Below, piece by piece: positions 1-64,000 of a stretch of DNA of 64,000 nt. The notes beneath the pieces are model-generated. The model saw only the letters and a list, made by a program, of their open reading frames with translations, did no database searches and was not told where the DNA came from. The DNA is from Escherichia coli (lineage in GTDB: Bacteria > Pseudomonadota > Gammaproteobacteria > Enterobacterales > Enterobacteriaceae): the NCBI RefSeq assembly GCF_048403405.1, contig NZ_CP183129.1. One strand, written 5' to 3'. Positions within the stretch are counted from its first letter, which is position 1, and every line of letters starts with the position of its first letter. The position numbers and the translations under genes were made by a program.

Positions 1-269
1 GCCACGGTAATTCCAATAAAGATTATCGCCGTCAGCCTGCGGTGGCAGAATCCGTGGTTGCTCAAATCAAAGATGGCAATCGCTCAATTATTGGTCTGAT
101 GATCGAAAGTAATATCCACGAGGGCAATCAGTCTTCCGAGCAACCGCGCAGTGAAATGAAATACGGTGTATCCGTAACCGATGCCTGCATTAGTTGGGAA
201 ATGACCGATGCCTTGCTGCGTGAAATTCATCAGGATCTGAACGGGCAGCTGACGGCTCGCGTGGCTTAA
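1..269 (+). CDS. aroF: DAHP synthase (Tyr-sensitive), C-terminal fragment; gene begins upstream of window
   Basis: Open frame running in from window start, stop at 269, 10 bp before tyrA start; translation and aroF-tyrA operon context. Confidence 0.8.
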
Positions 270-279
270 GAGGTTTATT

Positions 280-1401
280 ATGGTTGCTGAGTTGACCGCA
301 TTACGCGATCAAATTGATGAAGTCGATAAAGCGCTGCTGAATTTATTAGCGAAGCGTCTGGAACTGGTTGCTGAAGTGGGCGAGGTGAAAAGCCGCTTTG
401 GACTGCCTATTTATGTGCCGGAGCGCGAGGCATCTATGTTGGCCTCGCGTCGTGCAGAGGCGGAAGCTCTGGGTGTACCGCCAGATCTGATTGAGGATGT
501 TTTGCGTCGGGTGATGCGTGAATCTTACTCCAGTGAAAATGACAAAGGATTTAAAACACTTTGTCCGTCACTGCGTCCGGTGGTTATCGTCGGCGGTGGC
601 GGTCAGATGGGACGCCTGTTCGAGAAGATGCTGACACTATCGGGTTATCAGGTGCGGATTCTGGAGCAACATGACTGGGATCGAGCGGCTGATATTGTTG
701 CCGATGCCGGAATGGTGATTGTTAGTGTGCCAATCCACGTTACTGAGCAAGTTATCGGCAAATTACCGCCTTTACCGAAAGATTGTATTCTGGTCGATCT
801 GGCATCGGTGAAAAATGGGCCATTACAGGCCATGCTGGCGGCGCATGATGGTCCGGTGCTGGGGCTACACCCGATGTTCGGTCCGGACAGCGGTAGCCTG
901 GCAAAGCAAGTTGTGGTCTGGTGTGATGGACGTAAGCCGGAAGCATACCAATGGTTTCTGGAGCAAATTCAGGTCTGGGGCGCTCGGCTGCATCGTATTA
1001 GCGCTGTCGAGCACGATCAGAATATGGCGTTTATTCAGGCTCTGCGCCACTTTGCTACTTTTGCTTATGGGCTGCACCTGGCAGAAGAAAATGTTCAGCT
1101 TGAGCAACTTCTGGCGCTCTCTTCGCCGATTTACCGCCTTGAACTGGCGATGGTTGGGCGACTGTTTGCTCAGGATCCGCAGCTTTATGCCGACATTATT
1201 ATGTCGTCAGAGCGTAATCTGGCGTTAATCAAACGTTACTATAAGCGTTTCGGCGAGGCGATTGAGTTGCTGGAGCAGGGCGATAAGCAGGCGTTTATTG
1301 ACAGTTTCCGCAAGGTGGAGCACTGGTTCGGCGATTACGCACAGCGTTTTCAGAGTGAAAGCCGCGTGTTATTGCGTCAGGCGAATGACAACCGCCACTA
1401 A
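280..1401 (+). CDS. tyrA: Bifunctional chorismate mutase / prephenate dehydrogenase (T-protein), 373 aa
   Basis: ORF 280..1401, ATG start; N-terminal chorismate mutase and GGGGQMG Rossmann motif; length matches TyrA. Confidence 0.93.
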
Positions 1402-1408
1402 TAATCCA

Positions 1409-1440
1409 GTGCCGGGTGATTCACATCATCCGGCACCTTT
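1409..1440. terminator. Hairpin (GTGCCGG...CCGGCAC) plus T-run between convergent tyrA and pheA; likely bidirectional terminator
   Basis: Inverted repeat read directly in the 42-bp gap between the two stop codons. Confidence 0.6.
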
Positions 1441-1443
1441 TCA

Positions 1444-2604
1444 TCAGGTTGGATCAACAGGCACTACGTTCTCACTTGGGTAACAGCCCAATACCTTCAT
1501 CGAACGGGTGATGTCCCCTAACTCTTTCAATGCTTTTTGCATTTCCGCTGATTCAAGATTGGCCTGAATATCCAGATAAAACATCTCTTCCCATGGATTA
1601 CCGTGAATCGGGCGTGACTCCAGACGGGTCATAATCAGATTGTGGTTGCGCAGTACCAGCAACGCTTCAACCAGCGCACCAGCTTGTTGCCCGGTCGCCA
1701 TTAACAACGTCGTTTTCGCTGGAACCTGGTCAGACACGTTAATGGCTTTACGTGCCAACACCACAAATCGGGTGAAGTTTTGTCGCTGATTCGCTTCAAT
1801 ACGCTCCAGTACCTGCAAACCGTACAAAGTGCCGCCAGCTTCGCTTCCCAACGCAGCAACATGCGGTGATTTTACCTGTGCAACCTTTTCCATTGCCGCA
1901 GACGTACTTTCGGTATATTCAATCTTCCAGTGCGGATAACGATTAAGGAATTTGCTGCATTGCTGGAATGGCTGCGGATGGCTGTAGACCGTATTGATGG
2001 TGGATAAATCAGTAGTGCCGGAGACCAACAAACAATGGTCGATAGTTAACGTCATCTCGCCAACAATCGACAAACTGGTATGTTGCAGCAGATCGTAAAC
2101 GTCATTTATGGCACCGGAGCTGGTATTTTCAATCGGTACGACGGCATAGTCGGCCTGGCCGGTTTCCACCTGATTAAAAATATCGGCAAATTTGGCGCAG
2201 CCACTTTCAATGAATTGCTCAAAGTGACGGGCAGCATACTGGCGCGCCGCAAGATGGGAATAAGAACCTTTGGGGCCGAGAAAAGCGATGCGTGCTGAGT
2301 GCGGATTAATTTTATTGAGATGTTGCTGGAGCAAAGCCTGCTGAGTTAATACGGAATCTTCAATGATGAGCTGGAACAGGCGAGTAATGTAATGGGCGTC
2401 CAGATGGTGCGCTTTACCGAGCGTAATTAATCTTTCCAGTAAATCGCGTTCACGATCAATATCACGTACCTGGCGATGCGAGAGCAGTTTGGCTTTTCCC
2501 ACCTCGACGGCCAGTTCGCGCCGCTCTGCCAGTAATGCTAATAATTTTTCATCCAGCGCGCTGATTTTCTCTCGCAGCGCCAGTAATGGATTTTCCGATG
2601 TCAT
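1444..2604 (-). CDS. pheA: Bifunctional chorismate mutase / prephenate dehydratase (P-protein), 386 aa
   Basis: ORF 1444..2604 minus; translation; preceded upstream by pheL leader and attenuator. Confidence 0.93.
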
Positions 2605-2623
2605 AGTGTTGCCTTTTTGTTAT

Positions 2624-2659
2624 CAATAAAAAAGGCCCCCCGATTTGGGAGGCCTTATT
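2624..2659 (-). promoter_or_regulatory. pheA attenuator terminator hairpin (AGGCCTCCC...GGGGGGCCT followed by U-run) between pheL and pheA
   Basis: GC-rich inverted repeat with T-run on the minus strand, placed between leader peptide ORF and pheA start. Confidence 0.7.
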
Positions 2660-2702
2660 GTTCGTCTTCGCATTCTGTTTCACACGACGAAACGCCTCCC
2701 AT

Positions 2703-2750
2703 TCAGGGGAAGGTAAAAAAGAATGCGAAGAAAAACGGTGTGTGTTTCAT
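2703..2750 (-). CDS. pheL: pheA leader peptide, 15 aa, [15 protein letters not shown] (7 Phe codons)
   Basis: Minus-strand ATGAAACACACACCGTTTTTCTTCGCATTCTTTTTTACCTTCCCCTGA read directly; too short for the ORF track. Confidence 0.85.
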   Translation of the reverse strand: [15 protein letters not shown]

Positions 2751-2804
2751 GTTTGTTTCCTTAAGTGACTTCAGTACAGTACCCGTACTGTTTTCACGCT
2801 GTCA

Positions 2805-2830
2805 ACAAAAAACGCGCCCGAAGGCGCGTT
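2805..2830 (-). terminator. Intrinsic terminator downstream of raiA (hairpin CGCGCCCGAAGGCGCG plus U-run on minus-strand transcript)
   Basis: Inverted repeat flanked by A-run on plus strand immediately 3' of raiA stop. Confidence 0.6.
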
Positions 2831-2853
2831 GGCGATACACTCAATATAAAGGA

Positions 2854-3249
<396 letters not shown>

Positions 3250-3416
3250 TCAAAATGTGTGATGGAAATCTCATAATTTTGTCACTTTTTGTCAACGAAT
3301 CTTTTTTGTGAGAAATCGCAGGAAGAGGTGTTTTTTTACTTGAGGAATATCTCAAAGCGAGCCATATTTGATGAGATCGATAGTGACTAAATCGCTTCAG
3401 TTTCACAACTGACAGA

Positions 3417-3451
3417 ATAAAAAAACGGCAGCTCAAGGGCTGCCGTTTTGT
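3417..3451. terminator. Hairpin AACGGCAGC..GCTGCCGTT flanked by A-run and T-run; terminator 3' of bamD, possibly bidirectional
   Basis: Perfect inverted repeat read directly, 15 bp from bamD stop. Confidence 0.6.
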
Positions 3452-3465
3452 GTTTCAGGTTTCTG

Positions 3466-4203
3466 TTATGTATTGCTGCTGTTTGCGGCGATGATTTTCG
3501 CTACTTTTTCAGCTTGCGCATTCATCTGCATCTGACGGTATGCATTTTCCATCAGCGGCAGCGCATCACGCGTAGCCTGGGTATCCGGGTAGTCGCGCAA
3601 CATGCCTTCTACGCGGTTAACGACGGCAACCCATGCGCCACGTTCTGTATAGTACTCGGCAACGGAGTATTCATATTTCGCCAGACGATCTTTCAGGAAT
3701 ACCAGACGTTTGGTGGCATCGGTGGTGTACTGACTGTTCGGATAGCCGCGCACCAGTTTGGAAAAGTCACTAAACGCAGCTCGTGCATGTTGAGGATCGC
3801 GATCGCTACGATCGACGCCAAAGAACCCTTGCAGTGCACTGTCATCGAGCGCCATATTGGTCAGGCCACGCATGTACATGACATAATCGATATTCGGATG
3901 GGTCGGGTTAAGGCGAATAAAACGATCGATGGCAGCCTGTGCTAACGGCAAATCGGCGTTTTTATAGTAGGCGTAGATGAGATCCAGCTGCACCTGCTGC
4001 GAATACGGACCAAACGGATAGCGATTATCTAACGCTTCCAGTTGCGTTATTGCCTGTCTCCAGTTACCGTCCTGCAGCTTTTGTTGTGCAGTCGCGTAAA
4101 TTTCATTTGGCGGATTATCAGGTACTTCTTCCTTTGACCCCGAGCAACCCGCCAAAAACAGGCTTAGTGTGGCGGCTGCCACCAGATATTTCATGCGCGT
4201 CAT
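3466..4203 (-). CDS. bamD: Outer-membrane protein assembly factor BamD (TPR lipoprotein), 245 aa
   Basis: ORF 3466..4203 minus; N-terminal lipobox LAGCSG; translation matches BamD/YfiO. Confidence 0.92.
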
Positions 4204-4337
4204 GACGTTTTGACTTTCCTCAAAATGTAATACGGGAGATTCTCTGTTCCTGCTCCCGGTTAAGACCAGCTACAATAGCACACTATATTAAACGGCAAAG
4301 CCGTAAAACCCCAACGATAAACGAAGAAGCAGTATAT

Positions 4338-5318
4338 ATGGCACAACGAGTACAGCTCACTGCAACGGTGTCCGAAAACCAACTCGGTCAACGCTTAGAT
4401 CAGGCTTTGGCCGAAATGTTCCCGGATTATTCACGTTCGCGGATAAAAGAATGGATCCTCGACCAGCGCGTGCTGGTTAACGGCAAAGTTTGTGATAAGC
4501 CGAAAGAAAAAGTATTGGGTGGCGAGCAGGTTGCCATCAACGCAGAGATTGAAGAAGAAGCGCGTTTTGAACCGCAGGATATCCCGCTGGATATCGTCTA
4601 TGAAGATGAAGACATCATCGTCATTAATAAACCGCGCGACCTGGTGGTTCATCCTGGCGCGGGTAACCCGGATGGCACGGTACTGAATGCGTTGCTTCAT
4701 TACTATCCGCCCATTGCCGATGTACCGCGTGCGGGCATCGTCCATCGTCTGGATAAAGACACCACTGGCCTGATGGTTGTGGCAAAAACCGTTCCGGCTC
4801 AGACGCGTTTAGTCGAATCTTTGCAACGGCGTGAAATTACTCGTGAGTATGAAGCGGTGGCAATTGGTCATATGACCGCTGGCGGTACAGTAGATGAACC
4901 AATCAGCCGCCACCCGACCAAACGTACTCACATGGCGGTACATCCCATGGGCAAACCGGCGGTCACTCACTATCGCATCATGGAACACTTCCGTGTGCAC
5001 ACGCGTCTGCGGTTGCGTCTGGAAACCGGACGTACGCACCAGATCCGCGTGCATATGGCCCATATCACTCATCCGCTGGTGGGCGATCCGGTTTATGGTG
5101 GCCGTCCGCGTCCGCCAAAAGGTGCTTCGGAAGCGTTTATCTCCACGCTGCGTAAGTTTGACCGCCAGGCGCTTCATGCAACCATGTTGCGTCTTTATCA
5201 CCCAATCTCCGGCATCGAAATGGAATGGCATGCGCCTATTCCACAAGATATGGTGGAGCTGATTGAGGTGATGCGCGCCGATTTCGAAGAGCATAAGGAT
5301 GAAGTGGACTGGTTATGA
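4338..5318 (+). CDS. rluD: 23S rRNA pseudouridine synthase RluD, 326 aa
   Basis: ORF 4338..5318; S4 domain N-terminus and HRLDKDTTG pseudouridine synthase motif. Confidence 0.93.
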   Translation: MAQRVQLTATVSENQLGQRLDQALAEMFPDYSRSRIKEWILDQRVLVNGKVCDKPKEKVLGGEQVAINAEIEEEARFEPQDIPLDIVYEDEDIIVINKPRDLVVHPGAGNPDGTVLNALLHYYPPIADVPRAGIVHRLDKDTTGLMVVAKTVPAQTRLVESLQRREITREYEAVAIGHMTAGGTVDEPISRHPTKRTHMAVHPMGKPAVTHYRIMEHFRVHTRLRLRLETGRTHQIRVHMAHITHPLVGDPVYGGRPRPPKGASEAFISTLRKFDRQALHATMLRLYHPISGIEMEWHAPIPQDMVELIEVMRADFEEHKDEVDWL

Positions 5319-6046
5319 GTAAGCTGATTGTCCCGCAGTGGCCGCTGCCAAAAGGTGTTGCGGCCTGTAGCTCCACTCGTATCGGCGGCGTGAGCTTGCC
5401 CCCGTATGACTCGCTCAACCTCGGTGCTCATTGTGGCGATAACCCGGATCACGTTGAGGAGAATCGTAAGCGACTTTTTGCTGCGGGCAATTTGCCTTCA
5501 AAACCGGTCTGGCTTGAGCAGGTACACGGCAAAGATGTGCTTAAGCTTACTGGCGAACCTTATGCCTCAAAACGAGCAGATGCCTCTTATAGCAACACGC
5601 CGGGCACGGTTTGCGCAGTGATGACTGCCGACTGCCTCCCCGTGCTGTTTTGCAATCGAGCGGGAACGGAAGTCGCCGCCGCTCATGCTGGCTGGCGTGG
5701 ACTGTGCTCAGGCGTGCTGGAAGAGACGGTTTCCTGTTTTGCTGATAATCCGGAAAATATTCTCGCCTGGTTAGGGCCGGCAATTGGTCCACGCGCGTTT
5801 GAAGTGGGGGCGGAGGTTCGCGAGGCGTTTATGGCAGTAGACGCCAAAGCGAGTACAGCTTTCATTCAGCATGGTGATAAGTATCTGGCGGATATTTATC
5901 TCCTTGCCCGGCAGCGTCTGGCGAACGTCGGTGTCGAACAAATTTTCGGCGGTGACCGTTGTACATATACGGAAAATGAGACTTTCTTCTCTTATCGTCG
6001 CGACAAGACCACCGGTCGTATGGCAAGTTTCATTTGGCTGATATAA
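5315..6046 (+). CDS. yfiH: YfiH family protein (purine nucleoside phosphorylase / peptidoglycan editing factor PgeF), 243 aa
   Basis: ORF 5315..6046, start overlaps rluD stop by 4 nt (ATGA); translation. Confidence 0.9.
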   Translation: MSKLIVPQWPLPKGVAACSSTRIGGVSLPPYDSLNLGAHCGDNPDHVEENRKRLFAAGNLPSKPVWLEQVHGKDVLKLTGEPYASKRADASYSNTPGTVCAVMTADCLPVLFCNRAGTEVAAAHAGWRGLCSGVLEETVSCFADNPENILAWLGPAIGPRAFEVGAEVREAFMAVDAKASTAFIQHGDKYLADIYLLARQRLANVGVEQIFGGDRCTYTENETFFSYRRDKTTGRMASFIWLI

Positions 6047-6108
6047 CCTAAAGAATCAAGACGATCCGGTACGCGTGATTTTCTTTTCACATTAATCTGG
6101 TCAATAAC

Positions 6109-6136
6109 CTTGAATAATTGAGGGATGACCTCATTT
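6109..6136 (+). promoter_or_regulatory. Candidate sigma-32 heat-shock promoter of clpB (-35 CTTGAA, -10-like GACCTCATTTA)
   Basis: Match to sigma-32 consensus CTTGAAA / CCCCATnT upstream of clpB; clpB is a known heat-shock gene. Confidence 0.5.
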
Positions 6137-6175
6137 AATCTCCAGTAGCAACTTTGATCCGTTATGGGAGGAGTT

Positions 6176-8749
6176 ATGCGTCTGGATCGTCTTACTAATA
6201 AATTCCAGCTTGCTCTTGCCGATGCCCAATCACTTGCACTCGGGCACGACAACCAATTCATCGAACCACTTCATTTAATGAGCGCCCTGCTGAATCAGGA
6301 AGGGGGTTCGGTTAGTCCTTTATTAACATCCGCTGGCATTAATGCTGGCCAGTTGCGCACAGATATCAATCAGGCATTAAATCGTTTACCGCAGGTTGAA
6401 GGTACTGGTGGTGATGTCCAGCCATCACAGGATCTGGTGCGCGTTCTTAATCTTTGCGACAAGCTGGCGCAAAAACGTGGTGATAACTTTATCTCGTCAG
6501 AACTGTTCGTTCTGGCGGCACTTGAGTCTCGCGGCACGCTGGCCGACATCCTGAAAGCAGCAGGGGCGACCACCGCCAACATTACTCAAGCGATTGAACA
6601 AATGCGTGGAGGTGAAAGCGTGAACGATCAAGGTGCTGAAGACCAACGTCAGGCTTTGAAAAAATATACCATCGACCTTACCGAACGAGCCGAACAAGGC
6701 AAACTTGATCCGGTGATTGGTCGTGATGAAGAAATTCGCCGTACCATTCAGGTACTGCAACGTCGTACTAAAAATAACCCGGTACTGATTGGTGAACCAG
6801 GCGTCGGTAAAACTGCCATCGTTGAAGGTCTGGCGCAGCGTATTATCAACGGCGAAGTGCCGGAAGGGTTGAAAGGCCGCCGCGTACTGGCGCTGGATAT
6901 GGGCGCGCTGGTGGCTGGGGCGAAATATCGCGGTGAGTTTGAAGAACGTTTAAAAGGCGTGCTTAACGATCTTGCCAAACAGGAAGGCAACGTCATCCTG
7001 TTTATCGACGAATTACATACCATGGTCGGCGCGGGTAAAGCCGATGGCGCAATGGACGCCGGAAACATGCTGAAACCGGCGCTGGCGCGTGGTGAATTGC
7101 ACTGCGTAGGTGCCACGACGCTTGACGAATATCGCCAGTACATCGAAAAAGATGCTGCGCTGGAACGTCGTTTCCAGAAAGTGTTTGTTGCCGAGCCTTC
7201 TGTTGAAGACACCATTGCTATTCTGCGTGGCTTAAAAGAACGTTACGAACTGCACCACCATGTGCAAATTACTGACCCGGCAATTGTTGCAGCGGCGACG
7301 TTGTCTCATCGCTACATTGCTGACCGTCAGCTGCCGGATAAAGCCATCGACCTGATCGATGAAGCAGCATCCAGCATTCGTATGCAGATTGACTCAAAAC
7401 CAGAAGAACTCGACCGACTCGATCGTCGTATCATCCAGCTCAAACTGGAACAACAGGCGTTAATGAAAGAGTCTGATGAAGCCAGTAAAAAACGCCTGGA
7501 TATGCTCAACGAAGAACTGAGCGACAAAGAACGTCAGTACTCCGAGTTAGAAGAAGAGTGGAAAGCAGAGAAAGCATCGCTTTCTGGTACACAGACCATT
7601 AAAGCGGAACTGGAACAGGCGAAAATCGCTATTGAACAGGCTCGCCGTGTGGGTGACCTGGCGCGGATGTCTGAACTGCAATACGGCAAAATCCCGGAAC
7701 TGGAAAAGCAACTGGAAGCCGCAACGCAGCTCGAAGGCAAAACTATGCGTCTGTTGCGTAATAAAGTGACCGACGCCGAAATTGCTGAAGTGCTGGCGCG
7801 TTGGACGGGGATTCCGGTTTCTCGCATGATGGAAAGCGAGCGCGAAAAACTGCTGCGTATGGAGCAAGAGCTGCACCATCGCGTTATTGGTCAGAACGAA
7901 GCGGTTGATGCGGTATCTAACGCTATTCGTCGTAGCCGTGCGGGGCTGGCGGATCCAAATCGCCCGATTGGTTCATTCCTGTTCCTCGGCCCAACGGGTG
8001 TGGGGAAAACTGAGCTTTGTAAGGCGCTGGCGAACTTTATGTTTGATAGCGACGAGGCGATGGTCCGTATCGATATGTCCGAGTTTATGGAGAAACATTC
8101 GGTGTCTCGTCTGGTTGGTGCGCCTCCGGGATATGTTGGTTATGAAGAAGGTGGCTACCTGACCGAAGCTGTGCGTCGTCGTCCGTATTCCGTTATCCTG
8201 CTGGATGAAGTGGAAAAAGCGCATCCGGATGTCTTCAACATTCTGTTGCAGGTACTGGATGATGGGCGTCTGACTGACGGGCAGGGGAGAACGGTCGACT
8301 TCCGTAATACGGTTGTCATTATGACCTCTAACCTCGGTTCCGATTTGATTCAGGAACGCTTCGGTGAACTGGATTATGCGCACATGAAAGAGCTGGTGCT
8401 CGGTGTGGTAAGCCATAACTTCCGTCCGGAATTCATTAACCGTATTGATGAAGTGGTGGTCTTCCATCCGCTGGGTGAACAGCACATTGCCTCGATTGCG
8501 CAGATTCAGTTGAAACGTCTGTACAAACGTCTGGAAGAACGTGGTTATGAAATCCACATTTCTGACGAGGCGCTGAAACTGCTGAGCGAGAACGGTTACG
8601 ATCCGGTCTATGGCGCACGTCCTCTGAAACGTGCAATTCAGCAGCAGATTGAAAACCCGCTGGCACAGCAAATACTGTCTGGTGAATTGGTTCCGGGTAA
8701 AGTGATTCGCCTGGAAGTTAATGAAGACCGGATTGTCGCCGTCCAGTAA
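6176..8749 (+). CDS. clpB: Disaggregase chaperone ClpB (Hsp100, two AAA+ modules), 857 aa
   Basis: ORF track 6164..8749; start moved to ATG 6176 ([10 protein letters not shown]) with GGGAGGAG SD upstream; two Walker A motifs GEPGVGKT and GPTGVGKT. Confidence 0.95.
6606..6622 (+). other. Internal translation start inside clpB (SD-like GGAGGTGA then GTG codon 149) producing N-terminally truncated ClpB
   Basis: In-frame GTG at 6620..6622 preceded by GGAGGTGA; internal start at Val149 is established for E. coli ClpB. Confidence 0.6.
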
Positions 8750-8757
8750 ATGATAAA

Positions 8758-8784
8758 ACGAGCCCTTCGGGGCTCGTTTTTGTC
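8758..8784 (+). terminator. Intrinsic terminator after clpB (AACGAGCCC-TTCG-GGGCTCGTT plus TTTTTG)
   Basis: Inverted repeat with T-run 9 bp after clpB stop. Confidence 0.7.
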
Positions 8785-8864
8785 TATAAGTTAGACGGAA
8801 AAGACTATATTTAAGATGTTTTGCCTGAAAAATGAGCGAACGATAAAGTTTTTATATTTTTCGC

Positions 8865-8892
8865 TTGTCAGGCCGGAATAACTCCCTATAAT
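8865..8892 (+). promoter_or_regulatory. rRNA operon promoter P1 (-35 TTGTCA, 16-bp spacer, -10 TATAAT) with A/T-rich UP-like region upstream
   Basis: Hexamers read directly; architecture typical of rrn P1. Confidence 0.7.
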
Positions 8893-8983
8893 GCGCCACC
8901 ACTGACACGGAACAACGGCAAACACGCCGCCGGGTCAGCGGGGTTCTCCTGAGAATTCCGGCAGAGAAAGCAAAAATAAATGC

Positions 8984-9011
8984 TTGACTCTGTAGCGGGA
9001 AAGCGTATTAT
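8984..9011 (+). promoter_or_regulatory. rRNA operon promoter P2 (-35 TTGACT, -10 TATTAT)
   Basis: Hexamers read directly about 120 bp downstream of P1. Confidence 0.65.
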
Positions 9012-9048
9012 GTACACCCCGCGCCGCTGAGAAAAAGCGAAGCGGCAC

Positions 9049-9061
9049 TGCTCTTTAACAA
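9049..9061 (+). promoter_or_regulatory. boxA antitermination element (TGCTCTTTAACAA) in rRNA leader
   Basis: Exact boxA-type sequence in the leader; a second boxA-like GCTCTTTAAAAA lies in the 16S-23S spacer near 10970. Confidence 0.7.
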
Positions 9062-9192
9062 TTTATCAGACAATCTGTGTGGGCACTCGAAGATACGGAT
9101 TCTTAACGTCGCAAGACGAAAAATGAATACCAAGTCTCAAGAGTGAACACGTAATTCATTACGAAGTTTAATTCTTTGAGCATCAAACTTTT

Positions 9193-10734
<1,542 letters not shown>

Positions 10735-10819
10735 CCTTAAAGAACTGTGCTTTGCAGTGCTCACACAGATTGTCTGATAGAAAGTGAAAAGCAAGGCGTC
10801 TTGCGAAGCAGACTGATAC

Positions 10820-10895
10820 GTCCCCTTCGTCTAGAGGCCCAGGACACCGCCCTTTCACGGCGGTAACAGGGGTTCGAATCCCCTAGGGGACGCCA
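10820..10895 (+). tRNA. gltW: tRNA-Glu (spacer tRNA, 76 nt with encoded CCA)
   Basis: GTCCCCTTCGTCTAGAGGCCCAGGACACCGCCCTTTCACGGCGGTAACAGGGGTTCGAATCCCCTAGGGGACGCCA read directly. Confidence 0.95.
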
Positions 10896-11088
10896 CTTGC
10901 TGGTTTGTGAGTGAAAGTCGCCGACCTTAATATCTCAAAACTCATCTTCGGGTGATGTTTGAGATATTTGCTCTTTAAAAATCTGGATCAAGCTGAAAAT
11001 TGAAACACTGAACAACGAAAGTTGTTCGTGAGTCTCTCAAATTTTCGCAACACGATGATGGATCGAAAGAAACATCTTCGGGTTGTGA

Positions 11089-13992
<2,904 letters not shown>

Positions 13993-14085
13993 ACAACGCC
14001 GAAGATGTTTTGGCGGATTGAGAGAAGATTTTCAGCCTGATACAGATTAAATCAGAACGCAGAAGCGGTCTGATGAAACAGAATT

Positions 14086-14205
14086 TGCCTGGCGGCCTTA
14101 GCGCGGTGGTCCCACCTGATCCCATGCCGAACTCAGAAGTGAAACGCCGTAGCGCCGATGGTAGTGTGGGGTCTCCCCATGCGAGAGTAGGGAACTGCCA
14201 GGCAT
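14086..14205 (+). rRNA. rrfG: 5S ribosomal RNA (120 nt)
   Basis: TGCCTGGCGGCC...CTGCCAGGCAT read directly. Confidence 0.96.
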
Positions 14206-14216
14206 CAAATTAAGCG

Positions 14217-14246
14217 AAAGGCCATCCGTCAGGATGGCCTTTTTGC
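14217..14246 (+). terminator. rRNA operon terminator (AAAGGCCATCC-GTCA-GGATGGCCTTT plus T-run)
   Basis: Inverted repeat with T-run 12 bp after the 5S 3' end. Confidence 0.8.
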
Positions 14247-14261
14247 GTTGGTGAAAAAAAT

Positions 14262-14279
14262 GCCGGATGCGACGCTGGC
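14262..14279. repeat. Left half of a REP/PU palindromic unit (GCCGGATGCGACGCTGGC) interrupted by the IS
   Basis: REP-like sequence; joins with 15716.. to give GCCGGATGCGACGCTGGCGCGTCTTATCCAGC, a typical PU. Confidence 0.7.
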
Positions 14280-14803
14280 TGAACTGCACCCCAAATGTTG
14301 GACATAATCTGACATCTGAAGGTGCAGTTTATGAAACATTCATTTGAAGTAAAACTTGCCGCTGTAAATCATTACCTGGCTGGTCATGCAGGCATCATTT
14401 CTACGGCAAAACTCTTTCAACTTTCTCACACCAGCCTCTCACACTGGATTAATCTTTTTCTTCTTCACGGTCCTCGGGCACTGGATTGCAGACACAGGCG
14501 TAGCTATTCTCCTGAAGATAAACTTTGCGTGGTTCTTTATGCTCTCGGGCATTCTGAGTCTCTACCCCGGGTAGCTGCCCGGTTTAACATTCCCAGCCAC
14601 AACACGGTTAAAAACTGGATAAAAGGCTACCGCAAATCTGGTAATGAGGCCTTTATCAGGCGCAGGAAGGAGAAATGCATGACCCGTTCTGATGATACCC
14701 ATGAAAACGAGGCAAACATGACGCCGGAAGAGATGAAGAATGAGCTGCGTTATCTTCGCGCAGAAAATGCATATCTGAAAGCCATGCAGGAGCATCTCCT
14801 GGA

Positions 14804-14809
14804 AAAAAA

Positions 14810-14810
<1 letters not shown>
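14804..14810 (+). other. Programmed -1 ribosomal frameshift heptamer A_AAA_AAG in the orfA zero frame
   Basis: Heptamer read directly in phase; the -1 frame is open from 14810 onward into orfB. Confidence 0.7.
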
Positions 14811-15735
<925 letters not shown>

Positions 15736-15987
15736 AGGCACGATAGGGGGCAGCTTATTCCTCCACATACGCCAGCGAATACGGCTTCCCCAACTTGCCC
15801 ACCTCCATACGTGTCCTCCTTACCAGAAATTTATCCTTAAGCTCCTCAATAACCATTTTCCTGCTAACTAAATTCGTGGTTAAGGTTGCATGATGATATG
15901 CAACAAATGTATAACGTTTTCTTTACCAAAAGAAATAAACAAAAGCGACCGACAAAAGCATCGGATTACGGCAGGAGACATAATGGC

Positions 15988-17286
15988 ATGGCTGAAAGTA
16001 CTGTAACGGCAGACAGCAAACTGACAAGTAGTGATACTCGTCGCCGCATTTGGGCAATTGTGGGGGCCTCTTCAGGTAATCTGGTCGAGTGGTTCGATTT
16101 CTATGTCTACTCGTTCTGTTCACTCTACTTCGCTCACATCTTCTTCCCTTCCGGGAACACGACGACTCAACTACTGCAAACAGCAGGTGTTTTTGCTGCG
16201 GGATTTCTGATGCGCCCAATAGGCGGTTGGCTATTTGGCCGCATAGCCGATAAACATGGTCGCAAAAAATCGATGCTGTTATCGGTGTGTATGATGTGTT
16301 TCGGCTCACTGGTTATCGCCTGTTTGCCAGGCTACGAAACAATCGGTACCTGGGCTCCGGCATTATTGCTTCTTGCTCGTTTATTCCAGGGATTATCCGT
16401 TGGCGGAGAATATGGCACCAGCGCCACCTATATGAGTGAAGTTGCCGTTGAAGGGCGCAAAGGTTTTTACGCATCATTTCAGTATGTGACGTTGATCGGC
16501 GGGCAACTGCTAGCTCTACTGGTTGTCGTGGTTTTACAACACACCATGGAAGACGCTGCACTCAGAGAGTGGGGATGGCGTATTCCTTTCGCGTTAGGAG
16601 CTGTGTTAGCTGTTGTGGCGTTGTGGTTACGTCGTCAGTTAGATGAAACTTCACAACAAGAAACACGCGCTTTAAAAGAAGCTGGATCTCTGAAAGGATT
16701 ATGGCGCAATCGCCGTGCATTCATCATGGTTCTCGGTTTTACCGCTGCGGGCTCCCTTTGTTTCTATACCTTCACCACTTATATGCAGAAGTATCTGGTA
16801 AATACTGCGGGAATGCATGCCAACGTGGCGAGTGGCATTATGACTGCCGCATTGTTTGTATTCATGCTTATTCAACCACTCATTGGCGCGCTGTCGGATA
16901 AGATTGGTCGTCGTACCTCAATGTTATGTTTCGGTTCTCTGGCAGCCATTTTTACCGTTCCTATTCTCTCAGCATTGCAAAACGTTTCCTCGCCTTATGC
17001 CGCTTTTGGTCTGGTGATGTGTGCCCTGCTGATCGTGAGTTTTTATACTTCAATCAGTGGAATACTGAAGGCTGAGATGTTCCCGGCACAGGTTCGTGCA
17101 TTAGGTGTTGGTCTGTCATATGCGGTCGCCAATGCTATATTTGGTGGTTCGGCGGAGTACGTAGCGTTGTCGCTGAAATCAATAGGAATGGAAACAGCCT
17201 TCTTCTGGTATGTGACCTTGATGGCCGTGGTGGCGTTTCTGGTTTCTTTGATGCTACATCGCAAAGGGAAGGGGATGCGTCTTTAG
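15988..17286 (+). CDS. kgtP: Alpha-ketoglutarate:proton symporter (MFS), 432 aa
   Basis: ORF track 15886..17286; start moved to ATG 15988 ([12 protein letters not shown]); multi-pass membrane protein. Confidence 0.92.
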
Positions 17287-17606
17287 TGACGGGTCAGTTG
17301 CCAGACGGTATAGCCAGTAGTTGCACCGGCGACATCCCAGGTAAAATCTTTCCAGCTCCAGCCGCTCCCCTCGGGGCGGCTATCCCAAAGTTCTTTTGAC
17401 GCCCCCAGCCCAACAGAGAACATCAGCCCGAAAGTGGCACTGCGATCGCGACTCATCCCCTGATGCTGTGCATATTCATTTCCGGCGGCGGAAAGCATCG
17501 CCGAGGCGATAAAGTGTTGAGCTTTATCCTGCCCGCTCCAGCTATCGTTAGCCATATGGCTGCATCCAGAAAGTAATAATAGCGAACAGACAAAAAGAAT
17601 ACGCAA
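17283..17606 (-). CDS. yfiM: Small lipoprotein YfiM
   Basis: ORF 17283..17627 minus; lipobox LLSGCS; start placed at TTG (MRILFV) behind a GGAGG SD, start uncertain. Confidence 0.8.
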
Positions 17607-17651
17607 AACGTGGCCTCCAAAAAACAAACCCCGTACAGGACGGGGTTGTGA

Positions 17652-19007
17652 TTACAGGATGCGGCTAATTAATCGGTCGATGCGGATACGGCGCAAACGA
17701 CGGATGAGTTTACGAACCTTCACCGGATAATCGGCAATACTTTGCAGGTCGCGATAGTGCTTAACGATGGTGGTATGCTCGCGGATCAGCTCCAGTTCTT
17801 TCTCTCGTTGTGGCGCAAGCTCCAGTTGCGGATCGTGGATCAAAATAGCGTTTTCCAGATCCAGACGCCAGGCGCGCGGGTTCAGGTTATTACCAGTGAT
17901 CAACATCCACTTATCATCAACCCACATCCCTTTCAGGTGATAGGTGTTGTCGTCATCTTTCCATAACCGAACCACTAACTGGTCAGTGTTGACGTAATAC
18001 TGCAAACGGCTCAGGAAACGACGCAGATTGATCTCATAGAGATAAGGCAATGCGCCAATTATCTTGAAAGGTTCATCTTCCGGAATGTAGAAGTCATTCG
18101 CGGTTTTATCACCAACAATAATTTCGACCTTTTTCCCTTCGCGCAGCAACTGGATAATATTGCGCACAAGGATTGCTGGCAGGTTGAAGTAAGGTGTGCA
18201 GATGGTTAGTTTCTGCTCGGCACAAGGCATAAGATGGAAAATGGTCTTGTTCAACAGACTCGATTTCCCCAGACCTACCAACGGCGTTACGGAAAGCTGA
18301 TCGTTGTCGGCATCGCCCTGGAAATGATAAGCGGCATCACGCAGCTCCTGGCGGAACAGACGAATATCGTTCTTGATTTCCGGGCTTTTTGGCCGATTAA
18401 CATCATCCAGACGATTAACGCCGCGGCCATTCATAATATTCTGTGTAACCCATTCAAACATAATGTCTGACATCTTACGGTTACGGATAAGATGATAACG
18501 GTCGTAGCGATATTTATCGTGCTGATGCAGGTAAACATCGTTCAGGCTGGCACCGCTATAAAGTACGCTATCGTCGATGATAAAGCCTTTAAAGTGCAGA
18601 ACACCAAGGGCTTCACGGGTATTGATTGGAACGCCATAAACCGGAACATCTACGCCCGGATTTTCCTGCGCCATGCGGCAGTACCAGTCAGCGTTAGTGT
18701 TAGATGCCGCAGCGCCAATGCGTCCACGTTGTGCACGATGCCAGTCGACCAGCACCCGCACATCCAGTTCCGGACGCTGCCTTTTAGCCTCATACAACGC
18801 GTTCAGAATGCCTTTGCCACCGTCATCCTGTTCGAGATACAGGGCGACAATGCAAATGCGCTGCTTCGCGCTGGCTATTTTTTCCAGCAGCGTCTCCCGG
18901 AAGTCGGCGGGAGCGTAAAAGAAATCGACATCATCAACTGATTGAGAAATCTTGGGTAGTTGGGCAAGGTGTTGTTGATGTTTATTACGCTTAAATTTTG
19001 ACAACAT
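17652..19007 (-). CDS. pssA: Phosphatidylserine synthase (PLD-type), 451 aa
   Basis: ORF 17652..19010 minus; start at second codon ATG (MLSKFKRNKHQ); translation. Confidence 0.93.
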   Translation of the reverse strand: MLSKFKRNKHQQHLAQLPKISQSVDDVDFFYAPADFRETLLEKIASAKQRICIVALYLEQDDGGKGILNALYEAKRQRPELDVRVLVDWHRAQRGRIGAAASNTNADWYCRMAQENPGVDVPVYGVPINTREALGVLHFKGFIIDDSVLYSGASLNDVYLHQHDKYRYDRYHLIRNRKMSDIMFEWVTQNIMNGRGVNRLDDVNRPKSPEIKNDIRLFRQELRDAAYHFQGDADNDQLSVTPLVGLGKSSLLNKTIFHLMPCAEQKLTICTPYFNLPAILVRNIIQLLREGKKVEIIVGDKTANDFYIPEDEPFKIIGALPYLYEINLRRFLSRLQYYVNTDQLVVRLWKDDDNTYHLKGMWVDDKWMLITGNNLNPRAWRLDLENAILIHDPQLELAPQREKELELIREHTTIVKHYRDLQSIADYPVKVRKLIRRLRRIRIDRLISRIL

Positions 19008-19120
19008 CACAGTGCATTTCTTCTCTGTTCATTGAAGGGTCCTCTGTGCAATGCAGACGACATAAGCGGGCAATAATAACACCAGTCCCGATTAAGTGGT
19101 CAACATTTCCAGTACCTTAC

Positions 19121-21781
19121 TCATGATTCCTCGCGCTGGGCAAGATTTAGCGTAAGCCCAACGATCCCCTCTTCGAGCTGGATATCAACGTTAAACCCGA
19201 GCTTGCGGGCCAGCGCCACCATGCCACGATTGTTTGGCATCGTAATACCATTCAGACGTTGCAGTCCGTGATCTCGCGTATAGGTAATCAACTTTTCCAT
19301 TAAGCGTCGACCTAAGCCTAACCCTTTGAGATCCGAGCGAACCAGCACGGCAAATTCGGCATCGATGTTATCAGGGTCGGAGATCGCACGCGTGACGCCA
19401 AGGATCTCTTCCGTTTGTTCAATACGTCGTACTGCTACAAACGCCATTTCCCGATCGTAGTCGATCTGCGTCATGTTGGCTAAATCTTCATGGGTAAATT
19501 CGTTGATCTCGCTAAAGTAGCGGTAATAAAGATCTTCTTTGGTGACTCGCGAAATGAATTGCTGAAGTTGTGGCTCATCTTCTGGCAAAATCGGGCGGAA
19601 CAAGCAGCGTTCACCGTTTTTCAATTCTACCCATTCTTCCAGCTGATGCGGATAAGGGCGCACTGCCAGCCGACTCTCGTTATCGCCTTCAAACGGCGCG
19701 ATATCCAGCGTGACATCCAGCGCGGTAAATTCACTGCCAGAAGCCAGCAAAGGATGAATATCCAGACGCTGAATTTCCGGGCAATCGACAATCAAGTTAG
19801 AAACCTGCACCAGAAGCTGGCTCAAGCCTGCAACATCTAATGGGCGTAGCGCACTGCGCGCACGAATCTTTTTACTTTTGATCCCCTGAATAACCAGATA
19901 GCGGGCCAGGTTCATGTTCAGCGGCGGTAGTGCGACGACGGCTTGATCTTCAGGACGCCACTCCACACCGCCTTCGCCCAGCATGATCAACGGCCCGAAA
20001 ACCGGATCGTGCTCAACCACAACCCGCAACTCCTGAGCGCCAGCACGGTTAGCCATACTTTGCACCAACAGGCCGTGGATCCGCGCCTGCGGCCAGGCCA
20101 TTTTTACGCGATCGAAAATAGCGTTTGCCGCTTGCTGGACTTCATTAGCTGTACGCAGGTAGAGCATTACGCCCTGAACTTCCGATTTATGTGGAATATC
20201 CGGCGAACGCAATTTCAGCGCCACCGGATAACCAATCTGTTCGGCAATATGCACCGCTTCGGTGCTATCGCTGGCAATCCAGGTGGGGAGCGTGTTCATG
20301 CCATACGCTTGCAGGATGGGCTGAACTTCATGGGTATCGAGCGACGTAGCCCCTTCGGCAATCGCCTGTTGCAACAGAAGATGTGCTTCTGCGGTATTGG
20401 AGGTCAGATTGCTGGGCAACGCCGGCGTTTCGCGTAGTTGCTTCTGATTACGTCGGTACTCCACCATATGCATAAAAGCAGTGATGGTTCCTTCCGGCGT
20501 GCGATAGGTCGGCAGCCCGGCTTCACTGAATAATCGTCGTGCCTCTTGCGAGGAGTGCTCGCCGCACCAGTTCGTCAGCAGAGAAACATACTTGCTGCGG
20601 GGATGATGCTTTACCGCTTCAATTAATGCTTGCGCACTTTCTGTTGCGGGAGCAGCGGCGCTGGGCGAATGAATAACCATCAGCGCGTCAAAATCCTGGC
20701 TGTGGAGCAGAATATTCAGCGTTTTAATATAGTGCTCACTGCTGGCGTCATCGCGTAGATCGAGCGGGTTAGAGATTGCCACATGTTCTGGCAGTGCATC
20801 GCGCAGTTTCTGGCAGGTTTCTTCGCTTAGCGTTGCCAGCTTGCCATTGCGTGACCATAAGGCATCCAGCGCCAGCGCGGCAGGCGCAGCACCGTTGCTG
20901 ATAATCATCAACCGGTCGCCACGCAGCGGGCGCATATGGCTAAGGGTTTCCACCGCCGAAAACAGCTCGTGGGTGTCCTGTACCCGCAACAAACCGGCAC
21001 GCTGAATAGCCGCATCCCACGCCGGATCCATTCCTGCCGTGGTGTTCAACAGACGTTGAGCCGCCGGGCTACGTCCGCTTTTAATCACCAGAATCGGTTT
21101 ATTGCGCGAGGCACTACGGGCCGCCGAAACAAAGCGTCGCGCGTCGCTTAACTGTTCGAGATAGAGCAGGATGGCGCTGGTTTTACTGTCGCGCGCCAGA
21201 TAGTCGAGCAATTCATCAACGTCGATATCCAGGCTGTCGCCGAGCGCAATAAAGTAAGAAAAGCCCATCTCACGCTGTTGCGCCCAGTCGAGGATGGTGT
21301 TGGAGACAGCAGCCGATTGCGAAATAAACGCCAGCTTGCCGCGTTTAATCGGCACAGGCGAAAAGCTGGCATTCAGACCTTGCCAGGGAGCCAGTAAGCC
21401 CAGACTGTTTGGTCCTAGCAGGCGCATGTTATGGCGCAGGGCGCAGGCGCGGAGCTCTTCGTGTTGCGATGCCGGGGCGGAAAGAATAATGCAGGTTTTA
21501 CAGCCTTTCTCGCCGAGCTCTTCCAGAAGAGCAAGATTACGGCTGGCATTGGTACATAAAACCGCAAGGTCGGGTGTAAAGGGCAAGCTGGCAATATCCG
21601 GCCAGGCCAACACACCCAACACCGCTTTCCAGGCTGGCGTCACCGGGAGTACCGGTCCGTTAAAGCCTCCCGCCAGCAGGTTACGCATCATCAGGTAACC
21701 TGCGCGATTGGGTTTCATCGATGCGCCAATTACCGCAATCGATTTTGGTCGCAGTAGTGCTTCCAGTCCTCGCTGACTCAT
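19121..21781 (-). CDS. patZ: Protein lysine acetyltransferase (NDP-forming acyl-CoA synthetase-like domains plus C-terminal GNAT), 886 aa
   Basis: ORF 19121..21781 minus; translation and length match YfiQ/Pka/PatZ. Confidence 0.92.
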   Translation of the reverse strand: MSQRGLEALLRPKSIAVIGASMKPNRAGYLMMRNLLAGGFNGPVLPVTPAWKAVLGVLAWPDIASLPFTPDLAVLCTNASRNLALLEELGEKGCKTCIILSAPASQHEELRACALRHNMRLLGPNSLGLLAPWQGLNASFSPVPIKRGKLAFISQSAAVSNTILDWAQQREMGFSYFIALGDSLDIDVDELLDYLARDSKTSAILLYLEQLSDARRFVSAARSASRNKPILVIKSGRSPAAQRLLNTTAGMDPAWDAAIQRAGLLRVQDTHELFSAVETLSHMRPLRGDRLMIISNGAAPAALALDALWSRNGKLATLSEETCQKLRDALPEHVAISNPLDLRDDASSEHYIKTLNILLHSQDFDALMVIHSPSAAAPATESAQALIEAVKHHPRSKYVSLLTNWCGEHSSQEARRLFSEAGLPTYRTPEGTITAFMHMVEYRRNQKQLRETPALPSNLTSNTAEAHLLLQQAIAEGATSLDTHEVQPILQAYGMNTLPTWIASDSTEAVHIAEQIGYPVALKLRSPDIPHKSEVQGVMLYLRTANEVQQAANAIFDRVKMAWPQARIHGLLVQSMANRAGAQELRVVVEHDPVFGPLIMLGEGGVEWRPEDQAVVALPPLNMNLARYLVIQGIKSKKIRARSALRPLDVAGLSQLLVQVSNLIVDCPEIQRLDIHPLLASGSEFTALDVTLDIAPFEGDNESRLAVRPYPHQLEEWVELKNGERCLFRPILPEDEPQLQQFISRVTKEDLYYRYFSEINEFTHEDLANMTQIDYDREMAFVAVRRIEQTEEILGVTRAISDPDNIDAEFAVLVRSDLKGLGLGRRLMEKLITYTRDHGLQRLNGITMPNNRGMVALARKLGFNVDIQLEEGIVGLTLNLAQREES

Positions 21782-21812
21782 ACCGGTCTCCCGCAGAAGT
21801 GACCGAATGATT

Positions 21813-22511
21813 TTAAACGCTTTCTAACTGTTCTGCTGTGATGCTACCCAGATGTTGCGTTTTTCCTGCCAGATAGCGTGTTTTAAAGCGGGTAAAATGC
21901 TCGCCTAACCCTGCCGCCGCCCCGGTATCGCCGGCCATATCTAACAGTGCGATGGCTACCTCGGCAGTACAATATTGGCCTTCAGCCTGGGCTTCACGCA
22001 GGCGATAGGCAGAAAGCCGGGAAAGATCGACGGAAATGACGGGAAGATTATCCAGATACGGACTTTTACGAAACATCTTGCGAGCTTCAGGCCAGGTACC
22101 ATCGAGCATGATAAATAGCGGAGGCTTACCGGCAGGTGGTGTGAAGATCACTTCCCGTTGCTCATCAGCATATGAGGCGGGAAAGACCACCATTGGCTGA
22201 TAGTCCGGGTTTTGTACCAGATCCAGCAAATCTAGCGAGGGTTCGGTACGCGACCATTGAAACGCAACGGTATCAGGCAAAATATCAGCAATCAGACGCC
22301 CGGTATTACTGGGCTTCATTGGCTCGGTGTCGAACATCAGCAAACAGAAGCGACTTTTTGCTTGTGCTGGGGTAATTGTCAAACAGAGACATAATTTCTC
22401 TGGCAAAAGACAGCGTTGGCAGCGACGAACGCGATTACCGCGGGCAAGAAAAGGACGTGTTGCGCGCGCAATACGCTCGGCGCGTAACTGGAGAACAGCG
22501 TTTTCGGTCAT
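21813..22511 (-). CDS. yfiP: DTW-domain protein YfiP (tRNA-uridine aminocarboxypropyltransferase), 232 aa
   Basis: ORF track 21813..22562 minus; start moved to the internal Met (MTENAVLQLRAER); Cys-rich N-terminus and DGTW motif. Confidence 0.88.
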   Translation of the reverse strand: MTENAVLQLRAERIARATRPFLARGNRVRRCQRCLLPEKLCLCLTITPAQAKSRFCLLMFDTEPMKPSNTGRLIADILPDTVAFQWSRTEPSLDLLDLVQNPDYQPMVVFPASYADEQREVIFTPPAGKPPLFIMLDGTWPEARKMFRKSPYLDNLPVISVDLSRLSAYRLREAQAEGQYCTAEVAIALLDMAGDTGAAAGLGEHFTRFKTRYLAGKTQHLGSITAEQLESV

Positions 22512-22579
22512 AAGAGAGCGTCGAAAAAACGCCATTGTCGCAGAGGAGAAAACGGGGCACAAGATGCGCCCCGGTAAGA

Positions 22580-22999
22580 TTAAAGAGATTCGTTCAGCCA
22601 GCTATCAAACGGCGCTTTCGGTACTGCGCCATTAAGCATGTCGACAACCTGACCGTTTTTGAAAATCATGATCGTCGGTATACTACGAATTCCAAAGCGA
22701 CTGCTCAATTCACGTTCAGCTTCGGTATTCACTTTCACAAAGCGCACTTTACCGCTACGCTCTTGCGCGACATCTTCAAAAATTGGTGCGAAATTACGGC
22801 AGGGGCCGCACCACGGTGCCCAGAAGTCGATCACCACAGGTAGATCATCTTTCAGCAATTTGTCGAGCGTTTCACCGGTCGCATTAATCACCTCTCCGTC
22901 AAACAAGTCGTGACCGCAGCGTCCGCATTTTGCCGCATCTTCGATCCGATCGTCGGGAATGCGATTGATGGCCTGACAATGGGTACAAACGGTATTCAT
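22580..22999 (-). CDS. trxC: Thioredoxin 2 (N-terminal zinc-binding CxxC pairs plus WCGPC active site), 139 aa
   Basis: ORF 22580..22999 minus; CTHC, CGRC and WCGPC motifs. Confidence 0.93.
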
Positions 23000-23205
23000 A
23001 ACTAACCTCGGGATGAGTAAGGAGACTTATCGGCAACGACGCCGGTATGTTTCTAATATGTTACATATTATCGGGGACATTGTTCCAGACAACAATCTGT
23101 TTTATTCAATAGGTATGATAGTCGCAGGCTTTGGTACGAAATCATGGCGAACCGCGCGGACTTCGGGTAATCTGCGCGCTTCGCGCAGCGCTGGTGGAGA
23201 AAAGC

Positions 23206-24243
23206 ATGAACGATGAAATGAAAGGTAAAAGCGGCAAGGTCAAAGTGATGTATGTCCGCAGTGATGATGATTCTGATAAACGTACCCACAACCCGCGTAC
23301 CGGGAAAGGGGGCGGGCGTCCAGGAAAATCTCGTGCTGACGGTGGCCGTCGCCCCGCCCGCGATGACAAACAGAGTCACCCCCGTGACCGCAAGTGGGAA
23401 GATTCGCCGTGGCGCACGGTTTCCCGCGCGCCGGGTGATGAGACGCCGGAAAAGGCCGATCACGGTGGCATCAGTGGTAAAAGTTTTATTGATCCGGAAG
23501 TTTTGCGTCGTCAGCGTGCGGAAGAAACCCGCGTCTACGGCGAAAACGCCTGTCAGGCACTGTTCCAGAGCCGTCCGGAAGCGATTGTTCGCGCCTGGTT
23601 TATCCAGAGTGTAACGCCGCGTTTTAAAGAAGCCTTGCGCTGGATGGCAGCAAACCGCAAAGCGTACCATGTGGTAGATGAAGCGGAACTGACAAAAGCG
23701 TCAGGCACGGAACATCACGGCGGCGTTTGCTTCCTGATCAAAAAGCGTAATGGTACAACCGTGCAGCAGTGGGTAAGCCAGGCAGGCGCGCAGGATTGTG
23801 TACTGGCGCTGGAAAACGAATCTAACCCGCATAACCTGGGTGGCATGATGCGCAGCTGTGCGCACTTCGGCGTGAAAGGCGTTGTGGTGCAGGATGCGGC
23901 ACTGCTGGAGTCGGGTGCGGCTATCCGTACCGCAGAAGGCGGCGCAGAGCACGTTCAGCCGATTACTGGCGACAACATTGTTAACGTGCTGGATGATTTC
24001 CGTCAGGCGGGTTACACCGTAGTGACCACTTCCAGCGAGCAGGGTAAACCGCTGTTCAAAACCAGTCTGCCAGCGAAAATGGTACTGGTGCTGGGTCAGG
24101 AATATGAAGGGTTACCGGATGCCGCACGCGATCCAAACGATCTGCGCGTGAAGATTGACGGTACTGGCAACGTTGCCGGGCTAAATATCTCTGTCGCAAC
24201 TGGCGTTTTGCTTGGTGAATGGTGGCGTCAGAATAAAGCCTGA
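23206..24243 (+). CDS. yfiF: SpoU/TrmH-family RNA methyltransferase with Lys/Arg/Gly-rich N-terminal extension, 345 aa
   Basis: ORF track 23131..24243; start moved to ATG 23206 ([11 protein letters not shown]); translation. Confidence 0.88.
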
Positions 24244-24290
24244 TAAATCAGCCGGGTGGCAACGCTGCCACCCGGCGTTTTCCTGCAAAT

Positions 24291-24980
24291 TTACTCACTC
24301 TCTGCCGGTAATACTGGCATCCAGTCAATCGGTTTCTCGCCACGTTGTTCCAGCCACTGATTTGCCAGCACAAAATGGTTGCAGCCAAAGAACCCACGAT
24401 GCGCAGAAAGCGGTGATGGATGCGGCGCTTTCAGTACGTGATGGCGTTGCTTATCAATAATCGCCCCTTTCTTTTGCGCATGTGAGCCCCACAACAAAAA
24501 CACCACGCCTTCGCGGTGCTGGTTAATCAGGCTGATGACTTTATCGGTGAAGGTCTCCCAGCCGAGGCTGGCGTGGGAATGCGCCTGACCTGCGCGAACC
24601 GTCAACACAGTATTGAGTAGCAGAACGCCCTGACGCGCCCAGCTTTCAAGATAACCATGATTAGGGCGGGTGAAACCGGGAATAGTATTTTCCAGCTCTT
24701 TATACATATTCAGCAGTGACGGCGGTGTCGCAATGCCGGGGCGAACGGAAAATGCCAGACCATGCGCCTGTCCCGGTCCGTGATAAGGATCCTGGCCGAG
24801 AATCACCACTTTAACGTCACCCAACTCTGTAAAGCGGAACGCGTTAAAGACATCCTTTTGTGGCGGATAGATAGTGACGCCGGACTGCCGCTCGCTGGCG
24901 ACGGTCTGTAGGGTATTAAGAAAATAGGGTTGTTGCTTCTCTTCAGCCAGCACGTCATGCCAGGTTAATTCGTTTGCCAT
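24291..24980 (-). CDS. ung: Uracil-DNA glycosylase, 229 aa
   Basis: ORF 24291..24980 minus; GQDPYH motif. Confidence 0.95.
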
Positions 24981-25110
24981 CTCGCTCTCCCGCGAATCTT
25001 CAATCCGCCTAGCTTAACTGCTTCTTTCTACAGAACAAAATCATGCTCATTTTTTAGACTTAAACGAGTGCAAAAAAATGTAAATTGGTAAAATTTCACA
25101 CCTGTATAAG

Positions 25111-25124
25111 TTGATGTAAAACAA
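25111..25124 (+). promoter_or_regulatory. Upstream FNR-type site (TTGATgtaaAACAA) in grcA promoter region
   Basis: Near-consensus TTGAT-N4-ATCAA half-sites; centre 53 bp from the downstream site. Confidence 0.6.
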
Positions 25125-25163
25125 TAAAATCCATTTGCGACCATACTTGATGTATGGTTTTTA

Positions 25164-25177
25164 TTGATTTAAATCAA
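25164..25177 (+). promoter_or_regulatory. Consensus FNR/CRP-family site TTGATttaaATCAA upstream of grcA
   Basis: Perfect TTGAT-N4-ATCAA palindrome about 110 bp upstream of the grcA ATG. Confidence 0.7.
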
Positions 25178-25284
25178 AGATTCAAGGGTGTTTGAGGAGT
25201 ATATATACACTCAAGCAACAATGGTTTTACCAATTGGCCGCGACAGGCTGAACAAATCAAATAATTTTGCCGGGGAGGCATCAC

Positions 25285-25668
25285 ATGATTACAGGTATCC
25301 AGATTACTAAAGCCGCTAACGACGATCTGCTGAACTCTTTCTGGCTGCTGGACAGCGAAAAAGGCGAAGCGCGTTGCATCGTTGCGAAAGCAGGTTTTGC
25401 AGAAGACGAAGTGGTTGCAGTAAGCAAACTGGGTGACATTGAGTACCGTGAAGTTCCAGTAGAAGTGAAACCAGAAGTTCGCGTTGAAGGTGGTCAACAC
25501 CTGAACGTAAACGTTCTGCGTCGTGAAACTCTGGAAGATGCAGTTAAGCATCCGGAAAAATATCCGCAGCTGACCATCCGTGTATCCGGTTATGCAGTTC
25601 GCTTTAACTCTCTGACTCCGGAACAGCAGCGCGACGTTATCGCTCGTACCTTTACTGAAAGCCTGTAA
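25285..25668 (+). CDS. grcA: Autonomous glycyl radical cofactor (stress-induced alternate pyruvate formate-lyase subunit), 127 aa
   Basis: ORF track 25267..25668; start moved to ATG 25285 (MITGIQITK); C-terminal RVSGYAV glycyl-radical motif. Confidence 0.92.
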
Positions 25669-25688
25669 GGCTTAAGTAGCAAGTTACT

Positions 25689-25720
25689 AAGCGGAAGAGG
25701 GCGACCTCTTCCGCTTTTTT
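25689..25720. terminator. Bidirectional terminator between grcA and eamB (GCGGAAGAGG-GCGA-CCTCTTCCGC plus T-run)
   Basis: Inverted repeat with T-run read directly. Confidence 0.7.
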
Positions 25721-25722
25721 CA

Positions 25723-26310
25723 TTAATAGAAAATGCGTACCGCGCAATAGACCAGCAGCAGCGTGAGCACGATATTTAACTGGCGACCATACTGGCGAAA
25801 CAATCGCTGAAACAGGTGCCCCGCCAGCGCCCAGCACACATTGCCAAACGTCCCAATCATCGCCAGCAAAACGCTGACGCCAATTATCCAGCTTAGCGCC
25901 TGCGTTTGCGGCAGGACAAACGTCGACAGTGCTGTAATGCCATACAAAATGATTTTGACGTTCACAAACTGCAAAGCAAAGCTGGCCCAAAAACTGATTG
26001 GTTTTGTCTGAAGCCCATCTTCCTTTGTTGGACTGGTAGCGATTTTCCACGCCAGCCAGACAATATATGCCGCCCCCGCCCAACTCAACAGATGCACTGC
26101 TGCCGGGTCGATAACAGCCAGTGAAAACGAAATTCCCGCGCATAGCAACATGACGATTAAAAATCCCAGACTCATCCCTGCCAGCACGCGAGTACTCTGA
26201 CGAAATCCGTGCGTTGTAGCTGAGCTAAGGGCGAGAATATTGTTCGGTCCTGGCGTCATGGCGGTAATCAGGGTGTAAGTCCAAAAAGCACTTAAAAGGG
26301 TCGGTGTCAC
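25723..26310 (-). CDS. eamB: LysE/RhtB-family cysteine / O-acetylserine exporter, 195 aa
   Basis: ORF 25723..26310 minus; hydrophobic multi-pass protein matching YfiK. Confidence 0.88.
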   Translation of the reverse strand: MTPTLLSAFWTYTLITAMTPGPNNILALSSATTHGFRQSTRVLAGMSLGFLIVMLLCAGISFSLAVIDPAAVHLLSWAGAAYIVWLAWKIATSPTKEDGLQTKPISFWASFALQFVNVKIILYGITALSTFVLPQTQALSWIIGVSVLLAMIGTFGNVCWALAGHLFQRLFRQYGRQLNIVLTLLLVYCAVRIFY

Positions 26311-26412
26311 TTGTTATCTCCTCTGTTTTGGTAGACAGTACCCGACACGGAACATTTAAAAAAATGAATGTTTTTACATTCTAAATTCGATATTTTCGAT
26401 AGGTTTGGGGTT

Positions 26413-27294
26413 ATGGATCTGCGCCGTTTTATTACGCTTAAAACCGTGGTGGAAGAGGGTTCCTTTTTGCGAGCTTCGCAAAAATTGTGCTGCACACAAT
26501 CGACGGTGACTTTTCATATTCAGCAGCTTGAGCAGGAGTTCTCAGTCCAGTTATTTGAGAAAATTGGTCGACGAATGTGCCTTACCCGCGAAGGAAAAAA
26601 GCTGCTGCCGCACATTTATGAACTCACCAGAGTGATGGATATCCTTCGTGAGGCTGCCAAAAAAGAGTCGGATCCGGACGGGGAACTACGCGTTGTTTCA
26701 GGCGAAACGTTGCTTTCTTACCGAATACCGCAGGTGTTGCAGCGTTTTCGGCAACGCGCACCAAAAGTGCGTTTATCGTTGCAGTCGCTGAACTGTTACG
26801 TGATCCGTGATGCGCTACTGAATGATGAGGCTGATGTCGGGGTTTTTTATCGCGTAGGGAATGATGATGCCCTGAACCGACGAGAGTTGGGTAAACAATC
26901 GCTGGTGCTGGTGGCTTCACCGCAAATTAAAGATGTCGATTTTACTGAGCCGGGAAGACATAACGCCTGTAGTTTTATTATCAATGAACCGCAATGTGTC
27001 TTTCGCCAGCTATTTGAAAGTACGCTGCGCCAGCGACGGATCACGGTGGAAAACACCATTGAGCTTATAAGTATCGAAAGCATCAAGCGTTGTGTCGCGG
27101 CAAATATCGGGGTCAGTTACCTGCCGCGCTTTACAGTGGCAAATGAACTTGCGAGTGGCGAATTAATCGAATTGCCTTTTGGCGAACAGTCGCAGACCAT
27201 TACGGCCATGTGCGCTCACCATGCCGGAAAAGCGGTTAGCCCGGCGATGCACATTTTTATTCAGTGTGTTGAAGAGTGTTTTTTGCCGGGATAA
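26413..27294 (+). CDS. yfiE: LysR-family transcriptional regulator, 293 aa
   Basis: ORF track 26368..27294; start moved to ATG 26413 (MDLRRFITLK); N-terminal HTH; divergent from eamB. Confidence 0.85.
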   Translation: MDLRRFITLKTVVEEGSFLRASQKLCCTQSTVTFHIQQLEQEFSVQLFEKIGRRMCLTREGKKLLPHIYELTRVMDILREAAKKESDPDGELRVVSGETLLSYRIPQVLQRFRQRAPKVRLSLQSLNCYVIRDALLNDEADVGVFYRVGNDDALNRRELGKQSLVLVASPQIKDVDFTEPGRHNACSFIINEPQCVFRQLFESTLRQRRITVENTIELISIESIKRCVAANIGVSYLPRFTVANELASGELIELPFGEQSQTITAMCAHHAGKAVSPAMHIFIQCVEECFLPG

Positions 27295-27326
27295 AAATAA
27301 TGCCGGGCTTAAACCCGGCATTGAGA

Positions 27327-28661
27327 TTACTCTTCTGTCGTTTGCGGTGGCACGCCCGTTCCGCTCGGTTTACGGCGCTTACCAATATTTTTGGTGTCGC
27401 GATGGCGTTTTTTCACCCGCGGCTTCTCTTTCTCTTTAGCTTTTTTCTTCTCGGCGCGTTTTGCCAGTACTTTCTTCGATGGCTTGCCGGTCTGCTTCTC
27501 GCTTGGCGCACGCGTTTTCGGGCGTAACTCATCAATTACACGAGCTTTAATTGGCTCTTCAATATAGCGACCAACTTTGCCCAGCAGCAGATGGTCATGG
27601 GCTTCTACCAGCGAAATTGCGGTGCCTTTACGACCGGCGCGCGCGGTACGTCCGATACGGTGCAAATAAGTATCGCCACTGCGCGGCATATCGAAGTTAA
27701 AGACGTGGCTGACGTCAGGAATGTCGATACCGCGCGCGGCAACATCGGTTGCAACTAGTACGTTTACGCGACCTTCGGTCAAACGCTTGATCGCTTCGTT
27801 ACGCTTGCCTTGTACCATCTCACCTTCGAGATAGCAGTTGTTGATGCCCGCTTCGCGCAGCCAGTTTGCCAGCTCATGTACACGCTCACGCTTACGCACA
27901 AATACGATTGAGCGAGTCGCTTCCGGCTGTTTTAACAGGTGCACCAGCAACGCGGTTTTATGTTCCAGGTCATCGGCGCGGTAATACCACTGATGAATTT
28001 TTTTGCGCTCACGGGTGGAGGGATTCGCAGAAACTTCCACCGGATCTTCCAGCAGACGCTCGGCAAAGTCCTGAATCGCATCGCCTTCCAGCGTTGCGGA
28101 AAAGAGCAGGGTCTGTTTACGCCAGCGCGTTTCGCCAGCAATATGTTCGATATCCTGAGCGAAGCCCATATCCAGCATACGGTCTGCTTCGTCGAGGATT
28201 AGCGTTTCAACCGCGCGGCAATCGAAGTTCTCTTCTTTTATGTATTGCAGCAAACGTCCGGTCGTGGCGACCACGATGTCCTGATTTTCGCTGAACACTT
28301 CCGCGTGGTTCATATAGGCTACGCCGCCGGTGATGGTGGCGATATCCAGATGCGTATGTTTCGCCAGTTCGCGGGCATGATCGGCCACCTGCATCGCCAG
28401 CTCGCGAGTTGGGGTGAGGATCAAAATACGCGGCGGACCGGATTTCTTACGTGGGAAATCGAGCAGGTGCTGCAACGCTGGCAGCAGATACGCCGCCGTT
28501 TTACCGGTGCCTGTCGGCGCAGAACCGAGTACATCACGGCCATCGAGCGCAGGCGGAATGGCGGCAGCCTGAATGGCGGTCGGGCGAGTGAAACCTTTAT
28601 CCTGGAGGGCTTCCAGCAGGCTTTCGTCGAGTTCAAGTTCGGAAAAAGTCGTTACAGTCAT
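27327..28661 (-). CDS. srmB: DEAD-box ATP-dependent RNA helicase SrmB, 444 aa
   Basis: ORF 27327..28661 minus; GTGKT Walker A, DEAD box and basic C-terminal tail. Confidence 0.93.
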
Positions 28662-28792
28662 GTTCTACCTCTGTGTGGGGCGCTGATTATAGACGTTACG
28701 GCTGCAATCTTCATCTGTTTGTATGGATATCGCTTCTCGGGTATTGTTCTCACCCGGTGCTATCGCCGTTTTTCCTGCAAGGTTTTATTTTC

Positions 28793-31161
<2,369 letters not shown>

Positions 31162-31434
31162 CGGTTTGGTCAGCATAGCATCATGTTGTGCGATTAAACA
31201 CCTGCTATTTTAATATTTGTTACAGTGGCTAAACACGCTGACTCAGGGCGGCGAGAAAAAGAGAAGTTACTGGCTGGTGGAGGATTAGGTGGTGAAATAA
31301 AAAGGCCGTTGGGTTACTCTTCAGGCAGATAAATGGGCATTTCTACACAGATAATGCGATGTTCAGATTCTGTAGACTTATAATGATAGATAATGATCCG
31401 TCTACAGCATGACAAACAAAAACAGATGCGTTAC

Positions 31435-31462
31435 GGAACTTTACAAAAACGAGACACTCTAA
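31435..31462 (+). promoter_or_regulatory. Sigma-E dependent promoter of rpoE (-35 GGAACTT, 16-bp spacer, -10 TCTAA)
   Basis: Match to the sigma-E consensus about 85 bp upstream of rpoE; rpoE autoregulation is established. Confidence 0.7.
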
Positions 31463-31544
31463 CCCTTTGCTTGCTCAAATTGCAGCTAATGGAGTGGCGT
31501 TTCGATAGCGCGTGGAAATTTGGTTTGGGGAGACTTTACCTCGG

Positions 31545-32120
31545 ATGAGCGAGCAGTTAACGGACCAGGTCCTGGTTGAACGGGTCCAGAAGGGAGATCA
31601 GAAAGCCTTTAACTTACTGGTAGTGCGCTATCAGCATAAAGTGGCGAGTCTGGTTTCCCGCTATGTGCCGTCGGGTGATGTTCCCGATGTGGTACAAGAA
31701 GTTTTTATTAAAGCCTATCGTGCGCTGGATTCGTTCCGGGGAGATAGCGCTTTTTATACATGGCTGTATCGGATTGCTGTAAATACAGCGAAAAATTACC
31801 TGGTTGCTCAGGGGCGTCGTCCACCTTCCAGTGATGTGGATGCCATTGAAGCTGAAAACTTCGAAAGTGGCGGCGCGTTGAAAGAAATTTCGAACCCTGA
31901 GAACTTAATGTTGTCAGAAGAACTGAGACAGATAGTTTTCCGAACTATTGAGTCCCTCCCGGAAGATTTACGCATGGCAATAACCTTGCGGGAGCTGGAT
32001 GGCCTGAGCTATGAAGAGATAGCCGCTATCATGGATTGTCCGGTAGGTACGGTGCGTTCACGTATCTTCCGAGCGAGGGAAGCTATTGATAACAAAGTTC
32101 AACCGCTTATCAGGCGTTGA
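31545..32120 (+). CDS. rpoE: RNA polymerase sigma-E (sigma-24) envelope stress factor, 191 aa
   Basis: ORF track 31512..32120; start moved to ATG 31545 (MSEQLTDQVLVERVQKGD); translation. Confidence 0.95.
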   Translation: MSEQLTDQVLVERVQKGDQKAFNLLVVRYQHKVASLVSRYVPSGDVPDVVQEVFIKAYRALDSFRGDSAFYTWLYRIAVNTAKNYLVAQGRRPPSSDVDAIEAENFESGGALKEISNPENLMLSEELRQIVFRTIESLPEDLRMAITLRELDGLSYEEIAAIMDCPVGTVRSRIFRAREAIDNKVQPLIRR

Positions 32121-32152
32121 CGATAGCGGGATACTGGATAAGGGTATTAGGC

Positions 32153-32803
32153 ATGCAGAAAGAACAACTTTCCGCTTTAATGGATGGCGAAACGCTGGAT
32201 AGTGAGCTGCTTAACGAACTGGCTCATAACCCAGAAATGCAGAAAACCTGGGAAAGCTATCACTTAATCCGTGACTCAATGCGGGGTGATACTCCCGAGG
32301 TGCTCCATTTCGATATCTCTTCACGCGTGATGGCCGCCATTGAAGAAGAGCCAGTACGTCAACCGGCGACATTGATCCCGGAAGCCCAGCCTGCGCCGCA
32401 TCAATGGCAGAAAATGCCATTCTGGCAGAAAGTACGTCCGTGGGCGGCACAGCTTACCCAAATGGGCGTAGCCGCATGCGTATCGCTTGCAGTTATCGTT
32501 GGCGTCCAGCACTATAATGGACAATCTGAAACGTCCCAGCAGCCCGAAACGCCGGTATTTAATACACTGCCGATGATGGGTAAAGCCAGCCCGGTAAGCC
32601 TGGGAGTACCTTCTGAAGCGACCGCAAACAATGGTCAACAGCAGCAGGTACAGGAGCAGCGTCGTCGCATTAATGCAATGTTGCAGGATTACGAACTGCA
32701 ACGCCGACTCCACTCTGAACAGCTTCAGTTTGAGCAGGCGCAAACCCAGCAAGCCGCTGTACAGGTGCCAGGAATTCAAACTTTAGGAACGCAATCGCAG
32801 TAA
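32153..32803 (+). CDS. rseA: Anti-sigma-E factor RseA, 216 aa
   Basis: ORF track 32117..32803; start moved to ATG 32153 (MQKEQLSALMDGE); single transmembrane segment and Gln-rich periplasmic part. Confidence 0.93.
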   Translation: MQKEQLSALMDGETLDSELLNELAHNPEMQKTWESYHLIRDSMRGDTPEVLHFDISSRVMAAIEEEPVRQPATLIPEAQPAPHQWQKMPFWQKVRPWAAQLTQMGVAACVSLAVIVGVQHYNGQSETSQQPETPVFNTLPMMGKASPVSLGVPSEATANNGQQQQVQEQRRRINAMLQDYELQRRLHSEQLQFEQAQTQQAAVQVPGIQTLGTQSQ

Positions 32804-33759
32804 TGAAGCAACTTTGGTTTGCCATGTCATTAGTGACAGGTAGCCTGTTATTCTCTGCTAACGCCTCGGCCACTCCCGCGTCCGGGGCGTTATTACAGCA
32901 GATGAACCTGGCCAGTCAGTCACTGAATTACGAGCTGTCATTCATCAGCATCAATAAACAGGGTGTTGAGTCTCTGCGTTATCGACATGCACGCCTCGAT
33001 AACCGTCCTCTTGCACAATTGTTGCAAATGGATGGCCCGCGCCGGGAAGTGGTACAGCGCGGCAATGAAATCAGCTATTTTGAACCGGGACTTGAACCGT
33101 TCACGCTTAATGGCGATTACATTGTTGATTCTCTACCATCGCTCATCTATACCGATTTCAAACGCCTTTCTCCTTACTACGACTTTATCTCCGTCGGGCG
33201 CACGCGTATTGCTGATCGTCTTTGCGAAGTCATTCGTGTGGTTGCCCGAGATGGTACACGCTACAGCTACATCGTGTGGATGGACACCGAATCGAAATTA
33301 CCGATGCGGGTTGATCTCCTTGATCGCGATGGTGAAACGCTGGAACAATTTCGCGTGATTGCTTTTAATGTCAATCAGGATATCAGCAGCAGTATGCAGA
33401 CGTTGGCGAAGGCAAATTTGCCGCCGTTGCTTTCTGTTCCTGTAGGTGAAAAAGCTAAATTCAGCTGGACGCCAACCTGGTTGCCACAGGGTTTTAGCGA
33501 AGTTTCCAGTAGTCGACGTCCGCTACCGACGATGGACAACATGCCTATCGAATCACGTCTCTATTCCGACGGATTATTCAGCTTTTCGGTAAACGTTAAC
33601 CGCGCTACGCCATCGAGCACCGATCAGATGTTGCGCACCGGACGCAGAACCGTCAGTACAAGCGTACGTGATAACGCCGAAATCACCATTGTCGGTGAAC
33701 TGCCGCCGCAAACGGCGAAACGCATTGCCGAGAATATTAAGTTCGGGGCAGCGCAATGA
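32803..33759 (+). CDS. rseB: Sigma-E regulatory protein RseB (periplasmic), 318 aa
   Basis: ORF 32803..33759; signal peptide; start overlaps rseA stop (TAATG). Confidence 0.93.
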   Translation: MKQLWFAMSLVTGSLLFSANASATPASGALLQQMNLASQSLNYELSFISINKQGVESLRYRHARLDNRPLAQLLQMDGPRREVVQRGNEISYFEPGLEPFTLNGDYIVDSLPSLIYTDFKRLSPYYDFISVGRTRIADRLCEVIRVVARDGTRYSYIVWMDTESKLPMRVDLLDRDGETLEQFRVIAFNVNQDISSSMQTLAKANLPPLLSVPVGEKAKFSWTPTWLPQGFSEVSSSRRPLPTMDNMPIESRLYSDGLFSFSVNVNRATPSSTDQMLRTGRRTVSTSVRDNAEITIVGELPPQTAKRIAENIKFGAAQ

Positions 33760-34235
33760 TCAAAGAGTGGGCTACCGTCATCTCCTGGGAAAACGGGCAG
33801 GCGCTGGTTAGTTGTGATGTTAAAGCCTCATGCAGCAGCTGCGCTTCACGCGCCGGTTGCGGTAGCCGCGTGTTGAATAAACTTGGCCCGCAAACCACGC
33901 ATACCATTGTCGTACCCTGTGATGAGCCGTTAGTGCCGGGGCAAAAAGTAGAATTAGGAATCGCCGAAGGCAGCCTGCTTAGCTCCGCATTACTGGTTTA
34001 TATGTCGCCGTTGATGGGACTATTCCTCATCGCTTCACTATTTCAGCTACTCTTTGCTTCAGATATTGCAGCATTATGCGGTGCGATTCTCGGTGGCGTT
34101 GGTGGATTCCTGATTGCACGTGGCTGCTCTCGAAAGTTTGCTGCCCGGTCTGAATGGCAACCGATCATCTTAAGCGTGGCCTTGCCGCCTGGCCTTGTGC
34201 GATTTGAAACATCTTCGGAAGACGCGAGCCAGTGA
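33756..34235 (+). CDS. rseC: Sigma-E regulatory protein RseC, 159 aa
   Basis: ORF 33756..34235; overlaps rseB stop by 4 nt; membrane protein. Confidence 0.9.
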   Translation: MIKEWATVISWENGQALVSCDVKASCSSCASRAGCGSRVLNKLGPQTTHTIVVPCDEPLVPGQKVELGIAEGSLLSSALLVYMSPLMGLFLIASLFQLLFASDIAALCGAILGGVGGFLIARGCSRKFAARSEWQPIILSVALPPGLVRFETSSEDASQ

Positions 34236-34432
34236 TTTCACTGGCTTTGTTGCATTTTGCATAACAAATGCGAGGACGTTTCCAGATACCACAATCCATA
34301 CGGTATGAACATTTCCTCGCCTCAATGTTGTAGTGTAGAATGCGGCGTTTCTATTAATACAGACGTTAAGCTCAGAACAGCGACTTCTAAAAGCCTGGTT
34401 AACCGGGCATTAAGGCACAATAATCATACTTT

Positions 34433-36232
34433 ATGAAGAATATACGTAACTTTTCGATCATAGCTCACATTGACCACGGTAAATCGACGCTGTCTGACCG
34501 TATTATCCAGATCTGCGGTGGCCTGTCTGACCGTGAAATGGAGGCGCAGGTTCTCGATTCCATGGATCTTGAGCGTGAGCGTGGCATTACCATCAAAGCG
34601 CAAAGCGTGACGCTGGACTACAAAGCGTCTGACGGCGAAACCTATCAGCTTAACTTTATCGACACCCCGGGCCACGTTGACTTCTCTTATGAAGTTTCTC
34701 GTTCGCTGGCTGCCTGTGAAGGTGCATTGCTGGTGGTCGACGCCGGGCAGGGCGTAGAAGCGCAAACCCTGGCAAACTGCTACACCGCCATGGAAATGGA
34801 TCTCGAAGTGGTGCCGGTACTGAACAAGATTGACCTGCCGGCAGCCGATCCTGAACGCGTGGCGGAAGAAATTGAAGATATTGTCGGCATCGACGCCACC
34901 GACGCGGTGCGCTGTTCAGCGAAAACCGGCGTTGGCGTACAGGACGTTCTCGAACGTCTGGTGCGCGACATTCCGCCGCCGGAAGGCGATCCGGAAGGCC
35001 CGTTGCAGGCACTCATTATCGACTCCTGGTTCGACAACTACCTGGGCGTTGTTTCACTTATCCGTATTAAAAACGGCACCCTGCGTAAGGGCGACAAAGT
35101 GAAAGTCATGAGTACCGGGCAGACCTATAACGCCGACCGTCTGGGCATCTTCACGCCAAAACAGGTTGACCGTACTGAACTGAAATGCGGCGAAGTAGGC
35201 TGGCTGGTATGTGCGATTAAAGATATCCACGGCGCTCCAGTAGGCGATACCTTAACGCTGGCGCGTAATCCGGCAGAAAAGGCGCTGCCTGGCTTTAAGA
35301 AAGTCAAACCGCAGGTATACGCCGGTCTGTTCCCGGTAAGTTCCGACGACTATGAAGCCTTCCGTGATGCGCTGGGTAAACTCAGCCTGAACGATGCCTC
35401 ACTGTTCTATGAGCCGGAAAGCTCAAGCGCGCTGGGCTTTGGTTTCCGCTGCGGCTTCCTCGGTCTGCTGCACATGGAGATCATCCAGGAACGTCTGGAA
35501 CGTGAATACGATCTGGATCTGATTACCACTGCGCCGACCGTAGTGTATGAAGTTGAAACCACGTCAAGAGAAGTTATCTACGTCGACAGCCCATCCAAGC
35601 TGCCAGCGGTAAATAACATCTACGAACTGCGCGAGCCGATTGCAGAATGTCACATGCTGCTGCCGCAGGCATATCTCGGCAACGTTATTACGCTGTGCGT
35701 AGAAAAACGCGGCGTGCAGACCAATATGGTTTACCACGGTAATCAGGTGGCGCTGACGTACGAGATCCCGATGGCGGAAGTGGTGCTCGATTTCTTCGAT
35801 CGCCTGAAATCTACCTCGCGTGGTTATGCGTCTCTGGATTACAACTTCAAACGCTTCCAGGCGTCCGACATGGTACGTGTAGACGTATTAATCAACGGTG
35901 AACGTGTTGATGCGCTGGCGTTGATCACCCACCGTGATAATTCGCAAAACCGCGGTCGCGAGCTGGTGGAGAAGATGAAAGATCTAATCCCACGCCAGCA
36001 GTTTGATATCGCTATTCAGGCAGCGATTGGTACGCACATCATTGCGCGCTCCACCGTGAAACAGCTGCGTAAAAACGTACTGGCTAAATGTTATGGCGGC
36101 GATATCAGCCGTAAGAAAAAGCTGCTGCAGAAGCAGAAAGAAGGTAAGAAACGCATGAAGCAGATCGGTAACGTCGAGCTGCCGCAGGAAGCGTTCCTCG
36201 CCATTCTGCACGTCGGCAAAGACAACAAATAA
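34433..36232 (+). CDS. lepA: Elongation factor 4 (LepA) GTPase, 599 aa
   Basis: ORF 34433..36232; [10 protein letters not shown]1 motif and conserved C-terminus. Confidence 0.95.
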
Positions 36233-36247
36233 CCCTTAGGAGTTGGC

Positions 36248-37222
36248 ATGGCGAATATGTTTGCCCTGATTCTGGTGATTGCCACACTAGTGACGGGCAT
36301 TTTATGGTGCGTGGATAAATTCTTTTTCGCACCTAAACGGCGGGAACGTCAGGCAGCGGCGCAGGCGGCTGCCGGTGACTCACTGGATAAAGCAACACTG
36401 AAAAAGGTTGCGCCGAAGCCTGGCTGGCTGGAAACCGGTGCTTCTGTTTTTCCGGTGCTGGCTATCGTATTGATTGTGCGTTCGTTTATTTATGAACCGT
36501 TCCAGATCCCGTCAGGTTCGATGATGCCGACTCTGTTAATCGGTGATTTTATTCTGGTAGAGAAGTTTGCTTATGGCATTAAAGATCCTATCTACCAGAA
36601 AACGCTGATCGAAACCGGTCATCCGAAACGCGGCGATATCGTGGTCTTTAAATATCCGGAAGATCCAAAGCTTGATTACATCAAGCGCGCGGTGGGTTTA
36701 CCGGGCGATAAAGTCACTTACGATCCGGTCTCAAAAGAGCTGACGATTCAACCGGGATGCAGTTCCGGCCAGGCGTGTGAAAACGCGCTGCCGGTCACCT
36801 ACTCAAACGTGGAACCGAGCGATTTCGTTCAGACCTTCTCACGCCGTAATGGTGGGGAAGCGACCAGCGGATTCTTTGAAGTGCCGAAAAACGAAACCAA
36901 AGAAAATGGAATTCGTCTTTCCGAGCGTAAAGAGACACTGGGTGATGTGACGCACCGCATTCTGACAGTGCCGATTGCGCAGGATCAGGTGGGGATGTAT
37001 TACCAGCAGCCAGGGCAACAACTGGCAACCTGGATTGTTCCTCCGGGACAATACTTCATGATGGGTGACAACCGCGACAACAGCGCGGACAGCCGTTACT
37101 GGGGCTTTGTGCCGGAAGCGAATCTGGTCGGTCGGGCAACGGCTATCTGGATGAGCTTCGATAAGCAAGAAGGCGAATGGCCGACAGGTGTGCGCTTAAG
37201 TCGCATTGGCGGCATCCATTAA
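36248..37222 (+). CDS. lepB: Signal peptidase I (leader peptidase), 324 aa
   Basis: ORF 36248..37222; catalytic SGSMMPTL motif. Confidence 0.95.
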   Translation: MANMFALILVIATLVTGILWCVDKFFFAPKRRERQAAAQAAAGDSLDKATLKKVAPKPGWLETGASVFPVLAIVLIVRSFIYEPFQIPSGSMMPTLLIGDFILVEKFAYGIKDPIYQKTLIETGHPKRGDIVVFKYPEDPKLDYIKRAVGLPGDKVTYDPVSKELTIQPGCSSGQACENALPVTYSNVEPSDFVQTFSRRNGGEATSGFFEVPKNETKENGIRLSERKETLGDVTHRILTVPIAQDQVGMYYQQPGQQLATWIVPPGQYFMMGDNRDNSADSRYWGFVPEANLVGRATAIWMSFDKQEGEWPTGVRLSRIGGIH

Positions 37223-37234
37223 TAGCCCATCTTC

Positions 37235-37269
37235 ATTCACGTTGTCGCCGTTATGGCGACAACGTGAAT
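37235..37269 (+). terminator. Perfect 15-bp-stem hairpin after lepB (ATTCACGTTGTCGCC-GTTAT-GGCGACAACGTGAAT)
   Basis: Inverted repeat read directly 13 bp after the lepB stop; followed by an A/T-rich stretch. Confidence 0.65.
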
Positions 37270-37367
37270 TATTTATGAGATAAATCTCCCGTGGCTAACG
37301 ACATCCCCCGTCGTTGTGTATAGAATATTCCCCCGAAGTTTAAGGTTGGCACCTCCAGGTTGCCACG

Positions 37368-37461
37368 GCACACGAAACAGCGTTGGTCCCCATATACCGG
37401 TAAACTGAAACTGCAGCGAAGCAGTTAGCAGAACCATGTATATCAGGTCTGTTTCGTGTGC
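37368..37461 (+). promoter_or_regulatory. rnc 5' leader long-range stem (GCACACGAAACAG pairs with CTGTTTCGTGTGC); candidate RNase III autoregulatory processing structure
   Basis: 13-nt perfect complementarity read directly; rnc leader cleavage by RNase III is established. Confidence 0.55.
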
Positions 37462-37464
37462 TGA

Positions 37465-39077
<1,613 letters not shown>

Positions 39078-39088
39078 GAGTAACTCCG

Positions 39089-39817
39089 ATGGAAGGCTGG
39101 CAGCGCGCATTTGTCCTGCATAGTCGCCCGTGGAGCGAAACCAGCCTGATGCTGGACGTCTTCACGGAGGAATCGGGTCGCGTGCGTCTGGTTGCCAAAG
39201 GCGCACGCTCTAAACGCTCTACTCTGAAAGGTGCATTACAGCCTTTCACCCCTCTCTTGCTACGTTTCGGCGGGCGTGGCGAAGTCAAAACGCTGCGCAG
39301 TGCTGAAGCCGTCTCGCTGGCGCTGCCATTAAGCGGTATCACGCTTTACAGCGGTCTGTACATCAACGAACTTCTCTCCCGCGTACTGGAATACGAGACG
39401 CGCTTCTCTGAACTCTTTTTCGATTACTTGCACTGCATTCAGTCTCTTGCAGGTGCCACTGGTACGCCAGAACCCGCGCTGCGCCGCTTTGAACTGGCAC
39501 TGCTCGGGCATCTGGGCTATGGCGTCAATTTTACCCATTGTGCGGGTAGCGGCGAGCCGGTAGATGACACCATGACGTATCGTTATCGCGAAGAAAAAGG
39601 GTTTATCGCAAGCGTCGTTATCGACAATAAAACGTTCACCGGAAGGCAGTTAAAAGCGTTAAACGCGCGGGAATTTCCTGACGCAGACACACTGCGCGCC
39701 GCGAAACGCTTTACCCGCATGGCGCTTAAGCCGTATCTTGGCGGTAAACCATTAAAGAGCAGGGAACTGTTCCGGCAGTTTATGCCTAAGCGAACGGTGA
39801 AAACACATTATGAATGA
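39089..39817 (+). CDS. recO: DNA repair protein RecO, 242 aa
   Basis: ORF 39089..39817; translation. Confidence 0.93.
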
Positions 39818-39828
39818 TGAGGATTGTC

Positions 39829-40560
39829 ATGGCTGAATTACTGTTAGGCGTCAACATTGACCATATTGCAACGCTGCGTAACGCACGCGGTACTGCTTAC
39901 CCGGATCCGGTGCAGGCGGCGTTTATTGCTGAGCAGGCGGGAGCGGACGGCATTACCGTGCATTTACGTGAAGATCGCCGCCACATTACTGACCGTGATG
40001 TGCGCATCCTGCGTCAGACGCTGGATACCCGCATGAATCTGGAGATGGCGGTGACCGAAGAGATGCTGGCGATCGCCGTTGAGACGAAGCCACATTTTTG
40101 CTGTCTGGTACCGGAAAAGCGTCAGGAAGTAACAACCGAAGGCGGCCTGGACGTCGCAGGGCAGCGTGACAAAATGCGCGATGCCTGTAAACGTCTGGCG
40201 GAGGCCGGGATCCAGGTTTCTCTGTTTATCGACGCCGATGAAGGGCAGATCAAAGCTGCGGCAGAGGTTGGCGCACCGTTTATCGAGATCCACACCGGTT
40301 GCTATGCTGATGCCAAAACTGACGCCGAACAGGCGCAAGAGCTGGCGCGTATCGCCAAAGCCGCGACCTTTGCCGCTAGTCTCGGTCTGAAAGTTAACGC
40401 TGGTCACGGTCTGACCTATCACAACGTGAAAGCTATTGCCGCCATCCCTGAGATGCATGAACTGAATATCGGTCATGCCATTATTGGTCGTGCAGTGATG
40501 ACCGGACTGAAAGATGCGGTGGCAGAAATGAAGCGTTTGATGCTGGAAGCGCGTGGCTAA
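39829..40560 (+). CDS. pdxJ: Pyridoxine 5'-phosphate synthase, 243 aa
   Basis: ORF track 39814..40560; start moved to ATG 39829 ([21 protein letters not shown]). Confidence 0.94.
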
Positions 40561-40940
40561 TGGCAATATTAGGTTTAGGTACGGATATTGTGGAGATCGC
40601 TCGCATTGAAGCGGTGATCACCCGATCCGGTGAGCGCCTGGCACGCCGCGTATTAAGCGATAACGAATGGGAAATTTGGAAAACGCACCACCAGCCGGTG
40701 CGTTTTCTGGCGAAACGCTTTGCCGTAAAAGAAGCCGCAGCAAAAGCGTTTGGCACCGGGATCCGCAATGGTCTGGCGTTTAATCAGTTTGAAGTATTTA
40801 ACGATGAGCTTGGTAAGCCACGGCTGCGACTGTGGGGCGAGGCATTAAAACTGGCGGAAAAGCTCGGCGTTGTAAATATGCATGTAACGCTGGCAGATGA
40901 ACGCCACTATGCTTGCGCCACGGTAATTATTGAAAGTTAA
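40560..40940 (+). CDS. acpS: Holo-[acyl-carrier-protein] synthase, 126 aa
   Basis: ORF 40560..40940; start overlaps pdxJ stop (TAATG); translation. Confidence 0.94.
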
Positions 40941-40963
40941 AATAATACCGTTCTCTTTAAAAA

Positions 40964-41004
40964 GTAAAACCCCCGAACTGGTAAGGAACAGGGGGTTTAC
41001 TTTA
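40964..41004 (+). terminator. Intrinsic terminator after acpS (GTAAAACCCCC...GGGGGTTTAC plus T-rich tail)
   Basis: Inverted repeat read directly. Confidence 0.7.
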
Positions 41005-41359
41005 CAACTTTAATTTTGTGCAGCACGCACCCTCAACAAGAGCGATTATGGATCAGGGCGGTTATCTTTTACAAGCAACTTGCAATCTTTAGCATAAAAA
41101 CTCGAGCCTTTACGAAGAAAACAATATTGATGGAAAGATTAACGTGACCGCCAATTCGGAAGTACATTAAAATTGGCTTCGTTATTGGCGATTTTGCTGT
41201 GCTTTATACCATGCCACAGAATTCCCCCATTGAAACGAGTGGTGTCGTCAAAGCTCTGGTGTGGAGTGCAGCATGCACCCTCAATAACTCGCACGTTCAG
41301 TTTTGGGGAGATGTAAGGGCTAATCTGAACGGCTGCATTCCTTGTTTAAGGAAAAACGA

Positions 41360-41440
41360 ATGACTGATTGCCGATACCTTATTAAACGGGTCATCAAAAT
41401 CATCATTGCTGTTTTACAGCTGATCCTTCTGTTCTTATAA
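41360..41440 (+). CDS. shoB: Small hydrophobic toxic peptide of the shoB-ohsC type I toxin-antitoxin locus, 26 aa (MTDCRYLIKRVIKIIIAVLQLILLFL)
   Basis: ATGACTGATTGCCGATACCTTATTAAACGGGTCATCAAAATCATCATTGCTGTTTTACAGCTGATCCTTCTGTTCTTATAA read directly; below the ORF-track size cutoff; location between acpS and yfhL. Confidence 0.8.
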   Translation: MTDCRYLIKRVIKIIIAVLQLILLFL

Positions 41441-41634
41441 CATAAGGAAACGTACTTAAGGCGCGTCAGGTTAACCAGCCAGGCGCGCCTTTAATAATTA
41501 TAAATAAGTGCTTATACAGATAGTGTTATCATTCATGAAATAATTGATATTTATGATCACATCACGAAAATAAATATAAGAACCTGAAGGCTCACACTAT
41601 AAAGTCAACAATAGTCTACTCCAGGAGCAGAATA

Positions 41635-41931
<297 letters not shown>

Positions 41932-41950
41932 TTATACGCGCATTCTTTAC

Positions 41951-42799
41951 TCAGACCAGTTTTTTCACCAGCGCTTCACTGTGACGAATACGTTCTGGAG
42001 CCAGTTCCAGATCCTGCTGAATCAGCGCAATGAACAGCAAATCCGTTAACATTCCCTGCGCGTGACAAGCAGAGATTGAAGCACTGTTTGTCGCTTGTTC
42101 TTCGGCAATGGTATACAGGCAATGAGAAGCACGCTGTTGCAGGGCATTCGGAGTAAAGCCGGTAATCGCCAGCACTTTTCCGCCCACTCGCAGCATCTCA
42201 TCTGCCGCCAGGTTTAACTCGCGTCGTACACCGGTGTAAGAAATGGCTAATAACAGATCGTCAGGGGACGACGCCTGTACGGTAGCGAGTAGCGCATGCA
42301 TATCGCGCACTGCGGCAGCATTGAAGCCAATCTTCATCAGCTTCCAGGCAAAGTTTTGCGCCACCAGACCCGAAGCGCCAATACCGGTCAGAATTATCCG
42401 CCGCGCAGAGCGCAACATTGTTACGCATTCATGCAGTTTCTCTTCACTATTAACGTTTAGCGTTGCGTACATAGCGGCAGTATTTTCTTTAATCAGTTTT
42501 TCGCCGACCAGCCGTAACGGATCATCACCGCGGATTTGGTTATGAATGGGCACGGAGGGCGATTCCGGCTGGCTTGCCAGCGCTTCACTCAACGCCAACT
42601 TAAGCGCCGGAAAACCTTTATAGCCGAGTTTTTGCGCGAACTTCACGACGCTGGACTGACTGACTCCGGCTTCGTTGGCCAGTTGCTGAGAGCTTAAATG
42701 GCGCGCCGTATCAGGTTGTAGCAGCAGATAATCCGCCAGTTTTTTATCACTCTGGGCAAGCCCCTGGTAACGCTGACGGATACGAAGTAAGCCGTTCAT
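41951..42799 (-). CDS. yfhH: RpiR/MurR-family transcriptional regulator (HTH plus SIS domain), 282 aa
   Basis: ORF track 41951..42871 minus; start moved to the internal Met (MNGLLRIRQRYQGL); translation. Confidence 0.85.
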   Translation of the reverse strand: MNGLLRIRQRYQGLAQSDKKLADYLLLQPDTARHLSSQQLANEAGVSQSSVVKFAQKLGYKGFPALKLALSEALASQPESPSVPIHNQIRGDDPLRLVGEKLIKENTAAMYATLNVNSEEKLHECVTMLRSARRIILTGIGASGLVAQNFAWKLMKIGFNAAAVRDMHALLATVQASSPDDLLLAISYTGVRRELNLAADEMLRVGGKVLAITGFTPNALQQRASHCLYTIAEEQATNSASISACHAQGMLTDLLFIALIQQDLELAPERIRHSEALVKKLV

Positions 42800-43007
42800 A
42801 TCTTTCCTCGCGATGAAATAGTGGCGACAACAGGCAATATGAGACAAACGCGAGTGAATTTTATATTCCATTGCCGCTAATTTCCATGAATTAAAAATTC
42901 CAGTTAGCCATGATGCGGTCGATTGTTGCCGGAAAAGTGATGATCTATCTGTTAGGCTATGTAGTAGCGAAAATTAATCAGGATGTTTCAGTCCAGAGGA
43001 GTATGGT

Positions 43008-43643
43008 TTGGCAACTCACGAGCGTCGTGTGGTGTTTTTTGACTTAGATGGAACATTGCATCAGCAGGATATGTTCGGCAGTTTTTTGCGTTATTTACTG
43101 CGGCGCCAACCGCTGAATGCGTTGCTTGTCCTGCCGTTGTTGCCGATCATAGCCATTGCGTTATTGATAAAAGGCCGTGCGGCACGCTGGCCGATGAGTC
43201 TGCTTCTGTGGGGATGCACTTTTGGTCACAATGAAGCGCGTTTGCAGGCGTTGCAGGCCGATTTCGTACGCTGGTTTCGTGACAATGTTACCGCCTTTCC
43301 GCTGGTTCAGGAGCGATTAACCACCTACCTGTTAAGTTCCGATGCTGATATCTGGTTGATTACCGGCTCTCCGCAGCCGCTGGTTGAAGCGGTTTATTTC
43401 GATACGCCCTGGCTGCCGCGGGTTAATCTTATCGCCAGTCAGATTCAGCGTGGCTATGGTGGTTGGGTATTGACGATGCGTTGCCTCGGGCATGAGAAGG
43501 TCGCGCAACTGGAGCGTAAAATCGGCACGCCACTGCGGTTGTACAGTGGCTATAGCGACAGTAATCAGGACAACCCGCTGCTTTATTTCTGTCAGCATCG
43601 TTGGCGAGTAACCCCGCGCGGTGAACTCCAGCAACTGGAATAG
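43008..43643 (+). CDS. pgpC: Phosphatidylglycerophosphatase C (HAD-like), 211 aa
   Basis: ORF 43008..43643; VFFDLDGTL HAD motif with a transmembrane segment. Confidence 0.88.
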   Translation: MATHERRVVFFDLDGTLHQQDMFGSFLRYLLRRQPLNALLVLPLLPIIAIALLIKGRAARWPMSLLLWGCTFGHNEARLQALQADFVRWFRDNVTAFPLVQERLTTYLLSSDADIWLITGSPQPLVEAVYFDTPWLPRVNLIASQIQRGYGGWVLTMRCLGHEKVAQLERKIGTPLRLYSGYSDSNQDNPLLYFCQHRWRVTPRGELQQLE

Positions 43644-43655
43644 AGTAAAGCATAG

Positions 43656-45757
<2,102 letters not shown>

Positions 45758-45922
45758 TTAGTTAATTCTCTGTGTCGTGCGCGTCCCAGCTTGAAAAAAC
45801 GTAATAATAGTGAAAGGTTTACTCATAAATGAGCGGCATTTTGCGTAAACCTGCGCCAGTTGGCAACTTATTACAGCCATTGGCGGCACGCGTTGCTAAT
45901 TCGCGATGGTGATTTTATTTCC

Positions 45923-45938
45923 ACGCAAACGGTTTCGT
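45923..45938. promoter_or_regulatory. PurR box (ACGCAAACGGTTTCGT) upstream of purL
   Basis: 16-bp near-palindrome matching the PurR operator consensus about 80 bp upstream of the purL start. Confidence 0.65.
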
Positions 45939-46014
45939 CAGCGCATCAGATTCTTTATAATGACGCCCGTTTCCCCCCCTTGGGTACACCGAAAGCTTAG
46001 AAGACGAGAGACTT

Positions 46015-49000
46015 ATGATGGAAATTCTGCGTGGTTCGCCTGCATTGTCGGCATTCCGAATCAACAAACTGCTGGCACGTTTTCAGGCTGCCAGGCTCCC
46101 GGTTCACACTATTTACGCCGAGTATGTCCATTTTGCTGACCTCAATGCGCCGTTAAACGATGATGAGCACGCACAACTTGAACGCCTGCTGAAATATGGC
46201 CCGGCACTCGCCAGCCACGCCCCGCAAGGCAAACTCCTGCTGGTGACCCCGCGTCCTGGCACCATCTCTCCCTGGTCTTCGAAAGCGACCGATATTGCCC
46301 ATAACTGCGGGCTGCAACAGGTAAACCGTCTTGAGCGCGGCGTGGCTTACTATATAGAAGCCGGTACGCTGACCAATGAACAATGGCAGCAGGTTACCGC
46401 TGAACTGCACGACCGCATGATGGAAACGGTCTTTTTTGCTTTAGATGATGCAGAGCAGCTGTTTGCACACCATCAACCGACTCCGGTCACCAGCGTTGAT
46501 TTGCTGGGGTTGGGCCGTCAGGCGCTAATCGACGCTAACCTGCGTCTTGGCCTGGCACTGGCGGAAGATGAAATTGACTATTTGCAGGATGCTTTCACAA
46601 AGCTTGGTCGTAACCCGAACGACATCGAACTGTATATGTTTGCCCAGGCGAACTCCGAGCACTGCCGCCACAAAATTTTTAACGCCGACTGGGTTATCGA
46701 TGGTGAACAGCAGCCGAAATCGCTGTTTAAGATGATCAAAAACACCTTCGAAACTACGCCGGATCACGTTCTCTCTGCTTATAAAGATAACGCCGCCGTC
46801 ATGGAAGGGTCTGAAGTGGGCCGCTACTTTGCTGACCACGAAACGGGCCGCTACGATTTCCATCAGGAACCGGCGCATATTCTGATGAAAGTTGAAACCC
46901 ACAACCACCCGACGGCGATTTCTCCGTGGCCGGGCGCGGCGACCGGTTCCGGCGGTGAAATCCGCGATGAAGGTGCCACCGGACGCGGCGCGAAGCCGAA
47001 AGCTGGTTTGGTTGGTTTCTCCGTTTCCAACCTGCGAATTCCTGGCTTCGAACAGCCGTGGGAAGAAGATTTCGGTAAGCCTGAGCGCATTGTCACCGCG
47101 CTGGACATCATGACCGAAGGCCCGCTGGGTGGCGCGGCATTTAACAACGAATTTGGTCGTCCGGCACTGAACGGCTACTTCCGTACTTATGAAGAAAAAG
47201 TGAACAGCCACAATGGCGAAGAGCTGCGCGGTTATCACAAACCGATCATGCTGGCGGGCGGGATCGGCAACATTCGTGCCGATCACGTACAAAAAGGCGA
47301 GATCAACGTTGGTGCGAAGCTGGTCGTTCTCGGCGGCCCGGCAATGAACATCGGTCTTGGCGGCGGCGCGGCGTCTTCCATGGCGTCTGGTCAGTCTGAT
47401 GCCGACCTCGACTTCGCTTCCGTACAGCGCGACAACCCGGAGATGGAGCGTCGCTGCCAGGAAGTGATCGACCGTTGCTGGCAGCTTGGTGATGCCAACC
47501 CAATCCTGTTTATCCACGACGTTGGCGCAGGCGGTCTTTCTAACGCCATGCCGGAACTGGTGAGCGACGGCGGGCGCGGCGGTAAATTCGAACTGCGCGA
47601 TATCCTGAGCGACGAACCGGGCATGAGCCCGCTGGAAATCTGGTGTAACGAATCCCAGGAACGCTACGTGCTGGCGGTTGCTGCCGATCAGTTACCGCTG
47701 TTTGACGAACTGTGTAAGCGTGAGCGCGCGCCATACGCGGTGATTGGTGAAGCGACCGAAGAACTGCATCTTTCTTTGCACGATCGTCATTTTGATAATC
47801 AGCCGATCGATCTGCCGCTGGACGTCCTGCTTGGTAAAACGCCGAAGATGACCCGCGAAGTACAAACGCTGAAAGCGAAGGGTGATGCGCTGGTTCGTGA
47901 AGGGATTACCATTGCTGACGCGGTGAAACGCGTGCTGCACCTGCCGACCGTGGCGGAGAAAACTTTCCTGGTGACCATTGGTGACCGCAGCGTAACCGGC
48001 ATGGTAGCGCGCGATCAGATGGTGGGTCCGTGGCAGGTGCCGGTCGCTAACTGCGCGGTCACTACCGCCAGCCTCGATAGCTACTACGGCGAAGCGATGG
48101 CGATTGGCGAGCGTGCGCCGGTTGCGCTGCTGGATTTCGCCGCCTCTGCCCGTCTGGCGGTCGGTGAAGCGTTAACCAATATTGCCGCAACACAGATTGG
48201 CGATATCAAACGCATTAAACTTTCCGCCAACTGGATGGCGGCGGCAGGCCACCCTGGTGAAGATGCGGGCCTGTATGAAGCCGTTAAAGCTGTGGGCGAA
48301 GAACTTTGTCCGGCGCTGGGCCTGACGATCCCGGTGGGTAAAGACTCTATGTCGATGAAAACCCGCTGGCAGGAAGGTAACGAAGAGCGCGAAATGACGT
48401 CGCCGCTGTCGCTGGTGATTTCTGCATTTGCCCGCGTGGAAGATGTGCGTCACACCATCACGCCGCAGCTTTCTACCGAAGATAACGCATTACTGCTGAT
48501 TGAACTGGGCAAAGGCAATAACGCGCTGGGCGCAACGGCGCTGGCGCAGGTTTATCGTCAGCTTGGCGACAAACCGGCAGATGTACGCGATGTCGCGCAA
48601 CTGAAAGGTTTCTATGACGCGGTTCAGGCGCTGGTAGCACAGTGTAAGCTGCTCGCGTACCACGACCGCTCTGATGGCGGCCTGCTGGTAACGCTGGCGG
48701 AAATGGCCTTTGCTGGTCATTGCGGCATTGACGCGGATATCGCCACTCTGGGTGACGATCGCCTGGCGGCGTTGTTTAACGAAGAACTGGGTGCGGTGAT
48801 TCAGGTTCGTGCCGCTGACCGTGAAGCAGTTGAAGCGGTACTGGCACAGCATGGGCTTGCGGATTGCGTCCATTATGTTGGGCAGGCGGTTTCCGGTGAC
48901 CGTTTTGTGATTACCGCCAACGGGCAGACTGTATTCAGCGAAAGCCGCACCACGTTGCGTGTCTGGTGGGCAGAAACTACCTGGCAGATGCAGCGCCTGC

Positions 49001-49902
49001 GTGACAACCCGGAGTGTGCCGACCAGGAGCACCAGGCGAAATCAAACGACGCCGATCCGGGCCTGAATGTAAAACTGTCGTTCGATATCAACGAAGATGT
49101 GGCAGCACCGTATATTGCCACTGGCGCACGTCCGAAAGTTGCTGTGCTGCGTGAGCAGGGCGTGAACTCGCATGTTGAAATGGCGGCAGCTTTCCACCGT
49201 GCAGGCTTCGATGCTATCGACGTGCATATGAGCGACCTGCTGGCTGGACGCACGGGCCTGGAGGATTTCCACGCCCTGGTCGCGTGCGGTGGTTTCTCCT
49301 ACGGTGATGTGCTGGGTGCCGGTGAAGGTTGGGCGAAGTCTATCCTGTTCAATGACCGTGTACGCGATGAGTTTGCAACCTTCTTCCATCGTCCGCAAAC
49401 GCTGGCGCTGGGGGTATGTAACGGTTGCCAGATGATGTCTAACCTGCGCGAACTGATCCCAGGTAGTGAGTTGTGGCCACGTTTTGTGCGTAACACCTCC
49501 GATCGCTTTGAAGCGCGTTTCAGCCTGGTTGAAGTGACCCAAAGCCCGTCACTGCTATTGCAGGGGATGGTGGGCTCGCAAATGCCGATTGCTGTGTCTC
49601 ACGGTGAAGGGCGTGTGGAAGTGCGTGATGCGGCGCATCTGGCGGCACTGGAAAGCAAAGGGCTGGTGGCACTGCGCTATGTCGATAACTTCGGCAAAGT
49701 CACTGAAACCTACCCGGCTAACCCGAACGGTTCTCCGAACGGTATTACGGCGGTCACGACTGAAAGTGGTCGAGTCACCATTATGATGCCGCACCCGGAA
49801 CGTGTTTTCCGTACTGTCAGCAACTCCTGGCATCCGGAAAACTGGGGCGAGGATGGGCCGTGGATGCGTATTTTCCGCAATGCACGTAAGCAGTTGGGGT
49901 AA
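46015..49902 (+). CDS. purL: Phosphoribosylformylglycinamidine synthase (large single-chain form), 1295 aa
   Basis: ORF 46015..49902; translation; C-terminal glutamine amidotransferase GVCNGCQM motif. Confidence 0.96.
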
Positions 49903-49959
49903 GCCGTCAACCCATTGGTTTTGCAGCCGGATGAGGCATTAAGCACCAACTACTATTAT

Positions 49960-49986
49960 AAGCTCCCAACTTCGGGAGCTTTTTTG
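49960..49986 (+). terminator. Intrinsic terminator after purL (AAGCTCCCAA-CTTC-GGGAGCTT plus T-run)
   Basis: Inverted repeat with T-run read directly. Confidence 0.75.
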
Positions 49987-50004
49987 TGTCTGTAAATCAC
50001 GACA
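49987..50004. promoter_or_regulatory. GlrR-type enhancer site 1 (TGTC-N10-GACA)
   Basis: Exact TGTC-N10-GACA read directly upstream of the glmY sigma-54 promoter. Confidence 0.6.
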
Positions 50005-50019
50005 ATGGGTGGTTTGCCG

Positions 50020-50037
50020 TGTCGCTTTCTGGCGACA
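50020..50037. promoter_or_regulatory. GlrR-type enhancer site 2 (TGTC-N10-GACA)
   Basis: Exact TGTC-N10-GACA read directly. Confidence 0.6.
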
Positions 50038-50082
50038 TTTAACTCATTGATTTTAATATTATCTAATAAGTTTATCTTAAGT

Positions 50083-50100
50083 TGTCTCTTTTTAGCGACA
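50083..50100. promoter_or_regulatory. GlrR-type enhancer site 3 (TGTC-N10-GACA)
   Basis: Exact TGTC-N10-GACA read directly, about 100 bp upstream of the -24/-12 element. Confidence 0.6.
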
Positions 50101-50189
50101 CAGTGGCTGATTTACATTCAAATAGCGAAGAAGCCATAAATCCCTCAAAGCAGCATATAATCAGTACGTTACCAAACTATTTTCTTTAT

Positions 50190-50205
50190 TGGCACAGTTA
50201 CTGCA
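50190..50205 (+). promoter_or_regulatory. Sigma-54 promoter (-24 TGGCAC, -12 CTGCA) of glmY
   Basis: TGGCACagttaCTGCA with correct GG-to-GC spacing; predicted start about 12 nt downstream coincides with the glmY 5' end. Confidence 0.75.
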
Positions 50206-50216
50206 TAATAGTAACC

Positions 50217-50401
50217 AGTGGCTCATTCACCGACTTATGTCAGCCCCTTCGGGACGTGCTACATAAAATACGAATGACGCACAACAAGGTGCCTGCCGTC
50301 CAACTTCTGATATCAGCGTAGCTATATCAACCATCGGGCGAAACGTCGAGTTAGGCACCGCCTTATTCCATAACAAAGCCGGGTAATTCCCGGCTTTGTT
50401 G
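50217..50401 (+). ncRNA. glmY: Small regulatory RNA GlmY (controls glmS via GlmZ/RapZ)
   Basis: Begins AGTGGCTCATTCACCGACTTATGTCAGCCCCTTCGGGACG, ends at intrinsic terminator AAAGCCGGGTAATTCCCGGCTTTGTTGT; position between purL and glrK; ends approximate. Confidence 0.8.
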
Positions 50402-50458
50402 TATCTGAACTTCCCCTCGGTTAGCATCAGGCTATTCGCGTCTGACGAGAGTAACACC

Positions 50459-51886
50459 TTGAAACGCTGGCCCGTTTTTCCCCGCTCATTACGACAACTG
50501 GTAATGCTGGCATTTTTGCTGATTCTGCTGCCCCTGTTGGTGCTGGCATGGCAAGCCTGGCAAAGCCTGAATGCACTTAGCGATCAGGCAGCGCTGGTTA
50601 ACCGCACTACGCTTATTGATGCCCGGCGCAGTGAAGCGATGACCAACGCGGCACTGGAGATGGAGCGCAGCTACCGTCAGTACTGCGTGCTGGACGACCC
50701 TACGCTTGCGAAGGTTTATCAAAGCCAGCGCAAGCGTTACAGCGAAATGCTTGATGCCCACGCAGGCGTGCTGCCGGACGATAAACTCTACCAGGCATTA
50801 CGTCAGGATTTGAACAATCTGGCTCAACTTCAGTGTAACAACAGTGGTCCTGATGCCGCCGCCGCCGCGCGTCTTGAAGCCTTTGCCAGTGCCAATACCG
50901 AAATGGTGCAGGCCACGCGCACAGTAGTGTTCTCTCGTGGGCAGCAACTTCAGCGTGAAATCGCCGAACGTGGGCAATATTTTGGTTGGCAATCGCTGGT
51001 GCTATTTCTGGTGAGTCTGGTGATGGTGCTACTTTTCACGAGGATGATTATCGGTCCGGTGAAAAATATCGAGCGCATGATCAACCGGCTGGGGGAAGGG
51101 CGTTCTCTGGGCAATAGTGTCTCGTTCAGTGGACCGAGCGAGTTACGCTCGGTTGGGCAACGTATTCTTTGGTTAAGTGAGCGCCTGTCATGGCTGGAAT
51201 CCCAACGCCATCAATTTTTAAGACATTTATCTCATGAATTAAAAACGCCACTGGCGAGTATGCGCGAGGGCACTGAATTACTGGCTGACCAGGTTGTCGG
51301 GCCGCTTACGCCAGAGCAAAAAGAGGTGGTGAGCATTCTTGATAGCAGCAGCCGCAATTTGCAAAAGTTGATCGAACAACTGCTTGATTACAACCGTAAA
51401 CAGGCGGACGGTGCGGTGGAACTGGAGAATGTTGAGTTAGCGCCACTGGTGGAAATGGTGGTTTCTGCTCATAGCCTGCCCGCGCGGGCTAAAATGATGC
51501 ATACCGATGTCGATCTCAAAGCAACAGCTTGCCTGGCGGAGCCAATGCTGCTGATGAGCGTACTGGATAATCTTTACTCCAATGCGGTGCACTACGGGGC
51601 TGAATCCGGTAACATTTGCCTTCGCAGCAGTTTACATGGCGCGCGGGTTTATATTGATGTCATCAATACAGGAACACCCATTCCGCAAGAGGAACGCGCC
51701 ATGATCTTCGAACCCTTTTTTCAGGGAAGCCACCAGCGAAAAGGGGCGGTGAAGGGCAGCGGTCTGGGATTAAGCATTGCCAGGGATTGTATTCGCCGTA
51801 TGCAAGGGGAACTGTATCTGGTCGACGAGAGCGGGCAAGACGTTTGCTTCCGCATTGAATTGCCGTCGTCGAAAAACACGAAATAA
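50459..51886 (+). CDS. glrK: Sensor histidine kinase GlrK (QseE), 475 aa
   Basis: ORF track 50396..51886; start placed at TTG 50459 (MKRWPVFPRS) from remembered K-12 length; HAMP-like region, H-box SHELKTPL and ATPase domain. Confidence 0.88.
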   Translation: MKRWPVFPRSLRQLVMLAFLLILLPLLVLAWQAWQSLNALSDQAALVNRTTLIDARRSEAMTNAALEMERSYRQYCVLDDPTLAKVYQSQRKRYSEMLDAHAGVLPDDKLYQALRQDLNNLAQLQCNNSGPDAAAAARLEAFASANTEMVQATRTVVFSRGQQLQREIAERGQYFGWQSLVLFLVSLVMVLLFTRMIIGPVKNIERMINRLGEGRSLGNSVSFSGPSELRSVGQRILWLSERLSWLESQRHQFLRHLSHELKTPLASMREGTELLADQVVGPLTPEQKEVVSILDSSSRNLQKLIEQLLDYNRKQADGAVELENVELAPLVEMVVSAHSLPARAKMMHTDVDLKATACLAEPMLLMSVLDNLYSNAVHYGAESGNICLRSSLHGARVYIDVINTGTPIPQEERAMIFEPFFQGSHQRKGAVKGSGLGLSIARDCIRRMQGELYLVDESGQDVCFRIELPSSKNTK

Positions 51887-52050
51887 TGCTAACAGCCTAT
51901 CCCATCAGGCTATTTTATTTGCCAGTTTGGCCCTGGGCAGTGCTCGAAATCCTCACGTACGACATGTACGCTCCGGTTTCTCCGCGCTGTCCATGTCCAG
52001 ACTGTCTGTAACAATTACGCCCACTGGGAAAGGCGCTAAGTCTGGTGAAT

Positions 52051-52764
52051 ATGCGACACATTTTTCAACGATTATTGCCCCGACGGCTGTGGCTGGCAGG
52101 GCTGCCATGTCTGGCATTGCTGGGTTGTGTGCAGAGTCACAATAAACCAGCCATTGATACGCCAGCAGAAGAAAAAATTCCGGTTTATCAACTGGCTGAC
52201 TATCTTTCTACTGAATGTAGCGACATCTGGGCGCTGCAAGGTAAATCAACCGAAACCAATCCGCTTTACTGGCTGCGGGCGATGGATTGTGCTGATCGTT
52301 TAATGCCTGCGCAGTCGCGTCAGCAAGCTCGCCAATATGACGACGGCAGCTGGCAAAAGACCTTTAAACAAGGGATTTTGCTCGCCGACGCCAAAATTAC
52401 GCCGTATGAGCGCCGCCAGCTGGTCGCGCGCATTGATGCGCTAAGTACCGAGATCCCGGCACAGGTTCGCCCTCTGTATCAACTCTGGCGCGACGGTCAG
52501 GCGCTGCAACTGCAACTGGCGGAAGAGCGCCAACGCTACGGCAAACTCCAGCAATCCAGCGACAGCGAGCTGGATACATTGCGCCAGCAACATCACGTTC
52601 TACAGCAGCAACTGGAACTCACCACCCGCAAGCTGGAAAACCTGACCGATATTGAACGCCAGCTCTCGACCCGCAAACCGGCTGGAAATTTCTCGCCGGA
52701 TACGCCGCACGAGGGTGAAAAGCCCGCGCCATCCATCCATGAGGTCACTCCTGATGAGCCATAA
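52051..52764 (+). CDS. yfhG: Lipoprotein YfhG (QseG), accessory to the GlrK/GlrR system, 237 aa
   Basis: ORF track 52045..52764; ATG at 52051 (MRHIFQRLLP); lipobox LLGCVQ. Confidence 0.85.
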   Translation: MRHIFQRLLPRRLWLAGLPCLALLGCVQSHNKPAIDTPAEEKIPVYQLADYLSTECSDIWALQGKSTETNPLYWLRAMDCADRLMPAQSRQQARQYDDGSWQKTFKQGILLADAKITPYERRQLVARIDALSTEIPAQVRPLYQLWRDGQALQLQLAEERQRYGKLQQSSDSELDTLRQQHHVLQQQLELTTRKLENLTDIERQLSTRKPAGNFSPDTPHEGEKPAPSIHEVTPDEP

Positions 52765-54088
52765 ACCTGCGCATTTATTATTGGTCGATGACGATCCGGG
52801 ATTGCTGAAACTGCTTGGCCTGCGCCTGATCAGCGAAGGCTACAGTGTGGTCACGGCGGAAAGTGGCGCTGAAGGATTACGGGTACTGAATCGCGAAAAA
52901 GTAGATTTAGTTATCAGCGACCTGCGGATGGATGAAATGGACGGTATGCAGCTGTTTGCTGAAATTCAGAAAGTGCAGCCTGGAATGCCAGTAATTATTC
53001 TTACCGCGCATGGTTCTATTCCCGATGCCGTTGCTGCAACACAGCAGGGAGTGTTCAGTTTCCTCACCAAGCCTGTCGATAAAGACGCGCTATATCAGGC
53101 AATTGACGATGCGCTGGAACAATCCGCGCCAGCCACCGATGAACGCTGGCGCGAGGCGATTGTCACCCGCAGCCCGCTGATGCTGCGTTTGCTGGAACAG
53201 GCGCGGCTGGTGGCGCAATCAGACGTCAGCGTTTTGATTAATGGCCAGAGCGGCACCGGGAAAGAGATTTTCGCCCAGGCTATCCACAACGCCAGCCCGC
53301 GTAACAGCAAGCCGTTTATTGCTATTAACTGTGGTGCATTGCCCGAGCAATTGCTGGAGTCGGAACTGTTTGGTCATGCGCGTGGCGCGTTTACTGGCGC
53401 TGTCAGCAATCGCGAAGGTTTATTCCAGGCGGCGGAAGGCGGTACGCTATTTCTCGATGAGATTGGCGATATGCCCGCACCGTTGCAGGTTAAACTGCTG
53501 CGCGTGTTGCAGGAGCGTAAAGTGCGCCCGCTGGGCAGTAACCGCGATATTGATATCGACGTGCGGATTATTTCTGCCACTCACCGCGACCTGCCAAAAG
53601 CGATGGCGCGCGGGGAATTCCGCGAAGATCTCTATTACCGCCTCAACGTTGTCAGCCTGAAAATTCCGGCACTGGCGGAGCGTACAGAAGACATTCCGCT
53701 ACTGGCAAATCACCTGTTGCGCCAGGCGGCAGAGCGACATAAACCGTTTGTCCGCGCGTTCTCCACCGATGCGATGAAACGCCTGATGACCGCGAGCTGG
53801 CCGGGTAATGTGCGCCAGTTGGTCAACGTGATTGAACAGTGCGTGGCGCTGACCTCATCTCCGGTGATTAGCGATGCATTAGTAGAGCAGGCGCTGGAGG
53901 GCGAAAACACGGCGCTGCCAACCTTTGTTGAAGCACGTAATCAGTTTGAACTCAACTATTTGCGTAAGCTGCTGCAAATCACCAAAGGCAACGTCACCCA
54001 CGCGGCGAGAATGGCGGGGCGCAACCGGACAGAATTTTATAAACTGCTTTCCCGACACGAGCTGGATGCAAACGATTTCAAGGAATGA
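52754..54088 (+). CDS. glrR: Sigma-54 dependent response regulator GlrR (QseF), 444 aa
   Basis: ORF track 52652..54088; start moved to ATG 52754 ([16 protein letters not shown]), overlapping yfhG by 11 nt; receiver domain, AAA+ GESGTGKE and C-terminal HTH. Confidence 0.92.
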
Positions 54089-54112
54089 ATTGGCGTTATG
54101 TGTTACGTTTAG

Positions 54113-54487
<375 letters not shown>

Positions 54488-54500
54488 ACCGCGTCAAGGA

Positions 54501-54524
54501 TTGCCGGATGTTTCCATCCGGCAA
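54501..54524. terminator. Hairpin TTGCCGGATG-TTTCC-CATCCGGCAA between convergent glnB and hmp
   Basis: Inverted repeat read directly in the 44-bp gap between the two stop codons. Confidence 0.65.
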
Positions 54525-54531
54525 CATCAAA

Positions 54532-55722
54532 TCACAGCACCTTATGCGGACCAAAGCATTCGTAATGAATGTTTTCCTGCTTCACGCCCAGATCCACTAA
54601 CTGTTTCGCGGCAAACTGCATGAAGCCAACCGGGCCGCAGAGATAGAACTGCATTGTCGGATCGCTGAACGCACCTTCCAGTTTGCTCAAATCCATCAGA
54701 CCTTCGCTATCAAACTGACCTTTAGAGCGATCGGCTTCGCTCGGCTGACGATACCAGGTGTGCGCGGTAAAGCGCGGCAGTGACAGCCCCAGTTCCTTAA
54801 CTTCATCAGCAAAGGCGTGAACATCGCCATTTTCTGCCGCATGGAACCAGTTCACTTGTGCTGTGTGGCCTGCTTTTGCCAGTGTGTCGAGCATTGCCAG
54901 CATTGGCGTTTGGCCGACACCAGCAGAGATTAACGTCACCGGCGTGTCATCTGCGACAGCCATAAAGAAATCACCTGCCGGAGCGACCAGTTTCACGACA
55001 TCGCCAACATTGGCGTGATTGTGCAGCCAGTTGGATACCTGCCCACCCTCTTCGCGTTTCACCGCAATACGATAGCCTTTGCCATCCGGTTTGCGAGTCA
55101 AAGAGTACTGACGAATTTCCTGATGCGGGAAACCTTCCGGCTTCAGCCAGACGCCGAGATATTGCCCTGGACGGTATTCTGCCACTGCGCCACCGTCGAC
55201 CGGCTCCAGTTCGAAGCTGGTGATAAGCGCGCTGCGCGGTGTTTTAGCCACAATGCGGAAATCGCGAGTACCTTCCCAGCCACCGGCTTTGCTGGCGTTT
55301 TCGTTATAGATTTCCGCCTCGCGATTGATAAATACATTAGCCAGTACGCCATAGGCTTTACCCCATGCGTCCAGCACTTCCTGGCCCGGGCTGAACATTT
55401 CGTCCAGCGTCGCCAACAGGTGTTCACCGACAATGTTGTACTGTTCCGGTTTGATCTGGAAACTGGTGTGCTTCTGCGCGATTTTTTCTACCGCTGGCAG
55501 CAGCGCAGGCAGGTTTTCAATATTACTGGCGTAGGCGGCAATGGCGTTAAACAGGGCTTCACGTTGATCGCCATTACGCTGGTTACTCATGTTAAAAATT
55601 TCTTTGAGTTCTGGGTTATGAGTAAACATACGGTCGTAGAAATGGGCGGTTAACTTTGGCCCTGTTTCCACCAGTAAAGGGATGGTGGCTTTTACTGTAG
55701 CGATGGTTTGAGCGTCAAGCAT
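54532..55722 (-). CDS. hmp: Flavohemoglobin (nitric oxide dioxygenase), 396 aa
   Basis: ORF 54532..55722 minus; globin N-terminus plus FAD/NAD reductase domain. Confidence 0.95.
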
Positions 55723-55749
55723 ATGGTCTTCCTTTTTTTTGCATCTTAA

Positions 55750-55772
55750 TTGATGTATCTCAAATACATCTT
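55750..55772. promoter_or_regulatory. Candidate NsrR operator in hmp promoter (TTGATGTATCTCAAATACATCTT; inverted repeat GATGTAT..ATACATC)
   Basis: Inverted repeat read directly about 30 bp upstream of the hmp start; NsrR repression of hmp is established. Confidence 0.6.
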
Positions 55773-56050
55773 ATAAAAAATAGCCCTGCAATGTAAATGG
55801 TTCTTTGGTGTTTTTCAGAAAGAATGTGATGAAGTGAAAAATTTGCATCACAAACCTGAAAAGAAATCCGTTTCCGGTTGCAAGCTCTTTATTCTCCAAA
55901 GCCTTGCGCAGCCTGAAGGTAATCGTTTGCGTAAATTCCTTTGTCAAGACCTGTTATCGCACAATGATTCGGTTATACTGTTCGCCGTTGTCCAACAGGA
56001 CCGCCTATAAAGGCCAAAAATTTTATTGTTAGCTGAGTCAGGAGATGCGG

Positions 56051-57304
56051 ATGTTAAAGCGTGAAATGAACATTGCCGATTATGATGCCGAACTGTGGCA
56101 GGCTATGGAGCAGGAAAAAGTACGTCAGGAAGAGCACATCGAACTGATCGCCTCCGAAAACTACACCAGCCCGCGCGTAATGCAGGCGCAGGGTTCTCAG
56201 CTGACCAACAAATATGCTGAAGGTTATCCGGGCAAACGCTACTACGGCGGTTGCGAGTATGTTGATATCGTTGAACAACTGGCGATCGATCGTGCGAAAG
56301 AACTGTTCGGCGCTGACTACGCTAACGTCCAGCCGCACTCCGGCTCCCAGGCTAACTTTGCGGTGTACACCGCGCTGCTGGAACCAGGCGATACCGTTCT
56401 GGGTATGAACCTGGCGCATGGCGGTCACCTGACTCACGGTTCTCCGGTTAACTTCTCCGGTAAACTGTATAACATCGTTCCTTACGGTATCGATGCTACC
56501 GGTCATATCGACTACGCCGATCTGGAAAAACAAGCCAAAGAACACAAACCGAAAATGATTATCGGTGGCTTCTCTGCATATTCCGGCGTGGTGGACTGGG
56601 CGAAAATGCGTGAAATCGCTGACAGCATCGGTGCTTACCTGTTCGTTGATATGGCGCACGTTGCGGGCCTGGTTGCTGCTGGCGTTTACCCGAACCCAGT
56701 TCCTCATGCTCACGTTGTTACTACCACCACTCACAAAACCCTGGCGGGTCCGCGCGGTGGCCTGATCCTGGCGAAAGGTGGTAGCGAAGAGCTGTACAAA
56801 AAACTGAACTCTGCCGTTTTCCCTGGTGGTCAGGGCGGTCCGTTGATGCACGTAATCGCCGGTAAAGCGGTTGCTCTGAAAGAAGCGATGGAGCCTGAGT
56901 TCAAAACTTACCAGCAGCAGGTCGCGAAAAACGCCAAAGCGATGGTAGAAGTGTTCCTGGAACGCGGCTACAAAGTGGTTTCTGGTGGTACTGATAACCA
57001 CCTGTTCCTGGTTGATCTGGTTGATAAAAACCTGACTGGTAAAGAAGCTGACGCCGCTCTGGGCCGTGCTAACATCACCGTTAACAAAAACAGCGTACCG
57101 AACGATCCGAAGAGCCCGTTTGTGACCTCCGGTATTCGCGTGGGTACTCCGGCGATTACCCGTCGTAGCTTTAAAGAAGCCGAAGCGAAAGAACTGGCTG
57201 GCTGGATGTGTGACGTGCTGGACAGCATCAATGATGAAGCGGTTATTGAGCGCATCAAAGGTAAAGTTCTCGACATCTGTGCACGTTACCCGGTTTACGC
57301 ATAA
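56051..57304 (+). CDS. glyA: Serine hydroxymethyltransferase, 417 aa
   Basis: ORF track 56045..57304; ATG at 56051 ([12 protein letters not shown]); PLP-lysine motif TTTTHKTL. Confidence 0.96.
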
Positions 57305-57324
57305 GCGAAACGGTTAATCTGTTG

Positions 57325-57353
57325 AAAAAAGGCTTCCTTCGGGAAGCCTTTCT
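57325..57353. terminator. Bidirectional terminator between glyA and yphH (AAAAAAGGCTTCC-TTCG-GGAAGCCTTTCT)
   Basis: Inverted repeat flanked by A-run and T-run. Confidence 0.75.
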
Positions 57354-57367
57354 ACGTTATCGCGCCA

Positions 57368-58561
57368 TCAAATCTGTCGTAACTGCGCCTCAACATACAA
57401 ATAGCCAATCCCCAGCACCTGTTGTGCGCGGCTTAATTGCCCAAAGCCAATTTTCGTCTCTTTCACGCTCGGTCCTTCGTCGCGGTCGAACGGGTTAAAT
57501 CCCGTCTGGCGAATAATGGTATTAAGCCAGTGCTCACCAAAGGCACAACTGCGACCGTACAACCAAATCTGATTAATATTGAGGATGTTGAGGAAGTTAT
57601 ACAGACTCAAACCAATGGCATTGGCAGAGCGATCAACCCAGCTGGTGATCCACGGTTCTCCACTCTGCCAGGCAGCGATTAACTGCGCTGTTGTCAGTTT
57701 TTCAGGATCAAGCTGAGTATTAACCGGTTGTGATTTTAGCCATACCCGCGCCTGTTTTTTTAATGCGCTTAACGAGGCGACGGTTTCCAGGCAACCATAA
57801 CGTCCGCAGTCGCAGACGACGCCATCCGGATTAACGATGGTGTGACCAATCTGTCCGCTACCATACAAACAGCCGCGATAAATTTGCTCGTTAATCACGA
57901 ACGACGAGCCAATGCCGTAATCAACGTTGATCACGCAGAAATCCCGTTCCTGCGAATTATTTTGCCATTTCTCCGCCAGCGCCAGCATCACGCAGTCATT
58001 ATCGACCATCACCCGAATGCCGAGCTTCTCTTCCAGCAGATACTTTACCTCAACCGGCGTTGTCCACGGCGCTTGCGGCATGGTTTGCGACACGCCGGTC
58101 ACCGGATCAACCTGACCGTGGATTGCCAGCGCCAGGTTGATGGTACGGTCCGGCCACAATTTACGGTGGCGATGCCAGCATTTTTCGATTTCGGACAGCA
58201 GCGCCTGCGGCGTCGGTGCATCAATCTGTAAATACTCAAATTCACCTTTCGGACTTAAACAGGCGTTAGCGACCTGACACTCAATACTGGTGGGCGTCAC
58301 GTTCAGGCACAGCGTCCAGTCACCTTCCGGCGCAATCAGCCATGTACCGCTACTATGCCCGCGCGTCTGGCTTTCATCGTCGATATTCACCACCCGTTTT
58401 TCGCTTTCCAGTTCCTGCAAAATATTACTGACCGCCGGAATCGAAATTTGCGCCAGCCGGGCCAGGGTTGATTTATTGGCGCGCTTTTGCCGGTACAGCA
58501 GTTCCAGAATCACGCATTTGTTATGGTGGCGAATCTGTTGATTATTAATGCAGGCTCTCAT
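57368..58561 (-). CDS. yphH: ROK/NagC-family transcriptional regulator, 397 aa
   Basis: ORF track 57368..58567 minus; start moved to the internal Met (MRACINNQQIRHHNKCV); N-terminal HTH plus ROK sugar-kinase-like domain. Confidence 0.85.
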   Translation of the reverse strand: MRACINNQQIRHHNKCVILELLYRQKRANKSTLARLAQISIPAVSNILQELESEKRVVNIDDESQTRGHSSGTWLIAPEGDWTLCLNVTPTSIECQVANACLSPKGEFEYLQIDAPTPQALLSEIEKCWHRHRKLWPDRTINLALAIHGQVDPVTGVSQTMPQAPWTTPVEVKYLLEEKLGIRVMVDNDCVMLALAEKWQNNSQERDFCVINVDYGIGSSFVINEQIYRGCLYGSGQIGHTIVNPDGVVCDCGRYGCLETVASLSALKKQARVWLKSQPVNTQLDPEKLTTAQLIAAWQSGEPWITSWVDRSANAIGLSLYNFLNILNINQIWLYGRSCAFGEHWLNTIIRQTGFNPFDRDEGPSVKETKIGFGQLSRAQQVLGIGYLYVEAQLRQI

Positions 58562-58678
58562 CTTCACTAAACCTTGTTTAGTTAATTGCGTGATTATTCC
58601 GCGAAAACATTGCCAGATTGTTCAATACACTGCCACAAATCTTTTAATTCAGTATGTCTTGTTAATATTGAGGGCACC

Positions 58679-61600
58679 ATGACTCCAGTAAAAGTGTGGC
58701 AAGAGCGCGTTGAGATCCCGACCTATGAAACCGGGCCGCAGGATATACATCCCATGTTCCTGGAAAATCGCGTTTATCAGGGATCGTCCGGCGCGGTTTA
58801 TCCCTACGGCGTGACCGATACGCTGAGCGAGCAGAAAACCCTGAAATCCTGGCAGGCGGTGTGGCTGGAAAACGACTACATCAAAGTGATGATCCTGCCG
58901 GAACTGGGCGGTCGGGTGCATCGCGCGTGGGATAAAGTGAAACAGCGCGATTTTGTCTATCACAATGAAGTCATTAAACCGGCGCTGGTGGGGCTGCTGG
59001 GACCGTGGATCTCCGGCGGGATTGAGTTTAACTGGCCGCAACACCATCGCCCGACCACCTTTATGCCCGTTGATTTCACCCTCGAAGCCCATGAAGACGG
59101 CGCACAGACGGTGTGGGTAGGCGAAACGGAGCCGATGCATGGTTTACAGGTGATGACAGGTTTCACCCTGCGTCCTGACCGGGCGGCGCTGGAAATCGCC
59201 AGCCGCGTCTATAACGGCAACGCCACGCCGCGTCATTTCTTGTGGTGGGCCAACCCGGCAGTGAAAGGGGGTGAAGGGCATCAGAGCGTTTTCCCACCGG
59301 ATGTGACTGCGGTGTTTGATCACGGCAAACGGGCCGTCTCTGCTTTCCCCATCGCCACCGGCACTTACTACAAAGTGGACTACTCCGCTGGAGTGGACAT
59401 TTCTCGCTATAAAAATGTGCCTGTTCCAACCTCATATATGGCTGAAAAATCACAGTACGATTTTGTTGGCGCGTGGTGTCACGATGAAGATGGCGGTTTG
59501 CTGCACGTTGCCAACCACCATATTGCGCCAGGTAAAAAACAGTGGAGTTGGGGACACAGTGAATTTGGCCAGGCGTGGGATAAGAGTCTGACCGACAATA
59601 ACGGCCCGTATATCGAACTGATGACCGGTATTTTTGCCGATAACCAGCCTGATTTTACCTGGCTTGATGCGTACGAAGAGAAGCGTTTCGAGCAGTATTT
59701 CCTGCCTTATCATTCTCTGGGCATGGTGCAAAATGCCTCCCGCGATGCGGTGATAAAACTCCAGCGTAGTGAGCGGGGGATTGAGTGGGGGCTGTATGCC
59801 ATCTCTCCGTTGAAAGGATACCGTCTGGCGATCCGCGAAATCGGCAAATGCAACGCGTTACTCGATGATGCCGTGGCCCTGACACCAGCGACCGCCATCC
59901 AGGGCGTGTTGCACGGTATCAATCCTGACAGACTGACCATTGAACTCTCCGATGCCGACGGCAATATTGTACTGAGTTATCAGGAACATCAGCCGCAAGA
60001 GTTGCCGTTGCCGGACGTCGCCAAAGCGCCACTGGCAGCACAAGACATTACCAGTACAGATGAAGCCTGGTTTATCGGTCAGCATCTGGAGCAATATCAT
60101 CACGCCAGCCGTTCACCGTTCGATTACTACCTGCGCGGCGTGGCGCTGGATCCGCTGGATTATCGCTGTAACCTGGCGCTGGCGATGCTGGAATATAACC
60201 GCGCCGATTTCCCGCAAGCGGTGGCGTATGCCACTCAGGCGCTGAAACGCGCACATGCGCTGAACAAAAATCCGCAGTGCGGACAGGCGAGTTTGATTCG
60301 CGCCAGTGCTTACGAACGTCAGGGACAATATCAACAAGCCGAAGAGGATTTCTGGCGTGCGGTCTGGAGCGGCAACAGTAAAGCCGGAGGCTATTATGGT
60401 CTGGCACGACTGGCGGCGCGTAATGGTAACTTCGACGCGGGTCTGGATTTTTGCCAACAAAGTCTTCGCGCCTGCCCAACCAATCAGGAAGTGCTTTGCC
60501 TGCATAATCTGCTGCTGGTGTTAAGTGGTCGTCAGGACAACGCGCGTTTGCAGCGCGAGAAACTGCTGCGCGATTATCCGCTGAACGCCACTCTGTGGTG
60601 GCTGAACTGGTTCGATGGTCGTAGCGAATCAGCTCTCGCGCAGTGGCGCGGTCTGTGTCAGGGACGCGACGTTAACGCCCTGATGACCGCCGGGCAACTG
60701 ATTAACTGGGGAATGCCCACCCTGGCGGCAGAGATGCTGAACGCACTGGACTGCCAGCGCACGCTGCCGCTTTACCTGCAAGCCAGCTTGCTGCCGAAAG
60801 CCGAACGTGGCGAACTGGTCGCAAAAGCCATTGATGTCTTCCCGCAGTTTGTCCGTTTCCCGAATACGCTGGAAGAAGTGGCGGCGCTGGAGAGTATTGA
60901 AGAGTGCTGGTTTGCCCGTCATTTATTGGCCTGCTTCTACTACAACAAGCGTAGCTACGGCAAAGCCATTGCCTTATGGCAACGTTGCGTAGAGATGTCG
61001 CCGGAGTTTGCCGACGGCTGGCGCGGGTTAGCGATCCATGCGTGGAATAAGCAACACGATTATGAGCTGGCCGCGCGTTATCTTGATAATGCTTATCAGC
61101 TTGCGCCGCAGGATGCACGTCTGCTTTTCGAACGGGATTTGCTGGATAAGTTAAGTGGAGCCACACCGGAGAAACGACTGGCGCGTCTGGAAAATAATCT
61201 GGAAATTGCGCTGAAACGCGACGACATGACCGCAGAACTGCTCAATTTGTGGCATCTCACGGGTCAGGCAGACAAAGCGGCGGACATTCTCGCCACGCGC
61301 AAATTCCACCCGTGGGAAGGCGGGGAAGGGAAGATCACCAGTCAGTTTATCCTCAACCAGTTATTACGCGCCTGGCAGCATCTTGATGCCAGAGAGCCGC
61401 AGCAGGCCAGCGAACTGCTTCATGCCGCGCTGCATTATCCGGAGAATTTAAGCGAAGGCCGTTTACCGGGGCAAACTGATAACGACATCTGGTTCTGGCA
61501 GGCGATATGCGCCAACGCGCAGGGCGATGAAACTGAAGCGACGCGTTGTTTACGTCTGGCGGCGACTGGCGATCGCACCATTAACATTCACAGTTATTAC

Positions 61601-61960
61601 AACGATCAGCCGGTTGATTATCTCTTCTGGCAAGGAATGGCGCTGCGACTGCTGGGTGAACAGCAAACCGCACAGCAACTGTTTAGTGAAATGAAACAGT
61701 GGGCGCAAGAGATGGCGAAAACCAGTATTGAGGCGGATTTCTTTGCTGTTTCACAACCTGACCTGTTATCGCTGTATGGCGATTTACAACAGCAGCATAA
61801 AGAAAAATGCCTGATGGTGGCGATGCTGGCGTCCGCGGGACTCGGGGAGGTTGCGCACTATGAATCTGCTCGCGCTGAATTGACGGCGATTAATCCGGCC
61901 TGGCCGAAAGCGGCATTATTCACCACTGTGATGCCTTTTATTTTTAACCGCGTTCACTAA
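58679..61960 (+). CDS. yphG: Large uncharacterised protein YphG (N-terminal domain of unknown function plus TPR-like C-terminal repeats), about 1093 aa
   Basis: ORF track 58586..61960; start moved to ATG 58679 (MTPVKVWQERVEIPTY); translation. Confidence 0.85.
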   Translation: MTPVKVWQERVEIPTYETGPQDIHPMFLENRVYQGSSGAVYPYGVTDTLSEQKTLKSWQAVWLENDYIKVMILPELGGRVHRAWDKVKQRDFVYHNEVIKPALVGLLGPWISGGIEFNWPQHHRPTTFMPVDFTLEAHEDGAQTVWVGETEPMHGLQVMTGFTLRPDRAALEIASRVYNGNATPRHFLWWANPAVKGGEGHQSVFPPDVTAVFDHGKRAVSAFPIATGTYYKVDYSAGVDISRYKNVPVPTSYMAEKSQYDFVGAWCHDEDGGLLHVANHHIAPGKKQWSWGHSEFGQAWDKSLTDNNGPYIELMTGIFADNQPDFTWLDAYEEKRFEQYFLPYHSLGMVQNASRDAVIKLQRSERGIEWGLYAISPLKGYRLAIREIGKCNALLDDAVALTPATAIQGVLHGINPDRLTIELSDADGNIVLSYQEHQPQELPLPDVAKAPLAAQDITSTDEAWFIGQHLEQYHHASRSPFDYYLRGVALDPLDYRCNLALAMLEYNRADFPQAVAYATQALKRAHALNKNPQCGQASLIRASAYERQGQYQQAEEDFWRAVWSGNSKAGGYYGLARLAARNGNFDAGLDFCQQSLRACPTNQEVLCLHNLLLVLSGRQDNARLQREKLLRDYPLNATLWWLNWFDGRSESALAQWRGLCQGRDVNALMTAGQLINWGMPTLAAEMLNALDCQRTLPLYLQASLLPKAERGELVAKAIDVFPQFVRFPNTLEEVAALESIEECWFARHLLACFYYNKRSYGKAIALWQRCVEMSPEFADGWRGLAIHAWNKQHDYELAARYLDNAYQLAPQDARLLFERDLLDKLSGATPEKRLARLENNLEIALKRDDMTAELLNLWHLTGQADKAADILATRKFHPWEGGEGKITSQFILNQLLRAWQHLDAREPQQASELLHAALHYPENLSEGRLPGQTDNDIWFWQAICANAQGDETEATRCLRLAATGDRTINIHSYYNDQPVDYLFWQGMALRLLGEQQTAQQLFSEMKQWAQEMAKTSIEADFFAVSQPDLLSLYGDLQQQHKEKCLMVAMLASAGLGEVAHYESARAELTAINPAWPKAALFTTVMPFIFNRVH

Positions 61961-62056
61961 ACCCTATTAACTGTAATATTTGAGCGGCACGCGCTGCCGC
62001 TCATCACAAAATAATTAGAATAAGCCGTTGTAAATAAAAACCCTACAGGAGGCACT

Positions 62057-63040
62057 ATGCCTAAAAAAATGAGAACAACCCGTAATCTATTATTAATGGC
62101 TACGCTATTAGGTAGCGCTCTATTTGCCAGGGCAGCGGATAAAGAAATGACCATTGGTGCAATATACCTTGATACCCAGGGATATTACGCTGGCGTGCGT
62201 CAGGGCGTTCAGGATGCGGCAAAAGATTCTTCAGTACAGGTACAGTTAATTGAAACTAACGCCCAGGGCGATATTTCGAAAGAAAGTACTTTTGTAGATA
62301 CCCTCGTGGCGCGTAATGTCGATGCCATTATTTTATCGGCAGTATCTGAAAATGGCAGTAGCCGTACCGTTCGTCGCGCCAGTGAAGCGGGTATTCCGGT
62401 GATTTGCTACAACACCTGTATTAATCAAAAGGGTGTCGATAAATATGTCTCGGCATATCTGGTTGGTGACCCGCTGGAATTTGGTAAAAAACTGGGTAAC
62501 GCTGCCGCCGATTATTTTATTGCCAACAAAATTGACCAGCCGAAAATTGCCGTCATCAATTGCGAAGCCTTTGAAGTTTGTGTGCAACGACGTAAAGGGT
62601 TTGAAGAAGTATTAAAAGCCCGCGTTCCCGGCGCGCAAATTGTCGCTAATCAGGAAGGGACTGTTTTAGATAAAGCGATTTCCGTTGGTGAAAAACTAAT
62701 TATCTCCACGTCGGATCTCAACGCCATTATGGGGGAATCGGGCGGTGCGACACTCGGCGCGGTAAAAGCGGTACGTAATCAAAATCAGGCCGGAAAAATT
62801 GCTGTTTTCGGTTCGGATATGACCACTGAAATTGCTCAGGAGCTGGAAAACAATCAGGTGCTGAAAGCGGTGGTGGATATTTCCGGTAAGAAAATGGGCA
62901 ATGCTGTTTTCGCGCAAACTTTGAAGGTTATCAATAAACAAGCCGACGGTGAAAAAGTGATTCAGGTGCCAATCGATCTCTATACCAAAACGGAAGACGG
63001 TAAACAGTGGCTGGCAACGCACGTTGATGGTCTGCCCTAA
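62057..63040 (+). CDS. yphF: ABC transporter periplasmic sugar-binding protein (LacI/RbsB-type fold), 327 aa
   Basis: ORF 62057..63040; signal peptide MPKKMRTTRNLLLMATLLGSALFARA. Confidence 0.88.
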   Translation: MPKKMRTTRNLLLMATLLGSALFARAADKEMTIGAIYLDTQGYYAGVRQGVQDAAKDSSVQVQLIETNAQGDISKESTFVDTLVARNVDAIILSAVSENGSSRTVRRASEAGIPVICYNTCINQKGVDKYVSAYLVGDPLEFGKKLGNAAADYFIANKIDQPKIAVINCEAFEVCVQRRKGFEEVLKARVPGAQIVANQEGTVLDKAISVGEKLIISTSDLNAIMGESGGATLGAVKAVRNQNQAGKIAVFGSDMTTEIAQELENNQVLKAVVDISGKKMGNAVFAQTLKVINKQADGEKVIQVPIDLYTKTEDGKQWLATHVDGLP

Positions 63041-63062
63041 TCGCTGATTCGCAGAGGTCCCT

Positions 63063-64000
63063 ATGTTCACGGCAACAGAGGCAGTCCCGGTAGCAAAAGT
63101 GGTGGCAGGAAATAAGCGTTATCCCGGCGTCGTTGCGTTGGATAACGTTAACTTCACGCTCAATAAAGGCGAAGTTCGTGCGCTGTTAGGCAAAAACGGC
63201 GCGGGCAAATCGACCCTCATTCGAATGCTTACCGGCAGTGAACGTCCGGATAGCGGTGATATCTGGATTGGCGAGACGCGACTGGAAGGTGACGAAGCTA
63301 CGTTGACTCGCCGTGCCGCTGAACTGGGGGTTCGTGCGGTTTATCAGGAGTTAAGTCTGGTGGAGGGACTGACGGTGGCGGAAAACCTCTGCCTCGGTCA
63401 GTGGCCCCGCCGCAACGGCATGATTGATTACCTGCAAATGGCGCAGGATGCCCAACGTTGCTTACAGGCGCTGGGCGTTGACGTTAGCCCTGAACAACTT
63501 GTTTCAACGCTAAGCCCGGCACAAAAGCAACTGGTGGAAATTGCGCGGGTGATGAAGGGCGAGCCGCGCGTGGTCATTCTTGATGAACCTACCAGTTCGC
63601 TTGCCAGTGCGGAAGTTGAACTGGTGATCAGTGCGGTTAAAAAGATGTCGGCACTGGGCGTGGCGGTGATTTATGTCAGCCACCGGATGGAAGAAATCCG
63701 CCGCATTGCCTCCTGTGCCACCGTTATGCGCGATGGTCAGGTGGCGGGCGATGTGATGCTCGAAAACACCTCCACGCATCATATTGTGTCGCTAATGCTC
63801 GGGCGCGATCACGTTGATATTGCGCCGGTTGCCCCTCAGGAAATTGTCGATCAGGCTGTGCTGGTAGTCCGTGCGTTACGCCATAAGCCCAAGCTGGAGG
63901 ATATCAGCTTTACGCTACGTCGTGGCGAAGTACTCGGCATTGCTGGCCTGCTGGGGGCAGGGCGCAGTGAATTGCTGAAGGCGATTGTTGGGCTGGAGAC
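63063..64000 (+). CDS. yphE: ABC transporter ATP-binding protein (sugar importer type), N-terminal part; continues beyond window end
   Basis: ATG 63063 (MFTATEAVPVAKVV); Walker A GKNGAGKST; frame open to the window edge, so absent from the ORF track. Confidence 0.85.
   Translation, partial: MFTATEAVPVAKVVAGNKRYPGVVALDNVNFTLNKGEVRALLGKNGAGKSTLIRMLTGSERPDSGDIWIGETRLEGDEATLTRRAAELGVRAVYQELSLVEGLTVAENLCLGQWPRRNGMIDYLQMAQDAQRCLQALGVDVSPEQLVSTLSPAQKQLVEIARVMKGEPRVVILDEPTSSLASAEVELVISAVKKMSALGVAVIYVSHRMEEIRRIASCATVMRDGQVAGDVMLENTSTHHIVSLMLGRDHVDIAPVAPQEIVDQAVLVVRALRHKPKLEDISFTLRRGEVLGIAGLLGAGRSELLKAIVGLE

What the first reader, a model, noticed from the sequence alone, without database searches (positions are those of the whole stretch)
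45923..45938. PurR operator upstream of purL
ACGCAAACGGTTTCGT matches the 16-bp PurR box consensus upstream of purL, consistent with purine-repressor control.
Basis: partly seen in the sequence, partly recalled or inferred. Interest (0 to 1): 0.2.

Follow-up and report, generated by a model that had tools for sequence, protein, structure and literature searches.

The report
Known PurR operator at purL promoter

Summary
The observation and the interpretation both hold, and the site is textbook knowledge. The window is E. coli chromosome (mltF | purL ... glnB, hmpA, glyA). ACGCAAACGGTTTCGT lies exactly at 45923..45938, 77 bp before the purL ATG at 46015. Its reverse complement, ACGAAACCGTTTGCGT, is the motif that Cho et al. 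2011 (PMC3159470, Table 1) list for the purL PurR-binding region in their ChIP-chip data, where binding was seen only with adenine.

A weight matrix built from 26 other published PurR sites ranks it first in the 64-kb window at 21.7 bits. About 0.01 such hits are expected by chance.

I compared purL upstream regions from 80 species. The box is present in 31 of 32 Enterobacterales, 5 of 5 Pasteurellales and 11 of 12 Vibrionales, the three orders reported to have PurR. It is absent in 31 of 31 other gammaproteobacteria.

In an alignment of 23 Enterobacterales species, column identity is 0.98 for the box and about 0.5 for the upstream flank. The box sits a fixed 17 bp before an invariant TATAAT (45956..45961), so it covers the -35 position. 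The inferred mechanism is that PurR bound to hypoxanthine or guanine occludes RNA polymerase. The transcription start was not verified.

Novelty: already known. Interest: low.

The parts
45923..45938 (.). PurR operator (PUR box), a 16-bp imperfect palindrome: ACGCAAACGGTTTCGT on +, ACGAAACCGTTTGCGT on -. Central CG at 45930-45931.
   Evidence: Sequence. PWM 21.7 bits, top of the window. Identical to the purL motif in Cho 2011 Table 1. Column identity 0.98 across 23 Enterobacterales species.
45933..45938 (+). Position of the -35 hexamer of the purL promoter (TTTCGT, a weak match to TTGACA). It lies wholly inside the right half of the operator.
   Evidence: Inferred from the fixed, ungapped 17-bp spacing to the invariant TATAAT in alignment A1. 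The tool's promoter scan did not call it because the -35 match is below its threshold.
45956..45961 (+). -10 hexamer TATAAT of the purL promoter (inferred).
   Evidence: Perfect consensus. Column identity 0.99 across 23 Enterobacterales species, always 17 bp after the box.
45962..45978 (+). Conserved G+C-rich discriminator and initial transcribed region (GACGCCCGTTTCCCCCC). The likely transcription start is near 45968-45970, which is inferred and not verified.
   Evidence: Column identity 0.80 against 0.50 for the upstream flank. No Rfam match.
45999..46010 (+). Conserved ribosome-binding region GAAGACGAGAGA before the purL start codon.
   Evidence: Column identity 0.87.
46015..49902 (+). purL, phosphoribosylformylglycinamidine synthase (1295 aa), the regulated gene.
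   Evidence: ORF. NCBIfam NF003672 at 2268 bits and TIGR01735 at 2053 bits. RefSeq annotation.

Best explanation
This is the operator of the E. coli purL promoter for the LacI-family purine repressor PurR. When purines are plentiful, a PurR dimer carrying its corepressor (hypoxanthine or guanine) binds the 16-bp imperfect palindrome. The palindrome covers the -35 position of the promoter and lies 17 bp upstream of the TATAAT -10 hexamer. Bound PurR should therefore keep RNA polymerase from the promoter and lower purL transcription. When purines are scarce, PurR without corepressor leaves the site and purL is transcribed. Shown here or in retrieved papers: the sequence, its match to the PurR motif, in vivo adenine-dependent PurR occupancy of this region, and deep conservation restricted to the orders that have PurR. 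Inferred: the exact transcription start, and promoter occlusion as the mode of repression.
For: Exact sequence at the stated coordinates. The window is E. coli and the downstream gene is purL. K-12 MG1655 carries the same 16-mer at NC_000913.3 2,695,620-635. Cho et al. 2011 Table 1 lists a purL PurR ChIP-chip region with the motif ACGAAACCGTTTGCGT, the exact reverse complement. They saw binding only with exogenous adenine, and they call purL one of the previously characterised PurR promoters. The same paper states that PurR sites generally lie between the -35 and -10 elements and act on initiation. The leave-out PWM gives 21.7 bits, the top of the window, with 0.01 expected per 64 kb. In 80 purL loci from different species, the box (>=15 bits) is present upstream of purL in 31/32 Enterobacterales, 5/5 Pasteurellales and 11/12 Vibrionales, and in 0/31 other gammaproteobacteria. 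Ravcheev et al. 2014 report PurR orthologues only in those three orders. The phylogenetic footprint shows box identity 0.98, -10 identity 0.99, spacer 0.65 and upstream flank 0.50, with a fixed ungapped 17-bp spacing. The 51-bp core is 100% identical in 5402 of 5426 complete E. coli genomes.
Against: Nothing argues against the identification. Three limits apply. The original in vitro binding and promoter-mapping paper (He et al. 1990) is not held in the library and could not be read. The transcription start site is inferred from the conserved -10, not taken from data. The tool's sigma-70 scan did not call the + strand promoter because its -35 is weak.
Confidence: 0.97

Rival explanations
1. 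The conserved block is only a core promoter element (-35 and upstream contacts for RNA polymerase), and its likeness to a PurR box is coincidental.
For: The box sits exactly where a -35 element should be, at a fixed 17 bp from an invariant TATAAT. Promoter elements are also conserved.
Against: The overlapped hexamer TTTCGT matches TTGACA at only 2 of 6 positions, yet all 16 bp are conserved, including the left half that lies outside the -35 position. The PWM score has a chance expectation of 0.01 per window. ChIP-chip shows adenine-dependent PurR occupancy. The box occurs only in the orders that have PurR, although purL and sigma-70 promoters exist in all 80 species.
Confidence: 0.01
2. The site is mainly the target of another LacI-family repressor with a near-identical motif, such as the PurR paralogue RbsR, rather than of PurR.
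For: Ravcheev et al. 2014 state that PurR arose by duplication of RbsR and retained its DNA motif, so cross-recognition is conceivable.
Against: ChIP was done for PurR itself, and occupancy responded to adenine, not ribose. The gene is a purine-biosynthesis gene. The box follows the taxonomic range of PurR, whereas RbsR is reported more widely (Pseudomonadales and beta-proteobacteria). Cross-binding by RbsR would add to PurR control, not replace it.
Confidence: 0.02
3. The operator also, or instead, controls the divergently transcribed mltF.
For: A minus-strand promoter-like site (CTGACG-18-TAAAAT, 45941..45912) overlaps the box. The box lies 166 bp upstream of the mltF start codon (45757).
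Against: That hit is a 9-of-12 consensus match, and its -10 part is conserved only among close relatives. A second, better conserved minus-strand candidate at 45866..45838 lies beyond the box, closer to mltF. Cho et al. assign the binding region to purL only. mltF has no known link to purine metabolism.
Confidence: 0.04

Closest known systems
E. coli K-12 purL PurR operator (PUR box), as listed in Cho et al. 2011 Table 1 (PMC3159470) and attributed to He et al. 1990 and Meng et al. 1990
   Same: It is the same object. The 16-mer, the gene and the intergenic position are identical, and the spacing to the glyA site (9,994 bp) is the same.
   Different: Nothing differs. The window is simply in the opposite orientation to the MG1655 coordinates.
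Other promoter-proximal PurR operators of the pur regulon (purF, purMN, purHD, purEK, purC, purT)
   Same: They share the 16-bp imperfect palindrome ACGNAAACGTTTGCNT with a central CG, a location in the -35/-10 region, and repression of initiation.
   Different: The purL box has C instead of A at position 7 of the consensus when read on the minus strand. In ChIP-chip it was occupied only with added adenine, whereas purC, purMN, purEK and purT were also occupied without it.
Intragenic PurR operators of purB and purR (roadblock type)
   Same: Same protein and same motif.
   Different: Those sites lie inside the coding region and block elongation. The purL site lies upstream of the -10 hexamer, so it should act on initiation.
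LacI/GalR-family operators in general (for example RbsR, the closest paralogue)
   Same: A palindromic 16-bp site with a central CG, bound by a dimer. The RbsR motif is reported to be close to the PurR motif.
   Different: PurR binds DNA with its ligand (a corepressor), whereas most family members bind without ligand.

Membership tests
PurR (LacI-family purine repressor) operator / PUR box | 16-bp imperfect palindrome matching the PurR motif ACGNAAACGTTTGCNT | tested here: met
   13 of 14 specified positions match. The leave-out PWM gives 21.7 bits, within the range of the 28 published sites (12.3 to 24.6 bits). It is the top hit in the window, with 0.01 expected per 64 kb.
PurR (LacI-family purine repressor) operator / PUR box | Central CG step at positions 8-9 of the palindrome. 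From general knowledge of the PurR-operator crystal structures, this is the step opened by the hinge helices. | tested here: met
   C45930-G45931. Invariant in all 23 aligned Enterobacterales species.
PurR (LacI-family purine repressor) operator / PUR box | Listed as PurR-occupied in published in vivo binding data | tested here: met
   This was a literature look-up, not an experiment. Cho 2011 Table 1 gives the purL region 2,693,490-2,693,714, log2 ratio 1.88 with adenine, motif ACGAAACCGTTTGCGT. The coordinates are consistent with K-12.
PurR (LacI-family purine repressor) operator / PUR box | Binding depends on the corepressor (hypoxanthine or guanine) | not testable with these tools
   Only indirect published support: occupancy at purL was seen only with exogenous adenine, which the authors interpret as a rise in hypoxanthine.
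PurR (LacI-family purine repressor) operator / PUR box | Placed at the promoter of a purine or nucleotide-metabolism gene where binding can repress it | tested here: met
   The gene is purL. The box ends 17 bp before an invariant TATAAT and so covers the -35 position. The transcription start itself is inferred.
PurR (LacI-family purine repressor) operator / PUR box | Conserved upstream of orthologous genes in genomes that have PurR, and absent where PurR is absent | tested here: met
   Present in 47 of 49 loci from Enterobacterales, Pasteurellales and Vibrionales; the two exceptions are a Nezara insect symbiont (L034) and Candidatus Enterovibrio escacola (L071). Present in 0 of 31 loci from other gammaproteobacteria. 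The PurR range is taken from Ravcheev 2014. I did not check for purR in each genome.
PurR (LacI-family purine repressor) operator / PUR box | The target gene is derepressed in a purR mutant | not testable with these tools
   Published only. Cho 2011 lists purL among the IMP-pathway genes repressed by PurR-hypoxanthine. The title of Meng et al. 1990 names purL.

The most novel reading that the evidence does not exclude
The least ordinary reading still open concerns the near-total invariance of all 16 bases across Enterobacterales, including the one non-consensus base. It could reflect a double constraint, with the same bases serving as PurR operator and as the -35/upstream contact of the purL promoter. 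It could also reflect a shared operator that weakly couples the divergent mltF (a cell-wall lytic transglycosylase) to purine supply. Neither would change the basic identification.
Probability: 0.08. Interest if true: 0.2.

Novelty: already known. Interest (0 to 1): 0.05.

Why it matters
It matters only as a positive control. The first-stage reader recognised a real, experimentally documented transcription-factor site from raw sequence, and simple tools recover it unambiguously: a leave-out weight matrix, a phylogenetic footprint and a literature look-up. Biologically it is one of the classical operators through which purine availability feeds back on de novo purine synthesis in enterobacteria. 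Nothing new is learned about that system here.

Tried and rejected
- The original binding and promoter-mapping paper (He et al. 1990, J Bacteriol 172:4555) is not held, either by DOI or by PMC id. The exact footprint and the mapped transcription start could therefore not be quoted.
- A full-text search for 'purL promoter' together with PurR found nothing. One search failed on syntax. The RegulonDB evidence paper mentions the PurR site table, but the table body is not in the text held.
- The sigma-70 scan did not call the purL promoter on the + strand, because its -35 is too weak for the tool's 4-of-6 rule. It gave only two minus-strand hits. I placed the promoter from the invariant TATAAT instead.
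- The consensus search with up to 3 mismatches is a weak statistic: 2 hits against 0.58 expected, and 11 of 100 shuffles reached 2. I replaced it with a PWM scan.
- Rfam found no RNA family in the intergenic region or the leader, so there is no sign of a riboswitch or leader RNA that would offer an alternative control element.
- The rivals (promoter element only, RbsR site, mltF operator) were considered and given low weight, as set out under the rival explanations.

Full report
**What is at the coordinates.** One search shows ACGCAAACGGTTTCGT exactly at window 45923..45938. It lies in a 257-bp intergenic region. On one side is a minus-strand ORF ending at 45757, and on the other a 1295-aa plus-strand ORF starting at 46015. 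The last base of the 16-mer is 77 bp upstream of that ATG.

**Where the window comes from.** A 401-bp stretch around the site is present in 5425 of 5426 complete E. coli genomes, always on the chromosome. RefSeq annotates the flanking genes as mltF and purL. The wider annotation gives mltF | purL, qseE, qseG, glrR, glnB, hmpA, glyA. NCBIfam confirms both genes: phosphoribosylformylglycinamidine synthase NF003672 at 2268 bits, and MltF NF008112 at 755 bits. K-12 MG1655 carries the same 16-mer at NC_000913.3 2,695,620-2,695,635, on the strand of purL.

**Is it more than chance?**
- The site differs from the perfect palindrome ACGCAAACGTTTGCGT at two positions. A 3-mismatch consensus search is a weak test: 2 hits against 0.58 expected, and 11 of 100 shuffles reached 2.
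- I therefore built a weight matrix from 26 PurR motifs in Table 1 of Cho et al. 2011, leaving out the two sites that lie in this window.
- The site scores 21.7 bits, the best 16-mer in the 64 kb on either strand. That is in the middle of the range of the published sites (12.3 to 24.6 bits).
- In 200 Markov simulations of the window, a score that high occurred 0.01 times per window.
- The second-best hit is 55917..55932, AGGTAATCGTTTGCGT, at 21.0 bits.

**Published evidence.**
- Cho et al. 2011 (PMC3159470) mapped PurR by ChIP-chip in K-12. Table 1 lists a binding region for purL (2,693,490-2,693,714, log2 ratio 1.88 with adenine, none without). Its motif is ACGAAACCGTTTGCGT at 2,693,642-657, the exact reverse complement of the 16-mer here.
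- The same table lists the glyA motif AGGTAATCGTTTGCGT at 2,683,648-663. The two motifs are 9,994 bp apart in the paper and 9,994 bp apart in the window (45923 and 55917). The identification does not rest on the 16 bases alone.
- The paper counts purL among the previously characterised PurR promoters and reports binding there only with exogenous adenine. The authors attribute this to formation of the PurR-hypoxanthine complex. It also lists purL among the IMP-pathway genes repressed by that complex.
- The RegulonDB evidence paper and a 2024 review cite He et al. 1990 and Meng et al. 1990 for PurR control of the pur genes. The title of Meng et al. names purL.
- I could not read He et al. 1990 itself.

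**Conservation.** I fetched purL loci from 80 species of the GTDB genome set with the N-terminal 300 residues of PurL. I then scanned the 400 bp before each start codon with the matrix.

| Group | Loci with a box of at least 15 bits | Typical box and position |
|---|---|---|
| Enterobacterales | 31 of 32 | Mostly the identical 16-mer, or G at position 1, 83-137 bp before the ATG |
| Pasteurellales | 5 of 5 | ACGCAAACGTTTTCGT (G at position 1 in L074) at about -80 |
| Vibrionales | 11 of 12 | ACGCAAACGGTTGCTT-like, mostly at -153 to -212 (-283 in L037) |
| Other gammaproteobacteria (Shewanella, Pseudoalteromonas, Rheinheimera, Idiomarina, Aeromonas and others) | 0 of 31 | Best score 12.3 bits |

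- The two exceptions are a Nezara insect symbiont (L034) and Candidatus Enterovibrio escacola (L071).
- Ravcheev et al. 2014 report PurR orthologues only in Enterobacteriales, Pasteurellales and Vibrionales. The box therefore follows the repressor. I did not check each genome for purR.
- In an alignment of 23 Enterobacterales species, column identities are 0.98 for the box, 0.50 for the upstream flank, 0.65 for the next 17 bp, and 0.99 for the following TATAAT.
- There are no gaps between the box and TATAAT in any species.
- Within E. coli, the 51-bp core (box, spacer and -10) is 100% identical in 5402 of 5426 complete genomes.

**How it most likely works.**
- The invariant TATAAT at 45956..45961 is a perfect -10 hexamer. 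A 17-bp spacer puts the -35 hexamer at 45933..45938 (TTTCGT, a weak match), entirely inside the right half of the box.
- With a start about 7 bp after the -10 (near 45969), the box would span roughly -46 to -31. This agrees with the statement in Cho et al. that PurR sites generally lie in the -35/-10 region and act on initiation, unlike the intragenic roadblock sites of purB and purR.
- The mechanism I commit to is this. A PurR dimer loaded with hypoxanthine or guanine occupies the palindrome and excludes RNA polymerase from the purL promoter. When purines are scarce, apo-PurR dissociates and purL is transcribed.
- Shown: the sequence match, in vivo adenine-dependent occupancy (published), and conservation restricted to the orders reported to have PurR.
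- Inferred: the exact transcription start, and occlusion as the mode of repression.
- The tool's promoter scan did not call this promoter because of the weak -35. No Rfam family matches the region, so nothing points to an RNA-based control element.

**Rivals.**
- A pure promoter element is unlikely. All 16 bp are conserved, not just the hexamer; the overlapped hexamer is a poor -35; and the box is missing in species that lack PurR.
- Primary control by the paralogue RbsR is conceivable from motif similarity. It is contradicted by PurR ChIP and the adenine response.
- Shared control of the divergent mltF cannot be excluded. A minus-strand promoter-like hit overlaps the box, but there is no positive support for it.

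**Verdict.** This is an already known, experimentally documented operator. Interest is low; its value is as a positive control for the scan.

Noticed in passing
window 55917..55932: AGGTAATCGTTTGCGT scores 21.0 bits, the second-best PurR hit in the window, and lies about 137 bp before the glyA start (about 56069). It is identical to the published glyA PurR motif in Cho 2011 Table 1.
   Followed up: yes
window 54066..54081 (minus strand): TTGAAATCGTTTGCAT scores 13.0 bits, the third-best PurR hit, and lies about 87 bp before the glnB start (about 54168). It may be the classical weak glnB PurR operator (He et al. 1993). Cho 2011 say their ChIP-chip missed that site.
   Followed up: partly
window 45962..45978: The stretch right after the purL -10, GACGCCCGTTTCCCCCC, is strongly conserved across Enterobacterales (column identity 0.80, consensus CGCCCGTTTTCCCCC). 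It has no Rfam match. It could be a G+C-rich discriminator or initial transcribed sequence with a regulatory role of its own. Its function was not determined.
   Followed up: partly
window 45838..45866 and 45912..45941 (minus strand): There are two promoter-like sites facing mltF. TTGCCA-17-CAAAAT (45866..45838) has a GCAAC core that is nearly invariant across Enterobacterales and is probably the mltF promoter. CTGACG-18-TAAAAT (45941..45912) overlaps the PurR box.
   Followed up: partly
L036, L048, L060, L072, L076, L081 at 3018..3033: In 6 of the 11 box-bearing Vibrionaceae loci, a second PurR-like box of 17 to 21 bits lies inside the purL coding region. An example is AAGCAAACGTTTCCCT, at codons about 174-179, encoding EANVSL. 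E. coli has DANLRL there and no box. This is either a by-product of the coding sequence or a purB-like intragenic operator.
   Followed up: partly
L034 (Pantoea sp. Nvir, Nezara symbiont) and L071 (Candidatus Enterovibrio escacola): These are the only two loci from PurR-bearing orders with no PurR box upstream of purL. Loss of regulation in a reduced symbiont genome would explain it. I did not check whether purR is present.
   Followed up: no

What the first reader, a model, noticed from the sequence alone, without database searches (positions are those of the whole stretch)
49987..50401. glmY sRNA with sigma-54 promoter and three evenly built TGTC-N10-GACA enhancer sites
Between purL and glrK I read three exact TGTC-N10-GACA motifs (49987, 50020, 50083), a -24/-12 promoter TGGCAC-N5-CTGCA (50190..50205), and a terminator-bounded RNA of about 185 nt starting AGTGGCTCATTCACC. 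This is the architecture described for glmY activation by the GlrK/GlrR two-component system encoded immediately downstream. The track shows no ORF here because the product is a non-coding RNA.
Basis: partly seen in the sequence, partly recalled or inferred. Interest (0 to 1): 0.45.

Follow-up and report, generated by a model that had tools for sequence, protein, structure and literature searches.

The report
Known E. coli glmY small RNA gene

Summary
The observation and the interpretation both hold. Window 50217-50400 (+) is glmY. It scores 146 bits on Rfam GlmY_tke1 against a gathering score of 33. It is base-for-base identical to the ncRNA b4441 annotated in E. coli K-12.

- **Enhancer sites:** the three exact TGTC-N10-GACA motifs at 49987, 50020 and 50083 are the only ones in the 64 kb.
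- **Promoter:** TGGCAC-N5-CTGCA at 50190-50205 is the only such match. It lies 12 nt upstream of the RNA 5' end.
- **Neighbours:** purL lies upstream; glrK/qseE, qseG and glrR/qseF lie downstream.
- **Conservation:** in 44 purL-glmY-glrK loci from other Enterobacterales, the three sites keep their 33 bp and 63 bp spacing, and the RNA helices show compensatory changes.

- the overlapping sigma-70 promoter (-10 CATAAT, 50204-50209);
- two IHF consensus sites (50040-50052 and 50159-50171);
- processing of the 184 nt RNA to a 148 nt active form;
- the way GlmY acts, as a decoy that sequesters RapZ, which spares GlmZ and raises GlmS synthesis.

All of this is published (Reichenbach 2009; Göpel 2011; Khan 2020). 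Novelty: already known. Interest: very low.

The parts
46015..49902 (+). purL (phosphoribosylformylglycinamidine synthase), the upstream flanking gene
   Evidence: NCBIfam NF003672 scores 2268 bits against a cutoff of 783. Annotated as purL in the 100%-identical record NZ_CP128875.1.
49960..49981 (+). purL intrinsic terminator hairpin. Its T-tract runs directly into ABS1.
   Evidence: Terminator scan: 8-pair stem, 5 G-C pairs, tail TTTTGTGTCT.
49987..50004 (.). GlrR/QseF binding site ABS1 (TGTCTGTAAATCACGACA), at -230 to -213 from the transcription start
   Evidence: Exact motif. At the aligned position, 29 of 44 Enterobacterales sequences are exact and 10 have one mismatch. Reported as dispensable and less conserved (PMC3045617).
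50020..50037 (.). GlrR/QseF binding site ABS2 (TGTCGCTTTCTGGCGACA), at -197 to -180
   Evidence: Exact motif. Exact in 42 of 44 sequences at the aligned position. Reported as essential for sigma-54 promoter activity (PMC3045617).
50040..50052 (-). IHF consensus site 1 (AATCAATGAGTTA on the minus strand), between ABS2 and ABS3
   Evidence: Exact WATCARNNNNTTR match. 43 of 44 sequences have at most 1 mismatch at the aligned position. The literature reports the distal IHF site as essential for the sigma-54 promoter (PMC3045617). Equating this motif with the published 'site 1' is my inference from its position.
50083..50100 (.). GlrR/QseF binding site ABS3 (TGTCTCTTTTTAGCGACA), at -134 to -117
   Evidence: Exact motif. 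11 of 44 sequences are exact and 29 have one mismatch, usually TGTT for TGTC. Reported as essential (PMC3045617).
50159..50171 (+). IHF consensus site 2 (AATCAGTACGTTA), between ABS3 and the promoter
   Evidence: Exact WATCARNNNNTTR match. Forms a conserved island (TATCAnTnnGTTAA) in alignment A3. 29 of 44 sequences have at most 1 mismatch. Function is inferred.
50190..50205 (+). Sigma-54 promoter TGGCAC-N5-CTGCA. GG is at 50191-50192 and GC at 50203-50204.
   Evidence: Only match in the window. It ends 11 nt before the RNA 5' end. The literature reports it as conserved in all 39 enterobacterial genomes examined (PMC3045617). In my own locus set its conservation follows from the search pattern and is not evidence.
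50204..50209 (+). -10 hexamer CATAAT of the overlapping weak sigma-70 promoter, which shares the same start site
   Evidence: The sequence is read directly. It was characterised by mutation in E. coli according to PMC3045617. Exact in 22 of 44 sequences, confined to the Escherichia/Citrobacter/Enterobacter-type genera. The consensus scan does not call it, because the -35 is poor.
50217..50400 (+). glmY primary transcript, 184 nt
   Evidence: Identical to K-12 ncRNA glmY b4441 (2691157-2691340, complement) by alignment A1. Rfam RF00128 scores 146 bits over 50217-50364. MFE is -67.2 kcal/mol, z = -4.87.
50217..50364 (+). Approximate extent of the processed 148 nt GlmY, the form reported to be active in vivo
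   Evidence: The Rfam model covers exactly 148 nt. The literature reports 184 nt processed at the 3' end to 148 nt (PMC4152352). The exact cleavage position in this window is inferred.
50370..50402 (+). glmY intrinsic terminator hairpin with a G+C core (50378-50383/50389-50394) and tail TTTGTTGT
   Evidence: 14-pair stem in the MFE fold. 11 of its 14 pairs show changes on both sides across genera, although the alignment is patchy at this end.
50459..51886 (+). glrK/qseE sensor histidine kinase, TTG start
   Evidence: Annotated as qseE/GlrK in NZ_CP128875.1 and as glrK b2556 in K-12 at the aligned position. Histidine-kinase families match, but none reaches its equivalog cutoff.
52051..52764 (+). 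qseG, outer-membrane lipoprotein required for QseE/QseF activity
   Evidence: NCBIfam NF007997 scores 356 bits against a cutoff of 234. Annotation. Role from PMC6075780.
52754..54088 (+). glrR/qseF, the sigma-54-dependent response regulator that binds ABS1-3
   Evidence: NCBIfam NF011695 GlrR equivalog scores 980 bits against a cutoff of 763. Annotation.

Best explanation
The region is the glmY gene of E. coli with its complete, already characterised control region.

**Transcription**
- Phosphorylated GlrR (QseF) is encoded three genes downstream and is phosphorylated by GlrK (QseE) with the help of QseG.
- GlrR binds the three TGTC-N10-GACA sites at -230, -197 and -134.
- IHF bends the intervening DNA at one or both consensus sites.
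- GlrR then uses ATP hydrolysis to open the sigma-54 holoenzyme complex at TGGCAC-N5-CTGCA.
- A weak sigma-70 promoter (-10 CATAAT) overlaps the -12 element and starts at the same base. It supplies basal expression.

**The RNA**
- Transcription starts at 50217 and stops at the hairpin ending near 50400, giving a 184 nt RNA.
- The RNA is trimmed at the 3' end to about 148 nt.

**Action**
- When glucosamine-6-phosphate is scarce, ligand-free RapZ stimulates QseE/QseF, so glmY transcription rises.
- GlmY mimics GlmZ and sequesters RapZ.
- RapZ can then no longer hand GlmZ to RNase E.
- Intact GlmZ pairs with the glmS mRNA and raises GlmS synthesis.

**Shown here:** the identity of the RNA, the presence and conservation of all the motifs, the RNA structure with covariation, and the gene neighbourhood.

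**Taken from the literature and not tested here:** GlrR and IHF binding, rpoN dependence, processing, and the RapZ decoy mechanism.
For: - Rfam GlmY_tke1 scores 146 bits against a gathering score of 33, with E = 2.4e-33, full model length and no truncation.
- The window is identical to K-12 across 50156-50458. That stretch includes the whole annotated glmY b4441, the promoter and IHF site 2.
- The region is present in 5425 of 5426 complete E. coli genomes. The RNA is at least 99% identical in 4296 of them.
- The only three exact TGTC-N10-GACA motifs and the only TGGCAC-N5-YTGCW match in 64 kb lie here, in the published arrangement.
- In 46 Enterobacterales loci retrieved by pattern, all with a glrK and/or purL match, the sites sit at a conserved 32-33 bp and 62-64 bp spacing. 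The 74 chance pattern hits in unrelated taxa have no exact site.
- Specified bases of the elements are 90% conserved across genera, against 52% for the remaining positions.
- None of the 15 differences from K-12 in the purL-glrK spacer touches a specified base or the RNA.
- On the RNAalifold structure, 99.6% of cells are paired and 9 of 31 pairs have compensatory changes. No shuffle out of 500 reaches the observed values. Slid controls give 28-41% paired.
- The GlrR equivalog, QseG and the kinase lie downstream.
- Mechanism from the literature: PMC3045617, PMC4152352, PMC7073468, PMC6075780.
Against: - Nothing in the sequence contradicts this reading.
- No expression data for this strain were available, so the transcript ends, the processing and the rpoN/GlrR dependence are taken from K-12 work.
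- The simple scans called neither the sigma-70 promoter nor the glmY terminator. This reflects the scan thresholds rather than absence.
- The cross-genus loci were selected by a pattern that contains the -24/-12 motif and GCTCATTC. Conservation of those two elements in my set is therefore circular.
Confidence: 0.97

Rival explanations
1. The RNA is the paralogous small RNA GlmZ rather than GlmY. It would then pair directly with glmS mRNA instead of acting as a decoy.
For: GlmY and GlmZ belong to one Rfam clan (CL00011) and share the 5' GCTCATTC motif and overall fold.
Against: cmscan keeps only the best clan member, and that is GlmY at 146 bits. The sequence is 100% identical to K-12 glmY b4441. 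The purL-glrK position is the glmY position in all 46 loci examined.
Confidence: 0.01
2. The stretch encodes a small protein, either the 79-aa ORF at 50082-50321 (+) or the 76-aa ORF at 50227-50457 (-), and the RNA structure is incidental.
For: Both ORFs appear in the mechanical ORF list.
Against: The length of the homologous 148-nt body differs by a non-multiple of 3 in 25 of 44 relatives. Substitutions follow base-pairing rather than codon patterns. Neither K-12 nor the PGAP records annotate a CDS here.
Confidence: 0.01
3. glmY is not a free-standing gene here but the 5' leader of a glmY-qseEGF operon transcript. The sigma-54 promoter would then mainly drive the two-component system by read-through.
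For: Only 58 nt separate the glmY 3' end from the glrK start. Co-transcription of glmY-qseE-qseG-qseF is reported for Proteus mirabilis (abstract of PMC8745638). The terminator tail is interrupted (TTTGTTGT), so it may leak.
Against: For E. coli K-12, which is identical to the window from 50156 to 50458, qseEGF is reported to have its own sigma-70 promoter starting 25 bp upstream of qseE, with no transcriptional autoregulation (PMC6075780; PMC3045617). A strong 14-pair hairpin ends the RNA. Some read-through would add to the main explanation rather than replace it.
Confidence: 0.05

Closest known systems
E. coli K-12 glmY (b4441; formerly sroF/tke1), Rfam RF00128 GlmY_tke1
   Same: The 184 nt are identical, as are the promoter, IHF site 2 and the downstream spacer. 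The purL-glmY-glrK-qseG-glrR-glnB order is the same.
   Different: There are only 15 differences in non-conserved spacer DNA: 7 between purL and ABS1, 1 just after ABS2, and 7 at 50123-50155. No functional base differs.
GlrR/QseF-dependent sigma-54 promoters of glmY and glmZ in Enterobacteriaceae (Reichenbach 2009; Göpel 2011, PMC3045617)
   Same: Three TGTCN10GACA activator sites more than 100 bp upstream, two IHF-like sites flanking ABS3, a -24/-12 promoter, and in the Escherichia group an overlapping sigma-70 -10 CATAAT.
   Different: Nothing. The window matches the published E. coli arrangement. In Yersinia, Pantoea and Erwinia-type relatives the CATAAT is absent and the spacer between ABS3 and the promoter is longer.
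GlmZ (Rfam RF00083, same clan CL00011)
   Same: Homologous fold and 5' motif. Both bind RapZ (PMC4152352).
   Different: GlmZ pairs with glmS mRNA and sits at another locus. The window RNA is GlmY by model score, identity and synteny.

Membership tests
GlmY small RNA (Rfam RF00128) | Covariance-model score at or above the curated gathering score over the full model | tested here: met
   146 bits against 33, model positions 1-163 of 163, E = 2.4e-33. Best member of clan CL00011.
GlmY small RNA (Rfam RF00128) | Sequence identity to the experimentally defined E. coli K-12 glmY (b4441) | tested here: met
   184 of 184 identical in alignment A1.
GlmY small RNA (Rfam RF00128) | Conserved stem-loop architecture supported by covariation | tested here: met
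   MFE z = -4.87. 9 of 31 consensus pairs are compensatory, 99.6% of cells are paired, and 0 of 500 shuffles reach the observed values.
GlmY small RNA (Rfam RF00128) | Position between purL and glrK/qseE | tested here: met
   The same synteny holds in 46 Enterobacterales loci.
GlmY small RNA (Rfam RF00128) | A 184 nt transcript processed to 148 nt that binds and sequesters RapZ | not testable with these tools
   Known for K-12 (PMC4152352; PMC7073468). Inferred here from sequence identity.
GlrR/QseF-activated sigma-54 promoter | -24 GG and -12 GC elements with canonical spacing, placed just upstream of the start site | tested here: met
   TGGCACAGTTACTGCA at 50190-50205 is unique in the window, and the start is at 50217.
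GlrR/QseF-activated sigma-54 promoter | Three TGTCN10GACA activator binding sites more than 100 bp upstream | tested here: met
   Sites at 49987, 50020 and 50083, that is -230, -197 and -134. Positions are conserved across genera.
GlrR/QseF-activated sigma-54 promoter | IHF site(s) between the activator sites and the promoter | tested here: met
   Two exact WATCARNNNNTTR matches at 50040-50052 (-) and 50159-50171 (+), both on conserved islands. Actual binding was not tested.
GlrR/QseF-activated sigma-54 promoter | The cognate enhancer-binding protein is encoded in the genome | tested here: met
   GlrR equivalog NF011695 scores 980 bits against a cutoff of 763, at 52754-54088.
GlrR/QseF-activated sigma-54 promoter | Transcription depends on rpoN, glrR and IHF | not testable with these tools
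   Shown for K-12 (PMC3045617). rpoN is not in the window.

The most novel reading that the evidence does not exclude
The cluster of 7 substitutions relative to K-12 at 50123-50155 lies in the spacer between ABS3 and IHF site 2. Only 39 of 5425 E. coli genomes match the window's purL-glrK intergenic region at 99% identity or more. These substitutions might change intrinsic DNA curvature and so tune the GlrR-dependent output of the glmY promoter in this lineage.
Probability: 0.04. Interest if true: 0.15.

Novelty: already known. Interest (0 to 1): 0.05.

Why it matters
It matters only as a correct annotation. GlmY controls synthesis of the cell-envelope precursor glucosamine-6-phosphate and feeds into virulence regulation in pathogenic E. 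coli. Yet the gene has no annotated feature in any of the 18 RefSeq E. coli records the searches listed. Only K-12 carries it. Nothing here changes what is known about the system.

Tried and rejected
- **Sigma-70 and terminator scan of 49850-50550.** It found no sigma-70 promoter and only the purL terminator. It missed the published CATAAT promoter, which has a poor -35. It also missed the glmY terminator, whose stem runs into the T-tract. I treated this as a limit of the scan's thresholds.
- **Pattern scan of genome contigs.** 74 of the hits were chance matches in unrelated taxa, which I used as negative controls. It returned no glmZ loci, so I could not compare the glmY and glmZ promoters.
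- **Conservation of the -24/-12 and 5' motifs in that set.** It follows from the search pattern, so I did not count it as evidence.
- **Small-ORF reading.** Rejected because of frame-breaking length differences.
- **GlmZ reading.** Rejected on identity and synteny.
- **Search for QseF sites and a -24/-12 upstream of rpoE at 31138-31545.** Nothing convincing was found at 1 or 2 mismatches or fewer, and I did not pursue it.
- **Motif counts.** The exact-motif counts alone are only marginally above shuffles: 6 of 100 for the ABS motif and 12 of 100 for the promoter. The case rests on clustering, position and conservation, not on counts.

Full report
**Observation**

- TGTC-N10-GACA occurs exactly three times in the 64 kb window, at 49987, 50020 and 50083.
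- The count alone is not compelling. Shuffles give a mean of 0.85, and 6 of 100 reach three.
- All three sites lie within 114 bp. From the rate I estimate the chance of that at about 4e-6.
- TGGCAC-N5-YTGCW occurs once, at 50190-50205. 0.14 are expected.
- It ends 11 nt before AGTGGCTCATTCACC at 50217.

**Identity of the RNA**

- Rfam's GlmY_tke1 model (RF00128) matches 50217-50364 on the + strand. The score is 146 bits against a gathering score of 33, over the full model, with E = 2.4e-33.
- It is the only RNA family hit in 45-55 kb.
- E. coli K-12 MG1655 annotates ncRNA glmY (b4441) at 2691157-2691340 on the complement strand, between purL and glrK.
- Aligning the two intergenic regions (A1) places b4441 at window 50217-50400. 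All 184 bases are identical.
- The purL-glrK intergenic region (window 49903-50458) is 100% identical to E. coli strain TUM14771 and is found in 5425 of 5426 complete E. coli genomes.
- The RNA itself is at least 99% identical in 4296 of those genomes.

**Structure**

- The 187 nt from 50217 fold to -67.2 kcal/mol, with z = -4.87 against dinucleotide shuffles.
- The fold has a 5' stem-loop, a branched central stem-loop and a 14-pair terminal hairpin (50370-50383/50389-50402). The tail is TTTGTTGT.
- I retrieved related loci with one DNA-pattern scan of the species-representative genome collection.
- Of the 120 stretches returned, 46 are Enterobacterales loci. Each has a glrK match, a purL match or both beside the element.
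- The genera include Citrobacter, Enterobacter, Pluralibacter, Yersinia, Pantoea, Erwinia, Morganella and Tatumella.
- The other 74 are chance hits in unrelated taxa.
- On the alignment of 45 distinct RNAs (A2), the RNAalifold consensus has 31 pairs, and 99.6% of cells are paired.
- 9 of those pairs carry compensatory changes. No shuffle out of 500 reaches any observed measure. Sliding the 3' partners drops pairing to 28-41%.
- The window's own MFE structure, terminator included, gives 28 of 59 pairs with changes on both sides. That structure was derived from one member, and the alignment is ragged at the 3' end.
- The length of the 148 nt body differs by a non-multiple of three in 25 of 44 relatives. 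This excludes the two mechanical ORFs that overlap it.

**Control region**

- In the same loci the three activator sites sit at conserved offsets from TGGCAC. In the Escherichia/Citrobacter/Enterobacter group these are -203, -170 and -107.
- ABS1-ABS2 is always 32-33 bp and ABS2-ABS3 is always 62-64 bp.
- That is about 3 and 6 helical turns, which would put the sites on one face of the helix. This last point is my inference.
- None of the 74 chance hits has an exact site.
- In alignment A3, ABS2 is exact in 42 of 44 sequences.
- ABS1 is exact in 29 of 44 and has one mismatch in 10.
- ABS3 is exact in 11 of 44 and has one mismatch in 29.
- This matches the published statement that deviations occur mostly in ABS1 and ABS3 (PMC3045617).
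- Two exact matches to the IHF consensus WATCARNNNNTTR lie at 50040-50052 (-) and 50159-50171 (+). Both sit on conserved islands.
- The literature reports two IHF-like regions flanking ABS3. Mutating the distal one abolishes sigma-54 promoter activity.
- The -10 hexamer CATAAT of the published overlapping sigma-70 promoter is at 50204-50209. It is conserved only in the Escherichia-type genera.
- Specified bases of all the elements are 90% conserved across genera, against 52% for the remaining positions between 49987 and 50216.
- Caveat: the loci were selected with a pattern that contains the -24/-12 motif and GCTCATTC. Conservation of those two elements in my set is circular.

**Variation against K-12**

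- The window differs from K-12 at 15 positions in the purL-glrK spacer.
- None lies in a specified base of any element or in the RNA.
- Seven cluster at 50123-50155, a stretch that is unconserved across genera.
- This is the pattern expected of neutral change around constrained sites.

**Neighbourhood**

| Gene | Window coordinates | Evidence |
|---|---|---|
| purL | 46015-49902 | NF003672, 2268 bits |
| glrK/qseE | 50459-51886, TTG start | annotation |
| qseG | 52051-52764 | NF007997, 356 bits |
| glrR/qseF | 52754-54088 | NF011695, 980 bits against cutoff 763 |
| glnB | 54149-54487 | NF008111, 243 bits against cutoff 202 |

The order is the same as in K-12.

**Mechanism**

The following is taken from the literature. 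It applies here because the sequence is identical to K-12.
- GlrR binds the three TGTCN10GACA motifs and activates the sigma-54 promoter with the help of IHF.
- A weak sigma-70 promoter starts at the same base (PMC3045617; PMC6075780).
- GlmY is made as 184 nt and trimmed to 148 nt.
- It mimics GlmZ and sequesters the RNase E adaptor RapZ. GlmZ then survives and activates glmS translation (PMC4152352).
- RapZ is itself the glucosamine-6-phosphate receptor.
- In its ligand-free form RapZ stimulates QseE/QseF phosphorylation and so glmY transcription. GlmY binding closes a negative feedback loop (PMC7073468).

**Verdict**

The feature is the textbook glmY locus, it is already known, and it deserves a very low interest score. 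The only unexcluded novel reading is that the strain-specific spacer substitutions tune promoter output. I consider that unlikely.

Noticed in passing
window 50217-50400, and the hits listed: All 18 listed RefSeq (PGAP-annotated) E. coli records show no annotated feature under glmY. Only K-12 NC_000913.3 carries ncRNA b4441.
   Followed up: partly
window 50399-50434: [quoted passage not shown] By eye, -10 TAGCAT is at 50422-50427 and -35 TTGTAT is at 50399-50404. That puts the -35 inside the glmY terminator tail. The consensus scan did not call this promoter, which matches only 7 of 12 bases.
   Followed up: partly
window 31138-32120: rpoE (about 31545-32120, +) is the other gene reported to have a QseF-activated sigma-54 promoter, and it lies in the same window. 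I found no exact or clustered one-mismatch TGTC-N10-GACA upstream of it. I also found no -24/-12 match with 2 mismatches or fewer.
   Followed up: partly
window 50123-50155: Seven of the 15 differences from K-12 in the purL-glrK spacer cluster in these 33 bp between ABS3 and IHF site 2. The stretch is unconserved across genera. Only 39 of 5425 E. coli genomes are at least 99% identical to the window over the purL-glrK intergenic region.
   Followed up: partly
window 49960-50004: The T-tract of the purL terminator hairpin (49960-49981) runs straight into ABS1 (49987). The upstream gene's terminator therefore abuts the glmY enhancer. A GCTTTTTT run precedes ABS1 in many genera in alignment A3.
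   Followed up: no
window 52754-52764: qseG and glrR overlap by 11 nt, as they do in K-12. This suggests translational coupling.
   Followed up: no
window 2626-41037 (several sites): Other known RNA features found by Rfam: Phe leader at 2626-2751 (-); RyfD at 6057-6195 (+); a complete rRNA operon at 9193-14203, with tRNA-Glu at 10820-10895 and StyR-44 at 10973-11081; AsrC antisense of rseC at 33720-34551 (-); the rncO leader at 37335-37549 (+); ohsC antitoxin RNA at 40961-41037 (-).
   Followed up: no

Follow-up and report, generated by a model that had tools for sequence, protein, structure and literature searches.

The 328-bp spacer between the divergent genes hmp and glyA (55723..56050; 61% A+T) in the analyzed stretch of Escherichia coli DNA (64 kb, in the following referred to as the window) represents, with a probability of roughly 0.9, the classical, well-studied and already known hmp-glyA divergent control region of E. 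coli, with an NsrR operator at the predicted hmp promoter and with MetR and PurR elements in the same spacer. The findings on this spacer all agree with the published picture, and the sole addition is a natural polymorphism within the operator. The region is among the best-characterized divergent promoters of E. coli, and the importance of the results beyond annotation is small; their useful output is the exact coordinates of each element in the spacer of the window (Table 1). Binding and action of NsrR, FNR, MetR and PurR at this locus are taken from the literature, whereas sequences, coordinates, motif matches, conservation and allele frequencies were read here.

Table 1. Coordinates of the genes, regulatory elements and conserved blocks of the hmp-glyA region (positions in the window).
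Feature	Position	Strand	Basis and remarks
hmp (hmpA) CDS	54532..55722	minus	ORF, 396 aa, NO-inducible flavohaemoprotein
hmp Shine-Dalgarno AGGAAGA	55727..55733	minus	sequence reading; 5 nt before ATG
T8 run (A8 in the hmp 5' leader)	55733..55740		alignments; length-polymorphic
additional NsrR half-site-like 11-mer AAGATGCAAAA	55737..55747	minus	direct repeat CATCTTA, 25-bp spacing; weak
NsrR operator, 11-1-11 inverted repeat TTGATGTATCTCAAATACATCTT	55750..55772		23 bp; PWM, consensus and published hmp site
FNR-like box TTGAG-ATAC-ATCAA (hmp strand), TTGAGATACATCAA	55750..55763		9/10 match to TTGAT-N4-ATCAA
conserved block, NsrR site and -10	55754..55774		80-spacer alignment
predicted hmp sigma-70 promoter	55768..55797	minus	consensus scan: -35 TTTACA (55797..55792), 18-bp spacer, -10 TAAGAT (55773..55768)
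conserved block, hmp -35 (TGTAAA on the plus strand)	55792..55797		80-spacer alignment
MetR box 1 (hmp-proximal) TGAAAAATTTGCA	55835..55847		7/8 match to TGAA-N5-TTCA
candidate MetR box 2 (glyA-proximal) TGAAAAGAAATCC	55857..55869		left half perfect, right half 2/4; 6/8 in total
PurR operator ACGCAAACGATTACCT	55917..55932	minus	2 mismatches to the 16-bp PUR box ACGCAAACGTTTTCNT
conserved block near the PurR operator	55917..55935		80-spacer alignment
predicted glyA core promoter	55940..55979	plus	conservation and consensus scan; TATACT (55974..55979) likely -10
two 4-bp hairpins, start of the glyA leader	55990..56014	plus	GUCC-AACA-GGAC (55990..56001), GCCU-AUAA-AGGC (56003..56014)
conserved block, glyA ribosome binding	56028..56050		80-spacer alignment
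glyA Shine-Dalgarno AGGAG	56040..56044	plus	6 nt before ATG at 56051; within the invariant block 56028..56050
glyA CDS	56051..57304	plus	ORF, 417 aa, serine hydroxymethyltransferase

Regarding the flanking genes, the RefSeq genome TUM14771, which is 100% identical to the window, annotates hmpA as "NO-inducible flavohemoprotein" and glyA as "serine hydroxymethyltransferase". The RefSeq start of glyA corresponds to the N-terminus MLKREMN; an in-frame ATG further upstream, at 56045, abuts the Shine-Dalgarno sequence. The length of 328 bp given for the spacer in the original prediction was reproduced by measurement. In the set of complete E. coli genomes (n = 5,426), the spacer is present as a single copy in 5,425, and nsrR, a core gene located outside the window, is full length in an equal number (5,425/5,426). 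Three differences separate the spacer from that of a K-12-type genome, namely T8/T7 at 55733..55740 (T7 is also found in O55:H7 DEC5B), A/G at 55766 and C/T at 55909. Just six complete E. coli genomes out of 5,426, namely TUM14771, 4621, MS 69-1, OX030728, GN02461 and TUM1226, showed 100% identity with the last 20 kb of the window (44000..64000, purL to yphG), whereas all remaining ones were at most 98.8% identical, which indicates that either the lineage of the window or its haplotype in this region is uncommon.

The operator, read on the hmp strand as AAGATGTATTT-G-AGATACATCAA, contains the core dyad GATGTATCTCAAATACATC (GATGTAT-N5-ATACATC, 55752..55770), whose 7-nt arms (55752-58 and 55764-70) are 100% complementary and separated by 5 nt. 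An inverted repeat had been predicted to lie within 55750..55772, and this range turned out to coincide exactly with the 23-bp 11-1-11 site. A palindromic position weight matrix (PWM) for NsrR was built from 25 11-1-11 sites of strain CFT073 (Table 4 of PMC5320621), with the hmp site left out. The 23-mer of the window obtained a score of 16.95 bits (P = 7.7e-7 per position); the number of positions expected to reach this score by chance is 0.05 for 64 kb and, given the spacer's own composition, 0.003 for the spacer. The NsrR motif scan, which had been proposed beforehand as a check, thus ranked the hmp operator as the second-best position of the 64-kb window. The 23-mer differs by a single base from TTGATGTATCTCAAATGCATCTT upstream of hmp in CFT073, which is a ChIP-seq-positive NsrR 11-1-11 site (PMC5320621, Table 4), even though the CFT073 peak at hmp is modest (32, compared with 247-523 for ytfE, hcp, grxD and hycB; PMC5320621). 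Regarding the comparative-genomics consensus gATGyAT-N5-ATrCATc (PMC1274295), GATGTAT-CTCAA-ATACATC agrees at 14 of 14 specified positions. The operator furthermore overlaps the -10 hexamer TAAGAT of the sole consensus promoter predicted on the hmp strand, a placing expected of a repressor; taken together, the ChIP-seq-positive counterpart, the consensus match and this overlap bear out the NsrR-type site that had been predicted beside the hmp start. A further half-site-like 11-mer, AAGATGCAAAA, follows the promoter-proximal half-site at a distance of 25 bp on the downstream side and is not conserved outside Escherichia; it is listed as 'hmp (19) AAGATGCAAAA' with a PatSer score of 5.0 in PMC5320621.

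The best NsrR PWM position of the window (23.8 bits) was AACATTCATTTGAAGTAAAACTT at 14335..14357. It overlaps the start codon of orfA, an IS3-family transposase gene (14331..15679) between the 5S rRNA gene and kgtP; according to the TUM14771 annotation, the element at 14331..15679 is an IS1397-family pseudogene. When reverse-complemented, AACATTCATTTGAAGTAAAACTT is identical to the CFT073 c0118/c0233 NsrR sites, the ChIP-seq peaks of which reach 218 and 164, compared with 32 for hmp (PMC5320621).

For comparison across the family, a search with the Hmp protein, restricted to one genome per species, yielded 80 Enterobacteriaceae loci. In all 78 loci with enough flanking sequence glyA is divergent from hmp, with a spacer of 275-349 bp; these 78 spacers were aligned with the spacer of the window and a K-12-type spacer (n = 80). 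Of the 80 spacers, 50 matched the 19-mer consensus of NsrR perfectly and 73 with at most one mismatch (79 being readable at the site), and the site is conserved while adjacent positions vary. Upstream of hmp, the highest NsrR score had a median of 26.7 bits in the 80 orthologues, among which the Escherichia operators were the lowest-scoring ones (16.9-17.7 bits). The low Escherichia score appears to originate from the promoter-distal half TTGATGTATCT, which deviates from AAGATGyATTT in a way that creates the FNR-like box. A chance origin of this palindrome within AT-rich intergenic DNA, without any regulatory role, is extremely improbable. Five pairs of inverted repeats of at least 7 nt (the core dyad and four others) occur within 371 bp, the A+T content of the spacer is 61%, and a 7-nt inverted repeat by itself is no better than chance. 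The dyad is lifted above chance by its match to the NsrR matrix, for which only 0.003 equally high-scoring positions are expected in the spacer, and by its conservation in the orthologous spacers amid varying neighbors; the published ChIP-seq occupancy likewise argues against a chance origin.

The promoter-distal half of the operator is shared with the FNR-like box. Matches to the FNR consensus with at most one mismatch were 2.6-fold, approximately, more frequent in the window than expected by chance (6 versus 2.3). That the inverted repeat functions as an FNR site only (TTGAG-N4-ATCAA), its resemblance to an NsrR site being incidental, is very improbable: the match to the FNR consensus at 55750..55763 is close (9/10) and repression of hmp by FNR is documented in the literature (PMC6950321, PMC1274295), but the dyad under consideration (center at 55761) is not the FNR dyad (center at 55756.5; 4.5 bp apart), and NsrR occupancy was recorded by ChIP-seq in CFT073 (PMC5320621). 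Moreover, the FNR box was recovered with at most one mismatch in only 12 of the 80 spacers, restricted to Escherichia and some Citrobacter, compared with 73 of 80 for the NsrR 19-mer; a limited conservation of the FNR box at hmp was likewise remarked in PMC1274295. The NsrR and FNR sites thus coexist, and FNR by itself fails to explain the conservation.

Another part of the window contains a perfect FNR consensus (TTGATTTAAATCAA, 25164..25177) and a one-mismatch copy (25111..25124). This pair (25111..25177) lies upstream of grcA (yfiD), whose start maps near 25285 via TUM14771, at a distance of 108-174 bp, and fits the known FNR-dependent grcA promoter.

The -35 and -10 hexamers of the predicted hmp promoter are at least 95% conserved in the 80 spacers, and the CTTCC core of the hmp Shine-Dalgarno sequence is kept in the orthologues. 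Judging from the position of the hexamers, transcription of hmp would start near 55761, and the NsrR operator would span approximately -12 to +12 relative to this start. A reading of the inverted repeat as an RNA hairpin was rejected, since a transcript starting at the dyad center would contain one arm only. Within the spacer between the -10 and -35 hexamers, positions 55781..55787 read TAGCCCT in Escherichia and TACCCCT, which matches the NarL/NarP heptamer TACYYMT, in most other genera. Inspection of this -10/-35 spacer by eye for a 7-2-7 NarL/NarP site revealed only the single heptamer-like TAGCCCT, and no such site was assigned; a NarP site upstream of hmp has been predicted for enterobacteria, without coordinates (PMC1274295).

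The original prediction had also placed a glyA promoter with MetR and PurR control elements in this spacer, which is in accordance with the alignment and with the literature. Both MetR boxes, separated by 22 bp from center to center, are contained in a conserved 39-bp block (55834..55872; rTGAAaaATnTGCATCACAAACCTGAAAAGAAATCC), in which CTGAAAAGAAATCC at box 2 is nearly invariant among the 80 spacers. A scan of the window with the MetR consensus yielded 22 matches, compared with 28.7 expected ones, i.e., the consensus is too weak to exceed chance. The MetR assignment is therefore based on the conservation of the block and on the literature, in which two MetR sites have been described for this spacer (PMC5002191); box 2 is assigned to MetR as a candidate. 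Regarding PurR, 12 of the 16 positions of the operator are at least 95% conserved in the 80 spacers, and the PurR site of glyA is listed as 'confirmed' in RegulonDB (PMC3548332). A further conserved block (80-100% in the 80 spacers), CAAAGCCTTG at 55897..55906, is located between MetR box 2 and the PurR box.

PUR boxes were also observed at other places in the window. A box with one mismatch (ACGCAAACGGTTTCGT, 45923..45938) is located 77-92 bp upstream of the start of purL, a member of the PurR regulon. Another one with three mismatches (ATGCAAACGATTTCAA, 54066..54081) is found just upstream of glnB (start at 54149), which is listed among the genes with PurR binding sites (PMC3548332).

In the glyA core promoter, TATACT is invariant, is contained in the conserved segment TTATACTGT (55973..55981) and is the likely -10 hexamer. 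The assignment of the -35 hexamer is ambiguous; the invariant block TTTGTCAAGACCTGTTATC (55940..55958) contains the candidates TTGTCA (55941-46) and CTGTTA (55951-56), and either CTGTTA, with a 17-bp spacer, or a hexamer within the invariant TTGTCA block may serve as -35. The promoter proposed by the consensus scan (TTGTCA-16-AATGAT) was not adopted, because AATGAT (55963-68) varies between species whereas TATACT is invariant. A literature search with the sequence strings of the glyA promoter yielded no match.

When 60 distinct orthologous leaders of glyA were folded as single sequences, most of them formed the two initial hairpins, and some leaders showed two-sided changes, in which GCCU/AGGC is replaced by CCCU/AGGG, CGCC/GGCG or GCCC/GGGC. 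RNAalifold applied to the alignment of the glyA leaders missed both 5' hairpins because of alignment indels, whereas folding of each sequence revealed them; the hairpins may have a role in protecting the mRNA at its 5' end. No RNA family was detected in the spacer with Rfam (scan of the whole window and permissive scan of 55600..56200); the only hit, a mir-67 match, was dismissed as due to chance (E = 0.43, far below the threshold). Elsewhere in the window, matches reaching the Rfam gathering score (2626..50364) comprise a complete rrn operon with tRNA-Glu (9193..14203) and GlmY (50217..50364), and further ones correspond to the Phe leader, RyfD, StyR-44, AsrC, rncO and OhsC; all Rfam matches of the window are expected for this chromosomal region.

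Combining the coordinates with the published action of the regulators, [4Fe-4S]-NsrR bound to the operator, from the hmp -10 hexamer to approximately +12, would block RNA polymerase; nitrosylation of the NsrR cluster by nitric oxide would cause NsrR to leave, and hmp would be transcribed. The FNR box within the promoter-distal half of the operator would add anaerobic repression of hmp. The central MetR boxes, with homocysteine as co-effector, would serve both genes, activating glyA and modulating hmp, and the PurR operator just upstream of the glyA core promoter would exert a modest repression by purines.

The polymorphism within the operator concerns position 55766, which is A in the window and G in K-12 and CFT073; occupancy by NsrR in vivo (ChIP-seq, CFT073; PMC5320621) and NO-dependent derepression have been published for the G allele. 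In K-12 and CFT073 the right arm of the core dyad reads ATGCATC and only 6 of 7 positions are paired, i.e., the perfect symmetry of the dyad is due to the minority A allele. Caution is thus appropriate, as the eye-catching perfect dyad is a minority state and the reference state is imperfect. The original prediction mentioned neither this minority status nor the overlapping FNR box nor the lack of significance of a bare inverted repeat. Among the 5,426 complete genomes of E. coli, 133 (about 2.5%) carry the exact 60-mer of the window around the site, with A, whereas 5,158 carry the 60-mer with G. Carriers of the A allele include UTI89, S88, APEC O1, IHE3034, UM146, NU14 and strain ST95-32, which are extra-intestinal pathogens of the ST95 group. 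The window does not belong to the UTI89/S88/APEC O1 group, its last 20 kb being 100% identical to only the six genomes named above, and the alignment shows the A allele on three distinct flanking haplotypes (those of the window, UTI89 and O55:H7 DEC5B), which indicates that the allele, present on at least three backgrounds, arose or was transferred more than once. Outside E. coli, A was found at the equivalent position in nine other species rows of the alignment (seven Citrobacter, one Intestinirhabdus and one Leclercia).

Judging from the matrix and the consensus, the change from G to A is probably near-neutral and would leave regulation essentially unchanged. The A allele scores 16.95 bits, compared with 17.75 bits for the common G allele (a cost of approximately 0.8 bit), and position 55766 is the degenerate r/y position of gATGyAT-N5-ATrCATc. 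At position 7 of the half-sites in the training set, the variant base (T) was found in 16 of 50 cases and the common base (C) in 31 of 50; the half-site AAGATGTATTT, which is exactly that of the window, has itself been quoted as the enterobacterial NsrR repeat unit (PMC10783083). Unlikely in comparison, yet of some interest as a small natural case of operator tuning in pathogenic lineages should Hmp expression indeed be shifted, is a measurable change in NsrR affinity, such that strains with the A allele would differ in their basal or induced level of Hmp. Position 55766 lies inside the operator, the change leads away from the commonest base, and a further loss of 0.8 bit could matter for the E. 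coli hmp operator, already the weakest of the orthologues; promoters that NsrR binds with low affinity may in part evade repression, NsrR being scarce (PMC6950321), and the A allele is concentrated in extra-intestinal pathogenic strains. The loss of 0.8 bit is nevertheless small and affects a degenerate consensus position, the partner half-site of the hmp operator already has T, and the presence of A on three E. coli backgrounds and in nine rows of other species is as expected for a tolerated change; because the symmetry of the dyad increases with A, an effect in either direction is conceivable. It is accordingly doubtful, though conceivable, that the variant could retune NsrR repression of the weak hmp operator and with it basal flavohaemoglobin and the tolerance of nitrosative stress in lineages with the A allele; near-neutrality is the preferred reading.

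Among known systems, the hmp promoter of K-12 and CFT073 shares with the window the gene pair, the position of the operator and the 23-mer save one base, and it is identical to the window in both promoter hexamers (-10 and -35), in the additional weak half-site and in the FNR box. The window differs from both strains in having A instead of G at 55766, and hence the half-site AAGATGTATTT instead of AAGATGCATTT, and from K-12 in having T8 instead of T7 in the hmp leader and C instead of T at 55909. The hmp operator of Salmonella Typhimurium (AAGATGCATTTGATATACATCAT) has the same 11-1-11 architecture at the same position as in the window, whereas the bases of its spacer and of its distal half-site differ; in S. 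enterica subsp. arizonae, the only Salmonella spacer in the set, the FNR-like box is degraded at the equivalent position. Regarding the E. coli glyA control region with its tandem MetR sites and PurR operator (Stauffer laboratory), K-12 does not differ from the window in the core promoter, the PurR box or either MetR box; the only difference, C/T at 55909, falls 8 bp upstream of the PurR box, where conservation is poor.

What the first reader, a model, noticed from the sequence alone, without database searches (positions are those of the whole stretch)
57368..64000. Poorly characterised yphH-yphG-yphFE cluster: ROK regulator, 1093-aa TPR-like protein and ABC sugar-type importer
The right edge carries a divergent ROK/NagC-type regulator (yphH), a very large protein of unknown function with TPR-like C-terminal repeats (yphG), and the first two genes of an ABC importer (yphF, yphE). 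The substrate and physiological role of this cluster are, to my knowledge, not established. If anything in this window is functionally undescribed it is here, although the genes themselves are already annotated in reference genomes.
Basis: inference. Interest (0 to 1): 0.4.

Follow-up and report, generated by a model that had tools for sequence, protein, structure and literature searches.

The report
Uncharacterised E. coli yph sugar operon
The right edge of the window holds part of an E. coli sugar-uptake operon whose giant protein YphG has a sugar-mutarotase-like domain fused to a long helical repeat; it is widespread, tied to sugar transporters and galactosidases, and has no reported function.

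Summary
Window 57368-64000 carries yphH (ROK regulator, minus strand), yphG (1093 aa), yphF (periplasmic CUT2 sugar-binding protein) and the first 312 codons of yphE. The operon continues beyond the window with yphD, yphC and yphB. The locus is in 5404 of 5426 complete E. coli genomes. I found no paper that assigns a substrate or function.

New here:
- His123, His215 and Glu313 are conserved family-wide, like the mutarotase catalytic set.
- The family has thousands of members. The N-terminal domain is 54-58% identical between E. coli and Bacteroidota or Bacillota.
- In 86 loci the usual neighbours are a monosaccharide transporter, aldose 1-epimerases and alpha/beta-galactosidases.

Best reading: a YphH-controlled operon in which cytoplasmic YphG acts at the anomeric centre of a free, probably galacto-configured, sugar. 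The reaction itself is inferred, not shown.

I also found a conserved 23-nt motif at both ends of yphG. These two copies are candidate YphH operators.

The parts
57368..58561 (-). yphH, a ROK-family transcription regulator (397 aa), transcribed divergently from yphG
   Evidence: One search gives the ORF and the RefSeq annotation. PF00480 ROK at 113 bits, with a weak N-terminal winged-helix match (MarR, 21 bits). The translation contains the ROK zinc motif GHTIVNPDGVVCDCGRYGCLE; well below the NagC and Mlc equivalog cut-offs (110 vs 650 bits; 107 vs 530 bits).
58562..58678 (.). yphH-yphG divergent control region (117 bp). It holds a 23-nt near-palindrome TTCACTAAACcttGTTTAGTTAA at 58563-58585 that abuts the yphH start, and an invariant TGCGTGA at 58587-58593.
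   Evidence: One search found the inverted repeat. One search aligned 14 orthologous intergenic regions from Enterobacterales and Aeromonas: TGCGTGA is invariant and the ACTAAAC-N3-GTTWAST block is conserved. One search found no consensus sigma-70 promoter here. The operator role is inferred.
58679..61960 (+). yphG (1093 aa), a cytoplasmic DUF5107-TPR protein
   Evidence: AF2 model with pLDDT 94.6 and pTM 0.93. No signal peptide.
58679..59728 (+). YphG residues 1-350: the DUF5107 domain, with a galactose-mutarotase beta-sandwich fold. Conserved H122/H123/R124, H215, N246, K286/K287, W291, D306, E313 and D321-D325.
59741..59983 (+). YphG residues 355-435: a second, small all-beta domain that is poorly conserved
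   Evidence: secondary structure. (mean column identity 0.33).
60056..61957 (+). YphG residues 460-1093: a TPR solenoid of about 35 helices. Few invariant residues: W563, R782, and F876/E880 in the loop FHPWEGGEG.
   Evidence: TPR_16 62 bits, TPR_14, TPR_2 and TPR_1 above cut-offs. (matches to OGT, SPINDLY, CDC27, RapI, MamA and PilF; none to alpha/alpha-barrel glycosidases)..
61953..61975 (+). Second copy of the 23-nt motif (TTCACTAAACcctATTAACTGTA). It overlaps the yphG stop codon, 82 nt upstream of yphF.
   Evidence: the pattern matches only at these two sites in 64 kb, with 0.00 expected; the second copy is conserved in four other ABC-variant loci (E. albertii, Enterobacter BIGb0383, K. 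pasteurii, Budvicia diplopodorum).
61981..62003 (+). GC-rich hairpin (TGAGCGGCA-N5-TGCCGCTCA) between yphG and yphF, with no T-run after it
   Evidence: Conserved in the ABC-variant loci. Its function is not tested.
62057..63040 (+). yphF, the periplasmic substrate-binding protein of a CUT2-type sugar ABC importer. It has a Sec signal peptide (MPKKMRTTRNLLLMATLLGSALFARA).
   Evidence: Peripla_BP_4, 114 bits; below every equivalog cut-off (allose, galactose, AI-2, ribose, galactofuranose, xylose); best solved relative is 5hsg at E 3e-23, with no ligand information.
63063..64000 (+). yphE, the fused double ATPase of the importer. Only the first 312 of 503 codons lie in the window.
   Evidence: translation, Walker A GKNGAGKST. 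(two ABC_tran domains in the full protein). (nearest AraG and XylG, below cut-offs).

Best explanation
The region is the 5' half of the core E. coli locus yphH / yphGFEDCB, an inducible sugar-uptake and sugar-processing operon.

Shown:
- YphH is a ROK-family regulator with the zinc motif, transcribed divergently.
- YphFED is a CUT2 (monosaccharide-type) ABC importer.
- YphC is a polyol-dehydrogenase-like Zn-ADH, and YphB is a canonical aldose 1-epimerase.
- YphG is a cytoplasmic three-part protein: a galactose-mutarotase-fold domain (DUF5107), a small beta domain and a roughly 630-residue TPR solenoid.

Inferred:
- YphG binds a free reducing monosaccharide delivered by the transporter, or released inside the cell by galactosidases. 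The sugar is most probably D-galactose or another galacto-configured sugar.
- YphG performs ring-opening (anomeric-centre) acid/base chemistry with the conserved His123/His215/Glu313 set. The outcome would be an anomer or ring-form interconversion, or an isomerisation built on that step.
- YphB equilibrates the pyranose anomers. In the ABC variant of the operon, YphC adds a redox step.
- The TPR solenoid packs against the catalytic domain, as in crystal structure 5cd6. It probably provides oligomerisation or a docking surface, not catalysis.
- YphH probably represses the operon and itself through the 23-nt motif found at both ends of yphG, and is released by the sugar.
For: - Gene identities and domains.
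- Catalytic set: E313 is invariant and H123 and H215 are at least 90% conserved in 70-77 sequences. All three are kept in the distant 5cd6 (alignment). Measured from the N-terminal 'L-x-N' strand, H215, N246 and E313 fall at +151, +182 and +249; the mutarotase His, Asp and Glu in YphB fall at +142, +181 and +247.
- Conservation is concentrated in the N-terminal domain: 70 near-invariant positions, against 26 in the other 743 residues.
- Family size: 3914 50%-identity clusters at E<=1e-3; more than 600 genomic stretches, with 54-58% identity across phyla.
- Context in 86 loci (annotated): sugar-porter MFS in 52, usually adjacent on the same strand; any sugar transporter in 68; an aldose 1-epimerase-type protein in 27; a GH2_20, GH35, GH36 or GH97 galactosidase-type enzyme in 50.
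- GH2_20 members are beta-galactosidases (PMC12243196; links the neighbours to 8u01).
- Compartment logic: the glycosidases carry signal peptides in Bacteroidota but not in Bacillota, Citrobacter or Photobacterium, whereas YphG-like proteins never do. In every layout the monosaccharide meets YphG in the cytoplasm.
- Transporter swap: Klebsiella species carry either the ABC+ADH or the MFS version at the same chromosomal site.
- Regulatory motif.
Against: - No biochemical, genetic or ligand data exist for any family member.
- The catalytic-residue equivalence rests on spacing and conservation, not on a structural superposition.
- The mutarotase Asp is Asn in YphG, and the Arg/first-His region is rearranged.
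- A separate canonical mutarotase in the same operon makes a plain mutarotase role redundant, so the real reaction must differ and is unknown.
- The galactose inference comes mostly from Bacteroidota and Bacillota loci. In E. coli the neighbours are only a transporter, an ADH and an epimerase.
- TPR solenoids usually mediate protein-protein contacts, which fits a non-enzymatic role equally well.
- More distant family members carry signal peptides and sit in uninformative contexts.
Confidence: 0.45

Rival explanations
1. YphG is a glycoside hydrolase, phosphorylase or lyase that cleaves a small imported glycoside or disaccharide in the cytoplasm. The module regulator + transporter + YphG + mutarotase would then work like lacI-lacZ-lacY plus galM.
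For: - The minimal conserved module (regulator, transporter, YphG, with or without mutarotase) needs only one enzyme if the products are common sugars.
- Mutarotases typically accompany glycosidases.
- Beta-sandwich-only catalytic domains of this fold class exist (GH174 fucanase, PL26, PL4, OpgG appear).
- Some Bacillota loci use oligosaccharide-type CUT1 ABC systems.
- Distant family members are secreted.
- YphC resembles polyol dehydrogenases and could oxidise a polyol aglycone.
Against: - The dominant transporter is a sugar-porter MFS nearest XylE, and E. coli uses a CUT2 system. Both types are typical of monosaccharides.
- The conserved core is His/His/Glu, not a pair of carboxylates.
- The CUT1 loci also encode cytoplasmic GH2_20, GH35 or GH36 enzymes that would already release the monosaccharide.
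Confidence: 0.25
2. YphG is not an enzyme. It would be a cytoplasmic sugar sensor or scaffold: the mutarotase-like domain binds the sugar, and the TPR solenoid docks onto the transporter, the regulator or other enzymes to control uptake or induction.
For: - More than half of the protein is a genuine TPR solenoid, whose closest structural relatives are protein- or peptide-binding TPRs (CDC27, SPINDLY, RapI, YrrB, MamA, PilF).
- The gene is almost always directly next to the transporter gene.
- ROK regulators can be controlled by partner proteins. Mlc is sequestered by PtsG (established knowledge).
- A canonical mutarotase is already present in the operon.
Against: - The regulator class varies (AraC in 47 loci, ROK in 15, also LacI-like and two-component) while YphG stays highly conserved. 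This argues against a dedicated regulator partner.
- The transporter class also varies (MFS, CUT2, CUT1, GPH).
- 54-58% identity across phyla, and 70 near-invariant polar and aromatic residues in the beta domain, are typical of an active site.
- Secreted homologues cannot be cytoplasmic sensors.
Confidence: 0.2
3. The cluster already has a defined substrate and function in literature that I could not reach, so the finding is simply known biology.
For: The searchable library lacks most subscription-journal papers and does not search supplementary tables (tool description). High-throughput fitness or ligand screens may contain relevant data.
Against: - Nine full-text searches found no functional statement.
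- RefSeq still names the proteins generically.
- NCBIfam 2026 has no equivalog model for any of the seven proteins.
- The only solved homologue, 5cd6, is an unpublished structural-genomics entry.
- A 2022 survey still lists YphH as a regulator of unknown function.
Confidence: 0.08

Closest known systems
Aldose 1-epimerase / galactose mutarotase family (GalM, YeaD, YihR, YphB; Pfam PF01263)
   Different: No sequence-level match to PF01263 or to a YphB profile. YphG has an N-terminal extension of about 57 residues. The Asp is replaced by Asn, and extra invariant residues are present (K286/K287, D306, D321-D325). YphG is fused to a second beta domain and a 630-residue TPR solenoid, and it co-occurs with a canonical mutarotase, so it is not simply redundant.
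BDI_1685 of Parabacteroides distasonis (PDB 5cd6), a DUF5107 + TPR protein from structural genomics
   Different: It is only 575-580 residues, with about a third of the TPR region. Identity is 21-24%. H122, R124 and K286 are not conserved. It has no publication or known function, so it gives no functional transfer.
lac-type minimal catabolic modules (regulator + permease + one enzyme, with GalM acting downstream)
   Same: The gene logic is the same: a divergent regulator, one transporter, one large cytoplasmic enzyme-like protein and a mutarotase.
   Different: The large protein is not a member of any glycoside hydrolase family. The transporters are of monosaccharide type. No substrate is known.
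NagC/Mlc ROK repressors
   Same: YphH has the ROK domain, the zinc motif and an N-terminal winged helix. A roughly 23-bp near-palindromic candidate operator overlaps its own 5' region.
   Different: Far below the NagC and Mlc equivalog scores. It lacks the conserved GR linker motif, according to PMC4288165. The candidate operator sequence (TTCACTAAAC-N3-GTTTAGTTAA, TGCGTGA) is unrelated to NagC/Mlc boxes as I recall them (from memory, not tested).

Membership tests
DUF5107 (Pfam PF17128) | Match to the family HMM above the gathering score | tested here: met
   188.9 bits against a cut-off of 24.4, E 1.4e-55, residues 39-324.
TPR repeat proteins | Pfam TPR models above gathering score, and a helical-repeat solenoid structure | tested here: met
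   TPR_16 62.4 (cut-off 32.7), TPR_14 43.6 (23.5), TPR_2 40.9 (27), TPR_1 37.9 (27.8); about 35 paired helices, with structural matches to OGT, CDC27, SPINDLY and designed CTPR proteins.
Aldose 1-epimerase (PF01263) | Galactose-mutarotase beta-sandwich fold | tested here: met
Aldose 1-epimerase (PF01263) | Sequence match to the family profile | tested here: not met
   no PF01263 hit for YphG; hhalign to YphB or to a 24-sequence epimerase profile aligns only residues 61-102 (E 0.07).
Aldose 1-epimerase (PF01263) | Catalytic Arg/His/His/Asp/Glu set (YphB R56, H83, H148, D187, E253) | tested here: inconclusive
   H123, H215 and E313 are conserved, with H215, N246 and E313 at matching spacing. The Asp position is Asn246. 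The Arg and first-His equivalence is uncertain. No structural superposition was possible.
Aldose 1-epimerase (PF01263) | Mutarotase activity on a free aldose | not testable with these tools
   Needs polarimetry or NMR exchange assays with purified protein.
Glycoside hydrolases / polysaccharide lyases with (alpha/alpha)n toroid plus beta-sandwich (GH15, GH65, GH94, PL8, PL15, PL17) | Helical domain forms an alpha/alpha barrel or toroid that carries the catalytic residues | tested here: not met
ROK family regulators (YphH) | ROK domain HMM match, the zinc motif GHx9-11CxCGxxGCxE, and an N-terminal DNA-binding domain | tested here: met
   PF00480 at 113 bits; MarR/HTH_24-type winged helix weak (21 and 17 bits, below cut-offs). 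GHTIVNPDGVVCDCGRYGCLE.
NagC or Mlc (equivalogs) | Score above the NCBIfam equivalog cut-off | tested here: not met
   110 vs 650 bits (NagC) and 107 vs 530 bits (Mlc).
CUT2 sugar ABC importers (YphFED) | Peripla_BP_4 binding protein with signal peptide, fused double ABC ATPase, and a BPD_transp_2 permease | tested here: met
Known-substrate CUT2 systems (Ara, Xyl, Rbs, Als, Mgl, Ytf, Lsr) | Equivalog-level score of the binding protein | tested here: not met
   the best YphF scores are 59.8 vs 335 bits (allose), 59 vs 420 (MglB) and 44.5 vs 510 (YtfQ).

The most novel reading that the evidence does not exclude
YphG founds an undescribed class of cytoplasmic sugar-converting enzymes: a mutarotase-fold catalytic domain held by a TPR solenoid. 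It would carry out a so far unrecognised step on galacto-configured monosaccharides, for example furanose-to-pyranose conversion or an epimerisation or isomerisation that proceeds through the open-chain form. That step would be shared by galactoside-utilisation loci of Bacteroidota, Bacillota and Enterobacterales.
Probability: 0.25. Interest if true: 0.7.

Novelty: new variant of a known kind. Interest (0 to 1): 0.45.

Why it matters
E. coli is the best-studied bacterium, yet this core operon has no known substrate. Its largest protein belongs to a family with thousands of members. The N-terminal domain is unusually well conserved across phyla and sits in polysaccharide-utilisation loci of gut, soil and marine bacteria.

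If YphG catalyses a new conversion of a common sugar, it would fill a gap in models of galactoside and plant or algal glycan catabolism. It would also give a function to DUF5107 and to the orphan structure 5cd6. The work here turns 'unknown' into concrete tests: a short list of candidate sugars, three candidate catalytic residues and two candidate operator sites.

Tried and rejected
1. Sequence-profile link between YphG and canonical mutarotases. hhalign of the 70-sequence family alignment against YphB, and of the N-terminal alignment against a 24-sequence epimerase profile in local and global modes, aligned only the first strand. The residue mapping therefore rests on spacing and conservation.
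3. AlphaFold-database fold search. The library was unavailable.
4. Contexts of signal-peptide-bearing distant homologues. No carbohydrate theme emerged, so they were uninformative.
5. A CRP site at the invariant TGCGTGA. The right half-site does not fit the consensus, judged by reading the alignment. Rejected.
6. Consensus sigma-70 promoter scan of the intergenic region. No hit.
7. Levoglucosan as substrate. YphF rises along with XylF, MalE, MglA, YtfQ and UgpB, which is a general relief of catabolite repression and not specific induction. Not adopted.
8. Literature searches by gene names, b-number, PDB codes and the Pfam accession gave no functional data.


Full report
**What is there.** The ORF list, a megablast against 5,426 complete E. 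coli genomes and the RefSeq annotation of a 100%-identical record agree on four genes:
- yphH at 57368-58561 on the minus strand
- yphG at 58679-61960
- yphF at 62057-63040
- yphE from 63063, cut by the window end after 312 of 503 codons

Upstream lies glyA. Beyond the window the operon continues with yphD (permease), yphC (Zn-dependent dehydrogenase) and yphB (aldose 1-epimerase), followed by convergent yphA and the hca genes. The region is present at 80% coverage or more in 5404 of 5426 genomes, so it is core E. coli DNA. The 1093-aa start is supported because that ATG aligns in 14 orthologous loci, while the sequence upstream behaves as non-coding.

**The ordinary parts.**
- YphH matches the ROK family (113 bits) and carries the ROK zinc motif GHx11CxCGxxGCxE. 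It scores far below the NagC and Mlc equivalog thresholds.
- YphF has a Sec signal peptide and a Peripla_BP_4 fold. YphE is a fused double ATPase and YphD a BPD_transp_2 permease. Together they form a CUT2-type, monosaccharide-class importer.
- None of these proteins reaches the curated cut-off of any system with a known substrate.
- YphC groups with xylitol, sorbitol and threonine dehydrogenases.
- YphB is the solved but uncharacterised mutarotase 3nre.

**YphG structure.** Pfam sees DUF5107 (residues 39-324, E 1.4e-55) and several TPR families. I collected homologues, aligned 70 full-length sequences and obtained a model with mean pLDDT 94.6 and pTM 0.93. A separate model of residues 1-450 reached pLDDT 94.9. 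The protein has three parts:
- a beta-sandwich, residues 1-350
- a small beta domain, residues 355-435
- about 35 helices, residues 460-1093

**Candidate active site.** Conservation is concentrated in the N-terminal domain: 70 of 350 positions are at least 90% conserved, against 26 in the remaining 743. E313 is invariant, and H122, H123, R124, H215, K286, K287, W291, D306 and D321-D325 are nearly so. H123, H215, K287, W291, E313 and D321 persist even in 5cd6 at 21-24% identity.

In canonical epimerases from these same loci the invariant residues are R56, H83, H148, D187 and E253 in YphB numbering. Counted from the N-terminal 'L-x-N' strand, the only segment hhalign aligns, H148, D187 and E253 fall at +142, +181 and +247. 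YphG H215, N246 and E313 fall at +151, +182 and +249. I therefore infer that the mutarotase acid/base pair is retained. I could not superpose coordinates, so this remains an inference.

**Family size and spread.** The N-terminal 470 residues find 3914 clusters (50% identity) at E<=1e-3, and 884 at E<=1e-30. Most are about 1100 residues long. The best 80 span Enterobacterales, Aeromonas, Photobacterium, many Bacteroidota and Bacillota, at 54-58% identity in this domain. The close relatives have no signal peptide. More distant ones, at about 35-38% identity, do.

**Genomic context.** I called ORFs in all loci, clustered them by BLASTP and annotated cluster representatives. Among 86 non-redundant loci, within five genes of the YphG homologue:

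| Neighbour | Loci |
|---|---|
| Sugar-porter MFS transporter, nearest XylE, usually adjacent on the same strand | 52 |
| Any sugar transporter | 68 |
| AraC regulator | 47 |
| ROK regulator | 15 |
| Aldose 1-epimerase-type protein | 27 |
| GH2_20 | 35 |
| GH35 | 8 |
| GH36 | 8 |
| GH97 | 5 |
| At least one of those four GH families | 50 |

- The GH2 neighbours are close to PDB 8u01. They belong to subfamily GH2_20, described as beta-galactosidases acting on decorated substrates (PMC12243196).
- In Bacteroidota these glycosidases carry signal peptides. In Bacillota, Citrobacter and Photobacterium they do not. In each layout a monosaccharide reaches the cytoplasm, where YphG sits.
- In Enterobacterales and Aeromonas the core is ROK | YphG | transporter | YphB-type epimerase.
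- Klebsiella pasteurii carries the ABC + ADH version and K. oxytoca the MFS version at the same glyA-DoxX site.

**Interpretation.** The transporter class and the regulator class are both interchangeable, whereas YphG and, often, a mutarotase stay. This argues that YphG handles the transported sugar itself, not a particular regulator or transporter protein. The fold and the conserved His/His/Glu point to chemistry at the anomeric centre of a free sugar. The galactosidase neighbourhood points to D-galactose or a similarly configured sugar. The presence of a canonical mutarotase means the reaction is probably not plain alpha/beta pyranose interconversion.

I put 0.45 on this enzyme reading, 0.25 on a hydrolase-type role on a small glycoside, and 0.2 on a non-catalytic sensor or scaffold role suggested by the TPR solenoid. 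I put about 0.08 on a function already published somewhere I could not search.

**Regulatory elements.**
- The 117-bp yphH-yphG spacer has a 23-nt near-palindrome, TTCACTAAACcttGTTTAGTTAA (58563-58585), abutting the yphH start.
- An invariant TGCGTGA (58587-58593) and a conserved ACTAAAC-N3-GTTWAST block appear across 14 loci from Enterobacterales and Aeromonas.
- The same 23-nt pattern occurs once more in the 64-kb window, at 61953-61975. It overlaps the yphG stop codon upstream of yphF (0.00 expected by chance; the pattern was derived from these sites, so the test is post hoc).
- The second copy is conserved in four other ABC-variant loci and is followed by a conserved GC hairpin without a T-run.

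I read the two copies as candidate YphH operators, and the second as marking a possible internal control point for yphFEDCB. This is inference only.

**Literature.** Nine full-text searches returned no functional assignment:
- yphF is one of many sugar-binding proteins up-regulated on levoglucosan.
- yphF appears in a uropathogen ABC-transporter screen.
- yphG is a Klebsiella PCR marker.
- YphH is listed as uncharacterised.
- YphB is used only as a structural template.
- DUF5107 appears once, as an orthogroup enriched in phagotrophic stramenopiles.

**Verdict.** The cluster is an ordinary type of system, a regulated sugar-uptake and sugar-processing operon. It contains one unusual, widespread and unstudied component. 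It is not a new kind of genetic element, but it is a well-defined open question with specific, cheap experiments.

Noticed in passing
window 61953-61975 and 58563-58585: The 23-nt motif TTCACTAAACNNNNTTWASTNWA occurs only at these two places in the 64-kb window, one at each end of yphG. The second copy overlaps the yphG stop codon and is conserved in other loci that carry the ABC-type operon.
   Followed up: partly
window 62040-62050; L002, L016, L020 upstream of the MFS gene: The short sequence CCCTACA(A/G) sits just 5' of the ribosome-binding site of the transporter gene, both in the ABC variant (before yphF) and in the MFS variant (Aeromonas, Hafnia, Enterobacter Ag1). The downstream genes are unrelated. 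Unexplained.
   Followed up: no
L004 (K. oxytoca) vs L009 (K. pasteurii), both at the glyA-DoxX site: Two alternative operon versions occupy the same chromosomal site within one genus. One is YphG + CUT2 ABC + Zn-ADH + epimerase (YphG 75% identical to E. coli). The other is YphG + MFS + epimerase (55% identical). This looks like cassette replacement.
   Followed up: partly
window 57000-64000: This stretch is at least 99% identical to only 6 of 5425 E. coli genomes and 95-99% identical to nearly all the others. The source strain therefore belongs to an uncommon lineage.
   Followed up: no
window 57328-57351: A perfect 10-bp inverted repeat (AAAGGCTTCC-N4-GGAAGCCTTT) lies between the convergent glyA and yphH genes. 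It is probably a bidirectional terminator.
   Followed up: no
proteins P0211, P0236, P0240, P0245, P0246, P0262, P0267, P0243; loci L091, L092: More distant DUF5107-TPR proteins (about 35-38% identity) carry clear signal peptides, so the family has secreted or periplasmic branches as well as the cytoplasmic YphG branch. Their gene neighbourhoods gave no clue.
   Followed up: partly
L042, L046, L049, L053, L055, L071, L074, L085 (marine Flavobacteriia): A recurrent gene order, GH30 - sulfatase - MFS - GDSL esterase - GH2_20 - DUF5107 - sulfatase(s) - GH2_20, suggests a locus for a sulfated, acetylated galactan-like polysaccharide with YphG-like processing of the released sugar.
   Followed up: no
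L034, L037, L040, L061, L026 (Paenibacillus, Ruminiclostridium): Here the YphG homologue is followed by a different small mutarotase-like protein (weak DUF4432 and Aldose_epim matches) in place of a YphB- or GalM-type epimerase, often with a GH36 alpha-galactosidase nearby.
   Followed up: no
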